From assembly GCA_964396225.1 (NCBI GenBank), contig CAYNEL010000001.1, forward strand, positions 1 to 58,929: a stretch of DNA of 58,929 bases, given 5' to 3'. The DNA comes from an uncultured Bdellovibrionales bacterium. Lineage in GTDB: Bacteria; Patescibacteriota; Minisyncoccia; Moranbacterales; UBA1568. The notes under the pieces were generated by a model. It searched no databases, was not told the origin of the DNA, and saw nothing but the letters and a program-made list of their open reading frames with translations. Made by a program: the position numbers and the translations under genes. Positions 1-58,929 of the stretch are shown piece by piece (the first letter of the stretch is position 1; each line of letters starts with the position of its first letter).

Positions 1-1
1 C

Positions 2-985
2 GGCTACACGGCCGATGACAACGCCCGGGCCCTCATCGCGGCGCTCGAGGCCAAGACGATCGGTATCCCGGGAGCGGACCGGATTGCCGACCGGGCCTTC
101 GGATACCTTAAGGGCGCCTTCCGCCCGGGCCAAGGGTTCGTCAATTTTGCTTCCCGGACCGAAACCGATCGTCTCCAGTACGATGTCGCCTCGATGAGCC
201 AAGACGGGCACGGGCGTTCCATTGCCGCCCTCGGCTACGCGGCTGCCGTCCCCTCCCCGCTGCAGGCGGAGGCCGGCCGGCTGTTCCGTGGAGCCTTGCC
301 GGTGGCCGGGGAGCTGACCGAGCTGCGGGCCATCGGTTTCTCGATCCTCGGCCTGTGGCATTGGCTGACGCTCCATCCGGACGACGCGGAAGCCAAGGCC
401 GTTCTTGTACGGGCCGCCGAACAGCTCAAGACCGCCTGGCAGGAGCACGCCTCTTCCTGGTGGTCATGGTTCTCGCCGCTCCTCACCTATTCCAACGCCA
501 CCCTGCCGCACGCCCTCCTCCTTGCCGGCGAGACGCTCAGCGATGCCCGGGCCGTCGAGATCGCCCGGCACGCCACCGACTTTCTCGTGCGCCACAGTTT
601 CGTCGAGGACCATCTCGTGCCCATCGGCCAGAACGGCTGGTTCCGCAAAGGGGGCCACCGGCAGTATTTCGACCAACAGCCCGAGGAAGCCTCAGCACTC
701 ACTCTGGCGCTGGCCGCCCTCTACGAAAAGACGGGCGACCAAAAATACCAGCATCTCAGCCGGCGCTCCCTCGAGTGGTTCCTCGGACGCAACGCCATCC
801 ACCGGACCATGTACGACCGGTCGTCGGGCGGTTCCTATGACGGTCTCCGGGTGGACGGCGTCAACCTGAACCAGGGATCGGAATCCACGGTGTGCTATCT
901 TCTGGCGCGTTTCGCTTTCGACAAGGCGCTCCGTACCCGGGGCGCGGTCTTCAGCGTGCCGCCGCTTCGCGGCCGTTCTCGATAA
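2..985 (+). CDS. C-terminal part of an (alpha/alpha)6-toroid glycoside-hydrolase-like protein (5' end upstream of window)
   Basis: The frame of ORF 194..985 stays open back to base 2 (GYTADDNARALIAALEAK...), so the gene enters from upstream. The composition is helical-repeat-like. It converges on the GH130 gene and overlaps it by 35 nt. Family named from recall only. Confidence 0.55.
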   Translation, partial: GYTADDNARALIAALEAKTIGIPGADRIADRAFGYLKGAFRPGQGFVNFASRTETDRLQYDVASMSQDGHGRSIAALGYAAAVPSPLQAEAGRLFRGALPVAGELTELRAIGFSILGLWHWLTLHPDDAEAKAVLVRAAEQLKTAWQEHASSWWSWFSPLLTYSNATLPHALLLAGETLSDARAVEIARHATDFLVRHSFVEDHLVPIGQNGWFRKGGHRQYFDQQPEEASALTLALAALYEKTGDQKYQHLSRRSLEWFLGRNAIHRTMYDRSSGGSYDGLRVDGVNLNQGSESTVCYLLARFAFDKALRTRGAVFSVPPLRGRSR

Positions 986-1991
986 GCGAGCGGAGGAAGT
1001 CGTCAAGCTCGATTTTCGCAGCGGCGATGCGTTCGTCGGCCGCCCCGTAGTAGAGGTAGAGGGTGTTGTCGTAGACGGCAGTGGCGGTCGGAAAGATGGT
1101 GTGTCGCACGTCGCCGGCGATCTCGTATTCCTCGGCCGGCTCGAGGATGGGGTCTTTCAGTTTGGCTACCATCTGGAGCGGATTGTCCCTATCGAGGAGC
1201 GCCGCCCCGACGGAATAGGTGCGGTTGCGGTTAGTCTCCCGGACGCCGTGGTAGAGGATGAGCCAGCCGGCGTACGTCTCGAGGGCTGGACAGCCGCCGC
1301 CGATGTTCCGTCCCTCGAACCATTCGGTGTTTTCGATCATGACGTTCTTCTCTAGATTGGCCAGGTAGTTGCGCCAGAAGTCGTCGTCTTGGAGCTGGGC
1401 GAAGTCGTCGAAGAACACCACCTGCATTTCGGGGAGGATGCGGTGAACGAGCGCGAACTTGCCGTCGAACTTGCGCGGCATGAGAAAACCGTCTTTCTCC
1501 CAGAGGAGTGAATCCTCGCCCACGCTGTGGCGCATGAAGGAGGAGAAGAAGAAGTACGAGGATTTGAGCTTGGAGGCGTTCAGGAGCTTCTCACATTCGG
1601 TGTAGGTGAGGTTGGGGCTGATGACACCCCGCTTCTCCCACTGCTTCAGGTCCTGGCTTACAGCATAGGCCAGTCGGGCGTTTTTGCCGTCGTAGGCGAC
1701 GTAGACCATGTAGTACGTCCCGTCGATCTTGGTGATGCGGGGATCCTCCACCCCTTTCCGTTCATAGTCGTGCTCGGGGACGATGAGGGGGCGGTCGCTC
1801 CGCTCCACCACCTCGATGCCATTCTGGAGGCGGCAGTAGCCGATGGAAGACACCATGTCGTGGGAGACGGCCCGATAGAACATGTGCACGTCCTCCCCCT
1901 CCTGGTAGGTGGCGGGATTGAGGACGGCCCGATTCTCGTATTCGCGGCTGGATTTCTCGAGGACGACTCCCAGGCGTTCGACGTGAGGCAT
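951..1991 (-). CDS. GH130 family glycoside phosphorylase/hydrolase (beta-mannoside phosphorylase-like, DUF377)
   Basis: 346-aa ORF. The N-terminus ...RAVLNPATYQEGEDVHMFYRAVS... and ...KGVEDPRITKIDGTYYMVYVAYDG... match the 5-bladed beta-propeller GH130 pattern. Confidence 0.8.
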   Translation of the reverse strand: MPHVERLGVVLEKSSREYENRAVLNPATYQEGEDVHMFYRAVSHDMVSSIGYCRLQNGIEVVERSDRPLIVPEHDYERKGVEDPRITKIDGTYYMVYVAYDGKNARLAYAVSQDLKQWEKRGVISPNLTYTECEKLLNASKLKSSYFFFSSFMRHSVGEDSLLWEKDGFLMPRKFDGKFALVHRILPEMQVVFFDDFAQLQDDDFWRNYLANLEKNVMIENTEWFEGRNIGGGCPALETYAGWLILYHGVRETNRNRTYSVGAALLDRDNPLQMVAKLKDPILEPAEEYEIAGDVRHTIFPTATAVYDNTLYLYYGAADERIAAAKIELDDFLRSLIENGREAAAR

Positions 1992-2056
1992 ACGGGTGGA
2001 AAGAGGTTATGGGACGGACGGTTCCAGTATACCAAACGCCGCGCTATACTGGAGGC

Positions 2057-2665
2057 ATGCACAGGAGCATGTGGACCAACTGGGTGATTGAATTCGGGCC
2101 GTTGGCCGTGTTCTTCATTCTGCTCTACGGGTTCGACCTGGGCCGGAGCGAGCGGGCCAATTTCCTGATCGCCACAGGCATCCTCACCGTCCTCACCGTC
2201 TTTTCGATGATCGCCGCCCGGGTGCGCGAGGGGCGCCTGGCCCTCTTCCCCATCGTGGCCGGGGCCTTCATCGTCAGTTTCGGGGCGGTCTCGGTCTTCT
2301 CCGGCTCGCCGGCCGTCTTCATCGTCAAGGACACCCTCTACTACGGCCTCTTCGGGCTCCTCCTCCTTATCGGTTGCCTCCGGGGTCAGGGCTGGCTCAA
2401 GGCTTTCTTCGAGGGCCTGCTCGATATCTCGGACCGGGGATGGTATCTCCTCTCCCTACGGTGGTCTGTTTTCTTCCTGCTCCTGGCGGTTTCCAACGAG
2501 TACGTCTCGCGCCATTACCATCTCGACGTCTGGATCCACTACAAACTGGCCGCCACCATTCTCCTCAATCTCTTCGGCTGGTACCAATTCCTGCTCATCC
2601 GGCGTTACCGCAATCCGGCCGCCTCCGCCTGGGGGCTCCGTCTGGAACCCGTCCCGCCGAAGTGA
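2057..2665 (+). CDS. YciB/IspZ-like septation-associated inner membrane protein
   Basis: About 5 hydrophobic segments in a ~200-aa protein with YciB-like layout. ATG 2057 lies 6 nt after a TATACT box (2045-2050), which suggests a leaderless start. The ORF-track start at 2009 would overlap the divergent promoter region. Confidence 0.55.
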   Translation: MHRSMWTNWVIEFGPLAVFFILLYGFDLGRSERANFLIATGILTVLTVFSMIAARVREGRLALFPIVAGAFIVSFGAVSVFSGSPAVFIVKDTLYYGLFGLLLLIGCLRGQGWLKAFFEGLLDISDRGWYLLSLRWSVFFLLLAVSNEYVSRHYHLDVWIHYKLAATILLNLFGWYQFLLIRRYRNPAASAWGLRLEPVPPK

Positions 2666-2685
2666 AGCCCCTGCGGGTCTCACAA

Positions 2686-2712
2686 ATAAAAACACCCTCA
2701 TGGGTGTTTTCT
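2686..2712. terminator. Bidirectional intrinsic terminator
   Basis: Stem ACACCC (2692-2697) / GGGTGT (2702-2707), with an A-run upstream and a T-run downstream. It sits between the + strand membrane-protein gene and the 3' end of the minus-strand tRNA-Arg. Confidence 0.6.
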
Positions 2713-2788
2713 TGGTGCGCCCGGTAGGAATCGGACCTACGGCCTTGTGGACCGGAACCACACGCTCTATCCACTGAGCTACGGGCGC
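2713..2788 (-). tRNA. tRNA-Arg (anticodon CCG), CCA encoded
   Basis: The reverse complement folds as a cloverleaf: GCGCCCG-TA-GCTC-AGTGGATA-GAGC-G-TGTGG-TTCCGGT-CCACA-AGGCC-GTAGG-TCCGATT-CCTAC-CGGGCGC-A-CCA. Confidence 0.9.
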
Positions 2789-2816
2789 TGAAGAAGTGCT
2801 ACGAAAACCAATGCGG

Positions 2817-2889
2817 TGCGCTCGGCAGGAATCGAACCTGCGACCTTTTGGACCGCAACCAAACGCTCTATCCACTGAGCTACGAGCGC
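2817..2889 (-). tRNA. tRNA-Arg (anticodon GCG), no encoded CCA
   Basis: The reverse complement reads GCGCTCG-TA-GCTC-AGTGGATA-GAGC-G-TTTGG-TTGCGGT-CCAAA-AGGTC-GCAGG-TTCGATT-CCTGC-CGAGCGC-A, followed by CCG. Confidence 0.85.
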
Positions 2890-2956
2890 GTCATCAGCTG
2901 GGCTGAAAAAGAAAAAGCCTCTTCCTGAGGGGGCTTTCCGCCATGGCAAATGCCCA

Positions 2957-3490
2957 TCAACTATGGAGCAATTTCTCCAAGCTGTCAACGAGCGGCACCT
3001 CCTGTTCCTCCTCTGGCAGAAACTGGAGGAGGACCGAGCGAACCCGCTCGACGTCGTCGGCTGGGAAAGGGGCCCGCACCTGTCTCACGAGACCGCTCCC
3101 CTGCTGGAGCGACAGGACTGGCTCGTGACCGGGAAAAATCCAGAACGACTGCATCCTTTCGTAGGGGAAGAACTCGGTATTGAGATAAAGGCCCTCTCCG
3201 GTGAGGAAGCACCGGAAGGCGCGCGGCGCGGCGCGGGAAACCCGCCAGCCGATGAGGCCGATGAGGAAGAAGAGTGCGGTCGGAAGGAAGCTCCCCTGGA
3301 GCAGGCTGTAGACGCCCGAAACGACGAGGAGAAGAAGGAGGATCCAGCGGCTCCGTCTGCCGAGACGGAGGGCCGGTTCGTCGAAAGCCCAGGCGTAGAG
3401 CGAGCCCTCCGGGGCGTCGACCACCTCTCCGCCGGCGGGAGCCTGGGGTTGTTCGGCCGTGGAAGTGCGTTTGTTTTTGGGGGCCGGCAT
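2957..3490 (-). CDS. Hypothetical membrane protein (two TM helices followed by a small soluble domain)
   Basis: ORF 2957..3523, trimmed to ATG 3490 (MPAPKNKRTS...). That ATG is 12 nt downstream of a minus-strand TATACT box (3503-3508). A hydrophobic hairpin WILLLLLVVSGVYSLL...ALFFLIGLIGW is present. A terminator-like hairpin with T-run follows the stop (about 2905-2935). Confidence 0.6.
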   Translation of the reverse strand: MPAPKNKRTSTAEQPQAPAGGEVVDAPEGSLYAWAFDEPALRLGRRSRWILLLLLVVSGVYSLLQGSFLPTALFFLIGLIGWRVSRAAPRAFRCFLTGEGLYLNTEFFPYERMQSFWIFPGHEPVLSLQQGSGLVRQVRAPFPADDVERVRSVLLQFLPEEEQEVPLVDSLEKLLHS

Positions 3491-3560
3491 AGCGTTGCCA
3501 AGAGTATACCATATGGTGTACAAAGGCGGAACAACTTGCTAGCCTAAAAACGTTCTTGCT

Positions 3561-3650
3561 GGAGGCGTGTGTGAGTGGTTGAAACAGGCAGTCTTGAAAA
3601 CTGCTAGGCCGGCAACGGTCTCGAAGGTTCGAATCCTTCCGCCTCCGCCA
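3561..3650 (+). tRNA. tRNA-Ser (anticodon UGA), long variable arm, CCA encoded
   Basis: GGAGGCG...GCAGT-CTTGAAA-ACTGC-TAGGCCGGCAACGGTCTC-GAAGG-TTCGAAT-CCTTC-CGCCTCC-G-CCA. This is a 90-nt class II tRNA. Confidence 0.9.
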
Positions 3651-3655
3651 AAATT

Positions 3656-3699
3656 GAAAAGCCGGACACCTGTAAGAAGGTTGTCCGGCTTGTTTTTTT
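3656..3699. terminator. Bidirectional intrinsic terminator
   Basis: Perfect 9-bp stem AGCCGGACA (3660-3668) / TGTCCGGCT (3682-3690). It is flanked by an A-run (3656-3660) and a T-run (3691-3699). It lies between tRNA-Ser (+) and the stop of the minus-strand gene at 3698. Confidence 0.7.
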
Positions 3700-4138
3700 A
3701 TGGGTGGTTCATCGAGACACCGATGAGCTGATCGTAACAGCGTCGATACTGATAGGCGGTCTGGGCAATCCTGAGGATGCGGCCTATTGACTGGCGACGC
3801 TTGTCTTGTGGGACCGTTTCCAATATCCCCAGCAGATACTCACTTTCCCGAAGCAGCTGTTTGAACCGCTCCAGAACAGCCTTTGCTTGCTCTGAACAGT
3901 CCGCGTCCCCGCCCTGCTCGATCATGGCCAGGGCATCGCGGTTGTCCTCCATAAGCTGCTCCAACTGCTCTTCTTGGGTGGGAAACAAGAGTGATCGGAA
4001 AACGCTGAGGCCACAGGTGACGATGCCGGAGAGCGAAAAAACCAGCCACCAAGGCATCGCGGACTGTTTCGGGAAAAACGCGTACAGGATGGTGGTGGCC
4101 AGTACAGCAAAAACCAGGGAAAGGAATAAGACACGCAT
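3698..4138 (-). CDS. Hypothetical small membrane protein (2 TM helices plus a helical C-terminal domain)
   Basis: ATG 4138 (MRVLFLSLVFAVLATT...) is preceded by the strong SD GAGGAGG (complement of 4144-4150). I know of no homolog. GC is lower than in the neighbours. Confidence 0.6.
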   Translation of the reverse strand: MRVLFLSLVFAVLATTILYAFFPKQSAMPWWLVFSLSGIVTCGLSVFRSLLFPTQEEQLEQLMEDNRDALAMIEQGGDADCSEQAKAVLERFKQLLRESEYLLGILETVPQDKRRQSIGRILRIAQTAYQYRRCYDQLIGVSMNHP

Positions 4139-4180
4139 GGAAACCTCCTCGATGATGTGGACCAAAGAACTCGTATTTCA

Positions 4181-4209
4181 TCAATACAACGAAAAACAAC
4201 TCCTGTCAA
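4181..4209 (-). promoter_or_regulatory. Sigma70-type promoter for the 3698..4138 gene
   Basis: On the minus strand: TTGACA (4204-4209), a 17-nt spacer, then TATTGA (4181-4186). The -35 context TTGACAGGAGTTGT resembles the promoter at 54189-54206. Confidence 0.5.
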
Positions 4210-4221
4210 CTACTCCCCCGC

Positions 4222-5052
4222 TTAATAACGCGCGCAATAGTCGCGGAGGGCGGCCATGAGCGCGCGCGTGCGCTCCCCCGGCTCGCCGGAACCGATGGTG
4301 CGGTCGTCCACTCGAACGACCGGGACGATGTACTTGTTCGTCGCGGTGAGGAACATCTCGTCGGCGGCGAACACTTCATCGAGGGCGACGGGACGCTCCT
4401 CGGTCTTGAGTCCCGCCTCCCGCGCCAGTTCGAGGACGAGGCCGCGGGTGACGCCGCGGAGGATTGCTTCTCCCGGCATGACGAGCGTTTCGCCCAGGAT
4501 GATCCCGAAGTTACTGGTCGAAGCCTCAAGCGCCCGGTCACCCGAGACGAAGAGGACCTCCAGCGCGTCTGCCGCGACCTTGCGGGCGTTCTCGCGGATG
4601 GCGGCCACATAGTTGGTCACCTTGGCCGCCGGCCAGGAACGTGCGTAGTCGAGAGTGATGAGTTTTGCGCCGTCACGGTAATACCGATCGTCGAGGGGGG
4701 TGAAGGGCTCAATGAGGATGATGAAGGTCTCCTTGCCTTCCGGGGTGAAAGCGCTCTCGCTCTGTCCCCCAGTCAGGACGGTGCGGATGGTGGATTGCGG
4801 AAAAGCGTTTTTGGCCAGGAGGTCGGCGAGGGTTTCGCGGTAGCGCGTCGCATCGATCGGCAGCTTCAGTCCGAGCATGTCCGCCGAATTGGCGAGGCGT
4901 TCCCAGTGGCGCTCGAGAAGGAACGGTTTGCCGTTCTCGGTACGCATGACGTCGAATACCCCGTAGCCTCGGAGGAAGCCGAGATCGTAAGGGCTGATGG
5001 CGACGGTGTCGGCGGGAACGATGCGGTCTTGCCAGTAGGCGTAGCGGGCCAT
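4222..5052 (-). CDS. Class IV (fold type IV) PLP aminotransferase, branched-chain / D-amino-acid type
   Basis: 276 aa. The N-terminus ...PYDLGFLRGYGVFDVMRTENGKPFLLERHWERL... is the typical IlvE/Dat family opening. The length fits. Confidence 0.85.
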   Translation of the reverse strand: MARYAYWQDRIVPADTVAISPYDLGFLRGYGVFDVMRTENGKPFLLERHWERLANSADMLGLKLPIDATRYRETLADLLAKNAFPQSTIRTVLTGGQSESAFTPEGKETFIILIEPFTPLDDRYYRDGAKLITLDYARSWPAAKVTNYVAAIRENARKVAADALEVLFVSGDRALEASTSNFGIILGETLVMPGEAILRGVTRGLVLELAREAGLKTEERPVALDEVFAADEMFLTATNKYIVPVVRVDDRTIGSGEPGERTRALMAALRDYCARY

Positions 5053-5154
5053 GGCCGATAGTTCAAAAATTACGAAAAAGTCCCTCGGGGGCCGGGAGCT
5101 GCCCCTAGTATATCAGGCAGGCTGGCGATGGCTCAAATCAGGTCTTTCCGCTAC

Positions 5155-5183
5155 TTGACCTCCATCCAATCCTGTGTTTTAAT
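5155..5183 (+). promoter_or_regulatory. Sigma70-type promoter inside the ilvE-like/recG intergenic region
   Basis: TTGACC (5155-5160), a 17-nt spacer, then TTTAAT (5178-5183). Confidence 0.5.
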
Positions 5184-5189
5184 GGATGC

Positions 5190-5309
5190 GCCACAGGAAA
5201 TCCACACCTTTGTGCCTGTCGCCAACTTGTTTACCTACCGTTCCCCCTACGGTCCGAGCGAAGACAAGTTGCTTCCCCTCCCGGCGCCTGGCGCTGGAGG
5301 GGATTTTTT
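5190..5309 (+). ncRNA. Candidate ~120-nt structured small RNA, or an attenuator leader of recG
   Basis: Bounded by the promoter at 5155-5183 and the intrinsic terminator at 5275-5309. An internal 8-bp helix CAACTTGT/ACAAGTTG encloses the hairpin ACCGT-TCCCCCT-ACGGT. I recognised no family. Confidence 0.35.
5275..5309 (+). terminator. Intrinsic terminator
   Basis: Stem CCCCTCC (5275-5281) / GGAGGGG (5296-5302) with a GC-rich interior, followed by TTTTTT (5304-5309). The T-run exists only on the + strand. Confidence 0.65.
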
Positions 5310-5343
5310 ATGCTTCTGGCCGGCTCGACTATACTGAAGGCGT

Positions 5344-7428
5344 ATGCCTACCCTCGACACTCCCCTGAGCTCTCTACCCACCGTCCGATCGAGCGCCCTG
5401 CCGAAACTGAAACGGCTCGGTCTCACGACCGTGGGCGATCTGCTCTACCATTTTCCCACCCGCTACGAGGACTACGCGACCGCCGTGAGTATCGCGGAAG
5501 CGGTCGTTGGCGACCGGGCTACGTTCGAAGGCGAACTGGTGAGGCTCCGGAGTGGTCGGACCAGGACCAAAAAAGTGCTCCTCACCGAGGCCGTCCTCTC
5601 GGACGGCACGGGTGAGCTCCGGCTCGTATGGTTCAACCAGAAGTTCCTGGTCAACTCGCTCCGTCTCGGGGCCCGGGTACGCGTCTCGGGGACGGTGGAG
5701 GCGGATGGTCGGCGAGGGCTTCTCCTCACCTCGCCCGCCGTGGAGTCGGCAGCACGGCGGGCCACCCACACCGGCCGGATCGTGCCGGTCTATCCCGAGA
5801 CGGCCGGCCTCACATCCAAATTCCTCCGCTGGCAACTGGAAACCGTCTTCCGCCGTCTTCCTCCCTTGGACGATCCCCTGCCTTCCGACATCCTGGCCAG
5901 GCTCCATCTCCCTTCCCTTCGCGACGCGCTCCGGATGATCCACTTTCCGAAAAGCGAGACCGAAACCGTGGCCGCTCGCAAACGTTTCGCCTTCCAGGAG
6001 ATGTTCCTGGTCCAATTGAAGGCGCTTGAGACGCGCACGGATTGGAACCGCGAGCGGAGCGTGGTGCTTCCGGTATCAGAGGAGGAATTCGAGGGTTTCC
6101 GGAAGACCTTCCCCTTCCCACTCACCGGCGCCCAGACGCGCGCCGTCCGGGAGATCCTCGCCGACCTGGCCAAGGACCGGCCGATGAACCGCCTGCTCAA
6201 CGGCGATGTGGGTTCCGGCAAGACGCTTGTGGCGGCCCATGCCCTCATCGTGGCGGCCCGCGCGGGATATCAGGCGGTGCTTCTGGCGCCGACGGAGGTC
6301 CTGGCCCGCCAGCATTTCGAGACGCTCCGCGAGCTTTTCTCGGGCCAGCCGTTCGAGACGGCTCTCCTCACCCGGGAGTACCAGTGCCTCGGACGGGACG
6401 AGATGACCAAAGCCGCTCTCCAGAAGGCGGTCCAGGCCGGGATCGCGCGCGTGATCGTGGCCACCCACGCGGTGCTCCAGCAGGGCGTACGCTTCCAGAA
6501 TCTCACTCTGGTCATCGTGGACGAGCAGCACCGTTTCGGCGTGGTCCAGCGCGCCTATCTCCAGACAGAGGCCAAGCACTTGAATGACGGTCTGCCGGAC
6601 CGGACACCCCATTTCCTCACCATGACCGCCACGCCCATCCCCCGTACCCTGGCCATGGCGTTCTTCGGCAATCTCGACATCTCCCTCCTGGACGAGATGC
6701 CCCGTCATCGCAAACCCATCAAGACAGTGCTGGCCAAGAACGCGGCCGATCGCGAGAAGATCTATGGATTCGTCCGAAGCGAAATCGAAAAAGGCCGCCA
6801 AGCGTTCATCATCCTGCCGCTCGTCGAGGAATCCAAGGTGCTGACCGAGGTGAAAGCCGCCACGGAGGAGCATGCGCGCCTCGCGCGGGAGATTTTCCCC
6901 GAGCTCCGGCTCGGTCTCCTCCATGGGCGGTTGAAAGCCAAGGAAAAAGAAAAAGTGATGGCGGATTTCAAGGATCGGAAACTCGACATCTTAGTGGCCA
7001 CGGCCGTCGTGGAGGTGGGCATCGACATCCCCAACGCCAGCGTCATGCTCATCGAAGAGGCCGAGCGCTTCGGTCTCTCCCAGCTCCACCAGTTCCGCGG
7101 GCGCGTGGGTCGGGGCGAGCACCAGAGCTACTGCTTTCTCCTGCCGGGCGGAAGCTCGGACAACGAGCGTCTCCAGGCTTTGGAAAAAACCGCGAGCGGT
7201 TTCGAGCTGGCCGAAGTGGACCTGAGACTCCGAGGCCCCGGCGCTATTTTTGGCACCGCGCAGTCGGGCTTCTCCGACATCGCCCTCGAGAACCTGGCCA
7301 ACGTCCGGCTGGTCACCATCGCTCAGGAAGAGGCGGCGCGGCTCCTCGACGCCGATCCGGGACTCGGATCACATCCTCTCCTGGCCGCCGCTCTCAAACG
7401 CTTCGACGAGACCGTGCATTGGGAATAA
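5344..7428 (+). CDS. recG: ATP-dependent DNA helicase RecG
   Basis: 694 aa. The N-terminal wedge region reads ...LKRLGLTTVGDLLYHFPTRYEDY.... Walker A is GDVGSGKT and the DEQHRFG box is present. A TATACT box (5330-5335) lies 8 nt before the ATG. Confidence 0.95.
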   Translation: MPTLDTPLSSLPTVRSSALPKLKRLGLTTVGDLLYHFPTRYEDYATAVSIAEAVVGDRATFEGELVRLRSGRTRTKKVLLTEAVLSDGTGELRLVWFNQKFLVNSLRLGARVRVSGTVEADGRRGLLLTSPAVESAARRATHTGRIVPVYPETAGLTSKFLRWQLETVFRRLPPLDDPLPSDILARLHLPSLRDALRMIHFPKSETETVAARKRFAFQEMFLVQLKALETRTDWNRERSVVLPVSEEEFEGFRKTFPFPLTGAQTRAVREILADLAKDRPMNRLLNGDVGSGKTLVAAHALIVAARAGYQAVLLAPTEVLARQHFETLRELFSGQPFETALLTREYQCLGRDEMTKAALQKAVQAGIARVIVATHAVLQQGVRFQNLTLVIVDEQHRFGVVQRAYLQTEAKHLNDGLPDRTPHFLTMTATPIPRTLAMAFFGNLDISLLDEMPRHRKPIKTVLAKNAADREKIYGFVRSEIEKGRQAFIILPLVEESKVLTEVKAATEEHARLAREIFPELRLGLLHGRLKAKEKEKVMADFKDRKLDILVATAVVEVGIDIPNASVMLIEEAERFGLSQLHQFRGRVGRGEHQSYCFLLPGGSSDNERLQALEKTASGFELAEVDLRLRGPGAIFGTAQSGFSDIALENLANVRLVTIAQEEAARLLDADPGLGSHPLLAAALKRFDETVHWE

Positions 7429-7455
7429 TGAGGTCTTTCAATTCAACAGCACATC

Positions 7456-7998
7456 TCAATCTTTGGCCCGTAAAATAAACCTCCACGGCCAATCCTTGGA
7501 ATGCTTGGCGTAGTCCACGCCGATGCGGGGCGTGGCGACGACGGTCTCACTCGCGCCGATGCTTCCTCGTTCGATCCAGAGCTTTCGCGCCAGCGTCATG
7601 TCGTGGCCATTCTCCGTCCGGGTGACACGCAGGAAACGGCAGAGCTTGCCAGGGCCGTCGGTTTCCTTGGACGATACGTCTTCGACCTCCACCGCCCGGA
7701 TGAGCACGGCCGCTGGGAAATTTTTTGGACCGGTGACGATATTCAGACAGTGGTACATCCCGTAGATGAGATAGACGTAGGCGCGCCCCGCCTCGCCGTA
7801 CATGGTTTCGGTGCGCTTGGTCCGGCCGCGGCTGGCGTGGCAGGCCAGGTCGTCCTCGCCGTGGTAGCTCTCGGTCTCGACGATCCGGGCGCGGATGGTC
7901 CGGCGGCCGACACGCCGCACGAGGAAACACCCGAGGAGGTCCCGGGCGACGGTGAGGGTGTGGCGCTGGTAAAAACGGCGAGGGAGGACGGAAAGCAT
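7456..7998 (-). CDS. mpg: DNA-3-methyladenine glycosylase (Mpg/AAG family)
   Basis: 180 aa with ...VARDLLGCFLVRR...ARIVETESYHGEDDLACHASRGRTKRTETMYGEAGRAYVYLIYGMYHCLNIV..., the characteristic AAG-family core. Confidence 0.9.
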   Translation of the reverse strand: MLSVLPRRFYQRHTLTVARDLLGCFLVRRVGRRTIRARIVETESYHGEDDLACHASRGRTKRTETMYGEAGRAYVYLIYGMYHCLNIVTGPKNFPAAVLIRAVEVEDVSSKETDGPGKLCRFLRVTRTENGHDMTLARKLWIERGSIGASETVVATPRIGVDYAKHSKDWPWRFILRAKD

Positions 7999-8033
7999 AT
8001 TGCGAGGTCTTCGGATGATATACTACGCTTGCT

Positions 8034-9308
8034 ATGCGAATCCTTCAATTCCCGAAACATTTCCTCTGGGGAGCGGCCACCTCGGCCCACCAGGTCGAAG
8101 GCGGCAACCACAACGACTGGAGCGAGTGGGAGAAACGGAACGCCACCCGTCTCGCCCGGGAATCGGAACGGGCCTTCGCTTGGAATCCGCACTGGAAACG
8201 TTTCAAGCGCGAGGCCACTGATCCGAGGAACTACATTTCCGGTCTGGCCTGCGACCACTACTACCGTTTCCGGGACGATTTCGACCTGGCTCGTGAGCTC
8301 AATCATAATGCCCATCGGTTCTCGATCGAGTGGTCGCGCATCGAGCCCGAAGAAGGCCGTTTCGACGAGCGGGCCATCGCGCACTATCGGGAAGTCGTGC
8401 AGGCGCTCCGGGAGCGCGGGTTGGAGCCTTTCGTCACGCTCTGGCACTGGACGCTCCCTCCCTGGGTGGCCGAGCGGGGCGGCGTCCTGGCGCCCGACTT
8501 CCCCCGTCTCTTCCGGCGGTATGCCGAACGCATGGCGCAGGAGTGTGGGCCGGCCGTGCGTTTCTGGATCACTTTGAACGAGCCGGACGTTTACGCCGGG
8601 CACGCATATTTGAAGGGCCAATGGCCGCCCATGAAAAAAGGCGTCTTCAATTATCTCAAGGCAGTGCGCGCTCTCGCGGAGACGCACCGGCGTGCCTACG
8701 CCGCCATCCGCCAAGCCGACGAGACGGCTTCGATCGGCATCGCCAAGCACCAGATCGCCTTCGAGGTCGCGCGGCCGACCCTCTGGAACCGTCTGCTCAA
8801 GTATCTTGCCGACCGGGTGTGGAACTGGGATTTCCTCGACCGTATCCGCGACCATCAGGATTTCATCGGGCTCAACCATTACAACCGGAACGTCATCGAC
8901 GGCTGGTACGGCCAAAACCCGAACGTCGAGCGTACGGATTTCGGCTGGGAGTACGCGCCGGATTCCCTCTACCAGGCGATTATGGAGCTCCGCCGCTACC
9001 GGAAGCCGGTCTACGTCACCGAAAACGGCCTCGCCGACGCGTCGGACGCCCTGCGCTCACGCTTCCTCCCCGAAGCGCTCTCGGCCGTCCACCGGGCCGT
9101 CGAGGACGGCGCGGACGTGCGAGGCTACCTCTACTGGTCGCTCCTCGACAATTTCGAATGGGACAAGGGGTACTGGCCGCGTTTCGGACTGGTGGTGGTG
9201 GACTACCCCACTCAGGAGCGCACCGTCCGCGAGAGCGCCCGCTGGTACGCGGAGGTCTGCCGCACCAACCGGATGCAGGCCCCTGCCAGCCGGGCCGAGT
9301 TTGTGTGA
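8034..9308 (+). CDS. GH1 family beta-glucosidase
   Basis: 424 aa. The N-terminus is FPKHFLWGAATSAHQVEGG. The catalytic motifs are ITLNEP (acid/base) and YVTENG (nucleophile). An extended -10, TGaTATACT (8016-8024), lies 9 nt before the ATG. Confidence 0.9.
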   Translation: MRILQFPKHFLWGAATSAHQVEGGNHNDWSEWEKRNATRLARESERAFAWNPHWKRFKREATDPRNYISGLACDHYYRFRDDFDLARELNHNAHRFSIEWSRIEPEEGRFDERAIAHYREVVQALRERGLEPFVTLWHWTLPPWVAERGGVLAPDFPRLFRRYAERMAQECGPAVRFWITLNEPDVYAGHAYLKGQWPPMKKGVFNYLKAVRALAETHRRAYAAIRQADETASIGIAKHQIAFEVARPTLWNRLLKYLADRVWNWDFLDRIRDHQDFIGLNHYNRNVIDGWYGQNPNVERTDFGWEYAPDSLYQAIMELRRYRKPVYVTENGLADASDALRSRFLPEALSAVHRAVEDGADVRGYLYWSLLDNFEWDKGYWPRFGLVVVDYPTQERTVRESARWYAEVCRTNRMQAPASRAEFV

Positions 9309-9315
9309 AAAATCC

Positions 9316-9344
9316 TTGCTCAAGCCGCTCGTGTGTGTTAGAGT
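9316..9344 (+). promoter_or_regulatory. Promoter of tRNA-Glu
   Basis: TTGCTC (9316-9321), a 17-nt spacer, then TGtTAGAGT (-10 at 9339-9344). It lies about 30 nt upstream of the tRNA 5' end. Confidence 0.5.
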
Positions 9345-9377
9345 AGCCTCGCGCTTTTTCGGAAGCGTTTTCTCTTT

Positions 9378-9449
9378 GGCCCCATCGTCTATCGGCTAGG
9401 ACAGCGGCTTTTCAAGCCGTTAAGAGGGGTTCGATTCCCCTTGGGGCTA
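9378..9449 (+). tRNA. tRNA-Glu (anticodon UUC), no encoded CCA
   Basis: GGCCCCA-TC-GTCT-ATCGGCTA-GGAC-A-GCGGC-TTTTCAA-GCCGT-TAAG-AGGGG-TTCGATT-CCCCT-TGGGGCT-A. Confidence 0.9.
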
Positions 9450-9457
9450 CTAAAAAA

Positions 9458-9495
9458 GAAAAGCACTGGCCCCGCGGTCGGTGCTTTTCTTTTTC
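9458..9495 (+). terminator. Intrinsic terminator after tRNA-Glu
   Basis: 10-bp stem 9462-9471 / 9476-9485 (two G-U pairs) with a 4-nt loop, followed by TTTTCTTTTT. Confidence 0.65.
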
Positions 9496-9516
9496 GGTGT
9501 TTTTCTAGCGACAGGC

Positions 9517-9540
9517 GAGGGGGATTTCCCTTGGGGCTAC
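9517..9540 (+). repeat. Degenerate duplicate of the tRNA-Glu T-arm/acceptor 3' end
   Basis: GATTTCCCTTGGGGCTAC (9523-9540) versus GATTCCCCTTGGGGCTAC (9433-9450) shows 17/18 identity. The upstream GAGGGG is also shared, with a 3-nt deletion in the T-loop. There is no 5' half, so this is not a functional tRNA. Confidence 0.6.
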
Positions 9541-9548
9541 CAAGTATG

Positions 9549-9572
9549 AACCCGCTCACAGGCGGGTTTTTT
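9549..9572 (+). terminator. Second intrinsic terminator, after the tRNA fragment
   Basis: Stem CCCGC (9551-9555) / GCGGG (9562-9566), followed by TTTTTT (9567-9572). Confidence 0.6.
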
Positions 9573-9586
9573 GCTATGCTGGAGAC

Positions 9587-10171
9587 ATGTTTCTCGATAT
9601 CCAACTTGGCCTCGTGTGGGCGGTCCTGACCGCACTTATGTTCGGGGAGCCGCTCACCTGGGAGTGGGTGGCGCTCGGCGTCTGTTTCGCTTTACTTCCG
9701 GATCTTGATTTCTGGGTGGAATTGGTCCGACGCGGGACGGTCGGTGGGAAGGAATTGGGCGCGCATCGCACCCTCCTCCACAATCCGCTCGTGTTCCTGC
9801 CGGCGGTGGCCGGCTGTTTCGTCTGGGGCGGACCGGCGCTCGGGACGCTGGCCGTACTTGGTATTTACGGGCACTTCGTCCATGATTCGATCGGGATGGG
9901 ATACGGCGTGCGTTGGCTGTGGCCTTTCTCGGGCAATTTCTCCAAACTCTTCTCCGACCGGGAGGGTGGCATCCATTATGACCTGGCCCACGCCCAGTGG
10001 ACGGTCTGGACTCGGGCAGAAGTGGAGCGGCTCCACCGGGAACACGGCAACGATGCGTGGCTCCGCGAGGACATCCGCTACCATATGCGGAAACTTCCCT
10101 TCCATCTCATCATCCTCGGTTTCCTCGGCCTTTTGGTGTATGTCCTGGTCGTTTGGTTCGGTTTAGGGTAG
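9587..10171 (+). CDS. YdjM/DUF457-family membrane-bound metal-dependent hydrolase
   Basis: 194 aa with ...ALLPDLDFW...HRTLLHNPL...GHFVHDSIG... His/Asp motifs on a polytopic scaffold. TATGCT (9575-9580) lies 6 nt before the ATG. Confidence 0.65.
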   Translation: MFLDIQLGLVWAVLTALMFGEPLTWEWVALGVCFALLPDLDFWVELVRRGTVGGKELGAHRTLLHNPLVFLPAVAGCFVWGGPALGTLAVLGIYGHFVHDSIGMGYGVRWLWPFSGNFSKLFSDREGGIHYDLAHAQWTVWTRAEVERLHREHGNDAWLREDIRYHMRKLPFHLIILGFLGLLVYVLVVWFGLG

Positions 10172-10187
10172 AATCTCTTTCTTGCAT

Positions 10188-11282
10188 ATGCAAACCTCCT
10201 TTCGCGTCCTCGCCATCGAGACCTCCTGTGACGAGACGGCCGCCGCCGTCCTCTCGTTTGACGCTGGGCGCCTCACCGTGCTTTCGAACGTCGTCTCCTC
10301 CCAGGCCGATCTCCACGCGGCCTGGGGCGGGGTGGTACCCACCCTCGCCGCGCGTGAACATGTGAGGAACCTCGTGCCGGTCACCGGCCGGGCCCTCGCG
10401 GAGGCGGGCGTCACGCGGGACGACATCGATCTCATCGCTGTGACGGCGGGTCCAGGACTCGTGCCCGCGCTCGTGACCGGCGTGATGGCGGCCAAATCTC
10501 TCGCGTACGCTTGGAAGAAGCCGCTCCTCGGCATCCATCACATCGAGGGGCATATTTATGCGAACCTGTTGACCAGCAACCAGATGGGTATGGATGCGCC
10601 AGTTTTCGAATTTCCCGTCCTCGCTCTGGTCGTCTCGGGTGGCCACACCGAGCTGGTGCTGATGCGCGACCATTTCCGGTACGAGATCGTCGGTGAGACG
10701 CAGGACGACGCGGTGGGCGAAGCTTTCGACAAAGTGGCCAAGATGCTCGGCCTCCCCTATCCAGGCGGTCCGCCCGTCTCGGAGCGCGCCGACCGCGGTC
10801 AGGCGGAAGCCGCAATGTTCGGATTGGCCTTCCCTCGGCCGCTTCTCGACGATGATACGCTCGATTTCTCTTTCTCCGGTTTGAAGACGGCCGTGCTCTA
10901 CCGCCTCAAGAAAGACGCGAACAAAGTGAAAGACGATGCCTATGTCACCGGAGTCTGCCACGCCTTCCAGGCGGCGGTACTCGACGTCCTGGTGGGCAAG
11001 ACCCGTCTCGCGGTGGAGCGCTTTCGGCCGCGGACCTTCGTCATTGCGGGGGGCGTGTCCGCCAACACCGCTCTGCGCGCCCGTCTCCAGGAGATGCTGG
11101 CCGAAGAATTCTCCGAAACGCGCTTTATGACGCCGCCCTTCGTCTACTCCCTCGACAACGCGGCCATGATCGGGGCGGCTGCGGCCTATCGCTGGTCGCT
11201 TGCGTCACCCGAGGAGCGGACCGAGGGAAAGGACCGCTGGCGGACGCTTGCTGTGGAGGCCAATCTGAAAATGGCTTTGTAA
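10188..11282 (+). CDS. tsaD: tRNA N6-adenosine threonylcarbamoyltransferase TsaD
   Basis: Contains VLAIETSCDETAAAV... and HHIEGHIYAN (metal-binding HxxxH). The length and C-terminus fit Kae1/TsaD. ATG 10188 is preferred over the TTG at 10182 used by the ORF track. Confidence 0.95.
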   Translation: MQTSFRVLAIETSCDETAAAVLSFDAGRLTVLSNVVSSQADLHAAWGGVVPTLAAREHVRNLVPVTGRALAEAGVTRDDIDLIAVTAGPGLVPALVTGVMAAKSLAYAWKKPLLGIHHIEGHIYANLLTSNQMGMDAPVFEFPVLALVVSGGHTELVLMRDHFRYEIVGETQDDAVGEAFDKVAKMLGLPYPGGPPVSERADRGQAEAAMFGLAFPRPLLDDDTLDFSFSGLKTAVLYRLKKDANKVKDDAYVTGVCHAFQAAVLDVLVGKTRLAVERFRPRTFVIAGGVSANTALRARLQEMLAEEFSETRFMTPPFVYSLDNAAMIGAAAAYRWSLASPEERTEGKDRWRTLAVEANLKMAL

Positions 11283-11302
11283 AGCCAAAAAATAGAAGAA
11301 CC

Positions 11303-11334
11303 GAGCCCTTTCGACAAGGGCTCAGTTTTGTTTT
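11303..11334 (+). terminator. Intrinsic terminator after tsaD
   Basis: Stem GAGCCCTT (11303-11310) / AAGGGCTC (11316-11323), followed by AGTTTTGTTTT. It is immediately followed by TATAAT (11335-11340), the likely -10 of the glycan operon. Confidence 0.7.
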
Positions 11335-11363
11335 ATAATGGCTTAATAAAGCCAAAAACCGTC

Positions 11364-12056
11364 ATGACTGATACTTCCCCGTCCATCTGGATCGTCATCC
11401 CCGCCTACAACGAAGCCAAAGTGATTGCTTCGGTACTCCGCGAGGTGCAGGCCGCCGGCTATCGGAATATCGTGATAGTGGACGACGGGAGCAAGGATCG
11501 GACCGCGGACGAAGCCGCATCGGTCGCCGGGACCACAGTGCTCGTCCACCGCCTGAACCGCGGTAAGGGCGCCGCCACCAAGACGGGCATCGAAGGCGCC
11601 AAGCTCCTCGGCGCGGGTATCGTCGTGACCATGGACGGGGACGGTCAGCATGACCCGGCCGATATCGCCCGGATCATCGCGCCCATCCTCCAGGGCGAGG
11701 CGGCGGTGGTGCTCGGGACGCGTCTCTCCGACACCCGCGGCATGCCGTGGTACAAGGTGCTGGCCAACGCCCTGGCCAACGTGCTCACCTGGTACATTTA
11801 CGGGCTCTGGGTGTCGGACAGCCAATCGGGTTTCCGGGCCTATCGGCGGAGCGCCCTCGAGCGCATCGACACCGTCACCGACCGCTACGAATACGACAGC
11901 GAGGTGATCCGCCAGATCTACCTCCACCGGCTCAAGTTCAGGGAAGTCCCCATCGCCGTCCGCTACACCGAGTACTCGATGGGCAAAGCGCAGAAACAGG
12001 GCTTCGTGAACGGCCTCAAAACCCTCTACAAGATGGTCTTTAACCTGTTCCACTAG
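11364..12056 (+). CDS. GT2 glycosyltransferase, polyprenyl-phosphate sugar synthase (DPM1/GtrB-like) type
   Basis: Contains IWIVIPAYNEAKVI, IVIVDDGSKDRT and TMDGDGQHDP. About 230 aa. It is followed by a DUF2304 gene, which is a known pairing. Confidence 0.85.
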   Translation: MTDTSPSIWIVIPAYNEAKVIASVLREVQAAGYRNIVIVDDGSKDRTADEAASVAGTTVLVHRLNRGKGAATKTGIEGAKLLGAGIVVTMDGDGQHDPADIARIIAPILQGEAAVVLGTRLSDTRGMPWYKVLANALANVLTWYIYGLWVSDSQSGFRAYRRSALERIDTVTDRYEYDSEVIRQIYLHRLKFREVPIAVRYTEYSMGKAQKQGFVNGLKTLYKMVFNLFH

Positions 12057-12065
12057 CGCCCCCCT

Positions 12066-12422
12066 ATGGACCTCTCGCGCATCCCTCTCTACCAGATCGT
12101 CGTCATTATCGTAGCCGGCACCATGCTCTATCAGGGCTTCGCCGCTTACTGGAAGCATCAGACGGGCCAGACCGGGCTCAAGCTTTTGATCCGCGTCCTG
12201 GTCTGGGGCGGCATGATCTTGGTGGCGGTGTTCCCGGGGGTGACCACCGTCATGGCCCGCGTCATCGGCCTCGAGGGCAACATCAACGCCGTCATCATGA
12301 CCGGTTTTGTTCTGGGGTTTCTCATGATCTTCAAGCTCCTCTCCGCCATCGAGCGTTTGGAACAGAACATCACCAAGCTCGTCCGCGAGGACGCGCTGCA
12401 TGATCTGAAACCGAAATCATGA
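12066..12422 (+). CDS. DUF2304-family small membrane protein
   Basis: 118 aa with 4 hydrophobic segments and a C-terminal amphipathic helix (LLSAIERLEQNITKLVRE). It sits in the usual position downstream of a GT2 gene. Confidence 0.65.
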   Translation: MDLSRIPLYQIVVIIVAGTMLYQGFAAYWKHQTGQTGLKLLIRVLVWGGMILVAVFPGVTTVMARVIGLEGNINAVIMTGFVLGFLMIFKLLSAIERLEQNITKLVREDALHDLKPKS

Positions 12423-13564
12423 AACTGGCCATTTTTTCCCCGTACTATCCTCCGCATACCGGGGGCCTCGAGACCCACAGCGACGAATTCAACCGGTATC
12501 TGTCCGAGGGAGGGACAGATATCGTTGTTTTCACGCCCCACCTACCAGAAAGCGCCCCGGCGCGGGAGACGTTGCACCACGGCCGGGTGTGCGTCATCCG
12601 TTATCCCGCCTTTGAGATCATCCGCAACTATCCCCTTCCCAGAGTGTGGGAGCATGACTTCCGCGTGGCCTGGCGCGAGCTGACGCAGGAGACCTACGAT
12701 CTAGTGGTCTCACGCACCCGTTTCTTCTTTTCCTCTCTTCTGGCTCTCATTTTCGCCAAAAGAAAGAAGATTAGGTGGGTCCATATCGAACACGGCTCCG
12801 AGTATGTCCGCTTGTCTAGCTCTTGGAAGACGCTCTCAGCGCGGTTATACGACGAGACACTCGGCCGTCTCGTGCTCCGCTCTTCGGACCGAAATGTCGC
12901 CATCTCCGAAGCCGTCCGGGAATTCGTGGCGCGTTTCGATCGGCGGCCGGTCCCGGTGATTTACCGCGGTCTCGACTTTGCCGCTCTTGACACCGTCAGG
13001 CCGGACGACGGGATACGGAGGCGCTTTCCGGACCAGGTCATCTGCGTCACCGCTGCCCGCCTCTATGCCTGGAAGAACATCGCGGCCTCGGTCAAGGCGA
13101 TCAAATATCTTCCGGAAACCCTGCGGAAGCGGACCGTTTTCCTCGTGCTCGGCGACGGCGAGGACCGCGAGCGCTTGGAGACGCTGGCCGCGGGACTGCC
13201 GGTGCATTTCCTCGGTGACCTGCCCCGTGAACAGGTCCTGGCCATCCTGAAAGCGAGCGACATCTATCTCCACACTTCCCTGCCGGGAGGGGGCCTGTCC
13301 ACTTCCCTGCTCGAAGCGATGTATGCCGGCTGCGCGATCATCGCGACGCCGCATGAAGGAGCCCGGGAAGTGGTCGCTGACGGTGAGACAGGCCTCCTTT
13401 TGACTGGAGCGACCGTGGGTGACCTCGCTTCGGCCGTCGAACGACTGGCCGCTGACGTACCGGAGCGAAAACGTCTCGGCACCGCCGCCCGGGAGCGGAT
13501 CGCTGAGCGGTTCGACTGGCCGCATTCCATTGAGGCATATCTCAGACTCTTCCATACCCTATGA
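12419..13564 (+). CDS. GT4 (GT-B fold) glycosyltransferase
   Basis: Starts MKLAIFSPYYPPHTGGLETH.... The C-terminal half carries GGGLSTSLLEAMYAGCAIIATPHEGAREVV (E-x7-E region). There is an ATGA start/stop overlap with the upstream gene. Confidence 0.85.
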   Translation: MKLAIFSPYYPPHTGGLETHSDEFNRYLSEGGTDIVVFTPHLPESAPARETLHHGRVCVIRYPAFEIIRNYPLPRVWEHDFRVAWRELTQETYDLVVSRTRFFFSSLLALIFAKRKKIRWVHIEHGSEYVRLSSSWKTLSARLYDETLGRLVLRSSDRNVAISEAVREFVARFDRRPVPVIYRGLDFAALDTVRPDDGIRRRFPDQVICVTAARLYAWKNIAASVKAIKYLPETLRKRTVFLVLGDGEDRERLETLAAGLPVHFLGDLPREQVLAILKASDIYLHTSLPGGGLSTSLLEAMYAGCAIIATPHEGAREVVADGETGLLLTGATVGDLASAVERLAADVPERKRLGTAARERIAERFDWPHSIEAYLRLFHTL

Positions 13565-14427
13565 AGCTTTCCTGGAAACCTTTCGTCAAAGTCCCTCTGG
13601 TGCTGGCCGAAAACCTCGTCTTCGGGACTTTTCCGTCGCTCCGACCCTGGGTCGAACGTTATCTTTTCAATCCCTACGATTTCAACGAGGCTCATATCGA
13701 GTATTCGAAGAGGAAATTCGATGAATTTTTCGTGGCTCTTCCTGCGGATATTTCACTGGCAAACAAGACCGTGCTCGAACTCGGCCCGGGCGGATCGGTC
13801 GGCTTCGGTCTCCTGGCCCTCCAGGCGGGAGCCGCCCAGTATCTCGCCCTCGATGACGGCGAGCACACCTTCGTCCGGCCTCGGCAGATCCGTGGATATC
13901 GGAAGCTGGTCGGGAACGACACAGTCCTACGGTGTTTCGAGAAGCGGGCCGGACGGATCGTCTATAGGGAAGAGGCCATCCGGTTCAAGAACATCACCCA
14001 GGCTTCTGGGTATCCCCTCCCGGACGCTTCGGTGGACGTCATCTATTCCTGTGCCGTGCTCGAACACGTCCACGACTTGGACCAAGCTTTTTCCGAAATG
14101 TCCCGGGTGTTGAAACCGGGCGGCATCATGTACCATGAAGTGGACCTGCGCGACCATATCTTCTCGCAGGACAGTCTCTGGTTCCTCTCCATTCCAGACC
14201 GTCTGTTCCGCTTCTTCTTCCGCCACACCGGCGGGTATGTCAACCGTGCCCGCTTCAGCGCCTATCGGGCGCTGGCCGGGCGGTTCGGTCTGGAGACGCT
14301 CGCGTGGACGCCCACCATCCGTTTTGTGGGCATTCCGCCGCGCGGTCTCATGGAGCGGTTTTCCGAAGAAGATCTCCGCACCCTGTCGTTTGTGATGGTG
14401 ATCCGCAAGGCCTATGCACATCCCTGA
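13561..14427 (+). CDS. Class I SAM-dependent methyltransferase
   Basis: Motif I is VLELGPGGS. Also present is ...VDVIYSCAVLEHVHDLDQAFSEMSRVLKPGGIMY (Methyltransf_11-like). There is an ATGA overlap with the upstream GT4. Confidence 0.8.
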   Translation: MKLSWKPFVKVPLVLAENLVFGTFPSLRPWVERYLFNPYDFNEAHIEYSKRKFDEFFVALPADISLANKTVLELGPGGSVGFGLLALQAGAAQYLALDDGEHTFVRPRQIRGYRKLVGNDTVLRCFEKRAGRIVYREEAIRFKNITQASGYPLPDASVDVIYSCAVLEHVHDLDQAFSEMSRVLKPGGIMYHEVDLRDHIFSQDSLWFLSIPDRLFRFFFRHTGGYVNRARFSAYRALAGRFGLETLAWTPTIRFVGIPPRGLMERFSEEDLRTLSFVMVIRKAYAHP

Positions 14428-16045
14428 CGCCGCTTCGATCAAGGCATGGCTGAAAAAGCACCAGTGGCTCATTGTCGCGGGACTCTTCTTTGTTATCTTC
14501 AAATTCACCCTCGTGACCGTGTTATGGCATGGTCGGATAGTGCCGCCGTCACCAGATGATTCGTCCGTCTACCTGCTGCATCTCGATTCGGTATTGGATT
14601 GCCCGGTGCTTTTTGGATGTGCTGATTCCCCCGTCAACTTCGGAACATACGCCGGCGTTGACCATCTCGTTTACCGCGTTGGTCTGGGTTGGCCTGGCCG
14701 GCTCTTAGGATGGGACGCGCTCGAGACCTACCGCTGGGGGTTTTATATCGGCACTGTCCTCTTGGCGCTTGCCCTCATCTTCTTTCTGAGCAAACTGAAC
14801 GACGGGAAGCAGAGACTCACGGCCTACTCTCTCTTTATCCTGGCCCTGTATAACGGTGCCGGTTCTTATCACGGGTTTTTCTGGGTGGTGCCCAGTTTTT
14901 TCGCGCTTCTCTTCTTTTTCCTGATTTTGGGGATTTTCTTCGATAGACAGATTCGGCGCTGGCCGCTCTATCTCGCCCTCCTCGTACCTCTCGGGATATT
15001 CAGTCATGTCTTGGGGCTGTATCTCTTGGCGGTACTCCCCTTCTACTGCCTCTTCAATGCCGCTCTGGAAAAACGCATAGATTGGCTGTGTGTCAGGAAA
15101 TCAATCTTTGCTTTCAGTGTGGCGCTCCTTTTCTATGTCCCGACCGTGGCCTATTTCTCGTCGTTTTCCTACGGGAATCCTTATGGGCCGGAAACCCTCA
15201 TCCAGCAGGTTTCTGAGAGGCGCTCTGCCGGGACGCTTGCCCTGACAACGGGCGAAACGGGCCGTTTACCCGGAGAGAGAAACTTGCTTCCCGGCTGGGA
15301 GGGTGTTTCCACGGCCTATTTCCGTTGGATTTTCCCAAGTTGGATAGGCTATGTCATCTTTGCCGCCTGTCTGTGGTTGAATTACCGGTATCGCCGGTAC
15401 AGGATCATCAGTCTTTATCTGGCCGCTGTTCTCTTCACTCTTGCCGCTTCTCTCAATCCGCACGGTGAGCGCTCCCTCATCTTCCTGTGGCCGGTAACGT
15501 TCATATTTTATGGTCAGGCGAGTTGGCTTGGATTGAAGTGGGCCTCGGAAAACCTCAAACCGGGCGTTCCGGTCGAATTGCTGAGGATGCTGATCATGGG
15601 CGTGACGGTATTCTTCGTGATACTGGCCTCGATGTACTCTTTCCTCTGGAACCGTTACCTCAACAGCCTGCGAGACATCGTCGTTCCGGAAGACGTTCTG
15701 ATGTTCCTGTCGGAGCCCGCCCGTCATGAAGCAAAGGTGATGTATGCCACCGAAGTCGCCTTTCTTGATAACTGGATGACACTCGACGGGACGTACCGGA
15801 AACCCGGCCGGACGCTCAGTCTTGATGAATCCGATTACTACGTGACGCTTGACGAGGCGACCCTAAGACACGAAAAAGAGCTGCATGGCACCCTGTTCGC
15901 CCCGTTTTTCGACATCCTTTCTCGCGTTCTGTTGTTCCAGCACGAAATTCCTCCAGCACGGATGGACGGTGAGCGGGTGACTGAGGGCATGAGAGTAGAG
16001 TACTCTTCCGGTCCAGTCCAGATATACGACAGCAATCCAAATTGA
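14414..16045 (+). CDS. Large polytopic membrane protein with a C-terminal soluble domain (GT-C / polymerase-like, family unknown)
   Basis: 543 aa with about 10-12 hydrophobic segments over the first ~420 aa. It overlaps the upstream gene by 14 nt. GC is lower (about 47% in a sampled line). Confidence 0.6.
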   Translation: MHIPDAASIKAWLKKHQWLIVAGLFFVIFKFTLVTVLWHGRIVPPSPDDSSVYLLHLDSVLDCPVLFGCADSPVNFGTYAGVDHLVYRVGLGWPGRLLGWDALETYRWGFYIGTVLLALALIFFLSKLNDGKQRLTAYSLFILALYNGAGSYHGFFWVVPSFFALLFFFLILGIFFDRQIRRWPLYLALLVPLGIFSHVLGLYLLAVLPFYCLFNAALEKRIDWLCVRKSIFAFSVALLFYVPTVAYFSSFSYGNPYGPETLIQQVSERRSAGTLALTTGETGRLPGERNLLPGWEGVSTAYFRWIFPSWIGYVIFAACLWLNYRYRRYRIISLYLAAVLFTLAASLNPHGERSLIFLWPVTFIFYGQASWLGLKWASENLKPGVPVELLRMLIMGVTVFFVILASMYSFLWNRYLNSLRDIVVPEDVLMFLSEPARHEAKVMYATEVAFLDNWMTLDGTYRKPGRTLSLDESDYYVTLDEATLRHEKELHGTLFAPFFDILSRVLLFQHEIPPARMDGERVTEGMRVEYSSGPVQIYDSNPN

Positions 16046-16057
16046 TGCTTCGGACTT

Positions 16058-17947
16058 ATGTGCGGTATCACTGGTAAAATCTCATTCTCCCAGCCTGTCG
16101 AATCGGCCGCTCTCGAGCGGATGAACGAGGCCGTCCGCCACCGCGGGCCGGATGACGGCGGCGTCTATCTCTCCCCTGACCGGCGGGTGGGCCTCGGCCA
16201 TCGCCGACTCTCCATCATCGACCTCTCCCCTTTGGGCCACCAGCCCATGCGCTATCTCGACCGCTACGAGATCGTCTTCAACGGTGAAATCTACAACTTT
16301 CAAGAGAAGCGAAACGAGCTCGAGAAGGAGGGCTACATCTTCGCTTCTCACTCCGACACCGAGGTCATCCTGGCGCTTTACGACAAGTACCGAGAGCGCT
16401 GCCTCGACCATCTCTGCGGGATGTTTGCCTTCGCCCTCTATGACGAGCGGGAGCGGACGCTCTTCTGCGCCCGTGACCGGGCGGGCAAGAAACCTTTCAA
16501 GTATTTCTGGGACGGGACTACCTTCCTCTTCGCCTCGGAACTCAAGGCCATCCTCACTCAGCCGGAATACGTCCGCGAACCGGACTACGAGGCCATCCAC
16601 CACTACCTCACCCTCCAGTACGTGCCGGCGCCCCTGACGGGCTTCGTCGGCATCCAGAAGCTCGAACCGGCACACTCCCTGTTCCTTGATCTGAAAACCA
16701 AGGCACTCAAAAAAGAGCGCTATTGGAAGCTGGATTATTCGCACAAACTCGATCTCTCCGAAGACGAATGGAAAAAACGCATTTTGGAGACCCTGGACGA
16801 GTCCGTCAGGCTCCGGATGGTGGCTGACGTGCCGCTCGGCGCCTTCCTCTCGGGCGGTATCGACTCGAGCGCCGTGGTGGCCATGATGGCACGCCATTCG
16901 GACCGGCCCATCAAAACCTTCTCCATCGGTTTCAAGGAGGAGAAATACAACGAGCTCCCCTATGCCAAGCGGGTAGCCGAGCGTTTCGGTACCGATCACA
17001 CGGAATTCGTCGTCGAGTCGCATGCCATGGAAATCCTCCCGATGCTGGTGCGCCAGTACGAGGAGCCGTTCGCCGACTCGAGCGCCCTGCCCACCTATTA
17101 CGTCTCCAAGCTCACCCGCGAACATGTGACGGTGGCGCTGAACGGCGATGGCGGGGACGAAAACTTTGCCGGTTACGGCCGCTATAGCGTCCAGAAGTTC
17201 GCTCTTGCCTACGATCGGCTGATGCTCCTGCACCAAACCCTGGCGCTCCCGGCGGCCAGGCTGGCCAAGCGAACTCTCCGGAATACCTTCACTGACCGGG
17301 TCCATCGTTTTGCGGAGAGTCTCTCGCAACCATACGACTACCGATATGTCGAGTATCTCTGCTACTTCACCAACGCCATGAAGGACTCTCTGTACACGGA
17401 CGATTTCAAGGCCCGGCATGCCAGGCATGATTCCTATCGACTCGTCTCCGGACGTTTCCGGGAGTCGGGCGCGCGCGACCGGACCGAACAGGCTGTCTCT
17501 GCGGATTTCACGACGTATCTGCCGGGTGACCTGCTTCCCAAAGTCGATATCGCCACCATGGCGGTGGCCCTCGAAGGACGTTCCCCGTTTCTCGATCATC
17601 AGATGCTCGAGCTCACTGCCGAGATCCCCTTTCATCTCAAACTCAAAGGACGGAACGATAAGAAGTATATCCTCAAGCAGGCTTTGCGCGGTATTGTTCC
17701 CGATGAGGTGATGGACCGTCCCAAGATGGGTTTTGGCTTGCCCGTCCACGACTGGTTCCGGGGGGAGCTCAGGCGATATGCGTATGAAACCCTGCTTTCC
17801 GAGAAGGCTGTGGGCCGTGGTCTTTTCAAACGAGAATCGGTTAAGGAATTGCTCGATACGCACACGACGACGCGTATTGACCTCGGTTACCAGATCTGGG
17901 CGCTCTTGACCCTGGAACTCTGGTTTGAAGAATACTTCCCATCCTGA
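16058..17947 (+). CDS. asnB: Asparagine synthase (glutamine-hydrolysing) family amidotransferase, WbpS-like context
   Basis: The N-terminus is MCGITG (Cys2 nucleophile). The PP-loop FLSGGIDSSAVVA is present. 629 aa. Confidence 0.9.
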   Translation: MCGITGKISFSQPVESAALERMNEAVRHRGPDDGGVYLSPDRRVGLGHRRLSIIDLSPLGHQPMRYLDRYEIVFNGEIYNFQEKRNELEKEGYIFASHSDTEVILALYDKYRERCLDHLCGMFAFALYDERERTLFCARDRAGKKPFKYFWDGTTFLFASELKAILTQPEYVREPDYEAIHHYLTLQYVPAPLTGFVGIQKLEPAHSLFLDLKTKALKKERYWKLDYSHKLDLSEDEWKKRILETLDESVRLRMVADVPLGAFLSGGIDSSAVVAMMARHSDRPIKTFSIGFKEEKYNELPYAKRVAERFGTDHTEFVVESHAMEILPMLVRQYEEPFADSSALPTYYVSKLTREHVTVALNGDGGDENFAGYGRYSVQKFALAYDRLMLLHQTLALPAARLAKRTLRNTFTDRVHRFAESLSQPYDYRYVEYLCYFTNAMKDSLYTDDFKARHARHDSYRLVSGRFRESGARDRTEQAVSADFTTYLPGDLLPKVDIATMAVALEGRSPFLDHQMLELTAEIPFHLKLKGRNDKKYILKQALRGIVPDEVMDRPKMGFGLPVHDWFRGELRRYAYETLLSEKAVGRGLFKRESVKELLDTHTTTRIDLGYQIWALLTLELWFEEYFPS

Positions 17948-17972
17948 TAGAGTAAGAGAATGCGTGAAATCT

Positions 17973-19067
17973 ATGCGTAAAAACCACCTCCCCTACCTCT
18001 CTGACCCGCTCGGCCATACCTCCCTTTCCCTTTCCGTCTTTGAGGAGAATGGGCCGCACGTTATGTCCGGACTGCTCGAGGGAGGCGATGCCTGGTATCC
18101 GATCATCGGCGGCATCCCCCGTCTCCTGACGGGCGACCTCAAGACCAATCTCCTGCGGGTCCACGAGGAGTTCTTCAAACGCTGGAAGGAGCGTTTGCCG
18201 GCACAGGCCGTCCGCGAGTGGCAATCCGCTCTCGACAGCATTCCGGACCGGGGCGCTTTCTTCGCCCATCAGAAGAAAACCGCCGAGAGCTTCGCCTATG
18301 AATGGAAGTATATTTACCAGGAGAATGACTATGAGCGGGAGAATTTTTTTCATTTCGCCGGACCTTTTGTCACGGCGGAGAATATCCACGGCAAAGCCAC
18401 TCTCGATATCGGTTGCGGTTCCGGCCGCTTCACTAAATGGGCGGCGCTTTCCGGTACGTCTGTTTCCTTCGGGAGCGACCTCGGCGAGACGGTCGAGGTA
18501 GCCTATGGACTGACCAAGGACCTCGAGAACGCCTGTATCGTCCAGGCGGACATCTATCGGATGCCGTTTCGAGGGGTGTTCGACCTCGCCTATTCCATCG
18601 GCGTGCTCCATCACCTCCCCCGTCCCAAACAGGGATTTCTCGCCTTGCCTCCTGTGCTCAAGCCGGCCGGAGAATTCGTCATCTGGGTCTATAATCGGAG
18701 GAAGAACGCGCGGGCCCTCTATTTCTACGAGCCGTTGCGGAGTCTTCTCAAACACCTTCCTAAGCCGGTCCTCTTCAAGCTTTCCTATGTCCCGGGCCTG
18801 GCCGTCCATGCCTTGAACGGTCTGACCCATGCCTGCCGGAAACTCGGCTTGAAGAGGCTTGGCGACCGCATCCCCTTTGCCTACTATGCCAACTTCCCGT
18901 TCAATATGAAACTGAACGACGCTTTCGACGTCCTGGCGACGCCTAAGAGCAATTACTACTACGTCGAGGATATCCGGCACTGGTATGCGGAAGCTCATCT
19001 TGGGAATATCCGCACTTTCGAGCATCCAGAAGCCGGCATCACCGCCATCGGCACCTATGCACGCTAG
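17973..19067 (+). CDS. SAM-dependent methyltransferase with an N-terminal Trm112-like segment
   Basis: ATG 17973 (MRKNHLPYL...). The ORF-track start at 17925 is a TTG that overlaps asnB. Contains YPIIGGIPRLL (Trm112-like) and motif I LDIGCGSGRF. Confidence 0.8.
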   Translation: MRKNHLPYLSDPLGHTSLSLSVFEENGPHVMSGLLEGGDAWYPIIGGIPRLLTGDLKTNLLRVHEEFFKRWKERLPAQAVREWQSALDSIPDRGAFFAHQKKTAESFAYEWKYIYQENDYERENFFHFAGPFVTAENIHGKATLDIGCGSGRFTKWAALSGTSVSFGSDLGETVEVAYGLTKDLENACIVQADIYRMPFRGVFDLAYSIGVLHHLPRPKQGFLALPPVLKPAGEFVIWVYNRRKNARALYFYEPLRSLLKHLPKPVLFKLSYVPGLAVHALNGLTHACRKLGLKRLGDRIPFAYYANFPFNMKLNDAFDVLATPKSNYYYVEDIRHWYAEAHLGNIRTFEHPEAGITAIGTYAR

Positions 19068-20184
19068 AAGCGTCGTCCATCTCCTCCATACGCTCGATCC
19101 GGGGGGATGCGAACATATGTTGCTTTCACTGTTGCCGGAGCTCAAGCGCCGCGGATGGCAAACGGAAATCATCACCCTGCGGAACGGGGGTGCTCTGGCC
19201 CAGCGTTTCCAGGATGCTGGTATTACGGTTACGGAGAATATCTTTCATGGGCCGTTCGATCTTTCGGGGTTCAGACGACTGCGTCAGGTGCTCCAAACGA
19301 AGCGCCCAGGCTTGGTCGTCGCCCATCTCCTCTACGCCGATCTCCTCGCGCGGGCCTCTGGAGGGGTTATCGGGGGTGTGCCGGTGGTACCGATGATCCA
19401 CTCGACATATCGCAGTCCAGCCCTCTGGAAAGCCAGGCTCTTGGAACGTCTCTCCGGGTGGCGTTTGCCGCATTGTCTCGTGGTCAGTCCAGCGGTGGCT
19501 GAGGCGGCGGTCCGGAGAGGCTGGAAACGGGGCGCTCCCCTGGTGGTGATGAATCCGGTCGATGTCGACATCTTCCGTCCGGCCGACGATACCGCTCGTC
19601 TGAAAAAGCGGGAGAGCCTCGGCTTGGATAGGGATGCTTTTGTCATCGTAACGACAGCGCACCTCTACGGATACAAGCGGCACCGTGATCTCCTCTCAGC
19701 CTTTGCTCTCTTGACTCGGGATTTTCCGGAGACCCGCCTGCTTCTCGTCGGTACGGGCCCGCTTGAAAGGACTCTTCGGAGACAAGCCCGCACGCTTGGT
19801 ATCTCTGAAAAGGTTTCTTTCCTTGGGTGGCGGAAGGACGGGGCTGAGATCCTGGCCGCGAGTGATGTCTTCGTGCTCCCTTCCACATTCGAGGGTCTGA
19901 GCGTCGCCCTCCTCGAGGCTATGAGCACGGCCTTACCGTGTGTCGTTTCCGATATCCCTGAGAACCGTGCGCTTATCGAGGATAGACGCACGGGCAGACT
20001 GTTCCAGGTCGGTCATCCGAGCGCATTAGCGAAAGTGTTGGCCGGACTTATTCCGGACGCGGATGGGCGTTTGTCACTCGGTCAGGCTGCCCGTCGTCTC
20101 GTCACCGAGCGTCATTCCCTTGGAGCGGTAGCCGAACGCTGGGAAGAGGTGTATGATTTCCTGCTGTCTCCCAGAGTCCTATGA
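19057..20184 (+). CDS. GT4 glycosyltransferase
   Basis: ATG 19057 (MHARSVVHLLHTLDPGGCEHML...) overlaps the upstream stop by 11 nt. EGLSVALLEAMSTALPCVVSDIPENRALI matches the GT4 signature. Confidence 0.85.
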   Translation: MHARSVVHLLHTLDPGGCEHMLLSLLPELKRRGWQTEIITLRNGGALAQRFQDAGITVTENIFHGPFDLSGFRRLRQVLQTKRPGLVVAHLLYADLLARASGGVIGGVPVVPMIHSTYRSPALWKARLLERLSGWRLPHCLVVSPAVAEAAVRRGWKRGAPLVVMNPVDVDIFRPADDTARLKKRESLGLDRDAFVIVTTAHLYGYKRHRDLLSAFALLTRDFPETRLLLVGTGPLERTLRRQARTLGISEKVSFLGWRKDGAEILAASDVFVLPSTFEGLSVALLEAMSTALPCVVSDIPENRALIEDRRTGRLFQVGHPSALAKVLAGLIPDADGRLSLGQAARRLVTERHSLGAVAERWEEVYDFLLSPRVL

Positions 20185-20987
20185 CCGACTCTCCGCGAAC
20201 ACCACTAGTGACTGTTCTGTTGGCCATCCACAACGGTGTGGATACTTTGGATCAGTGTCTCGAGAGTATTGAACAGCAGACGCTCCAGGTATTCAGGATA
20301 CTGGCCATAGACGATTGCTCCGATGATGGGACGGCCGCCCTGCTCGAGCGGTGGCAAGACCGCCTGGGAGATGAGCGTCTGACGGTGGCGCGGAACGACC
20401 GGAATCTCGGCCTGACCCGTTCGTTGAACCGCGGACTGCGGATGATTGATACTCAGTACACGGCCCGTATCGATGCCGATGACTGGTGGCATCCTGAGAA
20501 GCTCCAAAAACAGCTGGCCTATCTCGAAGCCCATCCTGAGTGCGGCGTGCTTGGGACAGCCTATGTCAACGTGACGTATGGCAAGGAAGTGATCATGCGA
20601 CCGCCTCTGGAAGACGCTGCCATAAAAGCGACCATGTTCAGGCGTAACCCGTTTGCCCATAGTGCCGTCTGTTTCCGGACAGCGCTCATTAGGGAAGCCG
20701 GCGGTTACGACGATCAGGTCCGGTACGGCCAGGATTACGAGTTGTGGCTCCGGTTGGCTCCTCGGACCGGATTTGCCAATCTGAACGAAGTCCTCTGTCA
20801 GAGAAGGTCCGACTCAGGTATCTCCTACCGGAAGCAGTCGGCCCAAATGCGGCAGTGCGTCAGGACCCAGATTCGTTACCTGCGCCGCTACCGACGTCCT
20901 TTCTGGGAATACGTGTACATTCTCGACCCCCTCCTCATGGCGCTCACCCCGTCTTTCATCCGTGAGTGGAAACGCCGATGGTTATGA
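20181..20987 (+). CDS. GT2 glycosyltransferase
   Basis: Contains VTVLLAIHNGVDTLDQCLESI, ILAIDDCSDDGT and ARIDADDWW (DxD). There is an ATGA overlap with the upstream gene. Confidence 0.85.
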   Translation: MTDSPRTPLVTVLLAIHNGVDTLDQCLESIEQQTLQVFRILAIDDCSDDGTAALLERWQDRLGDERLTVARNDRNLGLTRSLNRGLRMIDTQYTARIDADDWWHPEKLQKQLAYLEAHPECGVLGTAYVNVTYGKEVIMRPPLEDAAIKATMFRRNPFAHSAVCFRTALIREAGGYDDQVRYGQDYELWLRLAPRTGFANLNEVLCQRRSDSGISYRKQSAQMRQCVRTQIRYLRRYRRPFWEYVYILDPLLMALTPSFIREWKRRWL

Positions 20988-21988
20988 AAATCTACATTCC
21001 ATTCAAAAACGGAGACATCGGTGGTACTGCGACCTTTGAGGAAAAATTTCGCGAGCGCGTCTCAACCGACAGACATGTGGTACTTGATCGCTTCCGACGC
21101 GAGTTCGACATCCTCTTCATCATCGCTGACTGCCCGCTTTGGATCCCGGTCTACGCCAAGCTCTCGGGAAAGAAGGTGGTCCAGCGCCTTGATGGCGTGT
21201 ACCATCCCGCTACTCCCGCTGGACGACTCTATCCGCTCTACAATCTGAAAATGTGGTTCATTCATCGATTCCTCGCCGACATAGTTGTCTACCAGAGCAA
21301 GTTCAGCCAGTATTCCTGTGAACGCTTCCTCGGCGAGACTGGAGCCAGACATACAACAATCATCTACAACGGCGTAGACACCGAGAAAATACCAGCGCGA
21401 AGCACAGCTAATACCGGTCGATCGACGAGACTCGTGACTTTCGCCAAATTCCGCCGCCGCGACCAGATTGAACCACTGATCGAAGCCGTGAAACTCCTTA
21501 ACCCACAGGGGTACTCCCTTGACATTTACGGGTCTTATACCGAGGCTCTGAAATCGATTTTTTCAGAATTTGAGAACGCCACACACATCCACTTCCGTGG
21601 GAAACTTCCCAATGACGAACTCCTCCAGAAAATCAGCGAATACGATATTTTTCTCTTTTCTGACCAGTCGGCCTGTCCCAACAGCGTTCTTGAGGCGTTG
21701 GCTGCGGGACTGCCCGTAGTCGGTTTCAATCGTGGTAGCATGAACGAAATCATACAAGATCGTTATAATGGGCTGCTCGTTCCCGTCCGCTCTGGGAGTG
21801 ACCCATTCATCTCTCCCTACCCTTTTGGCGAAGTTGAGTATCGGAACCTCGCCTTGTTGATAGAACAGGCGGCCCATTCACTAGATGCGTACTCCAGAAA
21901 CGCCAGACGTTCGGCCGTAGAAAAGTTCTCAGTCGATCGGATGGCTGAAGAGTATGGGAAAATTCTTGCTCGAGAGTATGAAAAATAA
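20984..21988 (+). CDS. GT4 glycosyltransferase
   Basis: ATG 20984 forms an ATGA overlap with the upstream stop; alternative starts are at 20978 and 20966. Contains ACPNSVLEALAAGLPVVGFNRGSMNEII. About 47% GC. Confidence 0.8.
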   Translation: MKIYIPFKNGDIGGTATFEEKFRERVSTDRHVVLDRFRREFDILFIIADCPLWIPVYAKLSGKKVVQRLDGVYHPATPAGRLYPLYNLKMWFIHRFLADIVVYQSKFSQYSCERFLGETGARHTTIIYNGVDTEKIPARSTANTGRSTRLVTFAKFRRRDQIEPLIEAVKLLNPQGYSLDIYGSYTEALKSIFSEFENATHIHFRGKLPNDELLQKISEYDIFLFSDQSACPNSVLEALAAGLPVVGFNRGSMNEIIQDRYNGLLVPVRSGSDPFISPYPFGEVEYRNLALLIEQAAHSLDAYSRNARRSAVEKFSVDRMAEEYGKILAREYEK

Positions 21989-23204
21989 GATAGTCCTTTT
22001 CCAGCCCCGTCTGAGGAAATTTGTTCTCGATGTTGGTAATGAGCTAGAGCACTTTGATCTTGTCGTGGAAACCAGTCGCGCGTTCTCAGACACAAAAACG
22101 TTCTATAAGACAGGCGCCTCTTCGTTTGAACAGGAGACTCGTCGCGTCAAAGTGACGCCGTTCCAAAGGTTGCGCCGGCTCCTTCCGCTTCCGAACTTCC
22201 GTTTCCGCCATGAGAAACAGGGCGATATCCTCTTCACCTATGGCTGTCTCCTGGTCACGAATAGACCGTACTGCACCTGGATCGAAAATGGCGCCGCTCT
22301 GCACGGATATGATCCGGTCATCCTGCGCAATCCCCTGGCCAAACTCTGCCTTATCCCCTTTATCCTGGATCCCCACCTGAAATACCTCGTCTTTATGAGC
22401 CAAGCGGCCTACCGGAGCTTCTTTGCCACTCTCGGGCTGAAAGAGGGATGGCTTCGGCGCAGAGTGGAGGCCAAAAGTATCCAGCTGTACCCGAAGTTCC
22501 CAGAGCCCCCAGAGAGACAAATCAAACAATTCGATGGCACACTCCGCTGTCTCTTTACCGGGGTGTATTATATGAAAGGCGGCCGGGAAACGCTCCAGGC
22601 TTTCCGCGAGGTCCGACAGTCCCACCCGAACGTCTTCCTGACTGTCCTGACTCCGCTCCATATGCTCCATGCCGACGATCGGGCGGCGCTTGAAGAGACG
22701 GAAGGTGTGACGCTGCTTGATGCCACGCTCCGGCGGGAGGAGATGGAAAAACTCTATCGCGAGCACCAGCTTTTTCATTTCCCGAGTTTCAAGGATACGT
22801 TCGGACTAGTGCTGATCGAGGCCCTCTCCTTCGGCCTGCCGATCGTCGCTACCGACCAGTACGCGGTCACGGAAATGGTCCGGGACGGCTACAATGGTTT
22901 CGTTTTAGGCGACCATCCGTTCACCGACTACGATCGGAAGACGTTCCGGATGTGGGGGAAGTATTACGACGCGAGGTTCTTTTACCGCTCGCTGTTCGAC
23001 GCCCAGGCCAAGGGGAAGACCCGTGTACTCACGGACTTCCTCGTTTCGACCCTTCTCCGCTATCTGGAACATCCGGAACTTATCGAAACGCATTCACGGA
23101 ATTCGTACGCATTGTATGACGAAAAGTTCCGTGAAACACTCGTTGCCCGAGCCTGGGACAACATGTTTCTCAAGATGCTGGAAAATACAAAAAAGAATAC
23201 GTGA
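21978..23204 (+). CDS. GT4 glycosyltransferase
   Basis: Starts MKNKIVLFQ at 21978, with an alternative ATG at 21954. Contains FPSFKDTFGLVLIEALSFGLPIVATDQYAVTEMV. Confidence 0.8.
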   Translation: MKNKIVLFQPRLRKFVLDVGNELEHFDLVVETSRAFSDTKTFYKTGASSFEQETRRVKVTPFQRLRRLLPLPNFRFRHEKQGDILFTYGCLLVTNRPYCTWIENGAALHGYDPVILRNPLAKLCLIPFILDPHLKYLVFMSQAAYRSFFATLGLKEGWLRRRVEAKSIQLYPKFPEPPERQIKQFDGTLRCLFTGVYYMKGGRETLQAFREVRQSHPNVFLTVLTPLHMLHADDRAALEETEGVTLLDATLRREEMEKLYREHQLFHFPSFKDTFGLVLIEALSFGLPIVATDQYAVTEMVRDGYNGFVLGDHPFTDYDRKTFRMWGKYYDARFFYRSLFDAQAKGKTRVLTDFLVSTLLRYLEHPELIETHSRNSYALYDEKFRETLVARAWDNMFLKMLENTKKNT

Positions 23205-23209
23205 AATGG

Positions 23210-24886
23210 CTAGCGCAGGCGGTAGAGACGGTATTCACCGTCCTCGGCGACCACTTGGAAAGGGTATTCCAAATCTCGGTATGTCAGAAAAAGATGAAAA
23301 TTATATTTTTCTGACAGTCTGATTATGTCTTCAGTCGACAGGTTTCTGTAGATGGTTATCCAGTCCGGAGCGAGGGTCTTGAACTTCCCTCTTGCCAGTT
23401 GTTGTTCGTAGCCGGTTTGCAGGATCCCTTTGCCGATATCGTCCAGCCTCTCGGACCACTCCTCAAGACCTGATTTTGTGAAACCAAAGCATTTGACTGT
23501 GACGACAAGGGGCAGATAGCGTGATCCTTGGGGCAAAGACCAACTTGCCACCGGGGAAAGGACCGGTTCGGGATGGGCATAGATATACTCGATGGTAGCT
23601 AGTTGCTCGGGCATCGTTTCGGCTTGTACGAACCGTACCCAGGAAGCCTGCAGGTTCCCGGGTATTTTTTTTATCAGTCCAACGCCGATCCAGAAAGAAT
23701 AGTATGAGAAAGCAACGAAACAACCGACAAGCAGGAGGGTCATCCCGGACTTTTTGATGCGCGTGCTCTGATCGAAGGTTTTCTTGAGTATCTCGATCGT
23801 TGGTTTATAGTATTCGGCTACAACAAGCGCGGAAAACAAATAGGCGACGAAATATGCAAAATAGATCACCCGTATCGAATAGAATTGAAAGCCGGGGAGC
23901 CATGGATAAATGATCGAGAAGAGGTAGAACACGAACAAGTATGCCACTGAACCAAACGCAATAAGTGTCAGCAGGCCGAGGTCTTTTTTGTTTTTTGCCC
24001 CGGCACTTTTCTTCAGAAGATACCACCCAACCAGTATCGCCGCCACATGAGCGGAGAATATCAACCAGAATTCCGTCGGGACTCTGCTCAGGGCCATGTA
24101 GGGGGCGCGGAAATAAATCCATGTCCAGATGAACTGTGTTTCGGAGAATTCACCCGACTCCCTGTTGAGGTAGGCGATATAGAGGGCGAACCATCCACCG
24201 GCAAGTATGTAAGCGATTGAGGCTGTCGATGCCCTTGAGAGCACTTCCCGCGATAACCTTTTCCAGGGTATCTCGCTATATCTCATGGCTACCTGATGAA
24301 GCACCCACGACCCTAGGAAAAGAGTGAAGACGATGAGCGAATTTGATACATGGATAAGCGTGGCGATGCCCAGGAGAACCCAGGGGGCCCAGCGTCTTCC
24401 CTGCAGGAGGAAATAAAGGGCCAGGAACGAGAGTGTTGAACCGATGATACGGGGCGCTACGCCGCCATCGACCTGTATGAATTTCCCATACATCCAGAAT
24501 GGCGGGGCAAGCATCATGACAGCGGCATGGAGGAAAGCTATAAGCGGGACGACCCATCGGTGCGCCGATATCCTTTCCGATATTTTCCATATCGAGTAAT
24601 ACGTGCCAAAGAGGCAGAGGAAGTAGAGAAGTTGCCTCCAGCGCTCCTCATCGATCTGTAGAATCTCACCGATCTGGATGATCTTGGCGTAAAAGACATA
24701 GACCCCGCTTGCCGCGGCCATTTCGGTGTACCAGTCACCGACGAGATAATGGGGGTCATTGATACGATATACACCTGGATCATGGATCCATCGGTCCGGA
24801 CCGAAAGTCAGGGGGTGCATCCCAAACTCTAAAAGGAACAGAAATGTGACGATGCCTATTATCCCCCAAGGAAGCTGACGTATCAT
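23210..24886 (-). CDS. Large polytopic membrane protein (GT-C/GtrC-like candidate, family unknown)
   Basis: 558 aa with more than 10 hydrophobic segments and a soluble C-terminal ~130 aa. About 42-45% GC. It converges on the + strand GT operon, 5 nt from that operon's stop. Confidence 0.65.
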   Translation of the reverse strand: MIRQLPWGIIGIVTFLFLLEFGMHPLTFGPDRWIHDPGVYRINDPHYLVGDWYTEMAAASGVYVFYAKIIQIGEILQIDEERWRQLLYFLCLFGTYYSIWKISERISAHRWVVPLIAFLHAAVMMLAPPFWMYGKFIQVDGGVAPRIIGSTLSFLALYFLLQGRRWAPWVLLGIATLIHVSNSLIVFTLFLGSWVLHQVAMRYSEIPWKRLSREVLSRASTASIAYILAGGWFALYIAYLNRESGEFSETQFIWTWIYFRAPYMALSRVPTEFWLIFSAHVAAILVGWYLLKKSAGAKNKKDLGLLTLIAFGSVAYLFVFYLFSIIYPWLPGFQFYSIRVIYFAYFVAYLFSALVVAEYYKPTIEILKKTFDQSTRIKKSGMTLLLVGCFVAFSYYSFWIGVGLIKKIPGNLQASWVRFVQAETMPEQLATIEYIYAHPEPVLSPVASWSLPQGSRYLPLVVTVKCFGFTKSGLEEWSERLDDIGKGILQTGYEQQLARGKFKTLAPDWITIYRNLSTEDIIRLSEKYNFHLFLTYRDLEYPFQVVAEDGEYRLYRLR

Positions 24887-24920
24887 ATTCTTTAATATCT
24901 TATGGTGACTACTGCATGTC

Positions 24921-24949
24921 TTGACAAGAGACTTGTTGTATGAAAGAAT
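24921..24949 (+). promoter_or_regulatory. Candidate promoter of the cupin-like gene, with an embedded inverted repeat
   Basis: TTGACA (24921-24926), a 17-nt spacer, then AAGAAT (24944-24949). The inverted repeat ACAAG-aga-CTTGT spans 24924-24936. Confidence 0.4.
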
Positions 24950-24994
24950 TTTCTCGCATAGTAATTTTCAGCTGTATGAATTCTGGAGGTCTCA

Positions 24995-25363
24995 ATGGTA
25001 TCAGCTCCTGGTCGTATCTGTAGTGGAAATGCCGCACTGGATATTCTGCACGCGCCGGAGTCTAGGCAATGGTTGGTTGGTGCGTTTCCTTCTGCTCCTA
25101 TTCATAGCACAACAGTAGAGTTTAAGTACGGACACTCCCTGAAGGGCGAGCACCGTTCGCAAGAGCAGGCCACTTGTGATCCGGTACGTACTAGCATAGG
25201 GATACTGATCCGAGGTCGGATCAGGTACGGTTTCCCTAACAATGAGGTCCTGCTGTTTCGGGAAGGTGATTACGTCGTTTGGGGACCCGGAATTCTTCAT
25301 TGGTGGAGCACTGAAATGGATTCACTCATCCTGACATTTCGTTGGAAAGAGCTTCTCGTTTGA
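24995..25363 (+). CDS. Small cupin-like protein
   Basis: 122 aa. GGAGG lies 5 nt before ATG 24995. ...VEFKYGHS...ILIRGRIRYGF..EVLLFREGDYVVWGPGILHWWSTEMDSLILTFRW resembles single-domain cupins found in polysaccharide loci. Assigned by recall only. Confidence 0.5.
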   Translation: MVSAPGRICSGNAALDILHAPESRQWLVGAFPSAPIHSTTVEFKYGHSLKGEHRSQEQATCDPVRTSIGILIRGRIRYGFPNNEVLLFREGDYVVWGPGILHWWSTEMDSLILTFRWKELLV

Positions 25364-25398
25364 CGTTAGAGGAGAATCGAGTTTGGACGTTATGGATT

Positions 25399-25848
25399 TC
25401 ATAGTGACGGTGGAACAAAATGATTATGTTCCGCCGTCTCTTTTTTTATGGCATAGCTCCAGAGGAAATGGGCTGAGAAGTTGATGAGCGCGATCAGGCC
25501 GGAGACGATAAGGATAACCAGCAAATCATTCAACTTGAAATATTCCACCCCGATCCGCATGAGGATGAGGTTGAGCATCGAGGTCAGGGTGATGACCGTG
25601 AGGAAACGTGGGAATTGACGGCTGATTTTTCCCGCTCCGGCTTCGAAAGTCCAGTGTCGGTTGATCGAATAGTTCCAGATGATGGCGACGGCTAACGAAA
25701 CGACCCTACTCAGGAGATAGTGGAAACCGAAGTATCTCGTGCAGATAAAGTAGATGCCCATGTCGACAAGCAAGGCGGTCCCGCCAGTGACCAGGAACTT
25801 CACCAGCTTGTGCCACGGAAAGATTTCGAACATCGTTTTTGAGAGCAT
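25399..25848 (-). CDS. GtrA-family membrane protein (polyprenyl-phosphate-sugar translocation family)
   Basis: 149 aa with 4 TM helices. FLVTGGTALLVDMGIYF...SRVVSLAVAIIWNYSINRHWTF is the GtrA signature. Confidence 0.8.
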   Translation of the reverse strand: MLSKTMFEIFPWHKLVKFLVTGGTALLVDMGIYFICTRYFGFHYLLSRVVSLAVAIIWNYSINRHWTFEAGAGKISRQFPRFLTVITLTSMLNLILMRIGVEYFKLNDLLVILIVSGLIALINFSAHFLWSYAIKKETAEHNHFVPPSL

Positions 25849-25863
25849 ATCCCAGTGAGAGTG

Positions 25864-26604
25864 TCAGAAATTCCTTGGAGAAACAAAGCGAAAACGAAAA
25901 AAGGTCCAAAGGGCAACGAAGAAATCCCTCGCTCTGATCTTCTTGCCCTCGGAAACCGTCCGGGGGTGATAGCTGATGGGAATCTCGAGAATGCGAATGC
26001 CCGAGCGCAACAGTTTGGCTGTTAATTCGTGATCAGTCTCGAAGCCGGTGGTTTTGATCGCTATCCTCTCGAGGAAACCCTTCGGATATACCTTGTAGCC
26101 GGTCAGGGTGTCGGTCAGATAACGGCCGAAGAGAAGAAAGGCCCAGAGGGAAAGAGCGGTATTGGCGATATACGTGGCCAAGGATTTGTCCTGGTGTTTT
26201 CCGAGCGAGAGCAGGCTGTTACGTTTTTGGCGCTCCCCGAGGATGCGGCTACCATAGACTGCCAGTCGACCGTCTGATTGTGCCAGGGGCGCCAAAAGGG
26301 CGGCATAATCCCGAGGGTCGTATTCGAGGTCGGCATCCTGGATCAGGACGTAGTCCCCTGTGGCATGGGCGATACCGAAACGCGTACCATCCCCTTTGCC
26401 GCGGTTTTTTTCGATGCGGAGAGAGGTGACCCCAGGGAAGGAAGAGGCGATTTCGTGGGTGTTATCCCGAGAGCCGTTGTCGACCACGATGATCTCCCGC
26501 TCGAAGCCGAGCGGCGTGAGATCGATCGCTAGGATACGTTCCAAGAGGGTACCGAGGGAGGCCGCTTCATTATACGCGGGAATGACGATAGAGACTTTGG
26601 GCAT
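25864..26604 (-). CDS. GT2 polyprenyl-phosphate glycosyltransferase (GtrB/DPM1-like)
   Basis: Contains MPKVSIVIPAYNEAASL, IIVVDNGSRDNT and IQDADLEYDP. The C-terminus ISYHPRTVSEGKKI is paralogous to the GT2 domain of the upstream fusion protein. Confidence 0.85.
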   Translation of the reverse strand: MPKVSIVIPAYNEAASLGTLLERILAIDLTPLGFEREIIVVDNGSRDNTHEIASSFPGVTSLRIEKNRGKGDGTRFGIAHATGDYVLIQDADLEYDPRDYAALLAPLAQSDGRLAVYGSRILGERQKRNSLLSLGKHQDKSLATYIANTALSLWAFLLFGRYLTDTLTGYKVYPKGFLERIAIKTTGFETDHELTAKLLRSGIRILEIPISYHPRTVSEGKKIRARDFFVALWTFFRFRFVSPRNF

Positions 26605-29428
26605 GGGGTTTGGGGGTGGTGAAAGACAGCGGCTTCCAAAAAGAAAGACGGATCAGCGTTCCAAGACATCCGATCCCGTCCCAAACGGTGATTTTCTTTC
26701 CTTCCGCCACCGTCCGAGGACGATAAGCGACCGGTATTTCTAGCATAACACGTTTGCTTCTCGCCAGTTTAGCGATGATCTCCATATCGAAATCGAACCC
26801 ATTCCGCTGGAAACGCAAGGGACGGAGCGCGCGCATCTGGAAACCTTTGAGGCTGGTCAAAGGGTCCCCGACGAAACGTTGGTGGAATACCAGCAGGACG
26901 ATGCTCAGGAGCATGCCGCCGTATTTGCTGAGATAGAAGGAAAGGCGTTTGGTGCCGTAGATACGCCGGAGAGAACGGTTGAGATCGGCTGTGCCAAAAG
27001 CGCGGCTTCCGAACACAGCGGAGAAATCCTGGCTGATGAGCGGGGCCAGAATCCGTCGCACATCCTCCGGGTCGTATTCGCCGTCGGATGGGAAGAAAAC
27101 GATGATATCTCCCTTGGCTTTCTCGATACCGAGACGGAGAGCGCGTCCTCGTCCGGTGCGTCCGTGGAGACGGTAAGTCCTTACGCCCGTGATTGCCTGG
27201 GCTATTTCGAAAGTTGTATCGTTCGATCCCCCGTCCACCAAGATGATCTCCTTGTCCAGTCCCATATCATGGAGTTGGAGCTGAAGGAGGCTCTCCAATA
27301 CCTGTTTGACAGTCCGCTGTTCATTGTATGCCGGAACGACTATGGATACTTTCTGCGATACTGGGCGCACTTTCTTCTGAAGCTGATCCTCCACGATAAG
27401 GAGGAGCTCAAAGATGGCTTTGCCACCCGAGTGCTTGCCCTTATCCCCCTCCCAATCGATCCAGGTGACTTGTTCCAGGGGATAGGCAAACTTGGCCGCG
27501 TCAAAAGGCATGTATCCCCCCTCTGTCGGAATCTCGGGTTTTTGGAAAAAAAAGCGAGTGACCAGATCTTGGCAGGCGACCGCGCCTCCCACCTTCCGGC
27601 CCATGTTCCACAGGAAGGCCCCGACAAGGGTATTCACGTTTTCGCCCAAGATGTCGTTATCCCTGACGATATTGGAGATAAAAACCTTTTCGGCCCGCGG
27701 ATTGTCAATGATGGCTTCAGCCACACCAGAGGTGAGGTACGAGGGCAGGAGCGAGGAATATTGGGTCCCGGGACCGTAGATGATGACATCCGCTTCCTTG
27801 ATCGCTCGATCGGCTTCAGGATTGATGGTGGGAAGAGCCTCTCGGCTTCGGAGGAGACGGATGTTGTCGATTTTGTACGCACCCAGAGGATGCGTCTTGG
27901 TATCGAGATATTCGGGCAGGAGAAAGATCTCCTGGATACGGGAAGTGTCCTGAGGACCAACGATACTGGCTTCGTCGTGCAGAAAACGTCCATCCTCCTT
28001 GATTCCTACCAGGACGCGGTTGGTGCCGTCGGTGATATTCAAAACATGATTCCCGATGCCGGCAAACTCTGAAAAAGCGGCCACTGCCCGATTGAAGTCC
28101 CGTGATTCCGCGAGGTAACACCCGGCAAAAAGGAGGTTGCCGAAGGAAACGTCCCCGAACGGGAAAGCTTGTCGATCAGGGTGGTGATTGTAATATTCAA
28201 GAAAGGTATGGAGATAGTGCGTGGCTGTTCGGGCGGCTTCAAGCGTGAGTGCTTCGCGGGCTTTCAATAGATCGTGAGACTGATTATTCACTGGCGCGGT
28301 GAGGTCGCAGAAAGCCTCGAGGACGATGAGGGCATCTGCGGTCGCCATCGGGTCGGGAAAGCGGTATTCGATCAGCTCCACCAATGCCCGGGAGGCATGG
28401 TCCGTCCGTTGCTGGAGGAAGCGGGAAACGTTTTTCCGGACATCAGACGGTCCCAACATTCCGGGGATAAAGCGACGCAACAACCCTGTGGACAGACCGT
28501 CATCGTAAGTATTGACGAGCAGTGTCAGCTCGATGTCCGGATACTTGAGCAGGGCTTCGGTAATCGAGCCGGTACCTCTCCCCCCGGAGAACATCACCAC
28601 CTTGAGCTTGTCGTTTTTGCCGGATCCCAGATCGTTTTTCCGGAAATAATCCTCTAACCTTTCGACATCCTGTCGATCGTTGATGCCGATGGACTCCTCG
28701 GGATTTTCGAGGTGGTAGCCACTGATCTCACTTCCGTCCGTCTCGAAAGCGGGCAACAGCGGCAGGAAGTTCCATTCTCCGGTGGCGGGGCTGAGAGCGA
28801 TGCCTCGTTCGATGGCCGACGCGTACACCGATTTCAGCTTTTCCGTGGAGCAGGCAAAAAGGCCGCAATCATTTTCCCCTTTGGGTGGCATTTCAGCCCC
28901 TTCGCGTCTTTCGAGCACCCTGACCAGGTGCCCGGAGGCGTCTGTCTCAAGATGGATATAGGGGTCGTCCCGAAAGATGAGCGGCAGGGTGAGCGCGCTT
29001 GGTAAGGCACGATGGAGCGTTTGAACCAAGGAAAGCGTCTGCGCGCTCAGGGCGGCCTGATCTCCCCAGACGATGAGGGTGTGGGGAGTGAGGATCTCCG
29101 GCAGGGCGCAATAGACGGAGTCAGCCATTCCCCGCGAATCCTTGATGACGGTAATCTTGCCGCGTTCCCCGAGGCGCTTCCTGACAATCGGGGCGACGTG
29201 AGGTTCGGTTTCCGGTGAAACGACGAACACAATTTTTCCGCAAGCCGGTTCCAAAAGATCAATCAACCGGTCGAGGACGGTCCGACCGCCCACCGGATAC
29301 ATGATTTTTGGCTTCGAGTAGCCGAGGCGGGTGCCTTTGCCGGCGGCAGCCACAACTGCCGTCCAGAGAGAGGGGTCGGGCGGTGGTGAGGCGAGGGATT
29401 GGATCTCGGTACGAGAGTAGATGCGCAT
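26570..29428 (-). CDS. Tri-domain fusion: sugar-phosphate nucleotidyltransferase + CofD/YvcK (UPF0052)-like domain + GT2 polyprenyl-phosphate glycosyltransferase-like domain
   Basis: 952 aa. The NTase domain spans aa ~22-260 (nt 28649-29365), with VVAAAGKGTRLGYSKPKIMYPVGG. The CofD-like domain spans aa ~275-680 (nt 27389-28606), with VVMFSGGRGTG and YGPGTQYSSLLPSYL. The GT2 domain spans aa ~692-952 (nt 26573-27355), with VSIVVPAYNEQRTV, ILVDGGSNDTT and FFPSDGEYDP. It overlaps the downstream GT2 gene by 35 nt. Confidence 0.8.
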   Translation of the reverse strand: MRIYSRTEIQSLASPPPDPSLWTAVVAAAGKGTRLGYSKPKIMYPVGGRTVLDRLIDLLEPACGKIVFVVSPETEPHVAPIVRKRLGERGKITVIKDSRGMADSVYCALPEILTPHTLIVWGDQAALSAQTLSLVQTLHRALPSALTLPLIFRDDPYIHLETDASGHLVRVLERREGAEMPPKGENDCGLFACSTEKLKSVYASAIERGIALSPATGEWNFLPLLPAFETDGSEISGYHLENPEESIGINDRQDVERLEDYFRKNDLGSGKNDKLKVVMFSGGRGTGSITEALLKYPDIELTLLVNTYDDGLSTGLLRRFIPGMLGPSDVRKNVSRFLQQRTDHASRALVELIEYRFPDPMATADALIVLEAFCDLTAPVNNQSHDLLKAREALTLEAARTATHYLHTFLEYYNHHPDRQAFPFGDVSFGNLLFAGCYLAESRDFNRAVAAFSEFAGIGNHVLNITDGTNRVLVGIKEDGRFLHDEASIVGPQDTSRIQEIFLLPEYLDTKTHPLGAYKIDNIRLLRSREALPTINPEADRAIKEADVIIYGPGTQYSSLLPSYLTSGVAEAIIDNPRAEKVFISNIVRDNDILGENVNTLVGAFLWNMGRKVGGAVACQDLVTRFFFQKPEIPTEGGYMPFDAAKFAYPLEQVTWIDWEGDKGKHSGGKAIFELLLIVEDQLQKKVRPVSQKVSIVVPAYNEQRTVKQVLESLLQLQLHDMGLDKEIILVDGGSNDTTFEIAQAITGVRTYRLHGRTGRGRALRLGIEKAKGDIIVFFPSDGEYDPEDVRRILAPLISQDFSAVFGSRAFGTADLNRSLRRIYGTKRLSFYLSKYGGMLLSIVLLVFHQRFVGDPLTSLKGFQMRALRPLRFQRNGFDFDMEIIAKLARSKRVMLEIPVAYRPRTVAEGKKITVWDGIGCLGTLIRLSFWKPLSFTTPKPHAQSLYRHSRV

Positions 29429-29441
29429 CCGGTTTGCCTGT

Positions 29442-30098
29442 CTAGATCAGTCCTCCGACCTCCATTAATTCTGATACTACCATGACGCCATCATCCTGTC
29501 GAAAACCCGAAAAACCCCCTTCTTTAGCCAAAAACAATACCGGTATGCCAGCCGTACGGGCGGCCCGTACACCGTTTTCCGAATCTTCCACTACCACGCA
29601 CTGATCAGGCCGGAGGCCGAGTTTCTCTAGAGCCAGCCGGTAGCAGTCAGGAGCTGGTTTGGCCTGGATAACCTGGGAACCGTCGAGATGGAATTCAAAA
29701 GCGTCCGCATAGCCGCTTCGCTCCAGGAACGAGTCGACGCTTTGGGACGAGGCTGAGGAGACCAACGCGAGGCGGTATTTCTTCTGCAACTGTCGGATGA
29801 GAGGGGCACTCCCCGGGGCTATCCGAGCCCGTTCTTTCAGGAGAACGGCCGCCCTCTCTCGTTTCACGTGCGTCAGGCGCTGGACAGTCTCCTCGTCGAC
29901 GGATCCATGAAGGCGTTTGAGCACCGACCGGATGGCTTCGTCAGTGCGCATCCCGGCGATCGTCCGATAATCCACGTTTTCGATCCCCACCTCCTGAAAG
30001 ACGGATGCATAGGCCAGGGCATGGCATTCGTCAGAGAGGTAGAGGACGCCATCCATGTCAAAAATCACGGCCTTGAGAGTGGTCAAGTCTGGTTTCAT
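29442..30098 (-). CDS. HAD-superfamily hydrolase (beta-phosphoglucomutase/phosphatase subfamily IA)
   Basis: ATG 30098 (MKPDLTTLKAVIFDMDGVLYLS..., DxDG motif) forms an ATGA overlap with the upstream methyltransferase stop. The 303-aa ORF-track extension would lie inside that gene. Confidence 0.8.
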   Translation of the reverse strand: MKPDLTTLKAVIFDMDGVLYLSDECHALAYASVFQEVGIENVDYRTIAGMRTDEAIRSVLKRLHGSVDEETVQRLTHVKRERAAVLLKERARIAPGSAPLIRQLQKKYRLALVSSASSQSVDSFLERSGYADAFEFHLDGSQVIQAKPAPDCYRLALEKLGLRPDQCVVVEDSENGVRAARTAGIPVLFLAKEGGFSGFRQDDGVMVVSELMEVGGLI

Positions 30099-31027
30099 TG
30101 TTTCCGGGCTACGACGCGGGTCTGGCCGATCCAGTACTTGATCGGCAGACGGGAAAGTCCGAGACGCCTGACAGCCGTGGCCAAAAGACGGAACAGCCCG
30201 AAATACGCCCCGGCGCGTTTCAGGACGTATTCCAGCTCCAGGGTTTGCCAGTGGCGTTCCATGTCGACCACGACGAATCCCTTGGCGGCCAATTGTCTCC
30301 GCATGGTCCGACGAGTGTAATAAATGAGATGGACGGAGAGGAGGAAAGGCCATTTACGCCCCATAAAACGGGCGGGCAGGCTGCCGTAATCCGGATAGTT
30401 AACGACCAGAAGGCCCGACGGTTTCAGGATGCGGTATATCCGTTCCAGTTCGGATCCGGGGTCGGTGAGATGCTCGATGACGTCCCAGAGCGTCACCATG
30501 TCGAAAGAAGCCTCCGGAAACGAGTGTTCCGCCAGTGTTCCCGGCTGTACGTCCAATCCCTGGGAGCGGGCGTGTTCCGCCAGCCAGCGGCTGGGTTCTA
30601 TACCGGACGCGCTTACCCCAAAGTCCGTGGCTGCTCGGACGAACGCCCCTCCAGCGCAGCCGATGTCGAGAACCTTGGTGGCGGGTGAGGGGGTGAAGCC
30701 GAAGCGCCGCGCGAGGTCATGCAAGGCGGACGAGAATGTCCGGGCCCGCATCGTATCTTGTTCGACGAAAGCCTGGTCTTCGCCGGCCGCATAGGCTCCG
30801 ATGATGAGATCGGACCGGAGGCGCGGATTGAGGTATACGAGTCCGCAGCCTGCGCAACGCACAATCTGTTCATAGAGCGTCTGGTCGCTCGACGAACGGT
30901 AGGTTTGGGTGAGGAAGTCCTGCGTCAGCTCTGACGGAAAACGAGCTTTGGCAAGGATGCGAAAACGAGCCTCGCCACACAAAGGGCACACGATGGTCTC
31001 GAAATGGTCACTGAAAGGATTGGTCAT
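30095..31027 (-). CDS. Class I SAM-dependent methyltransferase with an N-terminal Cys4 zinc ribbon
   Basis: The zinc ribbon is CPLCGEARF...CAGCGLVYLNP. Motif I is VLDIGCAGGAF. Also present is ...FDMVTLWDVIEHLTDP. Confidence 0.8.
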   Translation of the reverse strand: MTNPFSDHFETIVCPLCGEARFRILAKARFPSELTQDFLTQTYRSSSDQTLYEQIVRCAGCGLVYLNPRLRSDLIIGAYAAGEDQAFVEQDTMRARTFSSALHDLARRFGFTPSPATKVLDIGCAGGAFVRAATDFGVSASGIEPSRWLAEHARSQGLDVQPGTLAEHSFPEASFDMVTLWDVIEHLTDPGSELERIYRILKPSGLLVVNYPDYGSLPARFMGRKWPFLLSVHLIYYTRRTMRRQLAAKGFVVVDMERHWQTLELEYVLKRAGAYFGLFRLLATAVRRLGLSRLPIKYWIGQTRVVARKQ

Positions 31028-31067
31028 AAATTTTAGTATCTACAGTAGTATGCCAAAAAACCGCTTC

Positions 31068-32318
31068 TTATGAAAGTCTGGAAGTCTGAAAGGGTTTCCA
31101 AAAACGAGCGTATATCAGCAGTGATATTACGAGAGAAGTTTGGAGAACAACCGCATATGATATCGAAGCGATTTCGAGGCTTGAGTGACGCAATATCCAG
31201 AGGGTGAGTATGCTCAATGCATTTGCTAGAGCGTAAGCTATAATGATCTGAACCTGTTTTTTTTCGGCAGTAAGGAAATTTATCAAATAAGTCCGAAAAG
31301 GAAGAAAGACAGCAAGCCATGAAAGACCACGTGCGATTTCCAGGGCGGATTGATAGTCAGTTCCATAAAAAAAGAGAAAGGCCGCTTCGATACATATTCG
31401 TAACACAATGAAGGCGAGAAGGCCCATATAAAGTTGTTGTAATATCGTCTTCTGTCTGACACCCCCCGCACCTTTGAAAAGAGATGGGAGATAAAGCGCG
31501 CTTAATCCAGCCACAAATCCTGCAATGGCGGAAAAGAAAAGAAAGGCTGTCTGATACATCGCAAAGCCAGTGAGACCGAACAAGAGCGGCAGGATGAGAG
31601 CCGGAACATTGTCCCCGAGCGAGAGAAAGAATTTCTGGATCGTGACCCACCAGCCGTAACGTATATCCAGGTCAATTTCTGAAACATCTCTCCCCACCTG
31701 GCTAAGTGATTCGAAGTAGTAGTACCAATGAAAGACGCTAGTGCCCCCAAAATATACCAAAACCAGAAACCAAAGAGGTGCATTTATCGCGATGGCGAGT
31801 ATCAATAAAATTGAGACTGCGAAAGTCTGGGCCATGATCCGCTTACTGACTGGCGAGAATTGCGACTTACCCTCGTACACTGTGTACCAAGTATTCGGGG
31901 CGTAGAAAAAAGGAAAGACTAATGCGCCTACCAAGAAGGCGACAAGAAATTCGAAATTTTTCCCCTGGATGAAAAGCCAGCCACCGTACATGATAAATAA
32001 TGGCAAGGCGAGCAGACTGGTGCGGAAACTGGTACGCACCACACGGCGAACTATTTCCGGGTGATCGTCCACGATGCCCTTTAAAGCAACGAGATTTAAC
32101 CCTGGAATAGAAAGGATGGAGAAAATAGAGAAAATCGCGATGAGCACCTGATACTCCCCAAATAACTGTGGATTCCCAAGACGCGCAAAGGCGATGGTCA
32201 TCGCCAGACCAGCCAAGGAAACAACGAGATATCGCACGCCAATCCAGAAACTATTGTAGAGATCACGCCCCCCAAGTCCCAATAAATGTTTAGGAAGGAT
32301 AGGAGCTCGAGTGGGCAT
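31068..32318 (-). CDS. Polysaccharide/oligosaccharide flippase (MOP/Wzx-like)
   Basis: 416 aa with about 12 TM segments and a basic N-terminus. Sampled lines give about 43-45% GC. Its position in a nucleotide-sugar operon fits this role. Confidence 0.7.
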   Translation of the reverse strand: MPTRAPILPKHLLGLGGRDLYNSFWIGVRYLVVSLAGLAMTIAFARLGNPQLFGEYQVLIAIFSIFSILSIPGLNLVALKGIVDDHPEIVRRVVRTSFRTSLLALPLFIMYGGWLFIQGKNFEFLVAFLVGALVFPFFYAPNTWYTVYEGKSQFSPVSKRIMAQTFAVSILLILAIAINAPLWFLVLVYFGGTSVFHWYYYFESLSQVGRDVSEIDLDIRYGWWVTIQKFFLSLGDNVPALILPLLFGLTGFAMYQTAFLFFSAIAGFVAGLSALYLPSLFKGAGGVRQKTILQQLYMGLLAFIVLRICIEAAFLFFYGTDYQSALEIARGLSWLAVFLPFRTYLINFLTAEKKQVQIIIAYALANALSILTLWILRHSSLEIASISYAVVLQTSLVISLLIYARFWKPFQTSRLS

Positions 32319-32329
32319 AGCATCGAATT

Positions 32330-33775
32330 CTAGAGGTTTTTTATTTGCGGAAAAAGTTTTTTAAGCATGTGCTTCAGCACGGCATTCTGACTGCCCGTTT
32401 TGGTAGAATGTTCCAAAAGATCAAGGGTGCCAGTGATACTTTTTGGCGTATGTCTGTTTTGACGAAGAGTGTACACTCGCCCTCTAGAAGTACGGCGTAA
32501 CCCGCGCTTTTCTCCTTTCGTATAGAGCTCCTCCACCATCTTTTCACCCTTACGGAGGCCGGTGATGCGGACCTCCACATCTTCTTCGGGGATGAGGTTC
32601 TTGGAGCGGATGAGGCACAGGGCCACGTCGTGGATATTGATGAGTTCGCCCATATCGAGGATGTGGATACTCCCGTCCTTTCGTCCGGCGGTACTTTCGA
32701 TGACGAGCTGGGCCGCCTCACGGATGGACATGAAGAAACGCATCATCTTTGGGTGGGTGACGGTGACATAGCGGTAAAGGGCGATCTGGCGGTCGAAGAG
32801 CGGCAAGGCTGAACCGTTGGAATTGATGACGTTGCCGAAACGCACGATGTTGAAGCGGGTCCGGCCTTTCGGCAGGGACTGGATATAGTATTCGCAGAGT
32901 TTCTTGGTGGCGCCCATGACGCTCGTCGGATTGACGACCTTGTCAGTCGAGATGAAGGTGAAAAGCGGGATACCAGCGGTGACGGCCGCATCTACCACCC
33001 GGCGGGTGCCGATCACATTGTTGTATACGGCCTCATCCACATTGTCCTGCATGAGATGAACGTGCTTGTAGGCGGCCGCGTGGAAGACGATGTCCGGTTT
33101 GAAGCGTTTGAAGAGGGCGGCCAACTTGTTGCTATGGAGGATATTGCCGACGATGAGGACGCATCGCTTCTCCAGACCTTCTTCGCGGAGCTCCTGCTCC
33201 AGGCGGAAGAGGAGGTATTCAGAGTGGTCATACACCACCACTTTTTTGACCTTTAAGTCGAGGAGTTGGCGGACGATTTCCGATCCGATCGATCCTGCTC
33301 CCCCAGTGATGAAGACCGTCTTGCCGCGATAGAAGGCTTCGAGTTTCTCGACATTGCCGCGGCGGAAGGATTTGCCGAGGAAGTCTTCGTAAGAGAGGTC
33401 GTTCACTTCCCGATAACGGACGTCGCTCTGGCCGATGATGCGCTGGTCCCGCGGCACGATCCGGATGGGGATGCGGTTTTTCAGGTTGGCCAGGAGGATA
33501 CGTCGGACGAGGGCGCCGTCGGCCGAAGGGATGGCGATGACCATCTCATCCAGACGGTACAGGCGGGCCACCTTGGCGATGTCTTTGACTCGGCCGAGGA
33601 CAGGCGCCCCTGGAGCGGAAGGGGCCTGGTCGTCGATGAAACCCACCACCGTGTGTTTGGGGTGGTGCTGCCGGATATCGGTGAGGAGCAGACGTCCCGC
33701 CCGTCCCGCTCCGATGATGAGGATGTTCTTGCTGGAGATTTTCAGTTCGTTCGGCATAAGCGCGGGGACGGACAT
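32330..33775 (-). CDS. CapD/PglF/WbpM-like NDP-sugar 4,6-dehydratase (polysaccharide biosynthesis protein)
   Basis: There are two Rossmann regions: NILIIGAGRAGRLL and GKTVFITGGAGSIGSEIV. The YxxxK motif is AAAYKHVHLMQ. The start is uncertain among ATG 33775, ATG 33757 and GTG 33805. Confidence 0.85.
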   Translation of the reverse strand: MSVPALMPNELKISSKNILIIGAGRAGRLLLTDIRQHHPKHTVVGFIDDQAPSAPGAPVLGRVKDIAKVARLYRLDEMVIAIPSADGALVRRILLANLKNRIPIRIVPRDQRIIGQSDVRYREVNDLSYEDFLGKSFRRGNVEKLEAFYRGKTVFITGGAGSIGSEIVRQLLDLKVKKVVVYDHSEYLLFRLEQELREEGLEKRCVLIVGNILHSNKLAALFKRFKPDIVFHAAAYKHVHLMQDNVDEAVYNNVIGTRRVVDAAVTAGIPLFTFISTDKVVNPTSVMGATKKLCEYYIQSLPKGRTRFNIVRFGNVINSNGSALPLFDRQIALYRYVTVTHPKMMRFFMSIREAAQLVIESTAGRKDGSIHILDMGELINIHDVALCLIRSKNLIPEEDVEVRITGLRKGEKMVEELYTKGEKRGLRRTSRGRVYTLRQNRHTPKSITGTLDLLEHSTKTGSQNAVLKHMLKKLFPQIKNL

Positions 33776-33783
33776 TGGGGGTA

Positions 33784-34659
33784 TCAGTCGGCGAGCTCCT
33801 TCCACATCGACTTGAGGCCTTTTTTCAGGGGGTAGCGGGCGGCAAAGGCGTAGCGCTCCTGGAGCTTGGTGACATCCAGACGGACAGCTCCGGCTTCGGG
33901 AGGCTTCGCGCCGGTGGTGGCGTACGGGATCTTGTGGCCGGTCACTTTCTCCACCTGTTCGATGAGGTTGAGGAGGGTGGTGCTGGTGCCGGTGGCCAGG
34001 TTGACGGTATCCGAGCCCTCAATCCGATCGAGGATGGCCAAGAGGCCCGCGGCCACGTCGTCGACATAGGTATAATCGCGCTCCTGCAAGCCGTCGCCAT
34101 TGACGGTGAAGGGTTCCGCTGTTCCGGAACGGGCGTGCTCCATCAGCCGGGACACCACTCCCCGCCCGCCGGCGCCGTAGACATTGCCGAAACGGAGGAT
34201 GCCCAAGGTGATGCCGGAGTGTTTGGCCACGTCGTGGAGGAGGCGTTCAGCATCCCGTTTGAAGACGGCGTACGGCTCGACGGGAGCGGGCGGCGTCTCC
34301 TCGTCGGCAGCGGCCGAACAGTCGCCGTAGACGAGTGAGGTCGAGGCATAGAGCACCCGCCGGCAACCGATCTGGTGCCACAGGGCGGCGCTGGCCTGGA
34401 GGTTGGTGAGCTCCTTCTGGGGGTCGAAGGTCGGGCCGATCTGGCCGATAAGGATGATGAGCGTGTCCGTGGCCGGAAGCGCGGTCCGGAGCTCCATAGC
34501 GCTCCCGATATCCGCTACCCGTTCCTCGACGTCCGGTATGTCGGCCTTGCGGCGGTCGAGACTGACCACCCGGTAACCCCGCTTGACGGCGTCCCGGCAC
34601 AGCCGCTGGCCGATGAAGCCGGCGCCGCCCAAGACAGTGATGGAGAGTGAGGCTGACAT
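33784..34659 (-). CDS. NAD-dependent sugar epimerase/reductase (extended SDR)
   Basis: Contains ITVLGGAGFIGQRL, and ASTSLVYG...YAVFKRDAE (S...YxxxK). Confidence 0.8.
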   Translation of the reverse strand: MSASLSITVLGGAGFIGQRLCRDAVKRGYRVVSLDRRKADIPDVEERVADIGSAMELRTALPATDTLIILIGQIGPTFDPQKELTNLQASAALWHQIGCRRVLYASTSLVYGDCSAAADEETPPAPVEPYAVFKRDAERLLHDVAKHSGITLGILRFGNVYGAGGRGVVSRLMEHARSGTAEPFTVNGDGLQERDYTYVDDVAAGLLAILDRIEGSDTVNLATGTSTTLLNLIEQVEKVTGHKIPYATTGAKPPEAGAVRLDVTKLQERYAFAARYPLKKGLKSMWKELAD

Positions 34660-34672
34660 ATGGGGGAGGGTT

Positions 34673-35632
34673 TTATTTCACCCGGTAGTACTCTTTGTAC
34701 CAGTGGATGAAGTTCCGGATGCCATCATCGATGCGGGTGGTGGGTTTCCAGCCGAGCCGGCGGAGTTTGCGGATATCCGCCACGGTCGAGGGCACGTCCC
34801 CAGGCTGGATGGGTCGGAGGCGCCTCTTGGCCTTCCGGCCGAGGTTCTGCTCGATCACCTCGATGAAGCGGACCAGCGTCTCCTCCTGGTCCCCGCCGAT
34901 GTTCATGATGGCGTAGGGCAGGTCGGCATCGAGACAGGTCAAGGTGCCGGACACGATGTCGTCCACGTAGGTGAAGTTGCGGGTCATCTTGCCTCGGTTG
35001 TAGACGTCGATGGGACGGCCGCGGACGATGGAGTCGGTGAAGTGGAAGAGTGCCATATCGGGCCTGCCCCACGGGCCGTAGACGGTGAAGAAACGCAGTC
35101 CAGTGGTTGGCAAGCCGTAGATGTGGCTGTAGACGTGGGCGATGAGCTCGTCGGCTTTCTTGGTGGCGGCGTAGGGCGAGATGGGGGTGTCCACCGGATC
35201 GCTCTCGGTGAACGGAAGCTTCCGGTTGTTGCCATACACCGACGAGGACGAGGCGTAGACGAAGTTCTTGACCTTGTGCTTGACGGCCAGGTCGAGGAGA
35301 TGGATGGTGCCCATGACGTTCACGTCGGCGTAGAGGCCGGGATCGCGGAGCGAGTTGCGGACGCCTGCCATGGCCGCCAGGTGGATGACCTTAGCCGGCT
35401 TCTCCTTCCGGAACACTTTTTCTAGGAATTTCCGGTCACGGATATCGCCCTTGTAGAGGGTGAATTTCCCTTTGTAGGGTTTCAGGAACTTGGCGATCCG
35501 GTCGCGTTTCAGTTTGGGATCGTAGTAGTCATTGAAATTGTCGATGAGGATAGGCTGGTCTCCCCGGTCCATCAGCGCCTTGGCGCAGGCGCTGCCGATG
35601 AATCCGGCGCCTCCAGTGACGAGCACTTTCAT
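34673..35632 (-). CDS. UDP-glucuronate 4-epimerase-like NAD-dependent epimerase
   Basis: MKVLVTGGAGFIGSACAKALMDRGDQPILIDNFNDYYDPKLKRDRI is the typical opening of the UDP-GlcA 4-epimerase subgroup. Also present is ASSSSVYG...YAATKKADE. Confidence 0.8.
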   Translation of the reverse strand: MKVLVTGGAGFIGSACAKALMDRGDQPILIDNFNDYYDPKLKRDRIAKFLKPYKGKFTLYKGDIRDRKFLEKVFRKEKPAKVIHLAAMAGVRNSLRDPGLYADVNVMGTIHLLDLAVKHKVKNFVYASSSSVYGNNRKLPFTESDPVDTPISPYAATKKADELIAHVYSHIYGLPTTGLRFFTVYGPWGRPDMALFHFTDSIVRGRPIDVYNRGKMTRNFTYVDDIVSGTLTCLDADLPYAIMNIGGDQEETLVRFIEVIEQNLGRKAKRRLRPIQPGDVPSTVADIRKLRRLGWKPTTRIDDGIRNFIHWYKEYYRVK

Positions 35633-35688
35633 AGCGGGTAGTGGGTTAGGGTTTTGCCTTGTCGGTACCCCTGTATTATCCTTTATCT

Positions 35689-37140
35689 ATGGGAAAAATT
35701 CAACTCTCCGTCCTGGCCCGCCGGCCAGGGGTTATTCTGGGCCTCATCCTGGCCGCCTTTCTGGCCCGGGAAGCCTTTTTGGTTGCCCTCTCCCCGATGT
35801 TCACCGGTCAGGACGAAGCGCGCCATTACAACACCATCCAGTGGTTGGCTGAAGAACGCCACCAGGCCTGCCTCCGGACGACCAACGAGCACGACCAGGA
35901 GAAAGGAAATCTTGCCACGTACCGTTTCAGCGAAGAGATCCGCCAGACGAGCGACGCCGCCGGCCTCTCGGTGTGGCGGGAAGAAAACTACCGCAAGCCC
36001 CCCTATGCCGCGGGAGCGGTCGGATTCAACGAGCCGCTCATCGCCGAGCGTCCATGGACCCGTGAGATGACTATCTGCCCGCCGGACATCGCCACCAACG
36101 CCCGCGGCTTCAGCCTCTTCCATCTTGCGGGTAGCCTCATCGAGCGCGCCCTGAGCGAATCGGACGTGATGACGCGGTTCTACCTCATCCGTCTCATGGC
36201 GGCGGCGTTCGGGGCGGCGACCGTCCTCCTGGCCTACCTGGCGGCCACGGAAGCTGGGTTTTCCCGCCGGGTGGGGCTCCTCATCGCCTTCATCCTCTCC
36301 CTCCAACCTAAGCTTTCGGTCTATACCACCAATATCAACTACGACGCCCTCCTCATCCCCTGCTTCACCCTCTTCCTCTACGCTGGCATGCGTTTCCTCA
36401 GGCGCGGCCCGAAGCCCGGCACGCTCGTCCTCCTGGTAGGCGCAGCCGCCGGAGCCGCCCTCACCAAGGGAACCGGCCTGGTACTCGCTCTCGGCATGCT
36501 GTTCCTGTTCGCTCTTCGGGCTTACGCCTTTCGCGAGTCTTGGAGAGGGTGGCCGCTCCGATACTGGCTGGCCGGTCTGGTCCTCGCCTCCGCTTTCATC
36601 CTGGCCGTCACGGCCACCTATCCTATCCTCGGCCTTTTTCCCGAGCTCACCCCAGCCTCGTTCACGGAATACCTCGGCAAGAGCCTGCCCAAAATCCCCT
36701 CCTCCTCCGAGAATTTCTGGGGCGTCATCGGCTGGACCGCAGCCGCCTCAGGGCCGTGGTTTGTGTGGATCATCTGGGCTATCGAGGTCGCGGCTGTCTT
36801 CGGTCTCATCCTCTTCTTCCGGCGGGAGCAACGACCGGAGCATCTGCCTGGGAGGCAGGCCGTCCTCTTCCTGATCGTCCTCCTCGCCTCCCTCCAGTTC
36901 GGGGTGCGTCTCCATGACTGGCATGTCTTCCAGACGACCGGCTCTCTTGCTCTCGGCACGCCGGGACGCTATTTCCTGCCCAGCCTGCCGGCCCAGCTTA
37001 TGCTCCTGGCTGCCGGTCTCGGGATGCTCCTCCGGAAACCACTCCTCCTCGAGCGAGCGCTTCAGGTTTTCGCCCTTCTCATCCTTGCCTTCCATCTCTA
37101 CGACATCTGGCTGGTCATCCTCCCCCGTTTCTATCTCTGA
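35689..37140 (+). CDS. Polytopic membrane protein, GT-C/DUF2142-like candidate glycosyltransferase
   Basis: ATG 35689 (MGKIQLSVLARRPGV...) lies 9 nt after the extended -10 TGtATTAT (35672-35679). The early periplasmic loop carries FTGQDEARHY. About 11 TM segments. Confidence 0.6.
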   Translation: MGKIQLSVLARRPGVILGLILAAFLAREAFLVALSPMFTGQDEARHYNTIQWLAEERHQACLRTTNEHDQEKGNLATYRFSEEIRQTSDAAGLSVWREENYRKPPYAAGAVGFNEPLIAERPWTREMTICPPDIATNARGFSLFHLAGSLIERALSESDVMTRFYLIRLMAAAFGAATVLLAYLAATEAGFSRRVGLLIAFILSLQPKLSVYTTNINYDALLIPCFTLFLYAGMRFLRRGPKPGTLVLLVGAAAGAALTKGTGLVLALGMLFLFALRAYAFRESWRGWPLRYWLAGLVLASAFILAVTATYPILGLFPELTPASFTEYLGKSLPKIPSSSENFWGVIGWTAAASGPWFVWIIWAIEVAAVFGLILFFRREQRPEHLPGRQAVLFLIVLLASLQFGVRLHDWHVFQTTGSLALGTPGRYFLPSLPAQLMLLAAGLGMLLRKPLLLERALQVFALLILAFHLYDIWLVILPRFYL

Positions 37141-37144
37141 CCCT

Positions 37145-37837
37145 ATGCCACGCTTCCAGACCCTCACACTAACGATCCTCGTGCTCACCCTCCTATCCAT
37201 CGGAGGTGCGTTCGTGCGTGATTTTGGTCTGCCTGATTCGACTTGGCCGCTCGACAAGGGCGAGCGGGTCACCCTCTCCCCTGGGGAAAGCCTGACCCAG
37301 ACCTTCACGGCCCGGCGGGGCGGCCTCTCGAAGGTGGAGATCCTCTTCGGCAAGTTCACGTTGAAAAATAGCGATCGGTTGACGCTTGAGCTCCGGGACG
37401 AGCGCTGTGAGGACGTCCTGGCGCGACGGGAGCTCCAGGACGAGTCGTTCGACTCGGAGCACACCTATGCCTTCGTGTTCGACCGGGTCGAGGGCTCGGT
37501 AGACGAGACGTACTGCTTCAGGGCCGGCTTTGAGAGTAGCCGTGAGGTCGCCAAGGACAAGGCCCCTCGCTTCTTCACCGACCGGGTGTCCGCGGCCGAG
37601 CCGTACCTGCTCGAAGGCGACGTCGGGACTTTCCCTGGTACAGGACCGATCGCCATCCGTCCGGGATATCGGAACGCTTCCCTTCTGGCCGATCTGTCCG
37701 AACTGACGGATCGGATCTCACAATACAAACCCGCCTTCCTGAAAGGCGGGTGGTTGGCGGCCGCGGCCGCTTCTGGTCTCGTTCTGACACTCCTTTCAGC
37801 AATCCTCCTTCTTCGTGAAAACCGGCCCTCGGAGTGA
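37145..37837 (+). CDS. Hypothetical protein with an N-terminal and a C-terminal TM anchor
   Basis: ATG 37145 (MPRFQTLTLTILVLTLLSIGG...). The C-terminal segment is GGWLAAAAASGLVLTLLSAILLL. It starts 5 nt after the upstream stop. The ORF-track extension back to 36914 overlaps the upstream gene. Confidence 0.55.
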   Translation: MPRFQTLTLTILVLTLLSIGGAFVRDFGLPDSTWPLDKGERVTLSPGESLTQTFTARRGGLSKVEILFGKFTLKNSDRLTLELRDERCEDVLARRELQDESFDSEHTYAFVFDRVEGSVDETYCFRAGFESSREVAKDKAPRFFTDRVSAAEPYLLEGDVGTFPGTGPIAIRPGYRNASLLADLSELTDRISQYKPAFLKGGWLAAAAASGLVLTLLSAILLLRENRPSE

Positions 37838-37846
37838 TGCGGCCGG

Positions 37847-39040
37847 TCAGGTTTTGCGGACGGCTTCGCGGAGATACTGGTAGTATTCCTCGTTCCGGGC
37901 GTGGGCGGTGGTGAAATCCCGGAGCGTCTTTTCCCGCGCCGCCTCGCCCATTTTCTGGCGGAAACCCGGATCCAGCAGGAGTTTTTCGATCTTGGCGAAC
38001 CACTCCTCCGGATCCCGCGCCGTGAAACCGGTGACGCCGTCCTCGATGGCGTCCCGGAAAGGTTCCGTGGCGGCTACGACAGCCGGGATGCCGAGGAGGC
38101 CGGGCTCGAAAAATTTCAGCTGGGATTTGGATTCGCAGAACGGGTTGCCGATCTCGAGCGGGGCGAGACAGATGTCCACCGAAGCCACGTTCTCGAAATA
38201 TTCCGCCCGCGGGACATAGGGCAGGGCCGTGATGCGGCTTTGGTAGCGCGCCAATTCCGTCGACAGATCCAAGGGTCCGGCGATGACCAGCCGGAAGGCA
38301 GGATACGTTTCAAAGAGCTTTACGATGGCCGGCGTAATAGTGGCGAAATCGGCGTTGTGGGAAAGAGTGCCGCTGAAATACCCCACTCGCACCTCATCCT
38401 GCACCGTTCCCGGTTTGCGGTTCGCGCGTTCAGCCGAGAGCTGTTCCCCGAGGGAGACATCCGCCTGGGAGAGGCGGTTGGGCACGACCAGGGCGCGCTT
38501 CCCCTTTTCCTCGAGCTTCCTCACGAGGTAACGGGTCGGGGCGGTGGTGTGGGTGACGTACGGGTCGGCCACGATCTCGGCCCCGAGGCCGTTCTCGTAC
38601 AGTTTCCGCTCGAGGGCGTTCATCGTCTCCAGGCCTTTCATATGGGCGGCGTACTCCCGGTCGAAGACGAGATCGTCCGTGTCGAAAAGGATGGTCCTCC
38701 CCTGTTCCTTCAGCTGTCGGATGAGGCGGGCCAGGCCTGGGGTGTAGGGGGTGCGATGGAAGATGACTGCCTTGAAAGCGCCGATCCTGCCGGGGAGGGC
38801 GGGATGGTCCTGGAGCGCCACGCTCGTCCGGAGGCCGTGCAGGCCGAGCTCCTCGGCCACGTGGTGGGCCCGGTAACGGGCACTGTCCCCGGTGCCGTTG
38901 GTGACGATGAGGATGTCGCCCGGAGGGATGGGTTCCAAGTAGCGGGCCAGCGCCCCGATCACGCGCCGACTGCCGCGCAGGACCCCGTCCCGGCGGAGGA
39001 CAGACCAGGCCTTGCCGAGTCTGATGGAGAATTGGCCCAT
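37847..39040 (-). CDS. GT-B fold glycosyltransferase (GT4-like)
   Basis: ATG 39040 (MGQFSIRLGKAW...). The C-terminal half carries ESKSQLKFFEPGLLGIPAVVAATEPFRDAIEDGVTGF. The ORF-track N-terminal extension is P/S-rich and overlaps the upstream gene. Confidence 0.75.
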   Translation of the reverse strand: MGQFSIRLGKAWSVLRRDGVLRGSRRVIGALARYLEPIPPGDILIVTNGTGDSARYRAHHVAEELGLHGLRTSVALQDHPALPGRIGAFKAVIFHRTPYTPGLARLIRQLKEQGRTILFDTDDLVFDREYAAHMKGLETMNALERKLYENGLGAEIVADPYVTHTTAPTRYLVRKLEEKGKRALVVPNRLSQADVSLGEQLSAERANRKPGTVQDEVRVGYFSGTLSHNADFATITPAIVKLFETYPAFRLVIAGPLDLSTELARYQSRITALPYVPRAEYFENVASVDICLAPLEIGNPFCESKSQLKFFEPGLLGIPAVVAATEPFRDAIEDGVTGFTARDPEEWFAKIEKLLLDPGFRQKMGEAAREKTLRDFTTAHARNEEYYQYLREAVRKT

Positions 39041-39050
39041 AGGGTAGGAA

Positions 39051-39398
39051 TCAGGCGGCCGTATAGACGACCAGGATGACGAGGGCGAAGGCGGCGAAGA
39101 GGATGGACGCCTTGTTCCAGAGGGCCTGGCTACGGGCGGCCAGGCGGAGGGCATCTGGGCCGTCTTCCGTGCCGACCGTCGGCGAGAGGAGGTTCCACAA
39201 GGTAGCCACCAGCGACAGGAGGATGGCGCCCGCGAAGACGAGGCGCACTTTCGGCGGCAGGAAGTAGCGGGCGTCGGTACCGAAGAACACGGCCAGGAAG
39301 ATGGCCGTGAAAGCGAGGATGAGGACGGTCAAGCGGCGTTCCTCGCGGAGCTCGCGGGAAAGGGTGTGGACGTCGTCGGCCGGAAACAGCGTACTCAT
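39051..39398 (-). CDS. Small membrane protein (3 TM helices), hypothetical
   Basis: 115 aa with hydrophobic segments LTVLILAFTAIFLAVFF, LVFAGAILLSLVATLW and ILFAAFALVILVVY. It is wedged between the AAA+ gene and the GT gene, with 18-nt and 10-nt gaps. Confidence 0.55.
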   Translation of the reverse strand: MSTLFPADDVHTLSRELREERRLTVLILAFTAIFLAVFFGTDARYFLPPKVRLVFAGAILLSLVATLWNLLSPTVGTEDGPDALRLAARSQALWNKASILFAAFALVILVVYTAA

Positions 39399-39416
39399 AA
39401 CGGTGTGCCTTAGGGA

Positions 39417-41870
39417 TTAGAAATCCTCCACTCCGAACACAATCTCAGTATTGTTGCCCACGGACCCTTGAATGAACTTCCTGACCAGGGCGCTCTCGAC
39501 GGTATCGGAAATGTAGTGGTTGAGCGAGCGTGCCCCGAAGACGGGGTCGTAGCCTTCCTTGACCAGGCGCTCCACCACCCCGTCGGTGAAGGTGAGCTTG
39601 ACGTTTTTGTCCTTGCCGATGCGTTCGGCCAGGGCGTTCAGCTTGATGACGGCCACTTCCTTCATCTCGTCATGGGTGAGCGGCCGGAAGACTACCACTC
39701 CGTCGAAGCGGCCGAGGAATTCGAGTCGGAAGGCCCCCTGCTCCACCACCTTGTCTACCAAGGTCTTTCGGATGATCTCGTGCGACTCTCCCGCAGCCAC
39801 CGCCTGCTTGATGTAGAGGGCGCCGGCGTTCGAGGTGGCGATGATGATCATGTTGCGGAAGTTGACTTTCTTGCCGAAAGCGTCGGTGAAGAAGCCCTCG
39901 TCCACCACCTGGAGGAAGAGGTCGAGGATGTCCTTGTAGGCTTTCTCGATTTCGTCCAAGAGGAGCACGCCGTAAGGGTTCTCGCGCACCCGGGTGGCCA
40001 GGAGGCCCGGCTGGTTCAGCTCGCGCGAGCCGATGATGCGCGAGAGCGAGTCGGGATTCTGGAACTCGCTCATGTCGAGGCGGATCATCTTGGTCTCGTC
40101 CCCGAAATAGGTGTGGGCCAGGGCCTTGGCCGTCTCCGTCTTGCCCACGCCGGTGGGTCCCAGGAAGAGGAAGGATCCGATGGGCTTCTCTTTGTTGGCG
40201 ATGCCCACGCGGGCCCGGCGGAGCGCCTCGGCCACCTCCTGGATGGCTTCCTCCTGGCCGATGACGCGGGCGTGGAGGATCTCCTCGAGGTTGAGGAGCT
40301 TCTCCTGCTCCTCCTTCTTGACGGCGCCCAGCTGGATGCCGGTCTTGATCGTGAGGAAGGCTTCGACGTCGGCCTGGGTGACGAAAGGCCCGGCGCCGTT
40401 GTCGCGCCAATGGAGGAGGACACCCCGGGCCAGGTCGATGGCCCGCTCGGGGAAGGGCGAGTCCCAGTTGTACTGTTTGGAATAGGAGACGATGGCCTCG
40501 AGCGCCTTCCAAAGGAAGACCGGACGGCGCGCCTCGGTGGGGGCGAAGTACTGGAGCATGATCTCGATGGTCTCGGCTTCGGTGGGCTCCTCCACGTCCA
40601 CCGTGTCGAAGAGTTTCATCAGGGCGGGTTTCTCACGCACCAGGCGTTCCCGGTCGGTCGGCGAGGCGGTGGCCACCACCTGGAGCGAGGAGTAAGCGAA
40701 GTATTCGGAGAGGATGGCGGTCAGGTTGAATCCGGGCTGATCGTAGCTGAAGAGGTCGGCCAGGCGGTCCACCACCAGGATGATGTTGCCGGCGTAGGCG
40801 GCCTGGTTCAGGAGGTCGCGCAGGACGAGCTCGAGGTTGTCGCCCCGTTCGGCCGCCTCCGAGAGGGCCCGGCTCATATCGAAAACGAGGAGGCGTTTCT
40901 TGAAGAAGAGGTGGTCCACCCGCTGCTCGCGGATGAGGCGGGCCAGGTAATGGATGATGACGGTTTTGCCCACGCCGTATGGCCCCGAGAGGAGGACGTT
41001 GGTCTGGCGTTCCTGGGAGAGGATGAGCTTCATCATCTCGAAGGCGCGCTGCCGGCCGATGAGGTCCCAATGGGCGTAGTCGCTGTAGTCGTGGTCCGTC
41101 AGATCGCGCGAGTAGCGGTCGAGCCGGGGCGTGTAGGCAAAAGTCCACTGGTGACCGATGGGCGTGCGGTGGGAGAGACTCTCCCATGTCCACCAGGCGC
41201 GTTTCCGGTGGTCCTCTTCCTCCCAGGTGCGCTCGTAGCGGAAGAGCTGTTCGAAAGCCTCCGGGGTGATGTTGAGTTCCTTCAGTTTGGCCTGGAGTCC
41301 CGTCGCGTCGGTGAGGAGCGAACGGTCCCGGCCGTCCATCCCGAGCCGCTGGAGGACGCGCGCCGGCCAGACGGCCGCGTCCGCGTGGATGGGGTCCGTC
41401 TGTCGGGCGAGGGTTTTCTTGACGCGGAAGTAGTTGGCGAAAATGACGGTTCCCAGGACGCAGCCGGCTAGGAAGAGGCCGATCCAGAGCAGTCCCCCAC
41501 CGGCCATAAGGGCTCCGATGGCGACCAGCATCCAGAGCGGCCAGCCGAGCCAGAGGATGAGGGTGAAGATGAAGAGGAGGCCGCCCACGCCCGCCAGGCC
41601 GAAGGCGGTGACGATCACCACCGCCCGGACGATCGATCCGATGAAGCGGCTGATTAGGTTGTTGGCAAAATTGTTGAACCACTTGATGGGGTGGAGACCG
41701 ACCCAGTCCTTGAATCCGACGTCACGCTTCCACGGGGAGAAGAGGGTGGCGAAGAGTTCGCGGCAATTGAAGACGTAAAAAATAGCCCGGAAGAGGTTGC
41801 TCGAAATGCCGAGGAACCCTTTCAGTCCGAGAGTGTAGTACCAGACGACGAACGGAGGCAACCCGCGCAT
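39417..41870 (-). CDS. Membrane-anchored double-AAA+ ATPase of the Clp/Hsp100 (ClpA/B/C) family
   Basis: ATG 41870 (MRGLPPFVVWYY...). About 160 aa with ~4 TM segments replace the Clp N-domain. In D1, Walker A is GPYGVGKT but Walker B reads ILVVDRLA where ILFIDELH is expected. In D2, Walker A is GPTGVGKT, Walker B is LLLDEIEKA, and sensor region IIIATSN is present. There is no coiled-coil M-domain. Confidence 0.85.
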   Translation of the reverse strand: MRGLPPFVVWYYTLGLKGFLGISSNLFRAIFYVFNCRELFATLFSPWKRDVGFKDWVGLHPIKWFNNFANNLISRFIGSIVRAVVIVTAFGLAGVGGLLFIFTLILWLGWPLWMLVAIGALMAGGGLLWIGLFLAGCVLGTVIFANYFRVKKTLARQTDPIHADAAVWPARVLQRLGMDGRDRSLLTDATGLQAKLKELNITPEAFEQLFRYERTWEEEDHRKRAWWTWESLSHRTPIGHQWTFAYTPRLDRYSRDLTDHDYSDYAHWDLIGRQRAFEMMKLILSQERQTNVLLSGPYGVGKTVIIHYLARLIREQRVDHLFFKKRLLVFDMSRALSEAAERGDNLELVLRDLLNQAAYAGNIILVVDRLADLFSYDQPGFNLTAILSEYFAYSSLQVVATASPTDRERLVREKPALMKLFDTVDVEEPTEAETIEIMLQYFAPTEARRPVFLWKALEAIVSYSKQYNWDSPFPERAIDLARGVLLHWRDNGAGPFVTQADVEAFLTIKTGIQLGAVKKEEQEKLLNLEEILHARVIGQEEAIQEVAEALRRARVGIANKEKPIGSFLFLGPTGVGKTETAKALAHTYFGDETKMIRLDMSEFQNPDSLSRIIGSRELNQPGLLATRVRENPYGVLLLDEIEKAYKDILDLFLQVVDEGFFTDAFGKKVNFRNMIIIATSNAGALYIKQAVAAGESHEIIRKTLVDKVVEQGAFRLEFLGRFDGVVVFRPLTHDEMKEVAVIKLNALAERIGKDKNVKLTFTDGVVERLVKEGYDPVFGARSLNHYISDTVESALVRKFIQGSVGNNTEIVFGVEDF

Positions 41871-41948
41871 GGCAGTAGTCGGGTGAAAACTTGGATGTTT
41901 CCATTGTACGCCATACGTTTTGGCCCGCCAATAGGGTATAATGGACGC

Positions 41949-43712
41949 ATGCTGATTCTCCTCCCCCCTTCCGACCGGCGCGCCCTCTCGGCCGTCGGCA
42001 CGGCTATCGGTGTAGCGGTCCTGGCCGGCTACCTCTCCGGAGCTCTGGGAATTTTCGGCGGGACGGCGATGTGGACCGGCGTCATCCTTCTCGCGGCCTT
42101 CGGTCTCAGCCGAGCGTTCACCGCGCGCCTCCGCTTTTCGCGGGAGCTCCTCGGCGTGGCCGCGCTTTCCCTCGGGTGGGCGCTCTGCTTGAGCGCTTTC
42201 TCGTCCCCCAGCGTCTTTTCGGGGCGCGACCAGGGAGCGTACGCCGGAGCCGCCCTGAAACTGGCCGACAGCGGCGCTTTCACATGGAGGGAACCGGCCG
42301 CCCAGGCTTTTTTCCAAGTGTACGGCCGGGGGCAGGCGCTCAATTTCCCAGGCTTCTTTTACACGGATCAGGGCCTCCTGACCAGCCAGTTTCCCTTGGG
42401 AAGCATCGTCTGGTCGGCGCTGTGGGCCGACCTCTTCGGACTCGATGGATTGGTGGTGGCCAATACCGCCGCGCTCGTCCTGGCGCTGGTGTTTTTCTAC
42501 GCCCTGCTGCGATTCTTTACCCCCGTCCGGCTGGCTGCCGCCTCCACCGCCATCCTCGCTTTCTCTTTCCCGTTGACCTGGTTCCCCAAATACAGCTTGA
42601 GCGAGAACTTCGCCCTGCCGCTTTTCATGATGCTCGCCTTCTCGGTGGTGGCGGCCTACCGCGGCGGCCGCGGGGCGGCTTTCACGCTCGGTTGGACGGC
42701 GGGCGCCCTCCTCATGCTTACCCGCATCGAGGGCCTCCTCATCCTTCCCATTGCGCTCTTCCTCTTCTTCCGCTCGCCGGCCGGAGCGGCCCTGCTCCGC
42801 AAGCGCCCTTTCGCCGGTTGGTGGTTCCCGGCCTTCGGCACCTTCCTCCTATTCATCCTTTCGCTCTCGACCAGCCTGCCTTTCTACCGGACGGTGGTCA
42901 AGGCGCTGGCCAAGTCCTTCGATCCGAGCGAAACCATGGGCGGTAGCCTGCTCGGCGTGGCCGAGACCTTCCATCTGTTTCCAGTCCTGAACCTCTATGC
43001 CCTCCTCTTCCCCATACTGGTGGCCGTCCTCTCAGTGGCCGTCCTCCTGAAACGCGGACCGCGCGCGGCGCTCATTCCCATCCTCCTGGCCCTTCCCCTT
43101 CTCTGGTATTTCCTTAATCCCCATATTTCCGACGACCATCCGTGGATGCTCCGGCGTTTCCTTTTCGCCCTCTGGCCGGCCCTTTTCCTCCTCGTGCCCA
43201 TCGCTCTTGCCCTCGTCGGACAGCGTCTCACGACCAAATTCCCCGCCGCCCGCTGGCCGCGCTTCTACGCCGCCGCTTTCCTCCTCTACATTTTCCTCAC
43301 AGAGCTCCCCTTGCTTTTCCTCTTCGCTTTCCGCTCCGAGCACCGCGCCCTCTGGCCGGAGACAGAACGTTTGGCCGAGCGCTTCTCCGGCCGCGACCTC
43401 ATCCTGGTGAGCCGCGAGGCCTCGGGTGATCCCTTCGCTATGCTGCCGGGCGCTCTCTCGGCCCAGGGACTCCAGGCGGTGTATTTCTTCAATCCGGATG
43501 ACCTGATGCGTCTCGACCGGAGCGCTTTCGAGAATACCTATCTCATCGTGAGCGACGGCGAGTATGCCCGGTATGCGGCAGCGCTGAGCGACCAGCTCGA
43601 GCGTCTCGACACATACGTCCTCGAAACCAGTCGTCTCAAACCCGAGACCGACACCCACCTGCCCGTTTGGGAAAACCTCTCGACTATGGGCGCGATTTAC
43701 CGTCTCTACTGA
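41949..43712 (+). CDS. Polytopic membrane protein, GT-C (ArnT/PMT-like) candidate glycosyltransferase
   Basis: ATG 41949 (MLILLPPSDRRAL...), in frame with ORF 41691..43712 and divergent from the AAA+ gene. About 12 TM segments. The first loop contains SGRDQGAY (a DxD/ExD-like acidic motif). Soluble C-terminal ~120 aa. Confidence 0.6.
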   Translation: MLILLPPSDRRALSAVGTAIGVAVLAGYLSGALGIFGGTAMWTGVILLAAFGLSRAFTARLRFSRELLGVAALSLGWALCLSAFSSPSVFSGRDQGAYAGAALKLADSGAFTWREPAAQAFFQVYGRGQALNFPGFFYTDQGLLTSQFPLGSIVWSALWADLFGLDGLVVANTAALVLALVFFYALLRFFTPVRLAAASTAILAFSFPLTWFPKYSLSENFALPLFMMLAFSVVAAYRGGRGAAFTLGWTAGALLMLTRIEGLLILPIALFLFFRSPAGAALLRKRPFAGWWFPAFGTFLLFILSLSTSLPFYRTVVKALAKSFDPSETMGGSLLGVAETFHLFPVLNLYALLFPILVAVLSVAVLLKRGPRAALIPILLALPLLWYFLNPHISDDHPWMLRRFLFALWPALFLLVPIALALVGQRLTTKFPAARWPRFYAAAFLLYIFLTELPLLFLFAFRSEHRALWPETERLAERFSGRDLILVSREASGDPFAMLPGALSAQGLQAVYFFNPDDLMRLDRSAFENTYLIVSDGEYARYAAALSDQLERLDTYVLETSRLKPETDTHLPVWENLSTMGAIYRLY

Positions 43713-43719
43713 ACGGCAT

Positions 43720-45057
43720 ATGGCTGACACCCTCTTCGATGCCAAGCTCCGCCGGGCCCGCCTCGGCCTCCTGGGCGTGTTCCTTTTTGGCGTGGCCGTG
43801 ATGGGTTTCCGGGTTGTCTTTCCCGCCAAACCCTTCATCTACGATTTCGAAACGGCCAAAAAGAACGTCAACACCCTGCTCGATCCGCGGGACGAAGGCG
43901 ACCGCCCTCTCGGTGACGGCCGGACCGCTTCAGGCCTTCTCCGTGCGGATGCCGCCTTCAAGGGCGACTATTCGACGCTGGCCGTCCACCTGACCCGGGA
44001 CGGCGATAGCCCCGACCTCGCCGGTGGCCGGGTGAGTATCCGCAAATCCTTCCGGGCGGCCTTTCTGCCGGCCTCTCCTCTGCCAGCCGGTTTCCCGTCG
44101 GGCACCCTGCTCTCGTCGGAGGGCCGCTTCGCGCTCGTCCAGCGAGACGGTTCCAAACTCATCTTCCGGACCGCGGAGGATTGGCGGCGACTCGGACTGG
44201 CCGACGCGGCTTTTCTGCCCGTCACCGCCGAGGAATTCTCCTGGAACCCTGAGGCCGGCATGTGGGCGGCGGCTGGGCCGGACGACCTGCCGCCGGGATT
44301 GCTCGTCGAGAGCCGGGGCGTCTACTACCGCGTCGGGACGGACGGGACGCTCGAGCGCTTCGTCACAGAACACGCCTTCCGTTCCTTCGCTCCTGCCGCC
44401 TCGGTCCTTACTCTCCCTCCCGAGCGCCTCCTCGGCCGCGCCGTCGCCGACGACTGGCTCGGTTTCCGGGACGGATCACTCCTCGGCTTCGCGGGAGGCG
44501 TCTTCATGGTCAACGGCCGTACCATCCAACCCATCGGCAGTCCCGAGGTGTTCCTCGCCCTGGGTTTCGACTGGAACGACGTCATCCCTGTCTCTGAGGA
44601 GGAGATCTCGCTCTACGAACGCGGCCGCATCGCCATCATGGACACGCCCCACCCCGGAGGGACGGTCCTCCTCGATGCCGACAGCGGACGCGCCTTCGTG
44701 GTGGACGGCGGCACGCGCCGGCCGATCCTGAGCGAATCGGTCCGCACCCGCCTTCTCGAAGGGCGGCACCCCATCGCGTATTCCGAAGCCGCCTTGGCCC
44801 TGACCGAGACCTGCCGTCTCGAGTACGGGCTGTTCCGCCGCTACCACTGCCGTCTGCCGGTGGAGCGCTTCTCGGGACTGCCGGGCAACGCTTTCGAGAT
44901 CTCGCTTGAACTTCCCGAGGACGCCAACCTCCGCCGTTTCTCGGCTTCCTTCCAATCCTCGATCACACCCTCCAATTTCCGCTACGCCCTCTCCCAGATC
45001 AAACAGCGCATCCTCGGCCATTACGGTTTGGCCGAAGATGCTGCGTCCCTTCCCTGA
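43720..45057 (+). CDS. Hypothetical exported/anchored protein with internal repeats
   Basis: 445 aa. The N-terminal signal anchor is LGLLGVFLFGVAVMGF. About four degenerate ~55-aa repeats occur, of the type G-x-LL..(G/D)G....(I/F)....(F/W)..LG (for example GVFMVNGRTIQPIGSPEVFLALGFDWNDVIPVS). Confidence 0.6.
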   Translation: MADTLFDAKLRRARLGLLGVFLFGVAVMGFRVVFPAKPFIYDFETAKKNVNTLLDPRDEGDRPLGDGRTASGLLRADAAFKGDYSTLAVHLTRDGDSPDLAGGRVSIRKSFRAAFLPASPLPAGFPSGTLLSSEGRFALVQRDGSKLIFRTAEDWRRLGLADAAFLPVTAEEFSWNPEAGMWAAAGPDDLPPGLLVESRGVYYRVGTDGTLERFVTEHAFRSFAPAASVLTLPPERLLGRAVADDWLGFRDGSLLGFAGGVFMVNGRTIQPIGSPEVFLALGFDWNDVIPVSEEEISLYERGRIAIMDTPHPGGTVLLDADSGRAFVVDGGTRRPILSESVRTRLLEGRHPIAYSEAALALTETCRLEYGLFRRYHCRLPVERFSGLPGNAFEISLELPEDANLRRFSASFQSSITPSNFRYALSQIKQRILGHYGLAEDAASLP

Positions 45058-45069
45058 CGCCCTTTCCTT

Positions 45070-45486
45070 ATGTCTCATCTTTTCAATCGTCTGCGTGCCT
45101 CTCTCGAACGGGATCGGGAACGCCGGGAGAGGGATGCTGTCCTCCTCTCCGACCTCGTGCTGTACACGCTCGTCGTCCTGGCCGGTCTCATGACGTTCGA
45201 GGCACTCATCCCGGGCTTCGTCACCGCCCGGGTCAACCTGGCCTGGCTCATCCTCTGGAGCGTCCTCCTCATGCTGGCCGCGGAAGCGTTCCCGCCCAAG
45301 CGCCGGCCGATCCTCTCGATCCTGACTGAAAACAAAAGCGTCCGCCTCGTGGCGGCGCTCTGGGCCCTCCTCCTCCTCGCCAACGCTTCGCTCAACTTCG
45401 GTCTCCCACTCATCCCCCTCATACTGCTGGCCGGCGGGGCGCTGGCGCTCCTCTTCCTCGCCTGGCGTCGGGAAGAATCCAGCTGA
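45070..45486 (+). CDS. Small membrane protein (4 TM helices), hypothetical
   Basis: 138 aa and very hydrophobic. It follows the previous gene by 12 nt. Its stop abuts the stop of the convergent GT4 gene. Confidence 0.55.
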   Translation: MSHLFNRLRASLERDRERRERDAVLLSDLVLYTLVVLAGLMTFEALIPGFVTARVNLAWLILWSVLLMLAAEAFPPKRRPILSILTENKSVRLVAALWALLLLANASLNFGLPLIPLILLAGGALALLFLAWRREESS

Positions 45487-46608
45487 TCACTCCTCCCCCA
45501 CGATCCATCCCCGTGTTTCCCGAGCCGCCCGATCCCACGAGAAGAGGGCGGCTCTTTCTCGGCCGGCCGCGACGAGGCGGCGGCGGAGGTCTGGATCGCT
45601 GAGGACGAGGCGCATGCTCTCGGCCAAGGCGGCCGTGTCGGTGACGTCGGCGTACTGGACGGCCTCGCCCCCCACTTCCGCGAGACTCGAATGGCGCCCG
45701 CAGACCACCGGTGTGCCGGAGACGAAGGCCTCGAGAAGCGGCAGGCCAAAACCTTCATAGAGCGACGGGAAAACGAACAAGCTGGCGTTCCGGTAGAGTC
45801 CCTTCAGGTCCTCGTGTTCCACCCGGCCGGTGAGTACCACGTCGTCCCGGAAGGGATGGGTGGCCACGGCCTCCAAGACCATCCCTGACAACCAGGCCGG
45901 TTCGCCGGCCAGGACGAGTTTGTGGCGGGGGTACTCGGCCTTGATCAGGGCGAAGGCGTCGAGGAGTCGCACCAGGTTCTTCCGCGGTTGGATGGCCCCG
46001 ACGTAGAGGAAGTAGCCGTCCGGCTGGAGCGAGTGGCGCTCGAGGCAGGACAGCGTCCGGGCCGGGTCCGGAGCCAGGCTCCAGGAGGCGCCGACGGCGT
46101 GGTGGATGACGCGGATCTTCCCTTCCGGTGTGCCCGGATAAAGGCGGAGGATGTCGTCCCGGGTGGCCGCCGAGACGGCGATCAGCCGGGTAGCGTGTCG
46201 TACGGCGTACTGGGTGAACCATTCGAGGCGGCGGCGGGTGCGCGGATGGAAAGCCTCGGGAAAGAAGCGGAAGGCCAGGTCGTGGATGGTGACGGTGCTC
46301 TCGACCCCCTGCGGGAGACAGAACGGCAGGGCCTGGACGGGCATCCAGAGGCGGTCGGGCCTCAAACGGAAGAGTTCCCAGGCGAAACGCGTCTGGGTCC
46401 AGAAGACGGGCGGGAACGGAACGGCATGCACCGTCGTACGTGGAAGAATGGGCGGTTTGAGGGCGGGGTTGAAGCGCGTGCGGTGGAAGAGATACCACTG
46501 GTCGTCAAGCGACGTATCGGCGATGCGGCGGAGGATTTCCGAAAGGTAGACCCGGGTCCCGTCGATCCGGGCGTGGTCGAGGTCGGCGGCTTGGACGGCG
46601 ATGCGCAT
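45487..46608 (-). CDS. GT4 glycosyltransferase
   Basis: Starts MRIAVQAADLDHARIDGTRVYL.... Contains EGFGLPLLEAFVSGTPVVCGRHSSLAEV. Confidence 0.85.
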   Translation of the reverse strand: MRIAVQAADLDHARIDGTRVYLSEILRRIADTSLDDQWYLFHRTRFNPALKPPILPRTTVHAVPFPPVFWTQTRFAWELFRLRPDRLWMPVQALPFCLPQGVESTVTIHDLAFRFFPEAFHPRTRRRLEWFTQYAVRHATRLIAVSAATRDDILRLYPGTPEGKIRVIHHAVGASWSLAPDPARTLSCLERHSLQPDGYFLYVGAIQPRKNLVRLLDAFALIKAEYPRHKLVLAGEPAWLSGMVLEAVATHPFRDDVVLTGRVEHEDLKGLYRNASLFVFPSLYEGFGLPLLEAFVSGTPVVCGRHSSLAEVGGEAVQYADVTDTAALAESMRLVLSDPDLRRRLVAAGRERAALFSWDRAARETRGWIVGEE

Positions 46609-46615
46609 AGGGCGG

Positions 46616-47326
46616 TCAGGCGCGGTTGGAAATGAGGGTGCCTCGGTACGGCCCTCGCTCGAAGTAGGCGGTCAGGTTCGGAAGGTCGCGGCCGTCCATG
46701 ACGATCACTTCGAGGTCCTGTTCCTCGGCCAGCTTCGAGGCTACCGGGTCGAACGGGGCGTTGAGACCGGGCGCCCACTCGTCCCCGACCAGGGCCCGGA
46801 AGGTGGGCCAGTCCATCCGCTCGTAACGGAGGGCGTCCGGCTGTTCTCGTGGATCGGCGGCGTACACCCCGTCCACGTTGGTGAGGTTCAGGATGGTCCG
46901 GATGTCCAGGTACTTGGCCAGGACGGTGGCCACGTAATCGGTGGAGAAGCCGGGCCGCCATCCCGCTGCCACCAGGATGTTCTCCTTGAAGTGGTAGAAA
47001 TCCTCGAGGTCGTGCGGGTTGGTGCTGATGCGCGGATGGGCGTATTCGCGGAAAACAGTCCGGAGGAGGTGGGCGTTCAACCGGGTGGCATGGATGCCGA
47101 GCCAGTCCTTGTCCTCATTGGTGATCTCAGCCACCTGGCTGCCGGCCTCGATGTAGTGGCGGGCGGTCCAGCCGCCACCGGTGACGATGACAAACTTCTC
47201 ACCTCGTCGGATGCGTTCCACGAGGAGGTCGCGGAAGTCCACGAGGAAGGGAGCGGCGATATCATCGGGCACGAGCAACGACCCCCCGAGCGAAATGAGC
47301 GTATAGGGGGCGGATGGGGCGGGCAT
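46616..47326 (-). CDS. pyrH: Archaeal-type UMP kinase (amino-acid kinase family)
   Basis: ATG 47326 (MPAPSAPYTLISLGGSLL...). ...FVIVTGGGWTARHYI...VAAGWRPGFSTDYVA...NVDGVYAADP are typical of the short PyrH type. The ORF-track extension overlaps proS. Confidence 0.75.
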   Translation of the reverse strand: MPAPSAPYTLISLGGSLLVPDDIAAPFLVDFRDLLVERIRRGEKFVIVTGGGWTARHYIEAGSQVAEITNEDKDWLGIHATRLNAHLLRTVFREYAHPRISTNPHDLEDFYHFKENILVAAGWRPGFSTDYVATVLAKYLDIRTILNLTNVDGVYAADPREQPDALRYERMDWPTFRALVGDEWAPGLNAPFDPVASKLAEEQDLEVIVMDGRDLPNLTAYFERGPYRGTLISNRA

Positions 47327-47331
47327 GGCGG

Positions 47332-48588
47332 CTAGAGCGAAAGGTAAGTCTGGCGCAGGCCGGAGACGAGCCCATCCATGGGGAGGATGGTGCCGGCGGC
47401 CTCGGTGCGGCGTTTGGCCTCGACGCCGCCTTTTTCGAGCGACCGGCCGCTCACCACGAGACGGACGGGGATGCCGTAGAGGTCGCTCTCGGCAAATTTC
47501 TCCCCGGCGCTCGCTTCCCGGTCGTCGTACAGTGTCTCGATGCCGGCCGCCCGGAGCTCGCCGTAGAGGCGGTCGGCCTCGTCCGGGGCGCCGAGGGAAA
47601 GAAGGTGGACCTGGAAGGGCGCCACCGTCGCCGGCCAGACCATCCCGCGGTCGTCCGAGAGGCATTCCACGATGGTGCCGAGGAGGCGCGAGGGACCGAT
47701 GCCGTAACTCCCCATGATGACCGGACGACTTTCACCGTTCTCGTCCACGAAGCGGAGTCCCAAGGGTTCCGAAAAGCGTGTACCGAGTTTGAAGATATTG
47801 CCCACTTCGGCGGCCTTGGCCTCCTCGAGTGTGTCGCGCGCGAGACCGAGGTCGGAGAGGACCTCGTCGTTCAGGACTTCCTGGTTGATGGCGATCTTCT
47901 GGGCGCGCGAGACATAAATGACGTCTTCTCCCGCGTCGCAGAGGGTCTGGTATTCGTGGCTGTATTTGGCGAAGCTGCCGCCGGAGGCGAAGGTGAGGAA
48001 CGTCCGGTCGCCCAGGCCTACCCGTTCGAACACCCGGGCGTACGCCTGCTTGACCGACTCATAGAAAGCGTCCAGTTCTTCCTGCGAGCGGGAGAAGGAA
48101 TAGAGATCCTTCATCAGGAACTCGCGGCCGCGCATGACGCCCGACTTGGCCCGCGCCTCGTTCCGGAATTTGGTCTGGATCTGGTAGGCGTAGCGGGGCA
48201 GGTCCTTGTAGGAGGCGATATGGTTCTTCATCGCCGCCGTGATGGGTTCCTCGTGGGTGAAAGCGAGCGGCAGAGGCTGGTCGCTGCCCTTGAGCGCCGT
48301 CTTGAACCAGACGTCCACCCGCGTCTCATCGAGGCGGTCGGTGGCCGCCCAGAGGGAGGCGTCCTGGAGGGAGGAGAGGAAGACTTCCTGTCCCCCGATA
48401 CGATCCATCTCCTCCCGGATGACGCCGTTGATGCGGTCGAGGACCCTGAGCCCCAAGGGGAGAAAGGAGTAGACGCCGGCCATCTCCTTGTGCACGAAAC
48501 CGGCCCGGATGAGGAGTTGGGCGTTCTTGCTGGTTTCGTCGGACGGGGCCTCGCGGCGGGTGCGGGTGAGGAGGGTGGATTGGCGCAT
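47332..48588 (-). CDS. proS: Proline--tRNA ligase (short form lacking the INS editing domain)
   Basis: MRQSTLLTRTRREAPSDETSKNAQLLIRAGFVHKEMAGVYSFLPLG is the canonical ProRS opening. A C-terminal anticodon-binding region is present. ATG 48588 is preferred over 48642. Confidence 0.9.
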   Translation of the reverse strand: MRQSTLLTRTRREAPSDETSKNAQLLIRAGFVHKEMAGVYSFLPLGLRVLDRINGVIREEMDRIGGQEVFLSSLQDASLWAATDRLDETRVDVWFKTALKGSDQPLPLAFTHEEPITAAMKNHIASYKDLPRYAYQIQTKFRNEARAKSGVMRGREFLMKDLYSFSRSQEELDAFYESVKQAYARVFERVGLGDRTFLTFASGGSFAKYSHEYQTLCDAGEDVIYVSRAQKIAINQEVLNDEVLSDLGLARDTLEEAKAAEVGNIFKLGTRFSEPLGLRFVDENGESRPVIMGSYGIGPSRLLGTIVECLSDDRGMVWPATVAPFQVHLLSLGAPDEADRLYGELRAAGIETLYDDREASAGEKFAESDLYGIPVRLVVSGRSLEKGGVEAKRRTEAAGTILPMDGLVSGLRQTYLSL

Positions 48589-48660
48589 AGGTGTGGAAAC
48601 GGCGGTTTTTCCCATCATATCAACCCCCCGTGTGGAGGGCAATCGAGGCGTTCCCCTGGT

Positions 48661-49857
48661 CTACTTCCGTTCGGATTCGGCGTGGTTGTCCTCGAGGCGG
48701 AGCGCCGGTACGAGGGCGAGGAGCACCACTCCGCCCATGAGGAGGAAGACAGCCGGTAGCGGGGCGAAGAGGAGGCAGAGGCCGGTGGCCGCGGCGGCCA
48801 GGAGGTTGGCCACGGGCCGGGTAGTCCGGAAGAAGGCGATGACGTCGGCGTCGTCACCGTCGATACGTTTGTAGAAATACGAATCCCGGAGCACTTCGAG
48901 CGTGGCGAAACCGACGCGACTGCCGATGAGGAGAAGGATCCAGGTAAAAAGATTGGTCGAATCGGACGAGGCGATGAGGAGAGACATGCCCGCGATCCAG
49001 GTGAGGGAGAGGACGATACCCTCCTTCTCCCCCATCCGCCGATCGGCCAGAACCCCCAACGGATACGGCAGGAGGAGGAAGGGTAGGAGCATCCAGGAGA
49101 AGGCCAGACCGAGATCCTCCCAACCGAAGCCGAGCTCGACCATCCGGATCGGCACATAGACGATCATCACCGCGTAGGCGAATTCGAGCGACAGCGAGAT
49201 CCAGTAGTCCCGCATGATGTCGCTTCGGGGCAGAACTTTGGCCAGGATCTGGCGCGGCCGGAGCCGTCCGTCCACGAAAGAGTTCATCCGGCTGAACGCC
49301 AAGAGAGCGAAGACCAGCACGGTGCCGTAAATGAGGATGCTGGTGAAAAAGACGCTCCCGTACCCGTAACGGTCGAGCAGCCAGAAAGCCGAAAAGGGGG
49401 CGGTGATGAAGCCGATGTGGATGATGGTCAGGTAGAGGCCCCGGGTGCGGCCGCTCGAATGGTCCTCCGAATACGATTCGAGGATGAGGTCCATGTTCAC
49501 CCACACCAGGTTGATGACCACCAGCATGGCCATGAGGACGCCCGCGCCCGCGAGGGAGACCGGGATGATCACCAGGGCGAAAGCCCCGGCCACGAGGGCG
49601 ACCAGGAAGAAGGTGAGGAGGACGATCTTGCCGAACCGGGCCACCAGGGCATGGAAGTAGAAGAGGGTGACGAAAATCACCCCGAACGGGATGAGGTAGA
49701 AAAGGCTGACGTTCTCGGAACCGCTTGCCTCGCTGAAGTAGGAGGAGAAGAGGTAGAGGAGGAAAGCGTCGGCGAAGCCGAAAGCGAAGGAGAACAAGCT
49801 GATACGCCGGACCATCCGCCGGCCGGTCTCGGTGGGGTGTTTGTGTTTGAATGGCAT
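48661..49857 (-). CDS. MFS transporter
   Basis: 398 aa with about 12 TM segments in a 6+6 arrangement. A minus-strand TATACT box (49869-49874) lies 11 nt upstream of the ATG. Confidence 0.75.
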   Translation of the reverse strand: MPFKHKHPTETGRRMVRRISLFSFAFGFADAFLLYLFSSYFSEASGSENVSLFYLIPFGVIFVTLFYFHALVARFGKIVLLTFFLVALVAGAFALVIIPVSLAGAGVLMAMLVVINLVWVNMDLILESYSEDHSSGRTRGLYLTIIHIGFITAPFSAFWLLDRYGYGSVFFTSILIYGTVLVFALLAFSRMNSFVDGRLRPRQILAKVLPRSDIMRDYWISLSLEFAYAVMIVYVPIRMVELGFGWEDLGLAFSWMLLPFLLLPYPLGVLADRRMGEKEGIVLSLTWIAGMSLLIASSDSTNLFTWILLLIGSRVGFATLEVLRDSYFYKRIDGDDADVIAFFRTTRPVANLLAAAATGLCLLFAPLPAVFLLMGGVVLLALVPALRLEDNHAESERK

Positions 49858-49880
49858 AGCCTATCCCCAGTATAGCAAGA

Positions 49881-49907
49881 AAAAACCCAGCCAGTGAGGA
49901 GGCCGGG
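49881..49907 (-). terminator. Intrinsic terminator (minus strand)
   Basis: The minus-strand RNA forms a CCCGGCC/GGCUGGG stem (one G-U pair) followed by UUUUUU. It lies downstream of the 49931 stop. Confidence 0.55.
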
Positions 49908-49930
49908 TAAGGGTCGCGAGGGCGGACGGT

Positions 49931-50386
49931 TCAGTGATTTGTGACCGCCACGACGTTTTCGGAATGGAGGTCCGCATACAGGTCCAAGACCTGGTTGCGG
50001 AGCGCCTCGAGGGCAAGGCAAACCTTGTCCTGTCCCGTCACGCCACTCCTCGGGTCGTGGAGCAGGCCGCAGATCTCGTCAGTGATCCTGAGGATATTGC
50101 GGCAGTCACCGAGGTCGAAGAAGCGATACTCCCCGCCGCGCTGGAGCTCGAAACGGCTCGTGGCGAAACGGAGGAAAGCCTCCCCGTGCTCCACTATCTG
50201 GCACTTCGGGTCGCACGGATCGAAGCCGCCGGATGAGGGATGCTTCAGTGGTACACCGACCCTCTGGGACGAGTCCTCGAGAACGAGGCGTATCGTCTCT
50301 AAAAGCCGGAAATAGAGTCTCTCTGCCCCAGGATTCTGGAAACAGACGGGAGGCGGAGACTGCTTCACGGGTTGGTTCAAATTCAT
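49931..50386 (-). CDS. Hypothetical cytoplasmic protein (Cys-containing, no recognised family)
   Basis: ATG 50386 (MNLNQPVKQSPPPVCF...), 151 aa. It has its own strong promoter at 50443-50471. Confidence 0.55.
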   Translation of the reverse strand: MNLNQPVKQSPPPVCFQNPGAERLYFRLLETIRLVLEDSSQRVGVPLKHPSSGGFDPCDPKCQIVEHGEAFLRFATSRFELQRGGEYRFFDLGDCRNILRITDEICGLLHDPRSGVTGQDKVCLALEALRNQVLDLYADLHSENVVAVTNH

Positions 50387-50442
50387 GAGGACCCCCTCTA
50401 AAAGAAAAAGGACTGACCAAAACACGCTTTGAGCGTGCCCAG

Positions 50443-50471
50443 ACAGTAGCACGGGTAATGGTTTTTGTCAA
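50443..50471 (-). promoter_or_regulatory. Near-consensus sigma70 promoter
   Basis: On the minus strand: TTGACA (50466-50471), a 17-nt spacer, then TACTGT (50443-50448). The leader contains CACGCT-caa-AGCGTG followed by UUUU. Confidence 0.55.
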
Positions 50472-50483
50472 GACTGATTGACA

Positions 50484-50903
50484 CTATTCGAGGCACCCTT
50501 TGACGTACCCCCTCTTCTCGGCTTCCTCGGCATCTTTGAAACAGACCCGGTTGGCCGGCTTGATTTGGCTAGCACAACGCGAAGTCGGGACGTGGTATTT
50601 GTTGGAGTTGCGGCTTCCCACCAAGGCACAGTCGCCCGGCAGCGGAGGAGACGTTGTGGCGGTAGCGGTCTGGGTCGGGACAGACGGAGCCGCCGCGAGA
50701 GCTGGTTTCTCGATGACCAGCGGTTCGGGCTGGCGGGAGAGGCCCTGGAGATAGCCGCCCTGGAACGAGAGGACGGCGGTCAGGGCCAGGCCGCCGGCCA
50801 AGAGCACCCCCTCCCCGCGCGCCGACCACCAGGACAGGACGCCCTCCCTGGCAGAGCGGAAAGCGGTATGGCTGGCGGCGGCAAGGCGGGTGAAGCGCGG
50901 CAT
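50484..50903 (-). CDS. Membrane-anchored protein with a C-terminal Ada-like metal-binding ('sunset') domain
   Basis: 139 aa with one TM segment ([15 protein letters not shown]) and a P/T/A linker. The C-terminus is [42 protein letters not shown]. Confidence 0.6.
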
Positions 50904-50906
50904 AGG

Positions 50907-50935
50907 TTGACAGTGGGCCGAAAAGACTTTATACT
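50907..50935 (+). promoter_or_regulatory. Consensus-like promoter of rpmA
   Basis: TTGACA (50907-50912), a 17-nt spacer, then TATACT (50930-50935). Confidence 0.65.
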
Positions 50936-50975
50936 CTCAAATGTTGTTTTTGCCAAGTTTTTAGCCTTTTCCGTT

Positions 50976-51254
50976 ATGGCTCATCGTAAAGCAGGCGGTT
51001 CCACCGACCTCGGCCGCGATAGTATTTCCAAGCGCCTCGGCGTGAAGATCTATGGCGGCCAGAAAGCGGTCGCCGGCAACATCATCATCCGCCAGCGCGG
51101 GACCAAGTTCCACCCTGGACAGAACGTCAAGCGCGTCGGCGACGACAGCCTGATCGCCATGGCGGCCGGCACCGTCCATTTCATGAAGAAGAAGGTGACT
51201 GATTTCACCGGCCGCCTCGTGGAGCGGACATTCGTGAGCGTCAAGGCGGAGTAA
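50976..51254 (+). CDS. rpmA: 50S ribosomal protein L27
   Basis: [51 protein letters not shown]..., 92 aa. Confidence 0.95.
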
Positions 51255-51276
51255 ACCGGCGTTCCCCCGCCTCGTC

Positions 51277-51306
51277 AAAACACCCCTCGCGAAGAGGGGT
51301 GTTTTC
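51277..51306. terminator. Bidirectional intrinsic terminator between rpmA and pyrG
   Basis: 9-bp stem ACACCCCTC (51280-51288) / GAGGGGTGT (51294-51302) with an A-run before and a T-run after. Confidence 0.7.
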
Positions 51307-51331
51307 GTGTCTTGCGTGCGCGGGGAGGAGG

Positions 51332-52987
51332 TCATCGGCGGCGGCGCTTCTCGGAGGCCGCTCTGACGAAGGCCAGAAACAAGGGGTGCGGCTTGAGCGG
51401 GGCCGAGAGGAATTCCGGATGGAACTGGGTGCCGAGGAAGAACGGGTGCTGCGAGCGGGGTAGTTCGGCGATTTCCATCAGCTTCCGGTCGGGCGAAGTT
51501 CCCGAGAAGACCAGTCCGGCCGTCTCGAGGCGCTCGATATACTCCGGGTTAACTTCGTAGCGGTGGCGGTGGCGTTCGGAGACCTGCTCCGCGCCATAGG
51601 CTTCCGCCGCCAGGGTGCCGGGTTTCAGTTTGGCGGGATAGGCTCCGAGCCGCATGGTGGCGCCGTACTGCTTGTGGCGGAGGAGTTCTTTCTGTTCGGG
51701 CAGGATGTCGATGACCGGATGTGGGGATTTGGGGCCGACTTCGGTGGTGTGGGCGCCCCGGAGACCAGCCACGTGCCGGGCGTATTCCACGACGAGGAGC
51801 TGCATCCCGTAGCACAGGCCGAAGTACGGGATGCCGTGTTCGCGGCAGTAGCGGATGGCCGCGATCTTGCCCTCGATGCCGCGGGAACCGAAACCGCCCG
51901 GCACGAGGATGCCGTCGTACTTCGAAAGCGCCCTCAGCGCAGCGGGACGGTTCTCGTAGGCGTCGCTCGAGAGCCATTCGAGGACCGGCCGGCGTTTCAG
52001 GGTGTAGGCCGCGTGGCGCAGGGCCTCAATGACCGAGATATAGACGTCCGAGAGGACGTAATCCCCCGTTTTGAAATACTTGCCCACCACGCCGATACGC
52101 ACGGGTTCTTTGGACTGGCGGATGTGGGAGACGAACTTTTCCCAGGATTCCAAGCGGCTTTTTTTGGCCGGGAGCCCAAGCTTTTTCAGGAGGATGGCCG
52201 AGAGGCGGTCCTTCTCGAAGTTGAGGGGCACCTCGTAGATGGTCTCCACGTCAGGCGCGCTGATGACGTCCTCCTGGCGGACGTTGCAGAAGACAGCGAT
52301 CTTCTCCTTGCGCTTCTCGTCCAGCGGCCGTTCGGCCCGGGCGATGATGATGTCCGGCTGGATACCGGCGCCCTGGAGGGTGCGCACCGCGTGCTGGGTG
52401 GGTTTGGTTTTCATTTCGCCCACCTTGGACGGGGCGGGGACGTAGCTCACCATGACCGTCATGACGTCTTCGGGACGCTCGATCTTCAGCATACGCACCG
52501 CCTCAAGGAAGAGGATGTTCTCGTATTCCCCCACCGTCCCGCCGATCTCGATGATGGCCACGTCGGCCTTGGCCAGGGCGGCCGCCTGGCGGATGCGGCC
52601 GATGACTTCGCGCGGGATGTCTGGGACGACCTGGACGCACTTGCCTCCGTATTCCAGGTTGCGTTCCCGCTCGATGACCGCCTGGTAGACCCGGCCGGTA
52701 GTCATGTAGTTAGCGTTCGAGAGGGCGGTCCCCAGGAAACGCTCGTAGTTGCCCATGTCCTGGTCGGTCTCGTAGCCGTCGTGGAGGACGAACACCTCCC
52801 CGTGCTCGGTCGGGTTCATGGTACCGGCGTCCACGTTGATGTACGGGTCGATCTTGAGCGCCGTCACCTTGAGTCCGCGGGCCTGGAGGATTTTGCCGAT
52901 GGACGAGACGGTGACGCCTTTGCCCACACCGGACATGACGCCGCCCACCACGAAAATGAATTTGGTCCCCGATTTCTTTTTGGCCAT
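51332..52987 (-). CDS. pyrG: CTP synthase
   Basis: KFIFVVGGVMSGVGKG lies at the N-terminus. The glutaminase domain carries GLCYGMQ and HRHRYEVN. 551 aa. Confidence 0.95.
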   Translation of the reverse strand: MAKKKSGTKFIFVVGGVMSGVGKGVTVSSIGKILQARGLKVTALKIDPYINVDAGTMNPTEHGEVFVLHDGYETDQDMGNYERFLGTALSNANYMTTGRVYQAVIERERNLEYGGKCVQVVPDIPREVIGRIRQAAALAKADVAIIEIGGTVGEYENILFLEAVRMLKIERPEDVMTVMVSYVPAPSKVGEMKTKPTQHAVRTLQGAGIQPDIIIARAERPLDEKRKEKIAVFCNVRQEDVISAPDVETIYEVPLNFEKDRLSAILLKKLGLPAKKSRLESWEKFVSHIRQSKEPVRIGVVGKYFKTGDYVLSDVYISVIEALRHAAYTLKRRPVLEWLSSDAYENRPAALRALSKYDGILVPGGFGSRGIEGKIAAIRYCREHGIPYFGLCYGMQLLVVEYARHVAGLRGAHTTEVGPKSPHPVIDILPEQKELLRHKQYGATMRLGAYPAKLKPGTLAAEAYGAEQVSERHRHRYEVNPEYIERLETAGLVFSGTSPDRKLMEIAELPRSQHPFFLGTQFHPEFLSAPLKPHPLFLAFVRAASEKRRRR

Positions 52988-53026
52988 AGGTTCTCTGGTC
53001 AGTGGCAGGTTAGGTCGCGCCCCTTT

Positions 53027-53057
53027 TCAAAGACAAAGAGCCGCGTCCCCGCGACTC
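53027..53057 (-). terminator. Probable intrinsic terminator after rplI
   Basis: The minus-strand hairpin is GAG-u-CGCG-ggga-CGCG-g-CUC (53038-53057), followed by UUUGUCUUUG. Confidence 0.45.
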
Positions 53058-53106
53058 CCCTTGAGAGCGGCGTCCGGCAGGACGCCTTCGCAAATAACTT
53101 TTCCGT

Positions 53107-53547
53107 TCAGACCGCCCGGACGGCTACGATGAGGCGGGCCTCGCTGCCGTGCCTCGAACGGAGCGTTACGGTGAAAATACCCGTCTCCTTGATCGGTTTC
53201 TCCAAGCGTACCATATCCCCGGTCACCTGGCTACCCGAGGTCGCCAGGGCGGCGGCGATGTCCCGGGCGGTGATCGAACCGAAAAGACGGCCTTCCCTGC
53301 CCTTGGCTCCGATTTCCACCGTCCGGCCGTCCCAGTGGGCCATGAGGCGGCGTTCGTCTTCGCGTTCCCGGGCGAGTGCGGCCTCCGCCTCGGCTTTCTT
53401 CCGGGCTACCGCGGAAACCGCCTGCGGGGTGGCGGGGGCGGCCAGCTTCTTGGGCAGAAGGAAGTTGCGGGCATAGCCGTCCGAAACTTCCTTGATCTCC
53501 CCGGCTCGGCCCAGGGCTTTGACTTCCGCTAGGAGGACGACCCGCAT
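53107..53547 (-). CDS. rplI: 50S ribosomal protein L9
   Basis: ATG 53547 opens MRVVLLAEVKALGRAGEIKEVSDGYARNFLLPKKLA. Confidence 0.9.
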   Translation of the reverse strand: MRVVLLAEVKALGRAGEIKEVSDGYARNFLLPKKLAAPATPQAVSAVARKKAEAEAALAREREDERRLMAHWDGRTVEIGAKGREGRLFGSITARDIAAALATSGSQVTGDMVRLEKPIKETGIFTVTLRSRHGSEARLIVAVRAV

Positions 53548-53562
53548 AGGGTGAGATATCGA

Positions 53563-53639
53563 TGGTGCTCGCACCTGGACTCGAACCAGGGACCTTTCGA
53601 ATGTGAATCGAACGCTCTAACCAACTGAGCTATGCGAGC
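53563..53639 (-). tRNA. tRNA-Val (anticodon CAC), CCA encoded
   Basis: The reverse complement reads GCTCGCA-TA-GCTC-AGTTGGTTA-GAGC-G-TTCGA-TTCACAT-TCGAA-AGGTC-CCTGG-TTCGAGT-CCAGG-TGCGAGC-A-CCA. Confidence 0.9.
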
Positions 53640-53650
53640 CAAAAAGGCTG

Positions 53651-53721
53651 TGGACCCGGGGAGAATCGGACTCCCGCCCCCGCAATGCGAATGCGGTGTA
53701 ATACCACTTTACTACGGGCCC
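53651..53721 (-). tRNA. tRNA-Ala (anticodon CGC), no encoded CCA
   Basis: The reverse complement reads GGGCCCG-TA-GTAA-AGTGGTA-TTAC-A-CCGCA-TTCGCAT-TGCGG-GGGC-GGGAG-TCCGATT-CTCCC-CGGGTCC-A. The G3:U70 pair and A73 fit Ala identity. The A/U-rich D stem is unusual. Confidence 0.8.
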
Positions 53722-53757
53722 GGCGGGCGTCGTTCTGAGGCGTACTGGCCCAGTATA

Positions 53758-53787
53758 CAGAAAAAACAAAAAACCTCAAGAGAGGTT
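53758..53787 (-). terminator. Intrinsic terminator (minus strand) closing the 54.8-53.9 kb module
   Basis: The minus-strand hairpin is AACCUC-ucuu-GAGGUU (53772-53787), followed by UUUUUUGUUUUUU. Confidence 0.55.
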
Positions 53788-53936
53788 TCCAGTCTGGCAT
53801 ATACAACCTTCAGCAAGCCTGGACAAGGTGTCCAAGCCTCCTGAAAGGGCAGGAACGAGGTTTGAAGTCGTTCCTGCAGTGCAAAGCGTTCCCTCCTGTT
53901 TGTTTGTGTTTTTGTTTGATCGGATGGCCAGGGGCG

Positions 53937-54116
53937 TCATAATTCGAAAATCACGACGTCCTCTGAAGGATCGAAAGTTCCATCCGCGGGGGGCCATGTC
54001 GGTACATCGCTGACATCATGCAGGCCTGTGTCCAGCTCATGACGGCGGAGCAATCTCATCTCCTCGGGAGTGGTGTAATGGTGGTCACTCGGGAGATTCT
54101 CGGGCAGCTTTTCCAT
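53937..54116 (-). CDS. Small acidic hypothetical protein (59 aa)
   Basis: ATG 54116 is preceded by AGGAGGA at a 7-nt spacing. The product is MEKLPENLPSDHHYTTPEEMRLLRRHELDTGLHDVSDVPTWPPADGTFDPSEDVVIFEL. It has its own promoter at 54166-54195. Confidence 0.5.
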   Translation of the reverse strand: MEKLPENLPSDHHYTTPEEMRLLRRHELDTGLHDVSDVPTWPPADGTFDPSEDVVIFEL

Positions 54117-54165
54117 GGTCGGTCCTCCTCTAGTTGGACAGGGTAAGGTACACCTTTGCGCCCTG

Positions 54166-54206
54166 ACTGTAGCACATGTCAGAACTGATTGACAACTCCT
54201 TGTCAA
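54166..54206 (-). promoter_or_regulatory. Promoter with an overlapping perfect palindromic operator-like site
   Basis: On the minus strand: -35 TTGTCA (54190-54195), an 18-nt spacer, then -10 TACAGT (54166-54171). The palindrome TTGACAA-CTCC-TTGTCAA (54189-54206) covers the -35 and the stop codon of the upstream gene. Confidence 0.5.
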
Positions 54207-54787
54207 GACCCCTCTGAAGGGAGGGAGCTGGTCGGATTCTCGAGACTCAGCCAGGCGCCGATCGCTTGCCACAGATGCATGGGGTACTCCTCTATCGGAG
54301 CTCTCCGGTCCCGGAGGTACAGGCGTTCTGCCCGGGCGCCGTGCGAGGTATTCCAGTTGGGCAGAAAGACCGCCTTCCTGAAATAGCCTTCCTCAAGCGC
54401 TGTCTCAAACAACGGGAAATAGAACTCCGTGAGGATGGCACCGCAGTACCCGTGCCGATGCGGGAGAGCGGACGCGAGACGGGCCAGGACCGGCTGGAAA
54501 GGCATCTGGTTGAAGAGGCGATAATCCTCCTGGCGGAGCAGGTCGAGCGCCCGGCGGAAAACCTTGAGGTTAACCTCCAAGTCGCCGGTGCCGCCGGTGG
54601 TCATCGGGCCGCAAAGGATGTCGATCGGCCAGCGCGCTTCCTGGCGCCGGATGATCCGAAGAGCCACTCCGAGAAGGCTGGTGATAGTGGACGCTGACTG
54701 GATGTCTTCCAGGTCCTGCCGGCTGTACCATTCATCGGCAGACGGTCCGATGAAGACGGGTTCACTCTGAATGAGAGCGCAGGTCAT
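54203..54787 (-). CDS. Hypothetical protein, possibly nucleoside 2-deoxyribosyltransferase-like (DUF4406-like) fold
   Basis: 194 aa. IDILCGPMTTGGTGDLEVNLKVFRRALDLLRQEDYRLFNQMPF recalls the (I/V)AGPMTG...N...F....L...G..V.NP pattern of DUF4406/NDT-like proteins. The SD AGGGGGA lies before the ATG. The fold call is weak. Confidence 0.55.
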   Translation of the reverse strand: MTCALIQSEPVFIGPSADEWYSRQDLEDIQSASTITSLLGVALRIIRRQEARWPIDILCGPMTTGGTGDLEVNLKVFRRALDLLRQEDYRLFNQMPFQPVLARLASALPHRHGYCGAILTEFYFPLFETALEEGYFRKAVFLPNWNTSHGARAERLYLRDRRAPIEEYPMHLWQAIGAWLSLENPTSSLPSEGS

Positions 54788-54886
54788 GGGTGTCCCCCTT
54801 GATGGTTGGGTGGGAAGTTGAATTCAAAGGACTGGTGCCACTGTCATACCACAGCGCCTGCTTTTCTGCAAGAGTATCGGCGGTTC

Positions 54887-55813
54887 TCAATAAACGACGA
54901 CCGGAGTGCCGACTTCGGTCCAGGTGTAGACCTCCTTGGCCGCCCCCACGCCGAGGCGGACGCAGCCGTGGGAAACCGGCAGACCCAGGTGCTGGGCCCC
55001 TTCCTTGTAGCCGCCCGGCCATTCCGGCAGTTCGTGGATACCATACTTGCCGTCGGGCGTGATGGCCATCCAGTGCGGCATGAAGAGGTGGTATTCCCGC
55101 GACCATGGCCGGGGAGCTTTGTTGTGGATGGTAAAAGTGCCGGTCGGCGTCTCCATCCCGTGCCGGCCGGAAGAGACGGGGTAGCTTGCCACGGGCCGTC
55201 CGTCTTCGAAAAGAGTCATCACCTGGAATTTGAGATTGATGTCGATGTATTTCCCTTCTCCTCGCTTAGCCAGGGTGTTCGAACGGGCGGCCGCCACTCG
55301 GGCCTCGAGCTGGGTGCGCGAAAACTGCGGGGCGGGGGCGGTAGTAAAGCGGCTCCGGTGGACGAGTTGCGGTTCGGGGTCGCCCAAACCTACCCGCCGT
55401 TTGGCGTACAGTTCGACCGAAAATTCTGTCTCGCCCGGTAGGGGTGTCTGGGGCACCACCCGGAAGACGGTCTTGTCCGCATTGTGCTGGTAGAGGACCG
55501 GTCCGACCGACGGAGTGAAGCGGAAATCCATGTACCAGTCGGTGGCGGAGCGGTCGAAACGGACGGTGATGGGATCCTCGAAACCGGCCGGAGTACCGGA
55601 AGCGCCCTCGGCCGGATAGAATTCAAGCACCTGGGGCGGCTCCCCGGAGACCACCGCCGCGAGGTTGGTGAAGCGCTCAGGAGGTACGACGGCGATGGTC
55701 CGGGGGGCGGGATCGGGCAAGGCGGCCACGCCGACCAACCCGAGCAGTCCCGTCCCCACGAGAGCCCCCGCCGCATGACGAAAACGGTGGCGGAAGAAAG
55801 CGCGCATGAGCAT
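54887..55813 (-). CDS. L,D-transpeptidase (YkuD domain) with an N-terminal signal anchor
   Basis: The C-terminus is ...YPVSSGRHGMETPTGTFTI...YGIHELP....LGLPVSHGCVRL (catalytic HGC). The N-terminal hydrophobic segment is ALVGTGLLGLVGVAAL. Confidence 0.85.
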   Translation of the reverse strand: MLMRAFFRHRFRHAAGALVGTGLLGLVGVAALPDPAPRTIAVVPPERFTNLAAVVSGEPPQVLEFYPAEGASGTPAGFEDPITVRFDRSATDWYMDFRFTPSVGPVLYQHNADKTVFRVVPQTPLPGETEFSVELYAKRRVGLGDPEPQLVHRSRFTTAPAPQFSRTQLEARVAAARSNTLAKRGEGKYIDINLKFQVMTLFEDGRPVASYPVSSGRHGMETPTGTFTIHNKAPRPWSREYHLFMPHWMAITPDGKYGIHELPEWPGGYKEGAQHLGLPVSHGCVRLGVGAAKEVYTWTEVGTPVVVY

Positions 55814-55830
55814 ATTGTACCACCCCCATC

Positions 55831-56877
55831 TCAGCGGATGAGCATGGCATCGCCGAAGGAGTAGAACGCGTAGCCCTCGCGGATGGCTTCCTCGTACAGG
55901 GACACGATGTGACGCGGAGCACGCTTGTGTTCGAGGAAAGCCTGGACGAGCATCATGAGCGAGGTACGCGGCAGATGAAAATTGGTCACTAGAGCGTCGG
56001 CTACTTTGAAACGGTAGGGCGGCCGGATGAAAAGGTCCGTCTTCCCGGCACCCGTCCGCACTCTCCCCTCCTCATCTGCAGCGCTCTCGAGAAGACGGAG
56101 GGCTGTGGTGCCGACCGGGACGACCGGCCGTCCCGTCCGGCGCGCGTCATTGATCAAGCCGGCCGCGGCCTCGGTGATATGGTACGGCTCCTCGTGGAGC
56201 CGACCGGTTTCCCAGTGCTCGTCGGTGAGCGGGGCGAATGTCCCTTGGCCTACGTCGAGCCGTACCAGCGCGGTGCCGTATCCCCGCTCCCGAAGCCGTG
56301 AGAACAGGGTGTCAGTGAAATGCAGGGAGGCCGTAGGCGCCGCCACAGATGCTCCTTCGCGGGCAAAAACCGTCTGGTAGCGTTTGCGAAGCTGTGTTTC
56401 ATCTTGGGCGCTGTCTCCGAGATAGTGCGGGACAGGCGTCTCGCCGTAGCGGTCGAGCAGGACACCGAGCGGATGTTCGGACAGGAGCCGCCCGAAGAAG
56501 CGGCTGTTTTCCTGACGGGTCACCTGGAGCAGGCTGCCGTCGGGAAACTGGAGCCGCCAGCCCGGTTCGCACCGGCGATCGGTGATGAAGGGAATCTCGT
56601 CGGCGTCCGGTTCACGGAGATTGGCCAGGACGAACACCTCGACCCTGCCGCCACTCGGCTTGGTGAGCCATAGACGGGCCGGCACCACCCGGGTGTCGTT
56701 CAGAACGAGGAGGGAGCGCTCGGGTAGATGGTCGGGCAGATCGGCGAAGACCGCATGCGTCACGCGGTCACTGGCCGTGTCATAGACGAAGAGCCGCGCC
56801 GAGTCGCGCGGTTCGAGGCCTTGTTTCCGGATGAGGTCTCGGGGCAGGGCGTAGTCGTAATCTTTCAAATCCATCAT
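55831..56877 (-). CDS. queA: S-adenosylmethionine:tRNA ribosyltransferase-isomerase
   Basis: Opens MMDLKDYDYALPRDLIRKQGLEPRDSARLFV... and ends ...NFHLPRTSLMMLVQAF...YSFGDAMLI. 348 aa. Confidence 0.95.
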   Translation of the reverse strand: MMDLKDYDYALPRDLIRKQGLEPRDSARLFVYDTASDRVTHAVFADLPDHLPERSLLVLNDTRVVPARLWLTKPSGGRVEVFVLANLREPDADEIPFITDRRCEPGWRLQFPDGSLLQVTRQENSRFFGRLLSEHPLGVLLDRYGETPVPHYLGDSAQDETQLRKRYQTVFAREGASVAAPTASLHFTDTLFSRLRERGYGTALVRLDVGQGTFAPLTDEHWETGRLHEEPYHITEAAAGLINDARRTGRPVVPVGTTALRLLESAADEEGRVRTGAGKTDLFIRPPYRFKVADALVTNFHLPRTSLMMLVQAFLEHKRAPRHIVSLYEEAIREGYAFYSFGDAMLIR

Positions 56878-56952
56878 TAGGGTTCAGAGTTTTTTGGTTT
56901 CAGTCAGAACGCATCGCCCAACGTCTTCCTGGATAGTGAGTAACGAGTATAA

Positions 56953-58929
<1,977 letters not shown>

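Follow-up and report, generated by a model that had tools for sequence, protein, structure and literature searches.

A 952-aa protein encoded on the minus strand (26570..29428) of the 58,929-nt stretch of DNA analyzed here (the window) raises the question of what is made by a nucleotidyltransferase (NTase), a CofD/YvcK-fold domain and a polyprenyl-phosphate glycosyltransferase (GT2) joined in one chain. Domain, family and neighborhood evidence suggests that a widespread and unstudied cassette for cell-surface decoration is built around this protein. The ORF listing gives a single unbroken ORF with an ATG start, as originally described, and all quoted motif strings occur in the translation. Each of the three domains passes its curated Pfam cut-off: NTP_transf_3 (aa 24-135, 3e-16), CofD PF01933 (aa 277-612, 2.2e-32) and Glycos_transf_2 (aa 695-822, 4e-26). 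AlphaFold2 modeled the chain with confidence (mean pLDDT 90.7, pTM 0.69), and Foldseek searches of its thirds against the PDB returned GlmU, YvcK (2hzb, TM 0.82) and ArnC/DPMS, in agreement with the three domain identities first proposed. The modeled protein is compact and the inter-domain linkers are short, with helix 252-268 leading into strand 275-280 and helix 669-686 into strand 692-700. No transmembrane helix was found in the fusion.

The N-terminal domain (aa 22-268; 28625..29365, minus strand) was assigned by Pfam, Foldseek and alignment as a GlmU-type sugar-1-phosphate NTase. Over aa 24-264 its best match is GlmU (1g97, E 2e-17 by Foldseek; 4aaw, 1.7e-14), and R34/K41, D123 and N249 align to GlmU catalytic residues. 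Judged from these alignments, the domain is catalytically intact and sugar-type. Activation of a phospho-acid, which the original prediction had allowed for, is unsupported because the NTase is sugar-type by fold and catalytic residues. A CofC-type phospho-acid activator was considered and ruled out, as the domain is a full GlmU-type enzyme.

The middle domain (aa 275-688; 27365..28606, minus strand; Pfam, Foldseek and alignment) belongs to an unnamed branch of its superfamily. It scores 96 bits against the YvcK model (cut-off 196) and 18 bits against the F420-CofD model (cut-off 257). A profile of its family recovers YvcK/GlmR (E 8e-26), and bona fide CofD/FbiA were undetected by that profile at E<=1. 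The domain lies outside the named branches (CofD, YvcK and GAK) and closest to YvcK/GlmR; the initial CofD/YvcK-like call stands for fold and family, with the affinity nearer YvcK/GlmR than CofD. Relative to YvcK it carries about 65 additional helical residues (aa ~360-425). The P-loop, N306, D309, D310, D329, R331, K332, R356, N586, D590 and H666 are invariant in all 98 relatives. Across phyla, about 45 polar or glycine positions are invariant at an overall identity of ~45%, and all metal and phosphate ligands known for the superfamily are among them. Specifically, D309 and D329 correspond to the metal ligands D45 and D57 of FbiA (PMC7253369), and D309/D310 to the catalytic DD pair of GlmR (PMC10128056, PMC13046274). 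From this conservation the domain looks catalytic.

The C-terminal domain (aa 692-930; 26639..27355, minus strand) is a DPMS/ArnC-type GT2 by Pfam, Foldseek and alignment. The PfDPMS metal residues D91/Q93 correspond to D782/E784, the Dol-P phosphate residues R117/S135 to R809/S834, and the A-loop residues R202/K208/E12 to R905/K911/E703; among 98 relatives, each of these positions is either invariant or conserved in at least 90%. Such residues mark a competent polyprenyl-phosphate enzyme, as had been predicted. The canonical DXD is replaced by P780-S-D782-G-E784-Y, and the first Asp of DXD (PfDPMS D89, a donor-sugar contact) has been lost from 97 of 98 members; the one canonical fused GT2 is in an archaeal protein. 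The lost Asp, together with a canonical paralogue next door, fits a fused GT2 that has specialized in presenting the soluble middle domain with a lipid-linked intermediate. The GT2 domain keeps its nucleotide and metal ligands and so probably retains transferase activity of its own.

The architecture is neither unique nor rare: its CofD-like·GT2 core is encoded by 508 of the 185,579 species genomes, which represent many phyla, is not limited to Patescibacteria and is already widespread in databases. The CofD-like domain is joined to GT2 in 80/80 sampled loci. Of the covalent unit originally envisaged this link therefore holds, whereas that to the NTase is facultative: the NTase is fused in 14 of the 80 loci and is a separate, adjacent gene in 66. 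In-frame triple fusions were found at 13/80 species-level loci and in ~28 protein clusters, and NTase fusion has been gained or lost about 10 times within the family. An NTase lies within 3 kb of CofD·GT2 at 45 of 47 loci, and the conserved gene order is [MTase]-HAD-NTase-CofD·GT2-second GT2; some relatives encode the HAD and NTase as one fused protein. The archaeal protein mentioned above is a HAD-NT-CofD-GT2 fusion in that order, with no second GT2 seen nearby. The NTase and stand-alone GT2 of Magnetococcales and one alphaproteobacterium form a block apart from CofD·GT2; channeling from NTase to CofD-like domain is therefore not obligatory. In some lineages a B12-radical-SAM enzyme is part of the cassette. 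In line with the original remark on the pathway, the literature yielded no description or characterized example of the cassette.

The operon neighbors are as originally described. On the minus strand, a Wzx-type (Polysacc_synt) flippase identified by Pfam (31068..32318) marks the upstream end. It is followed by a Zn-ribbon class-I SAM methyltransferase (MTase; 30095..31027; Pfam), a frequent cassette member (28/47 loci), and by a HAD-IA (beta-PGM/CbbY-like) sugar-phosphate enzyme (29442..30095), which probably starts at M87 (30095), so that its start codon and the MTase stop overlap as ATGA. Downstream, a stand-alone DPMS-type GT2 (25864..26604) overlaps the end of the fusion by 35 nt; this near-universal cassette member has a canonical DAD motif and is 40% identical to the fused GT2. 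Next are a small GtrA/DPMS-TM-type membrane protein (25399..25848), which may act as a flippase or as a membrane partner for the GT2s, and a polytopic 558-aa membrane protein (23210..24886) that accompanies the cassette in Patescibacteria-type genomes. The latter has no Pfam family but carries an invariant D31-R32-x-x-H35-D36 after TM1, and its top fold-search matches are all GT-C (AglB, STT3, AftA, DPY19 and ALG9); its predicted fold is GT-C-like. A PMT_2-type GT-C glycosyltransferase (35659..37140, plus strand) lies at the edge of the island, and in distant lineages members of the PMT_2 family also neighbor the cassette (Bryobacteraceae, a 2.7-Mb contig and a Bdellovibrionota-type contig). 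No WecA/PglC-type initiating transferase was detected among the island ORFs scanned.

We predict that the cassette assembles a polyprenyl-phosphate-linked sugar donor at the cytoplasmic membrane face, from which a GT-C enzyme would transfer the sugar to a surface glycan. This frame of activation, lipid loading, flipping and external transfer is probably correct; it is well supported because GtrA and the GT-C-like protein follow the cassette in the window, and the flip-and-decorate logic of the original prediction gains from both, and from the PMT_2 gene. First, the HAD would make a sugar-1-phosphate from a sugar (bis)phosphate. The NTase, given its intact GlmU catalytic residues, would join this with an NTP to form an NDP-sugar. 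A DPMS/ArnC-type GT2 (the canonical stand-alone copy, the fused copy or both), with its DPMS residues intact, would then load the sugar onto polyprenyl phosphate. The unit may subsequently be methylated by the MTase, flipped by GtrA and transferred outside by the 558-aa GT-C-like protein, as its fold suggests, and/or the PMT_2 enzyme.

Between loading and methylation, we tentatively place the middle domain. Its obligatory GT2 partner would keep it at the lipid intermediate, where its conserved metal/diphosphate site would direct attack on the beta-phosphate of an NDP-sugar, releasing NMP and adding a phosphodiester-linked sugar-1-phosphate to the lipid-linked sugar. The reaction would be that of CofD/FbiA, here using a sugar nucleotide as the donor; it is a possible rather than a probable role. 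The coupled CofC/CofD pair offers a precedent, and the constant GT2 fusion and invariant metal ligands are consistent with the step. Against it, the nearest characterized relatives, YvcK/GlmR, are not known for NMP-releasing phospho-transfer, and CofD/FbiA itself is distant by profile and model score. The facultative fusion of the NTase, its separate block with the stand-alone GT2 in some lineages and the nucleotide and metal ligands retained by the fused GT2 also count against the step.

Almost as likely, in our estimate, is a middle domain that behaves like YvcK/GlmR. The demonstrated activities of those proteins are UDP-sugar binding and uridylyl transfer (PMC5482804, PMC10128056). The domain could make UDP-sugar from UTP and sugar-1-phosphate and pass it directly to the fused GT2, or it could bind a UDP-sugar such as UDP-GlcNAc and gate the GT2 allosterically, in which case decoration would draw on scarce polyprenyl phosphate only at times of ample wall precursors. 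The NTase and HAD (with the MTase) would supply the stand-alone GT2 or feed the same pool. In favor of this reading, YvcK-type proteins are the closest relatives among solved structures and curated families, the GlmR catalytic pair (PMC13046274) is invariant, and there are two GT-C candidates in the window. The split cassettes, pairing NTase with stand-alone GT2 and CofD-like domain with fused GT2, suggest two parallel donor-plus-transferase modules. However, the archaeal protein would then have two "NTase-type" domains for its one GT2, and a redundant second NTase is hard to explain. In addition, R301 of B. subtilis YvcK, which UDP-GlcNAc binding requires, aligns to E660/G661 (in a low-confidence alignment region), the YvcK score is below cut-off, the ~65-aa insertion is present and the yvcJ-yvcK-whiA context is absent.

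The remaining readings fare worse. It is improbable that the middle domain is a non-catalytic scaffold, a fold relic that holds NTase and GT2 together or oligomerizes with the paralogous GT2. DPMS-type GT2s are often oligomeric (as in GtrB and ArnC structures), and the short linkers and compact model would suit such a role, but ~45 invariant positions across phyla, all known metal and phosphate ligands among them, are not expected of a scaffold. Still less probable is a new soluble phosphoglycosyl transferase, in which the phosphate of GT2-held polyprenyl phosphate attacks the NDP-sugar beta-phosphate to yield polyprenyl-PP-sugar and NMP, starting a Wzx-dependent repeat unit. In formal terms this is the CofD reaction, with phosphate as the nucleophile; the presence of a Wzx gene but no WecA/PglC-type initiating transferase among the island ORFs scanned, and the polyprenyl-phosphate ligands of the fused GT2, agree with it. 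However, WecA-type Glycos_transf_4 genes occur at relatives' loci, and GtrA and GT-C partners indicate monophosphate-linked donors. We consider very improbable a soluble product, such as a glycosyl-phospho compatible solute or a cofactor-like compound after F420 or glucosylglycerate. HAD phosphatases and MTases do accompany GpgS-type GT-A enzymes in glucosylglycerate/MGLP pathways, the fusion lacks a transmembrane helix and GpgS is also matched by the first ~110 residues of the GT2; but over its full length, interface helices and acceptor loop included, the GT2 resembles DPMS and ArnC, the ligands for the Dol-P phosphate are retained, F420 genes are absent nearby, and GtrA, GT-C, Wzx and GT4 genes surround the cassette in O-antigen/EPS-type islands of several phyla. 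A sequencing or assembly artefact joining two or three genes deserves virtually no weight: the separate NTase of most relatives overlaps the CofD·GT2 start, so one indel could fuse them, but an independent assembly encodes a 99% identical 952-aa protein, 13 other species genomes have the same in-frame fusion, the junction is predicted as a short ordered linker, and the fusion is thus genuine.

Four known systems come closest to the cassette or its parts. Like the GlmU N-terminal pyrophosphorylase, the NTase keeps G-x-G-T-R...P-K, the GD metal Asp and the N227 equivalent; unlike GlmU, it is without the left-handed beta-helix acetyltransferase domain, another residue takes the place of the uracil-reading Gln (Q72 in S. 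pneumoniae) and the sugar-pocket N169 is an Asp (D186). YvcK/GlmR (UPF0052), which in Firmicutes and Actinobacteria binds UDP-sugars and serves as an accessory GlcNAc-1-P uridyltransferase, shares with the middle domain the fold, the Asp-Asp pair and the motifs GGxG (P-loop), DDGxSxGxxR, PxDxR, YRF, GNL, GPGxxxxSxxP, K..x.N and H-x-G. The middle domain differs in its CofD-like "VNxxDD" (YvcK has "VTVADD"), its insertion and sub-threshold score, the UDP-GlcNAc-site Arg missing at the aligned, low-confidence position, its constant fusion to GT2 and its setting in polysaccharide islands.

CofC/CofD (FbiD/FbiA) act only as an obligately coupled pair, via a labile NDP intermediate (10.1101/2021.08.11.456035). 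The cassette likewise has an NTase adjacent to or fused with a CofD-fold metal-dependent domain that keeps the two FbiA aspartates. The NTase here is GlmU-type (sugar-1-phosphate, ~245 aa), whereas CofC is short and acts on 2-PL, PEP or 3-PG; the middle domain, partnered by a lipid-carrier GT2, scores below the F420-CofD cut-off, its family profile recovers neither CofD nor FbiA, and FO/F420 genes are absent nearby. With GtrA/GtrB/GtrC, ArnC/ArnT and DPMS plus PMT-type GT-C systems the locus shares GT2 acceptor-phosphate and metal residues, a GtrA-family membrane protein and GT-C transferases. Unlike those three-component systems, the cassette has a duplicated GT2 without its own TM segment, one copy bearing P-x-D-x-E-Y and welded to a CofD/YvcK-fold domain, and a built-in dedicated NTase, HAD and MTase.

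The 952-aa protein encoded at 26570-29428 (-) is a single ATG-started ORF, as the original prediction held, and every motif string quoted in that prediction was found in its translation. An assembly or frameshift artefact was ruled against by a relative from an independent assembly (P0001) that also has 952 aa and is 99% identical. The assignment of three domains was likewise borne out. All Pfam domains score above curated thresholds, specifically NTP_transf_3 (aa 24-135, E 3e-16), CofD PF01933 (aa 277-612, E 2.2e-32), and Glycos_transf_2 (aa 695-822, E 4e-26), and Foldseek searches against the PDB are concordant for each third. The N-terminal third resembles the GlmU pyrophosphorylase domain (1g97, E 2e-17), the C-terminal third resembles ArnC and Pyrococcus DPMS, and the middle third matches YvcK-type UPF0052 proteins (2hzb, TM 0.82), which together with the PF01933 match confirms that this segment is CofD/YvcK-like. 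The AlphaFold2 model, for which the alignment input comprised 98 relatives, is confident (mean pLDDT 90.7, pTM 0.69) and has inter-domain linkers of ~6 residues each, one between helix 252-268 and strand 275-280 and the other between helix 669-686 and strand 692-700. The protein has no true transmembrane (TM) segment.

The operon neighbours proved to be those first described: a Zn-ribbon methyltransferase (MTase; 30095-31027), a HAD protein, the fusion, a stand-alone paralogous GT2 (25864-26604), and GtrA. The HAD protein probably starts at M87 (30095), a start that creates an ATGA overlap. The stand-alone GT2 overlaps the fusion gene by 35 nt and is 40% identical to the fused GT2 (E 1e-53); GtrA follows it (25399-25848; PF04138, 1.3e-21), and a PMT_2-type GT-C enzyme is encoded at 35659-37140. 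These genes lie within an island (12400-37200) with a G+C content of 0.50-0.58, versus ~0.62 in the flanks, that encodes several GT4s, MTases, Wzx, a CapD-type dehydratase, epimerases, an AsnB-like amidotransferase (16058-17947), and a 543-aa protein with seven TM segments that belongs to no known family (14414-16045). We saw no WecA/PglC-type initiating transferase among the island ORFs scanned, and no CofE/CofG/CofH-type genes were found in the island. Housekeeping genes (RecG, TsaD, a ClpB-like AAA+ protein, and GH1) flank it, indicating a chromosomal context rather than a mobile element. The window also carries six tRNA genes (Arg-CCG, Arg-GCG, Ser-TGA, Glu-TTC, Val-CAC, and Ala-CGC, at 2713-2889, 3561-3650, 9378-9450, and 53563-53721).

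The middle domain is covalently paired with a GT2 throughout the species-level loci, sharing an ORF with it in 80/80. Most of these proteins are CofD-GT2 (66), with 13 NT-CofD-GT2 and one HAD-NT-CofD-GT2. For 47 loci, 5 kb or more of sequence is available on both sides; of these, 45 have a nucleotidyltransferase (NTase) within 3 kb, 44 a second, paralogous GT2 (immediately downstream in 37), 39 a HAD protein, and 28 an MTase. A rough Fitch count on a neighbour-joining tree of the CofD-GT2 region gives ~10 changes in NTase fusion state, so the covalent NTase link is recurrent but facultative. In Bryobacteraceae the HAD protein and NTase are fused to each other. The cassette is split in Magnetococcales (L053, L073, L077, L085) and one alphaproteobacterium (L076), where the MTase, HAD, NTase, and stand-alone GT2 genes lie apart from a separate or divergent CofD-GT2 gene. 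Pfam annotation of the contexts in distant lineages shows a PMT_2-type GT-C adjoining the cassette or lying within it, as well as WecA-, Wzy-, and CapD-type genes for O-antigen/EPS.

Two further observations concern individual loci. In non-Patescibacteria lineages a gene for a ~505-522-aa class-B (B12-binding) radical-SAM methyltransferase-like protein lies directly upstream of the MTase (L084 6109-7626; L085 6469-8004; L086 6776-8344; also in the context of P0057). It is sometimes accompanied by a flavin reductase, its family matches include P-methyltransferase models, and it is absent from the window. In one Bryobacterales MAG the stand-alone GT2 downstream of the CofD-GT2 gene is split over two reading frames (L024 12819-13554), which would mean either a pseudogene with a frameshift or an error in sequencing.

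Uniqueness of the architecture does not hold. When one genome per species was scanned for the pattern, 508/185,579 genomes contained relatives, and the family spans at least eight phyla and one archaeon. The lineages include Patescibacteria, Bdellovibrionota, Acidobacteriota (Bryobacterales among them), Magnetococcales, Elusimicrobiota, Margulisiibacteriota, Dependentiae, and Myxococcota. Cultured Bdellovibrionota with relatives are Bacteriovorax sp. BSW11_IV and Fluviispira multicolorata, and one relative is carried on a plasmid of the Bryobacterales isolate F-183; a tblastn search of plasmids matched only unrelated GT2s in Lawsonia. The same triple architecture occurs in ~28 protein clusters, more than 90 CofD+GT2 proteins of ~680 aa were identified, and a 1148-aa protein from a Methanosarcinales MAG fuses HAD, NTase, CofD, and GT2, in this order. 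With only the middle domain as query, an exhaustive profile search recovered 570 clusters (50% identity) at E<=1e-30. Members of odd length are CofD-like alone or NT+CofD, and among them we found no partner domains beyond NT and GT2. Database labels for family proteins are domain names only. Several ENA MAGs titled 'uncultured Bdellovibrionales' (L003, L006-L008, L011-L015, L023) show 57-64% identity both to the window and to Patescibacteria-labelled MAGs, with which they also share the full Patescibacteria-type synteny (GtrA, the 558-aa membrane protein discussed below, and GT4); the taxonomic labels of one of the two groups may be wrong.

The NTase domain aligns to Streptococcus pneumoniae GlmU over aa 24-264. 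It contains the G-x-G-T-R-x(n)-P-K loop, the metal Asp of a GD motif (D123), and the sugar-binding subdomain; GlmU R15 and K22 are kept as R34 and K41, N227 corresponds to N249, and E173 and E216 are the sugar-pocket acids. The Gln that reads uracil in S. pneumoniae GlmU (Q72) is replaced by I/K, and no C-terminal acetyltransferase beta-helix (LbH) domain was found in the fusion. The NTase thus is GlmU-like in mechanism without being GlmU. By its residues it is predicted to be a sugar-1-phosphate nucleotidyltransferase and not a CofC-type activator of phospho-acids, so the phospho-acid chemistry first proposed was not upheld. The HAD protein scores below every curated model cut-off and is about equally close to CbbY, beta-PGM, TM1254, and BT2127 pyrophosphatase; its role could be that of a mutase, a sugar-bisphosphate phosphatase, or a pyrophosphatase.

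Both GT2s align with Pyrococcus DPMS (PfDPMS) over the whole catalytic domain. For the fused GT2, ArnC and DPMS are matched at E 1e-13 to 1e-12, and 5mlz aligns over aa 691-911, covering the GT-A domain and the interface helices. In PfDPMS, D91 and Q93 bind metal, R117 and S135 bind the Dol-P phosphate, and R202, K208, and E12 form the A-loop network (PMC5526996). The equivalents in the fusion are D782 and E784, R809 and S834, and R905, K911, and E703; across 98 relatives each of these positions is either invariant or conserved to at least 90%. Three other PfDPMS residues differ: D89, which contacts mannose, is P780; D39, which reads guanine, is G733; and K178, which contacts the mannosyl group and a phosphoester oxygen, is D879 (PMC5526996). 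These substitutions imply a donor that differs from GDP-mannose in sugar and nucleotide. Both GT2 paralogues have an acidic residue (D or E) at the K178 position, possibly a sign of an amino sugar or of one that is cationic in some other way. In 97/98 family members the DXD of the fused GT2 is replaced by F-P-x-D-x-E-Y (positions 779-786). The sole exception is the archaeal four-domain protein (L001/L002, P0097), which has the canonical QDADLEYD typical of stand-alone GT2s. Its GT2 shares 46% identity with the stand-alone GT2 and 35% with the fused one, and no second GT2 was found on its 9-kb contigs. This pattern suggests duplication and sub-functionalisation of the GT2 in bacteria.

The CofD/YvcK fold is known from two settings: a phospho-transferase on the route to F420, and GlmR, a 'checkpoint' protein of the cell wall whose biochemistry is still under debate. 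The family profile of the middle domain matches only YvcK-type structures (2ppv, 8e-26; 2hzb, 2o2z, 2q7x, 2p0y); at E<=1 it retrieves neither CofD nor FbiA chains from the PDB, and hhalign to CofD/FbiA gives a weak, partial match (E 0.005). Foldseek supports the YvcK fold (TM 0.78-0.82 to 2hzb, 2o2z, and 2ppv), with a ~65-aa helical insertion. The domain scores 96 bits with the YvcK model (TIGR01826, cut-off 196) in three separate stretches, owing to insertions, 95.5 bits with the GAK-system CofD-like model (TIGR04357, cut-off 340), and 18.2 bits with F420 CofD/FbiA (TIGR01819, cut-off 257). Falling below all three NCBIfam cut-offs, it represents an unnamed branch.

For the N-terminal motifs we aligned PDB sequences of FbiA and CofD and YvcK fragments directly. 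A GGxG P-loop is common to all. The FbiA metal ligands D45 (GDD) and D57 (PDLD) (PMC7253369) correspond to D309 and D329, and the catalytic Asp-Asp pair of GlmR (PMC10128056), which is D38/D39 in Bacillus subtilis (PMC13046274) and D40/D41 in Listeria monocytogenes, corresponds to D309/D310; all three are invariant (98/98), as are N306, R331, K332, R356, N431, E486, N586, D590, and H666. Of the YvcK UDP-sugar site residues T13, N217, Y264, and R300 (Bacillus halodurans numbering; PMC5482804), N217 corresponds to the invariant N586, T13 to R/S284, and Y264 approximately to F626/F627. R300/R301 align with E660/G661, with K/R665-H666 nearby, in a C-terminal alignment of low confidence. Given the invariant metal- and phosphate-site residues, the middle domain looks catalytic and directed at a nucleotide diphosphate.

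Potentially completing the pathway is a 558-aa polytopic membrane protein (23210-24886, -) that falls into no family of Pfam or NCBIfam. Contigs bearing the cassette encode 64 homologues of it, annotated as 'hypothetical' and for the most part labelled Patescibacteria. The structure predicted for the 558-aa protein (pLDDT 86.5, pTM 0.88) has only GT-C enzymes as best fold matches (AglB, STT3, AftA, DPY19, and ALG9; E 3e-4 to 0.2, TM ~0.4), all of which use polyprenyl-linked donors, and D31-R32-x-x-H35-D36 is invariant after TM1. With moderate confidence we consider it GT-C-like by fold, and it probably represents an undescribed GT-C family. The ~500-nt gap between this gene and GtrA (24887-25398) holds a 122-aa ORF (24995-25363, +) with no family match; the stretch may be a gene, a promoter region, or neither.

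The cassette probably builds a sugar linked to polyprenyl phosphate at the cytoplasmic side of the membrane: the NTase would act first, a GT2 would then load the sugar onto polyprenyl phosphate, GtrA would flip the lipid-linked unit, and a GT-C would transfer it outside the cell. A soluble product instead of a lipid-linked donor is very improbable. For the middle domain, our favoured though tentative reading is a CofD-type reaction in which an NDP-sugar would donate its sugar-1-phosphate, with release of NMP, to the lipid-linked sugar that the fused GT2 holds. CofC/CofD offer a precedent for such coupling (10.1101/2021.08.11.456035). This transfer is favoured by the linear order HAD-NT-CofD-GT2 and by the fused GT2, which lacks the donor-sugar Asp where a canonical paralogue exists and is canonical in the single-GT2 archaeal protein. 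Universal fusion to a GT2 would make sense if a soluble domain requires a lipid-binding platform. The middle domain could instead be GlmR-like, with UDP-sugar synthesis or gating for the fused GT2, an only slightly less likely role with which its closer kinship to YvcK and the pairing of NTase with stand-alone GT2 in split cassettes agree; however, the archaeal protein would then carry two NTases for one GT2. That protein, with its single canonical GT2, also downgraded an arrangement of two NTases for two GT2s, once our leading model. A scaffold role is improbable and a PGT-like one slightly more so. An F420-like or compatible-solute reading was rejected on gene context and DPMS-type residues.

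It is possible, if rather unlikely, that the obligately GT2-fused branch is a new class of nucleotide-sugar phosphotransferase acting on a lipid-carrier-bound substrate and making polyprenyl-P-sugar-P-sugar donors or polyprenyl-PP-sugars. If so, it would add to the Stealth, LicD, and TagF-type enzymes a fourth way of decorating bacterial glycans with phospho-sugars, and would show which biochemical activity was ancestral to the YvcK/GlmR proteins, which have long been debated. The fold is tied covalently and invariably to a polyprenyl-phosphate glycosyltransferase, in a pathway that also holds a nucleotide-sugar synthase, and so the fusion points to the lipid-carrier step of envelope synthesis, where the fold would act on nucleotide sugars. 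What a YvcK-like protein does becomes testable within a single polypeptide, by whether UMP, UDP, or PPi is released. In Patescibacteria, Bdellovibrionota, and Acidobacteriota the cassette further marks a modification of surface glycans that had gone unrecognised. To our knowledge, the envelope chemistry of these groups is almost unknown; it probably governs host attachment and predation.

The component parts of the cassette are of known kinds. We found no published description of the MT-HAD-NT-CofD-GT2-GT2 cassette or of a CofD-glycosyltransferase fusion, nor an earlier description of a CofD/YvcK-fold domain as obligatory covalent partner of a lipid-carrier GT2; the interest of the original prediction in this protein was justified. 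The sole literature match is a passing mention, for Mycoplasma fermentans, of a pseudogene of the CofD family that lies next to an NTase and a polysaccharide synthase. Compared with known systems, the middle domain shares the metal Asp pair and glycine P-loop of CofD/FbiA, but the partner there is a CofC/FbiD-type guanylyltransferase (2-PL/PEP/3-PG) among F420 genes, whereas the fusion has a GlmU-type NTase and none of those genes. With YvcK/GlmR it shares the fold and the catalytic Asp pair, yet HAD, MTase, GT2, GtrA, and GT-C neighbours replace the yvcJ(rapZ-like)-yvcK-whiA operon. The NTase has the catalytic residues of GlmU without its uracil Gln and LbH domain, and the fused GT2 keeps the metal, acceptor-phosphate, and A-loop residues of DPMS/GtrB/ArnC but differs at the D89 and D39 equivalents. 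The closest parallel for the whole locus is the Gtr three-component system, as a GtrB-like GT2, GtrA, and GT-C are all present, the last as PMT_2 and, by fold, as the 558-aa protein. By analogy, the cassette would work like a Gtr/Arn-type pathway with its own nucleotide-sugar supply.
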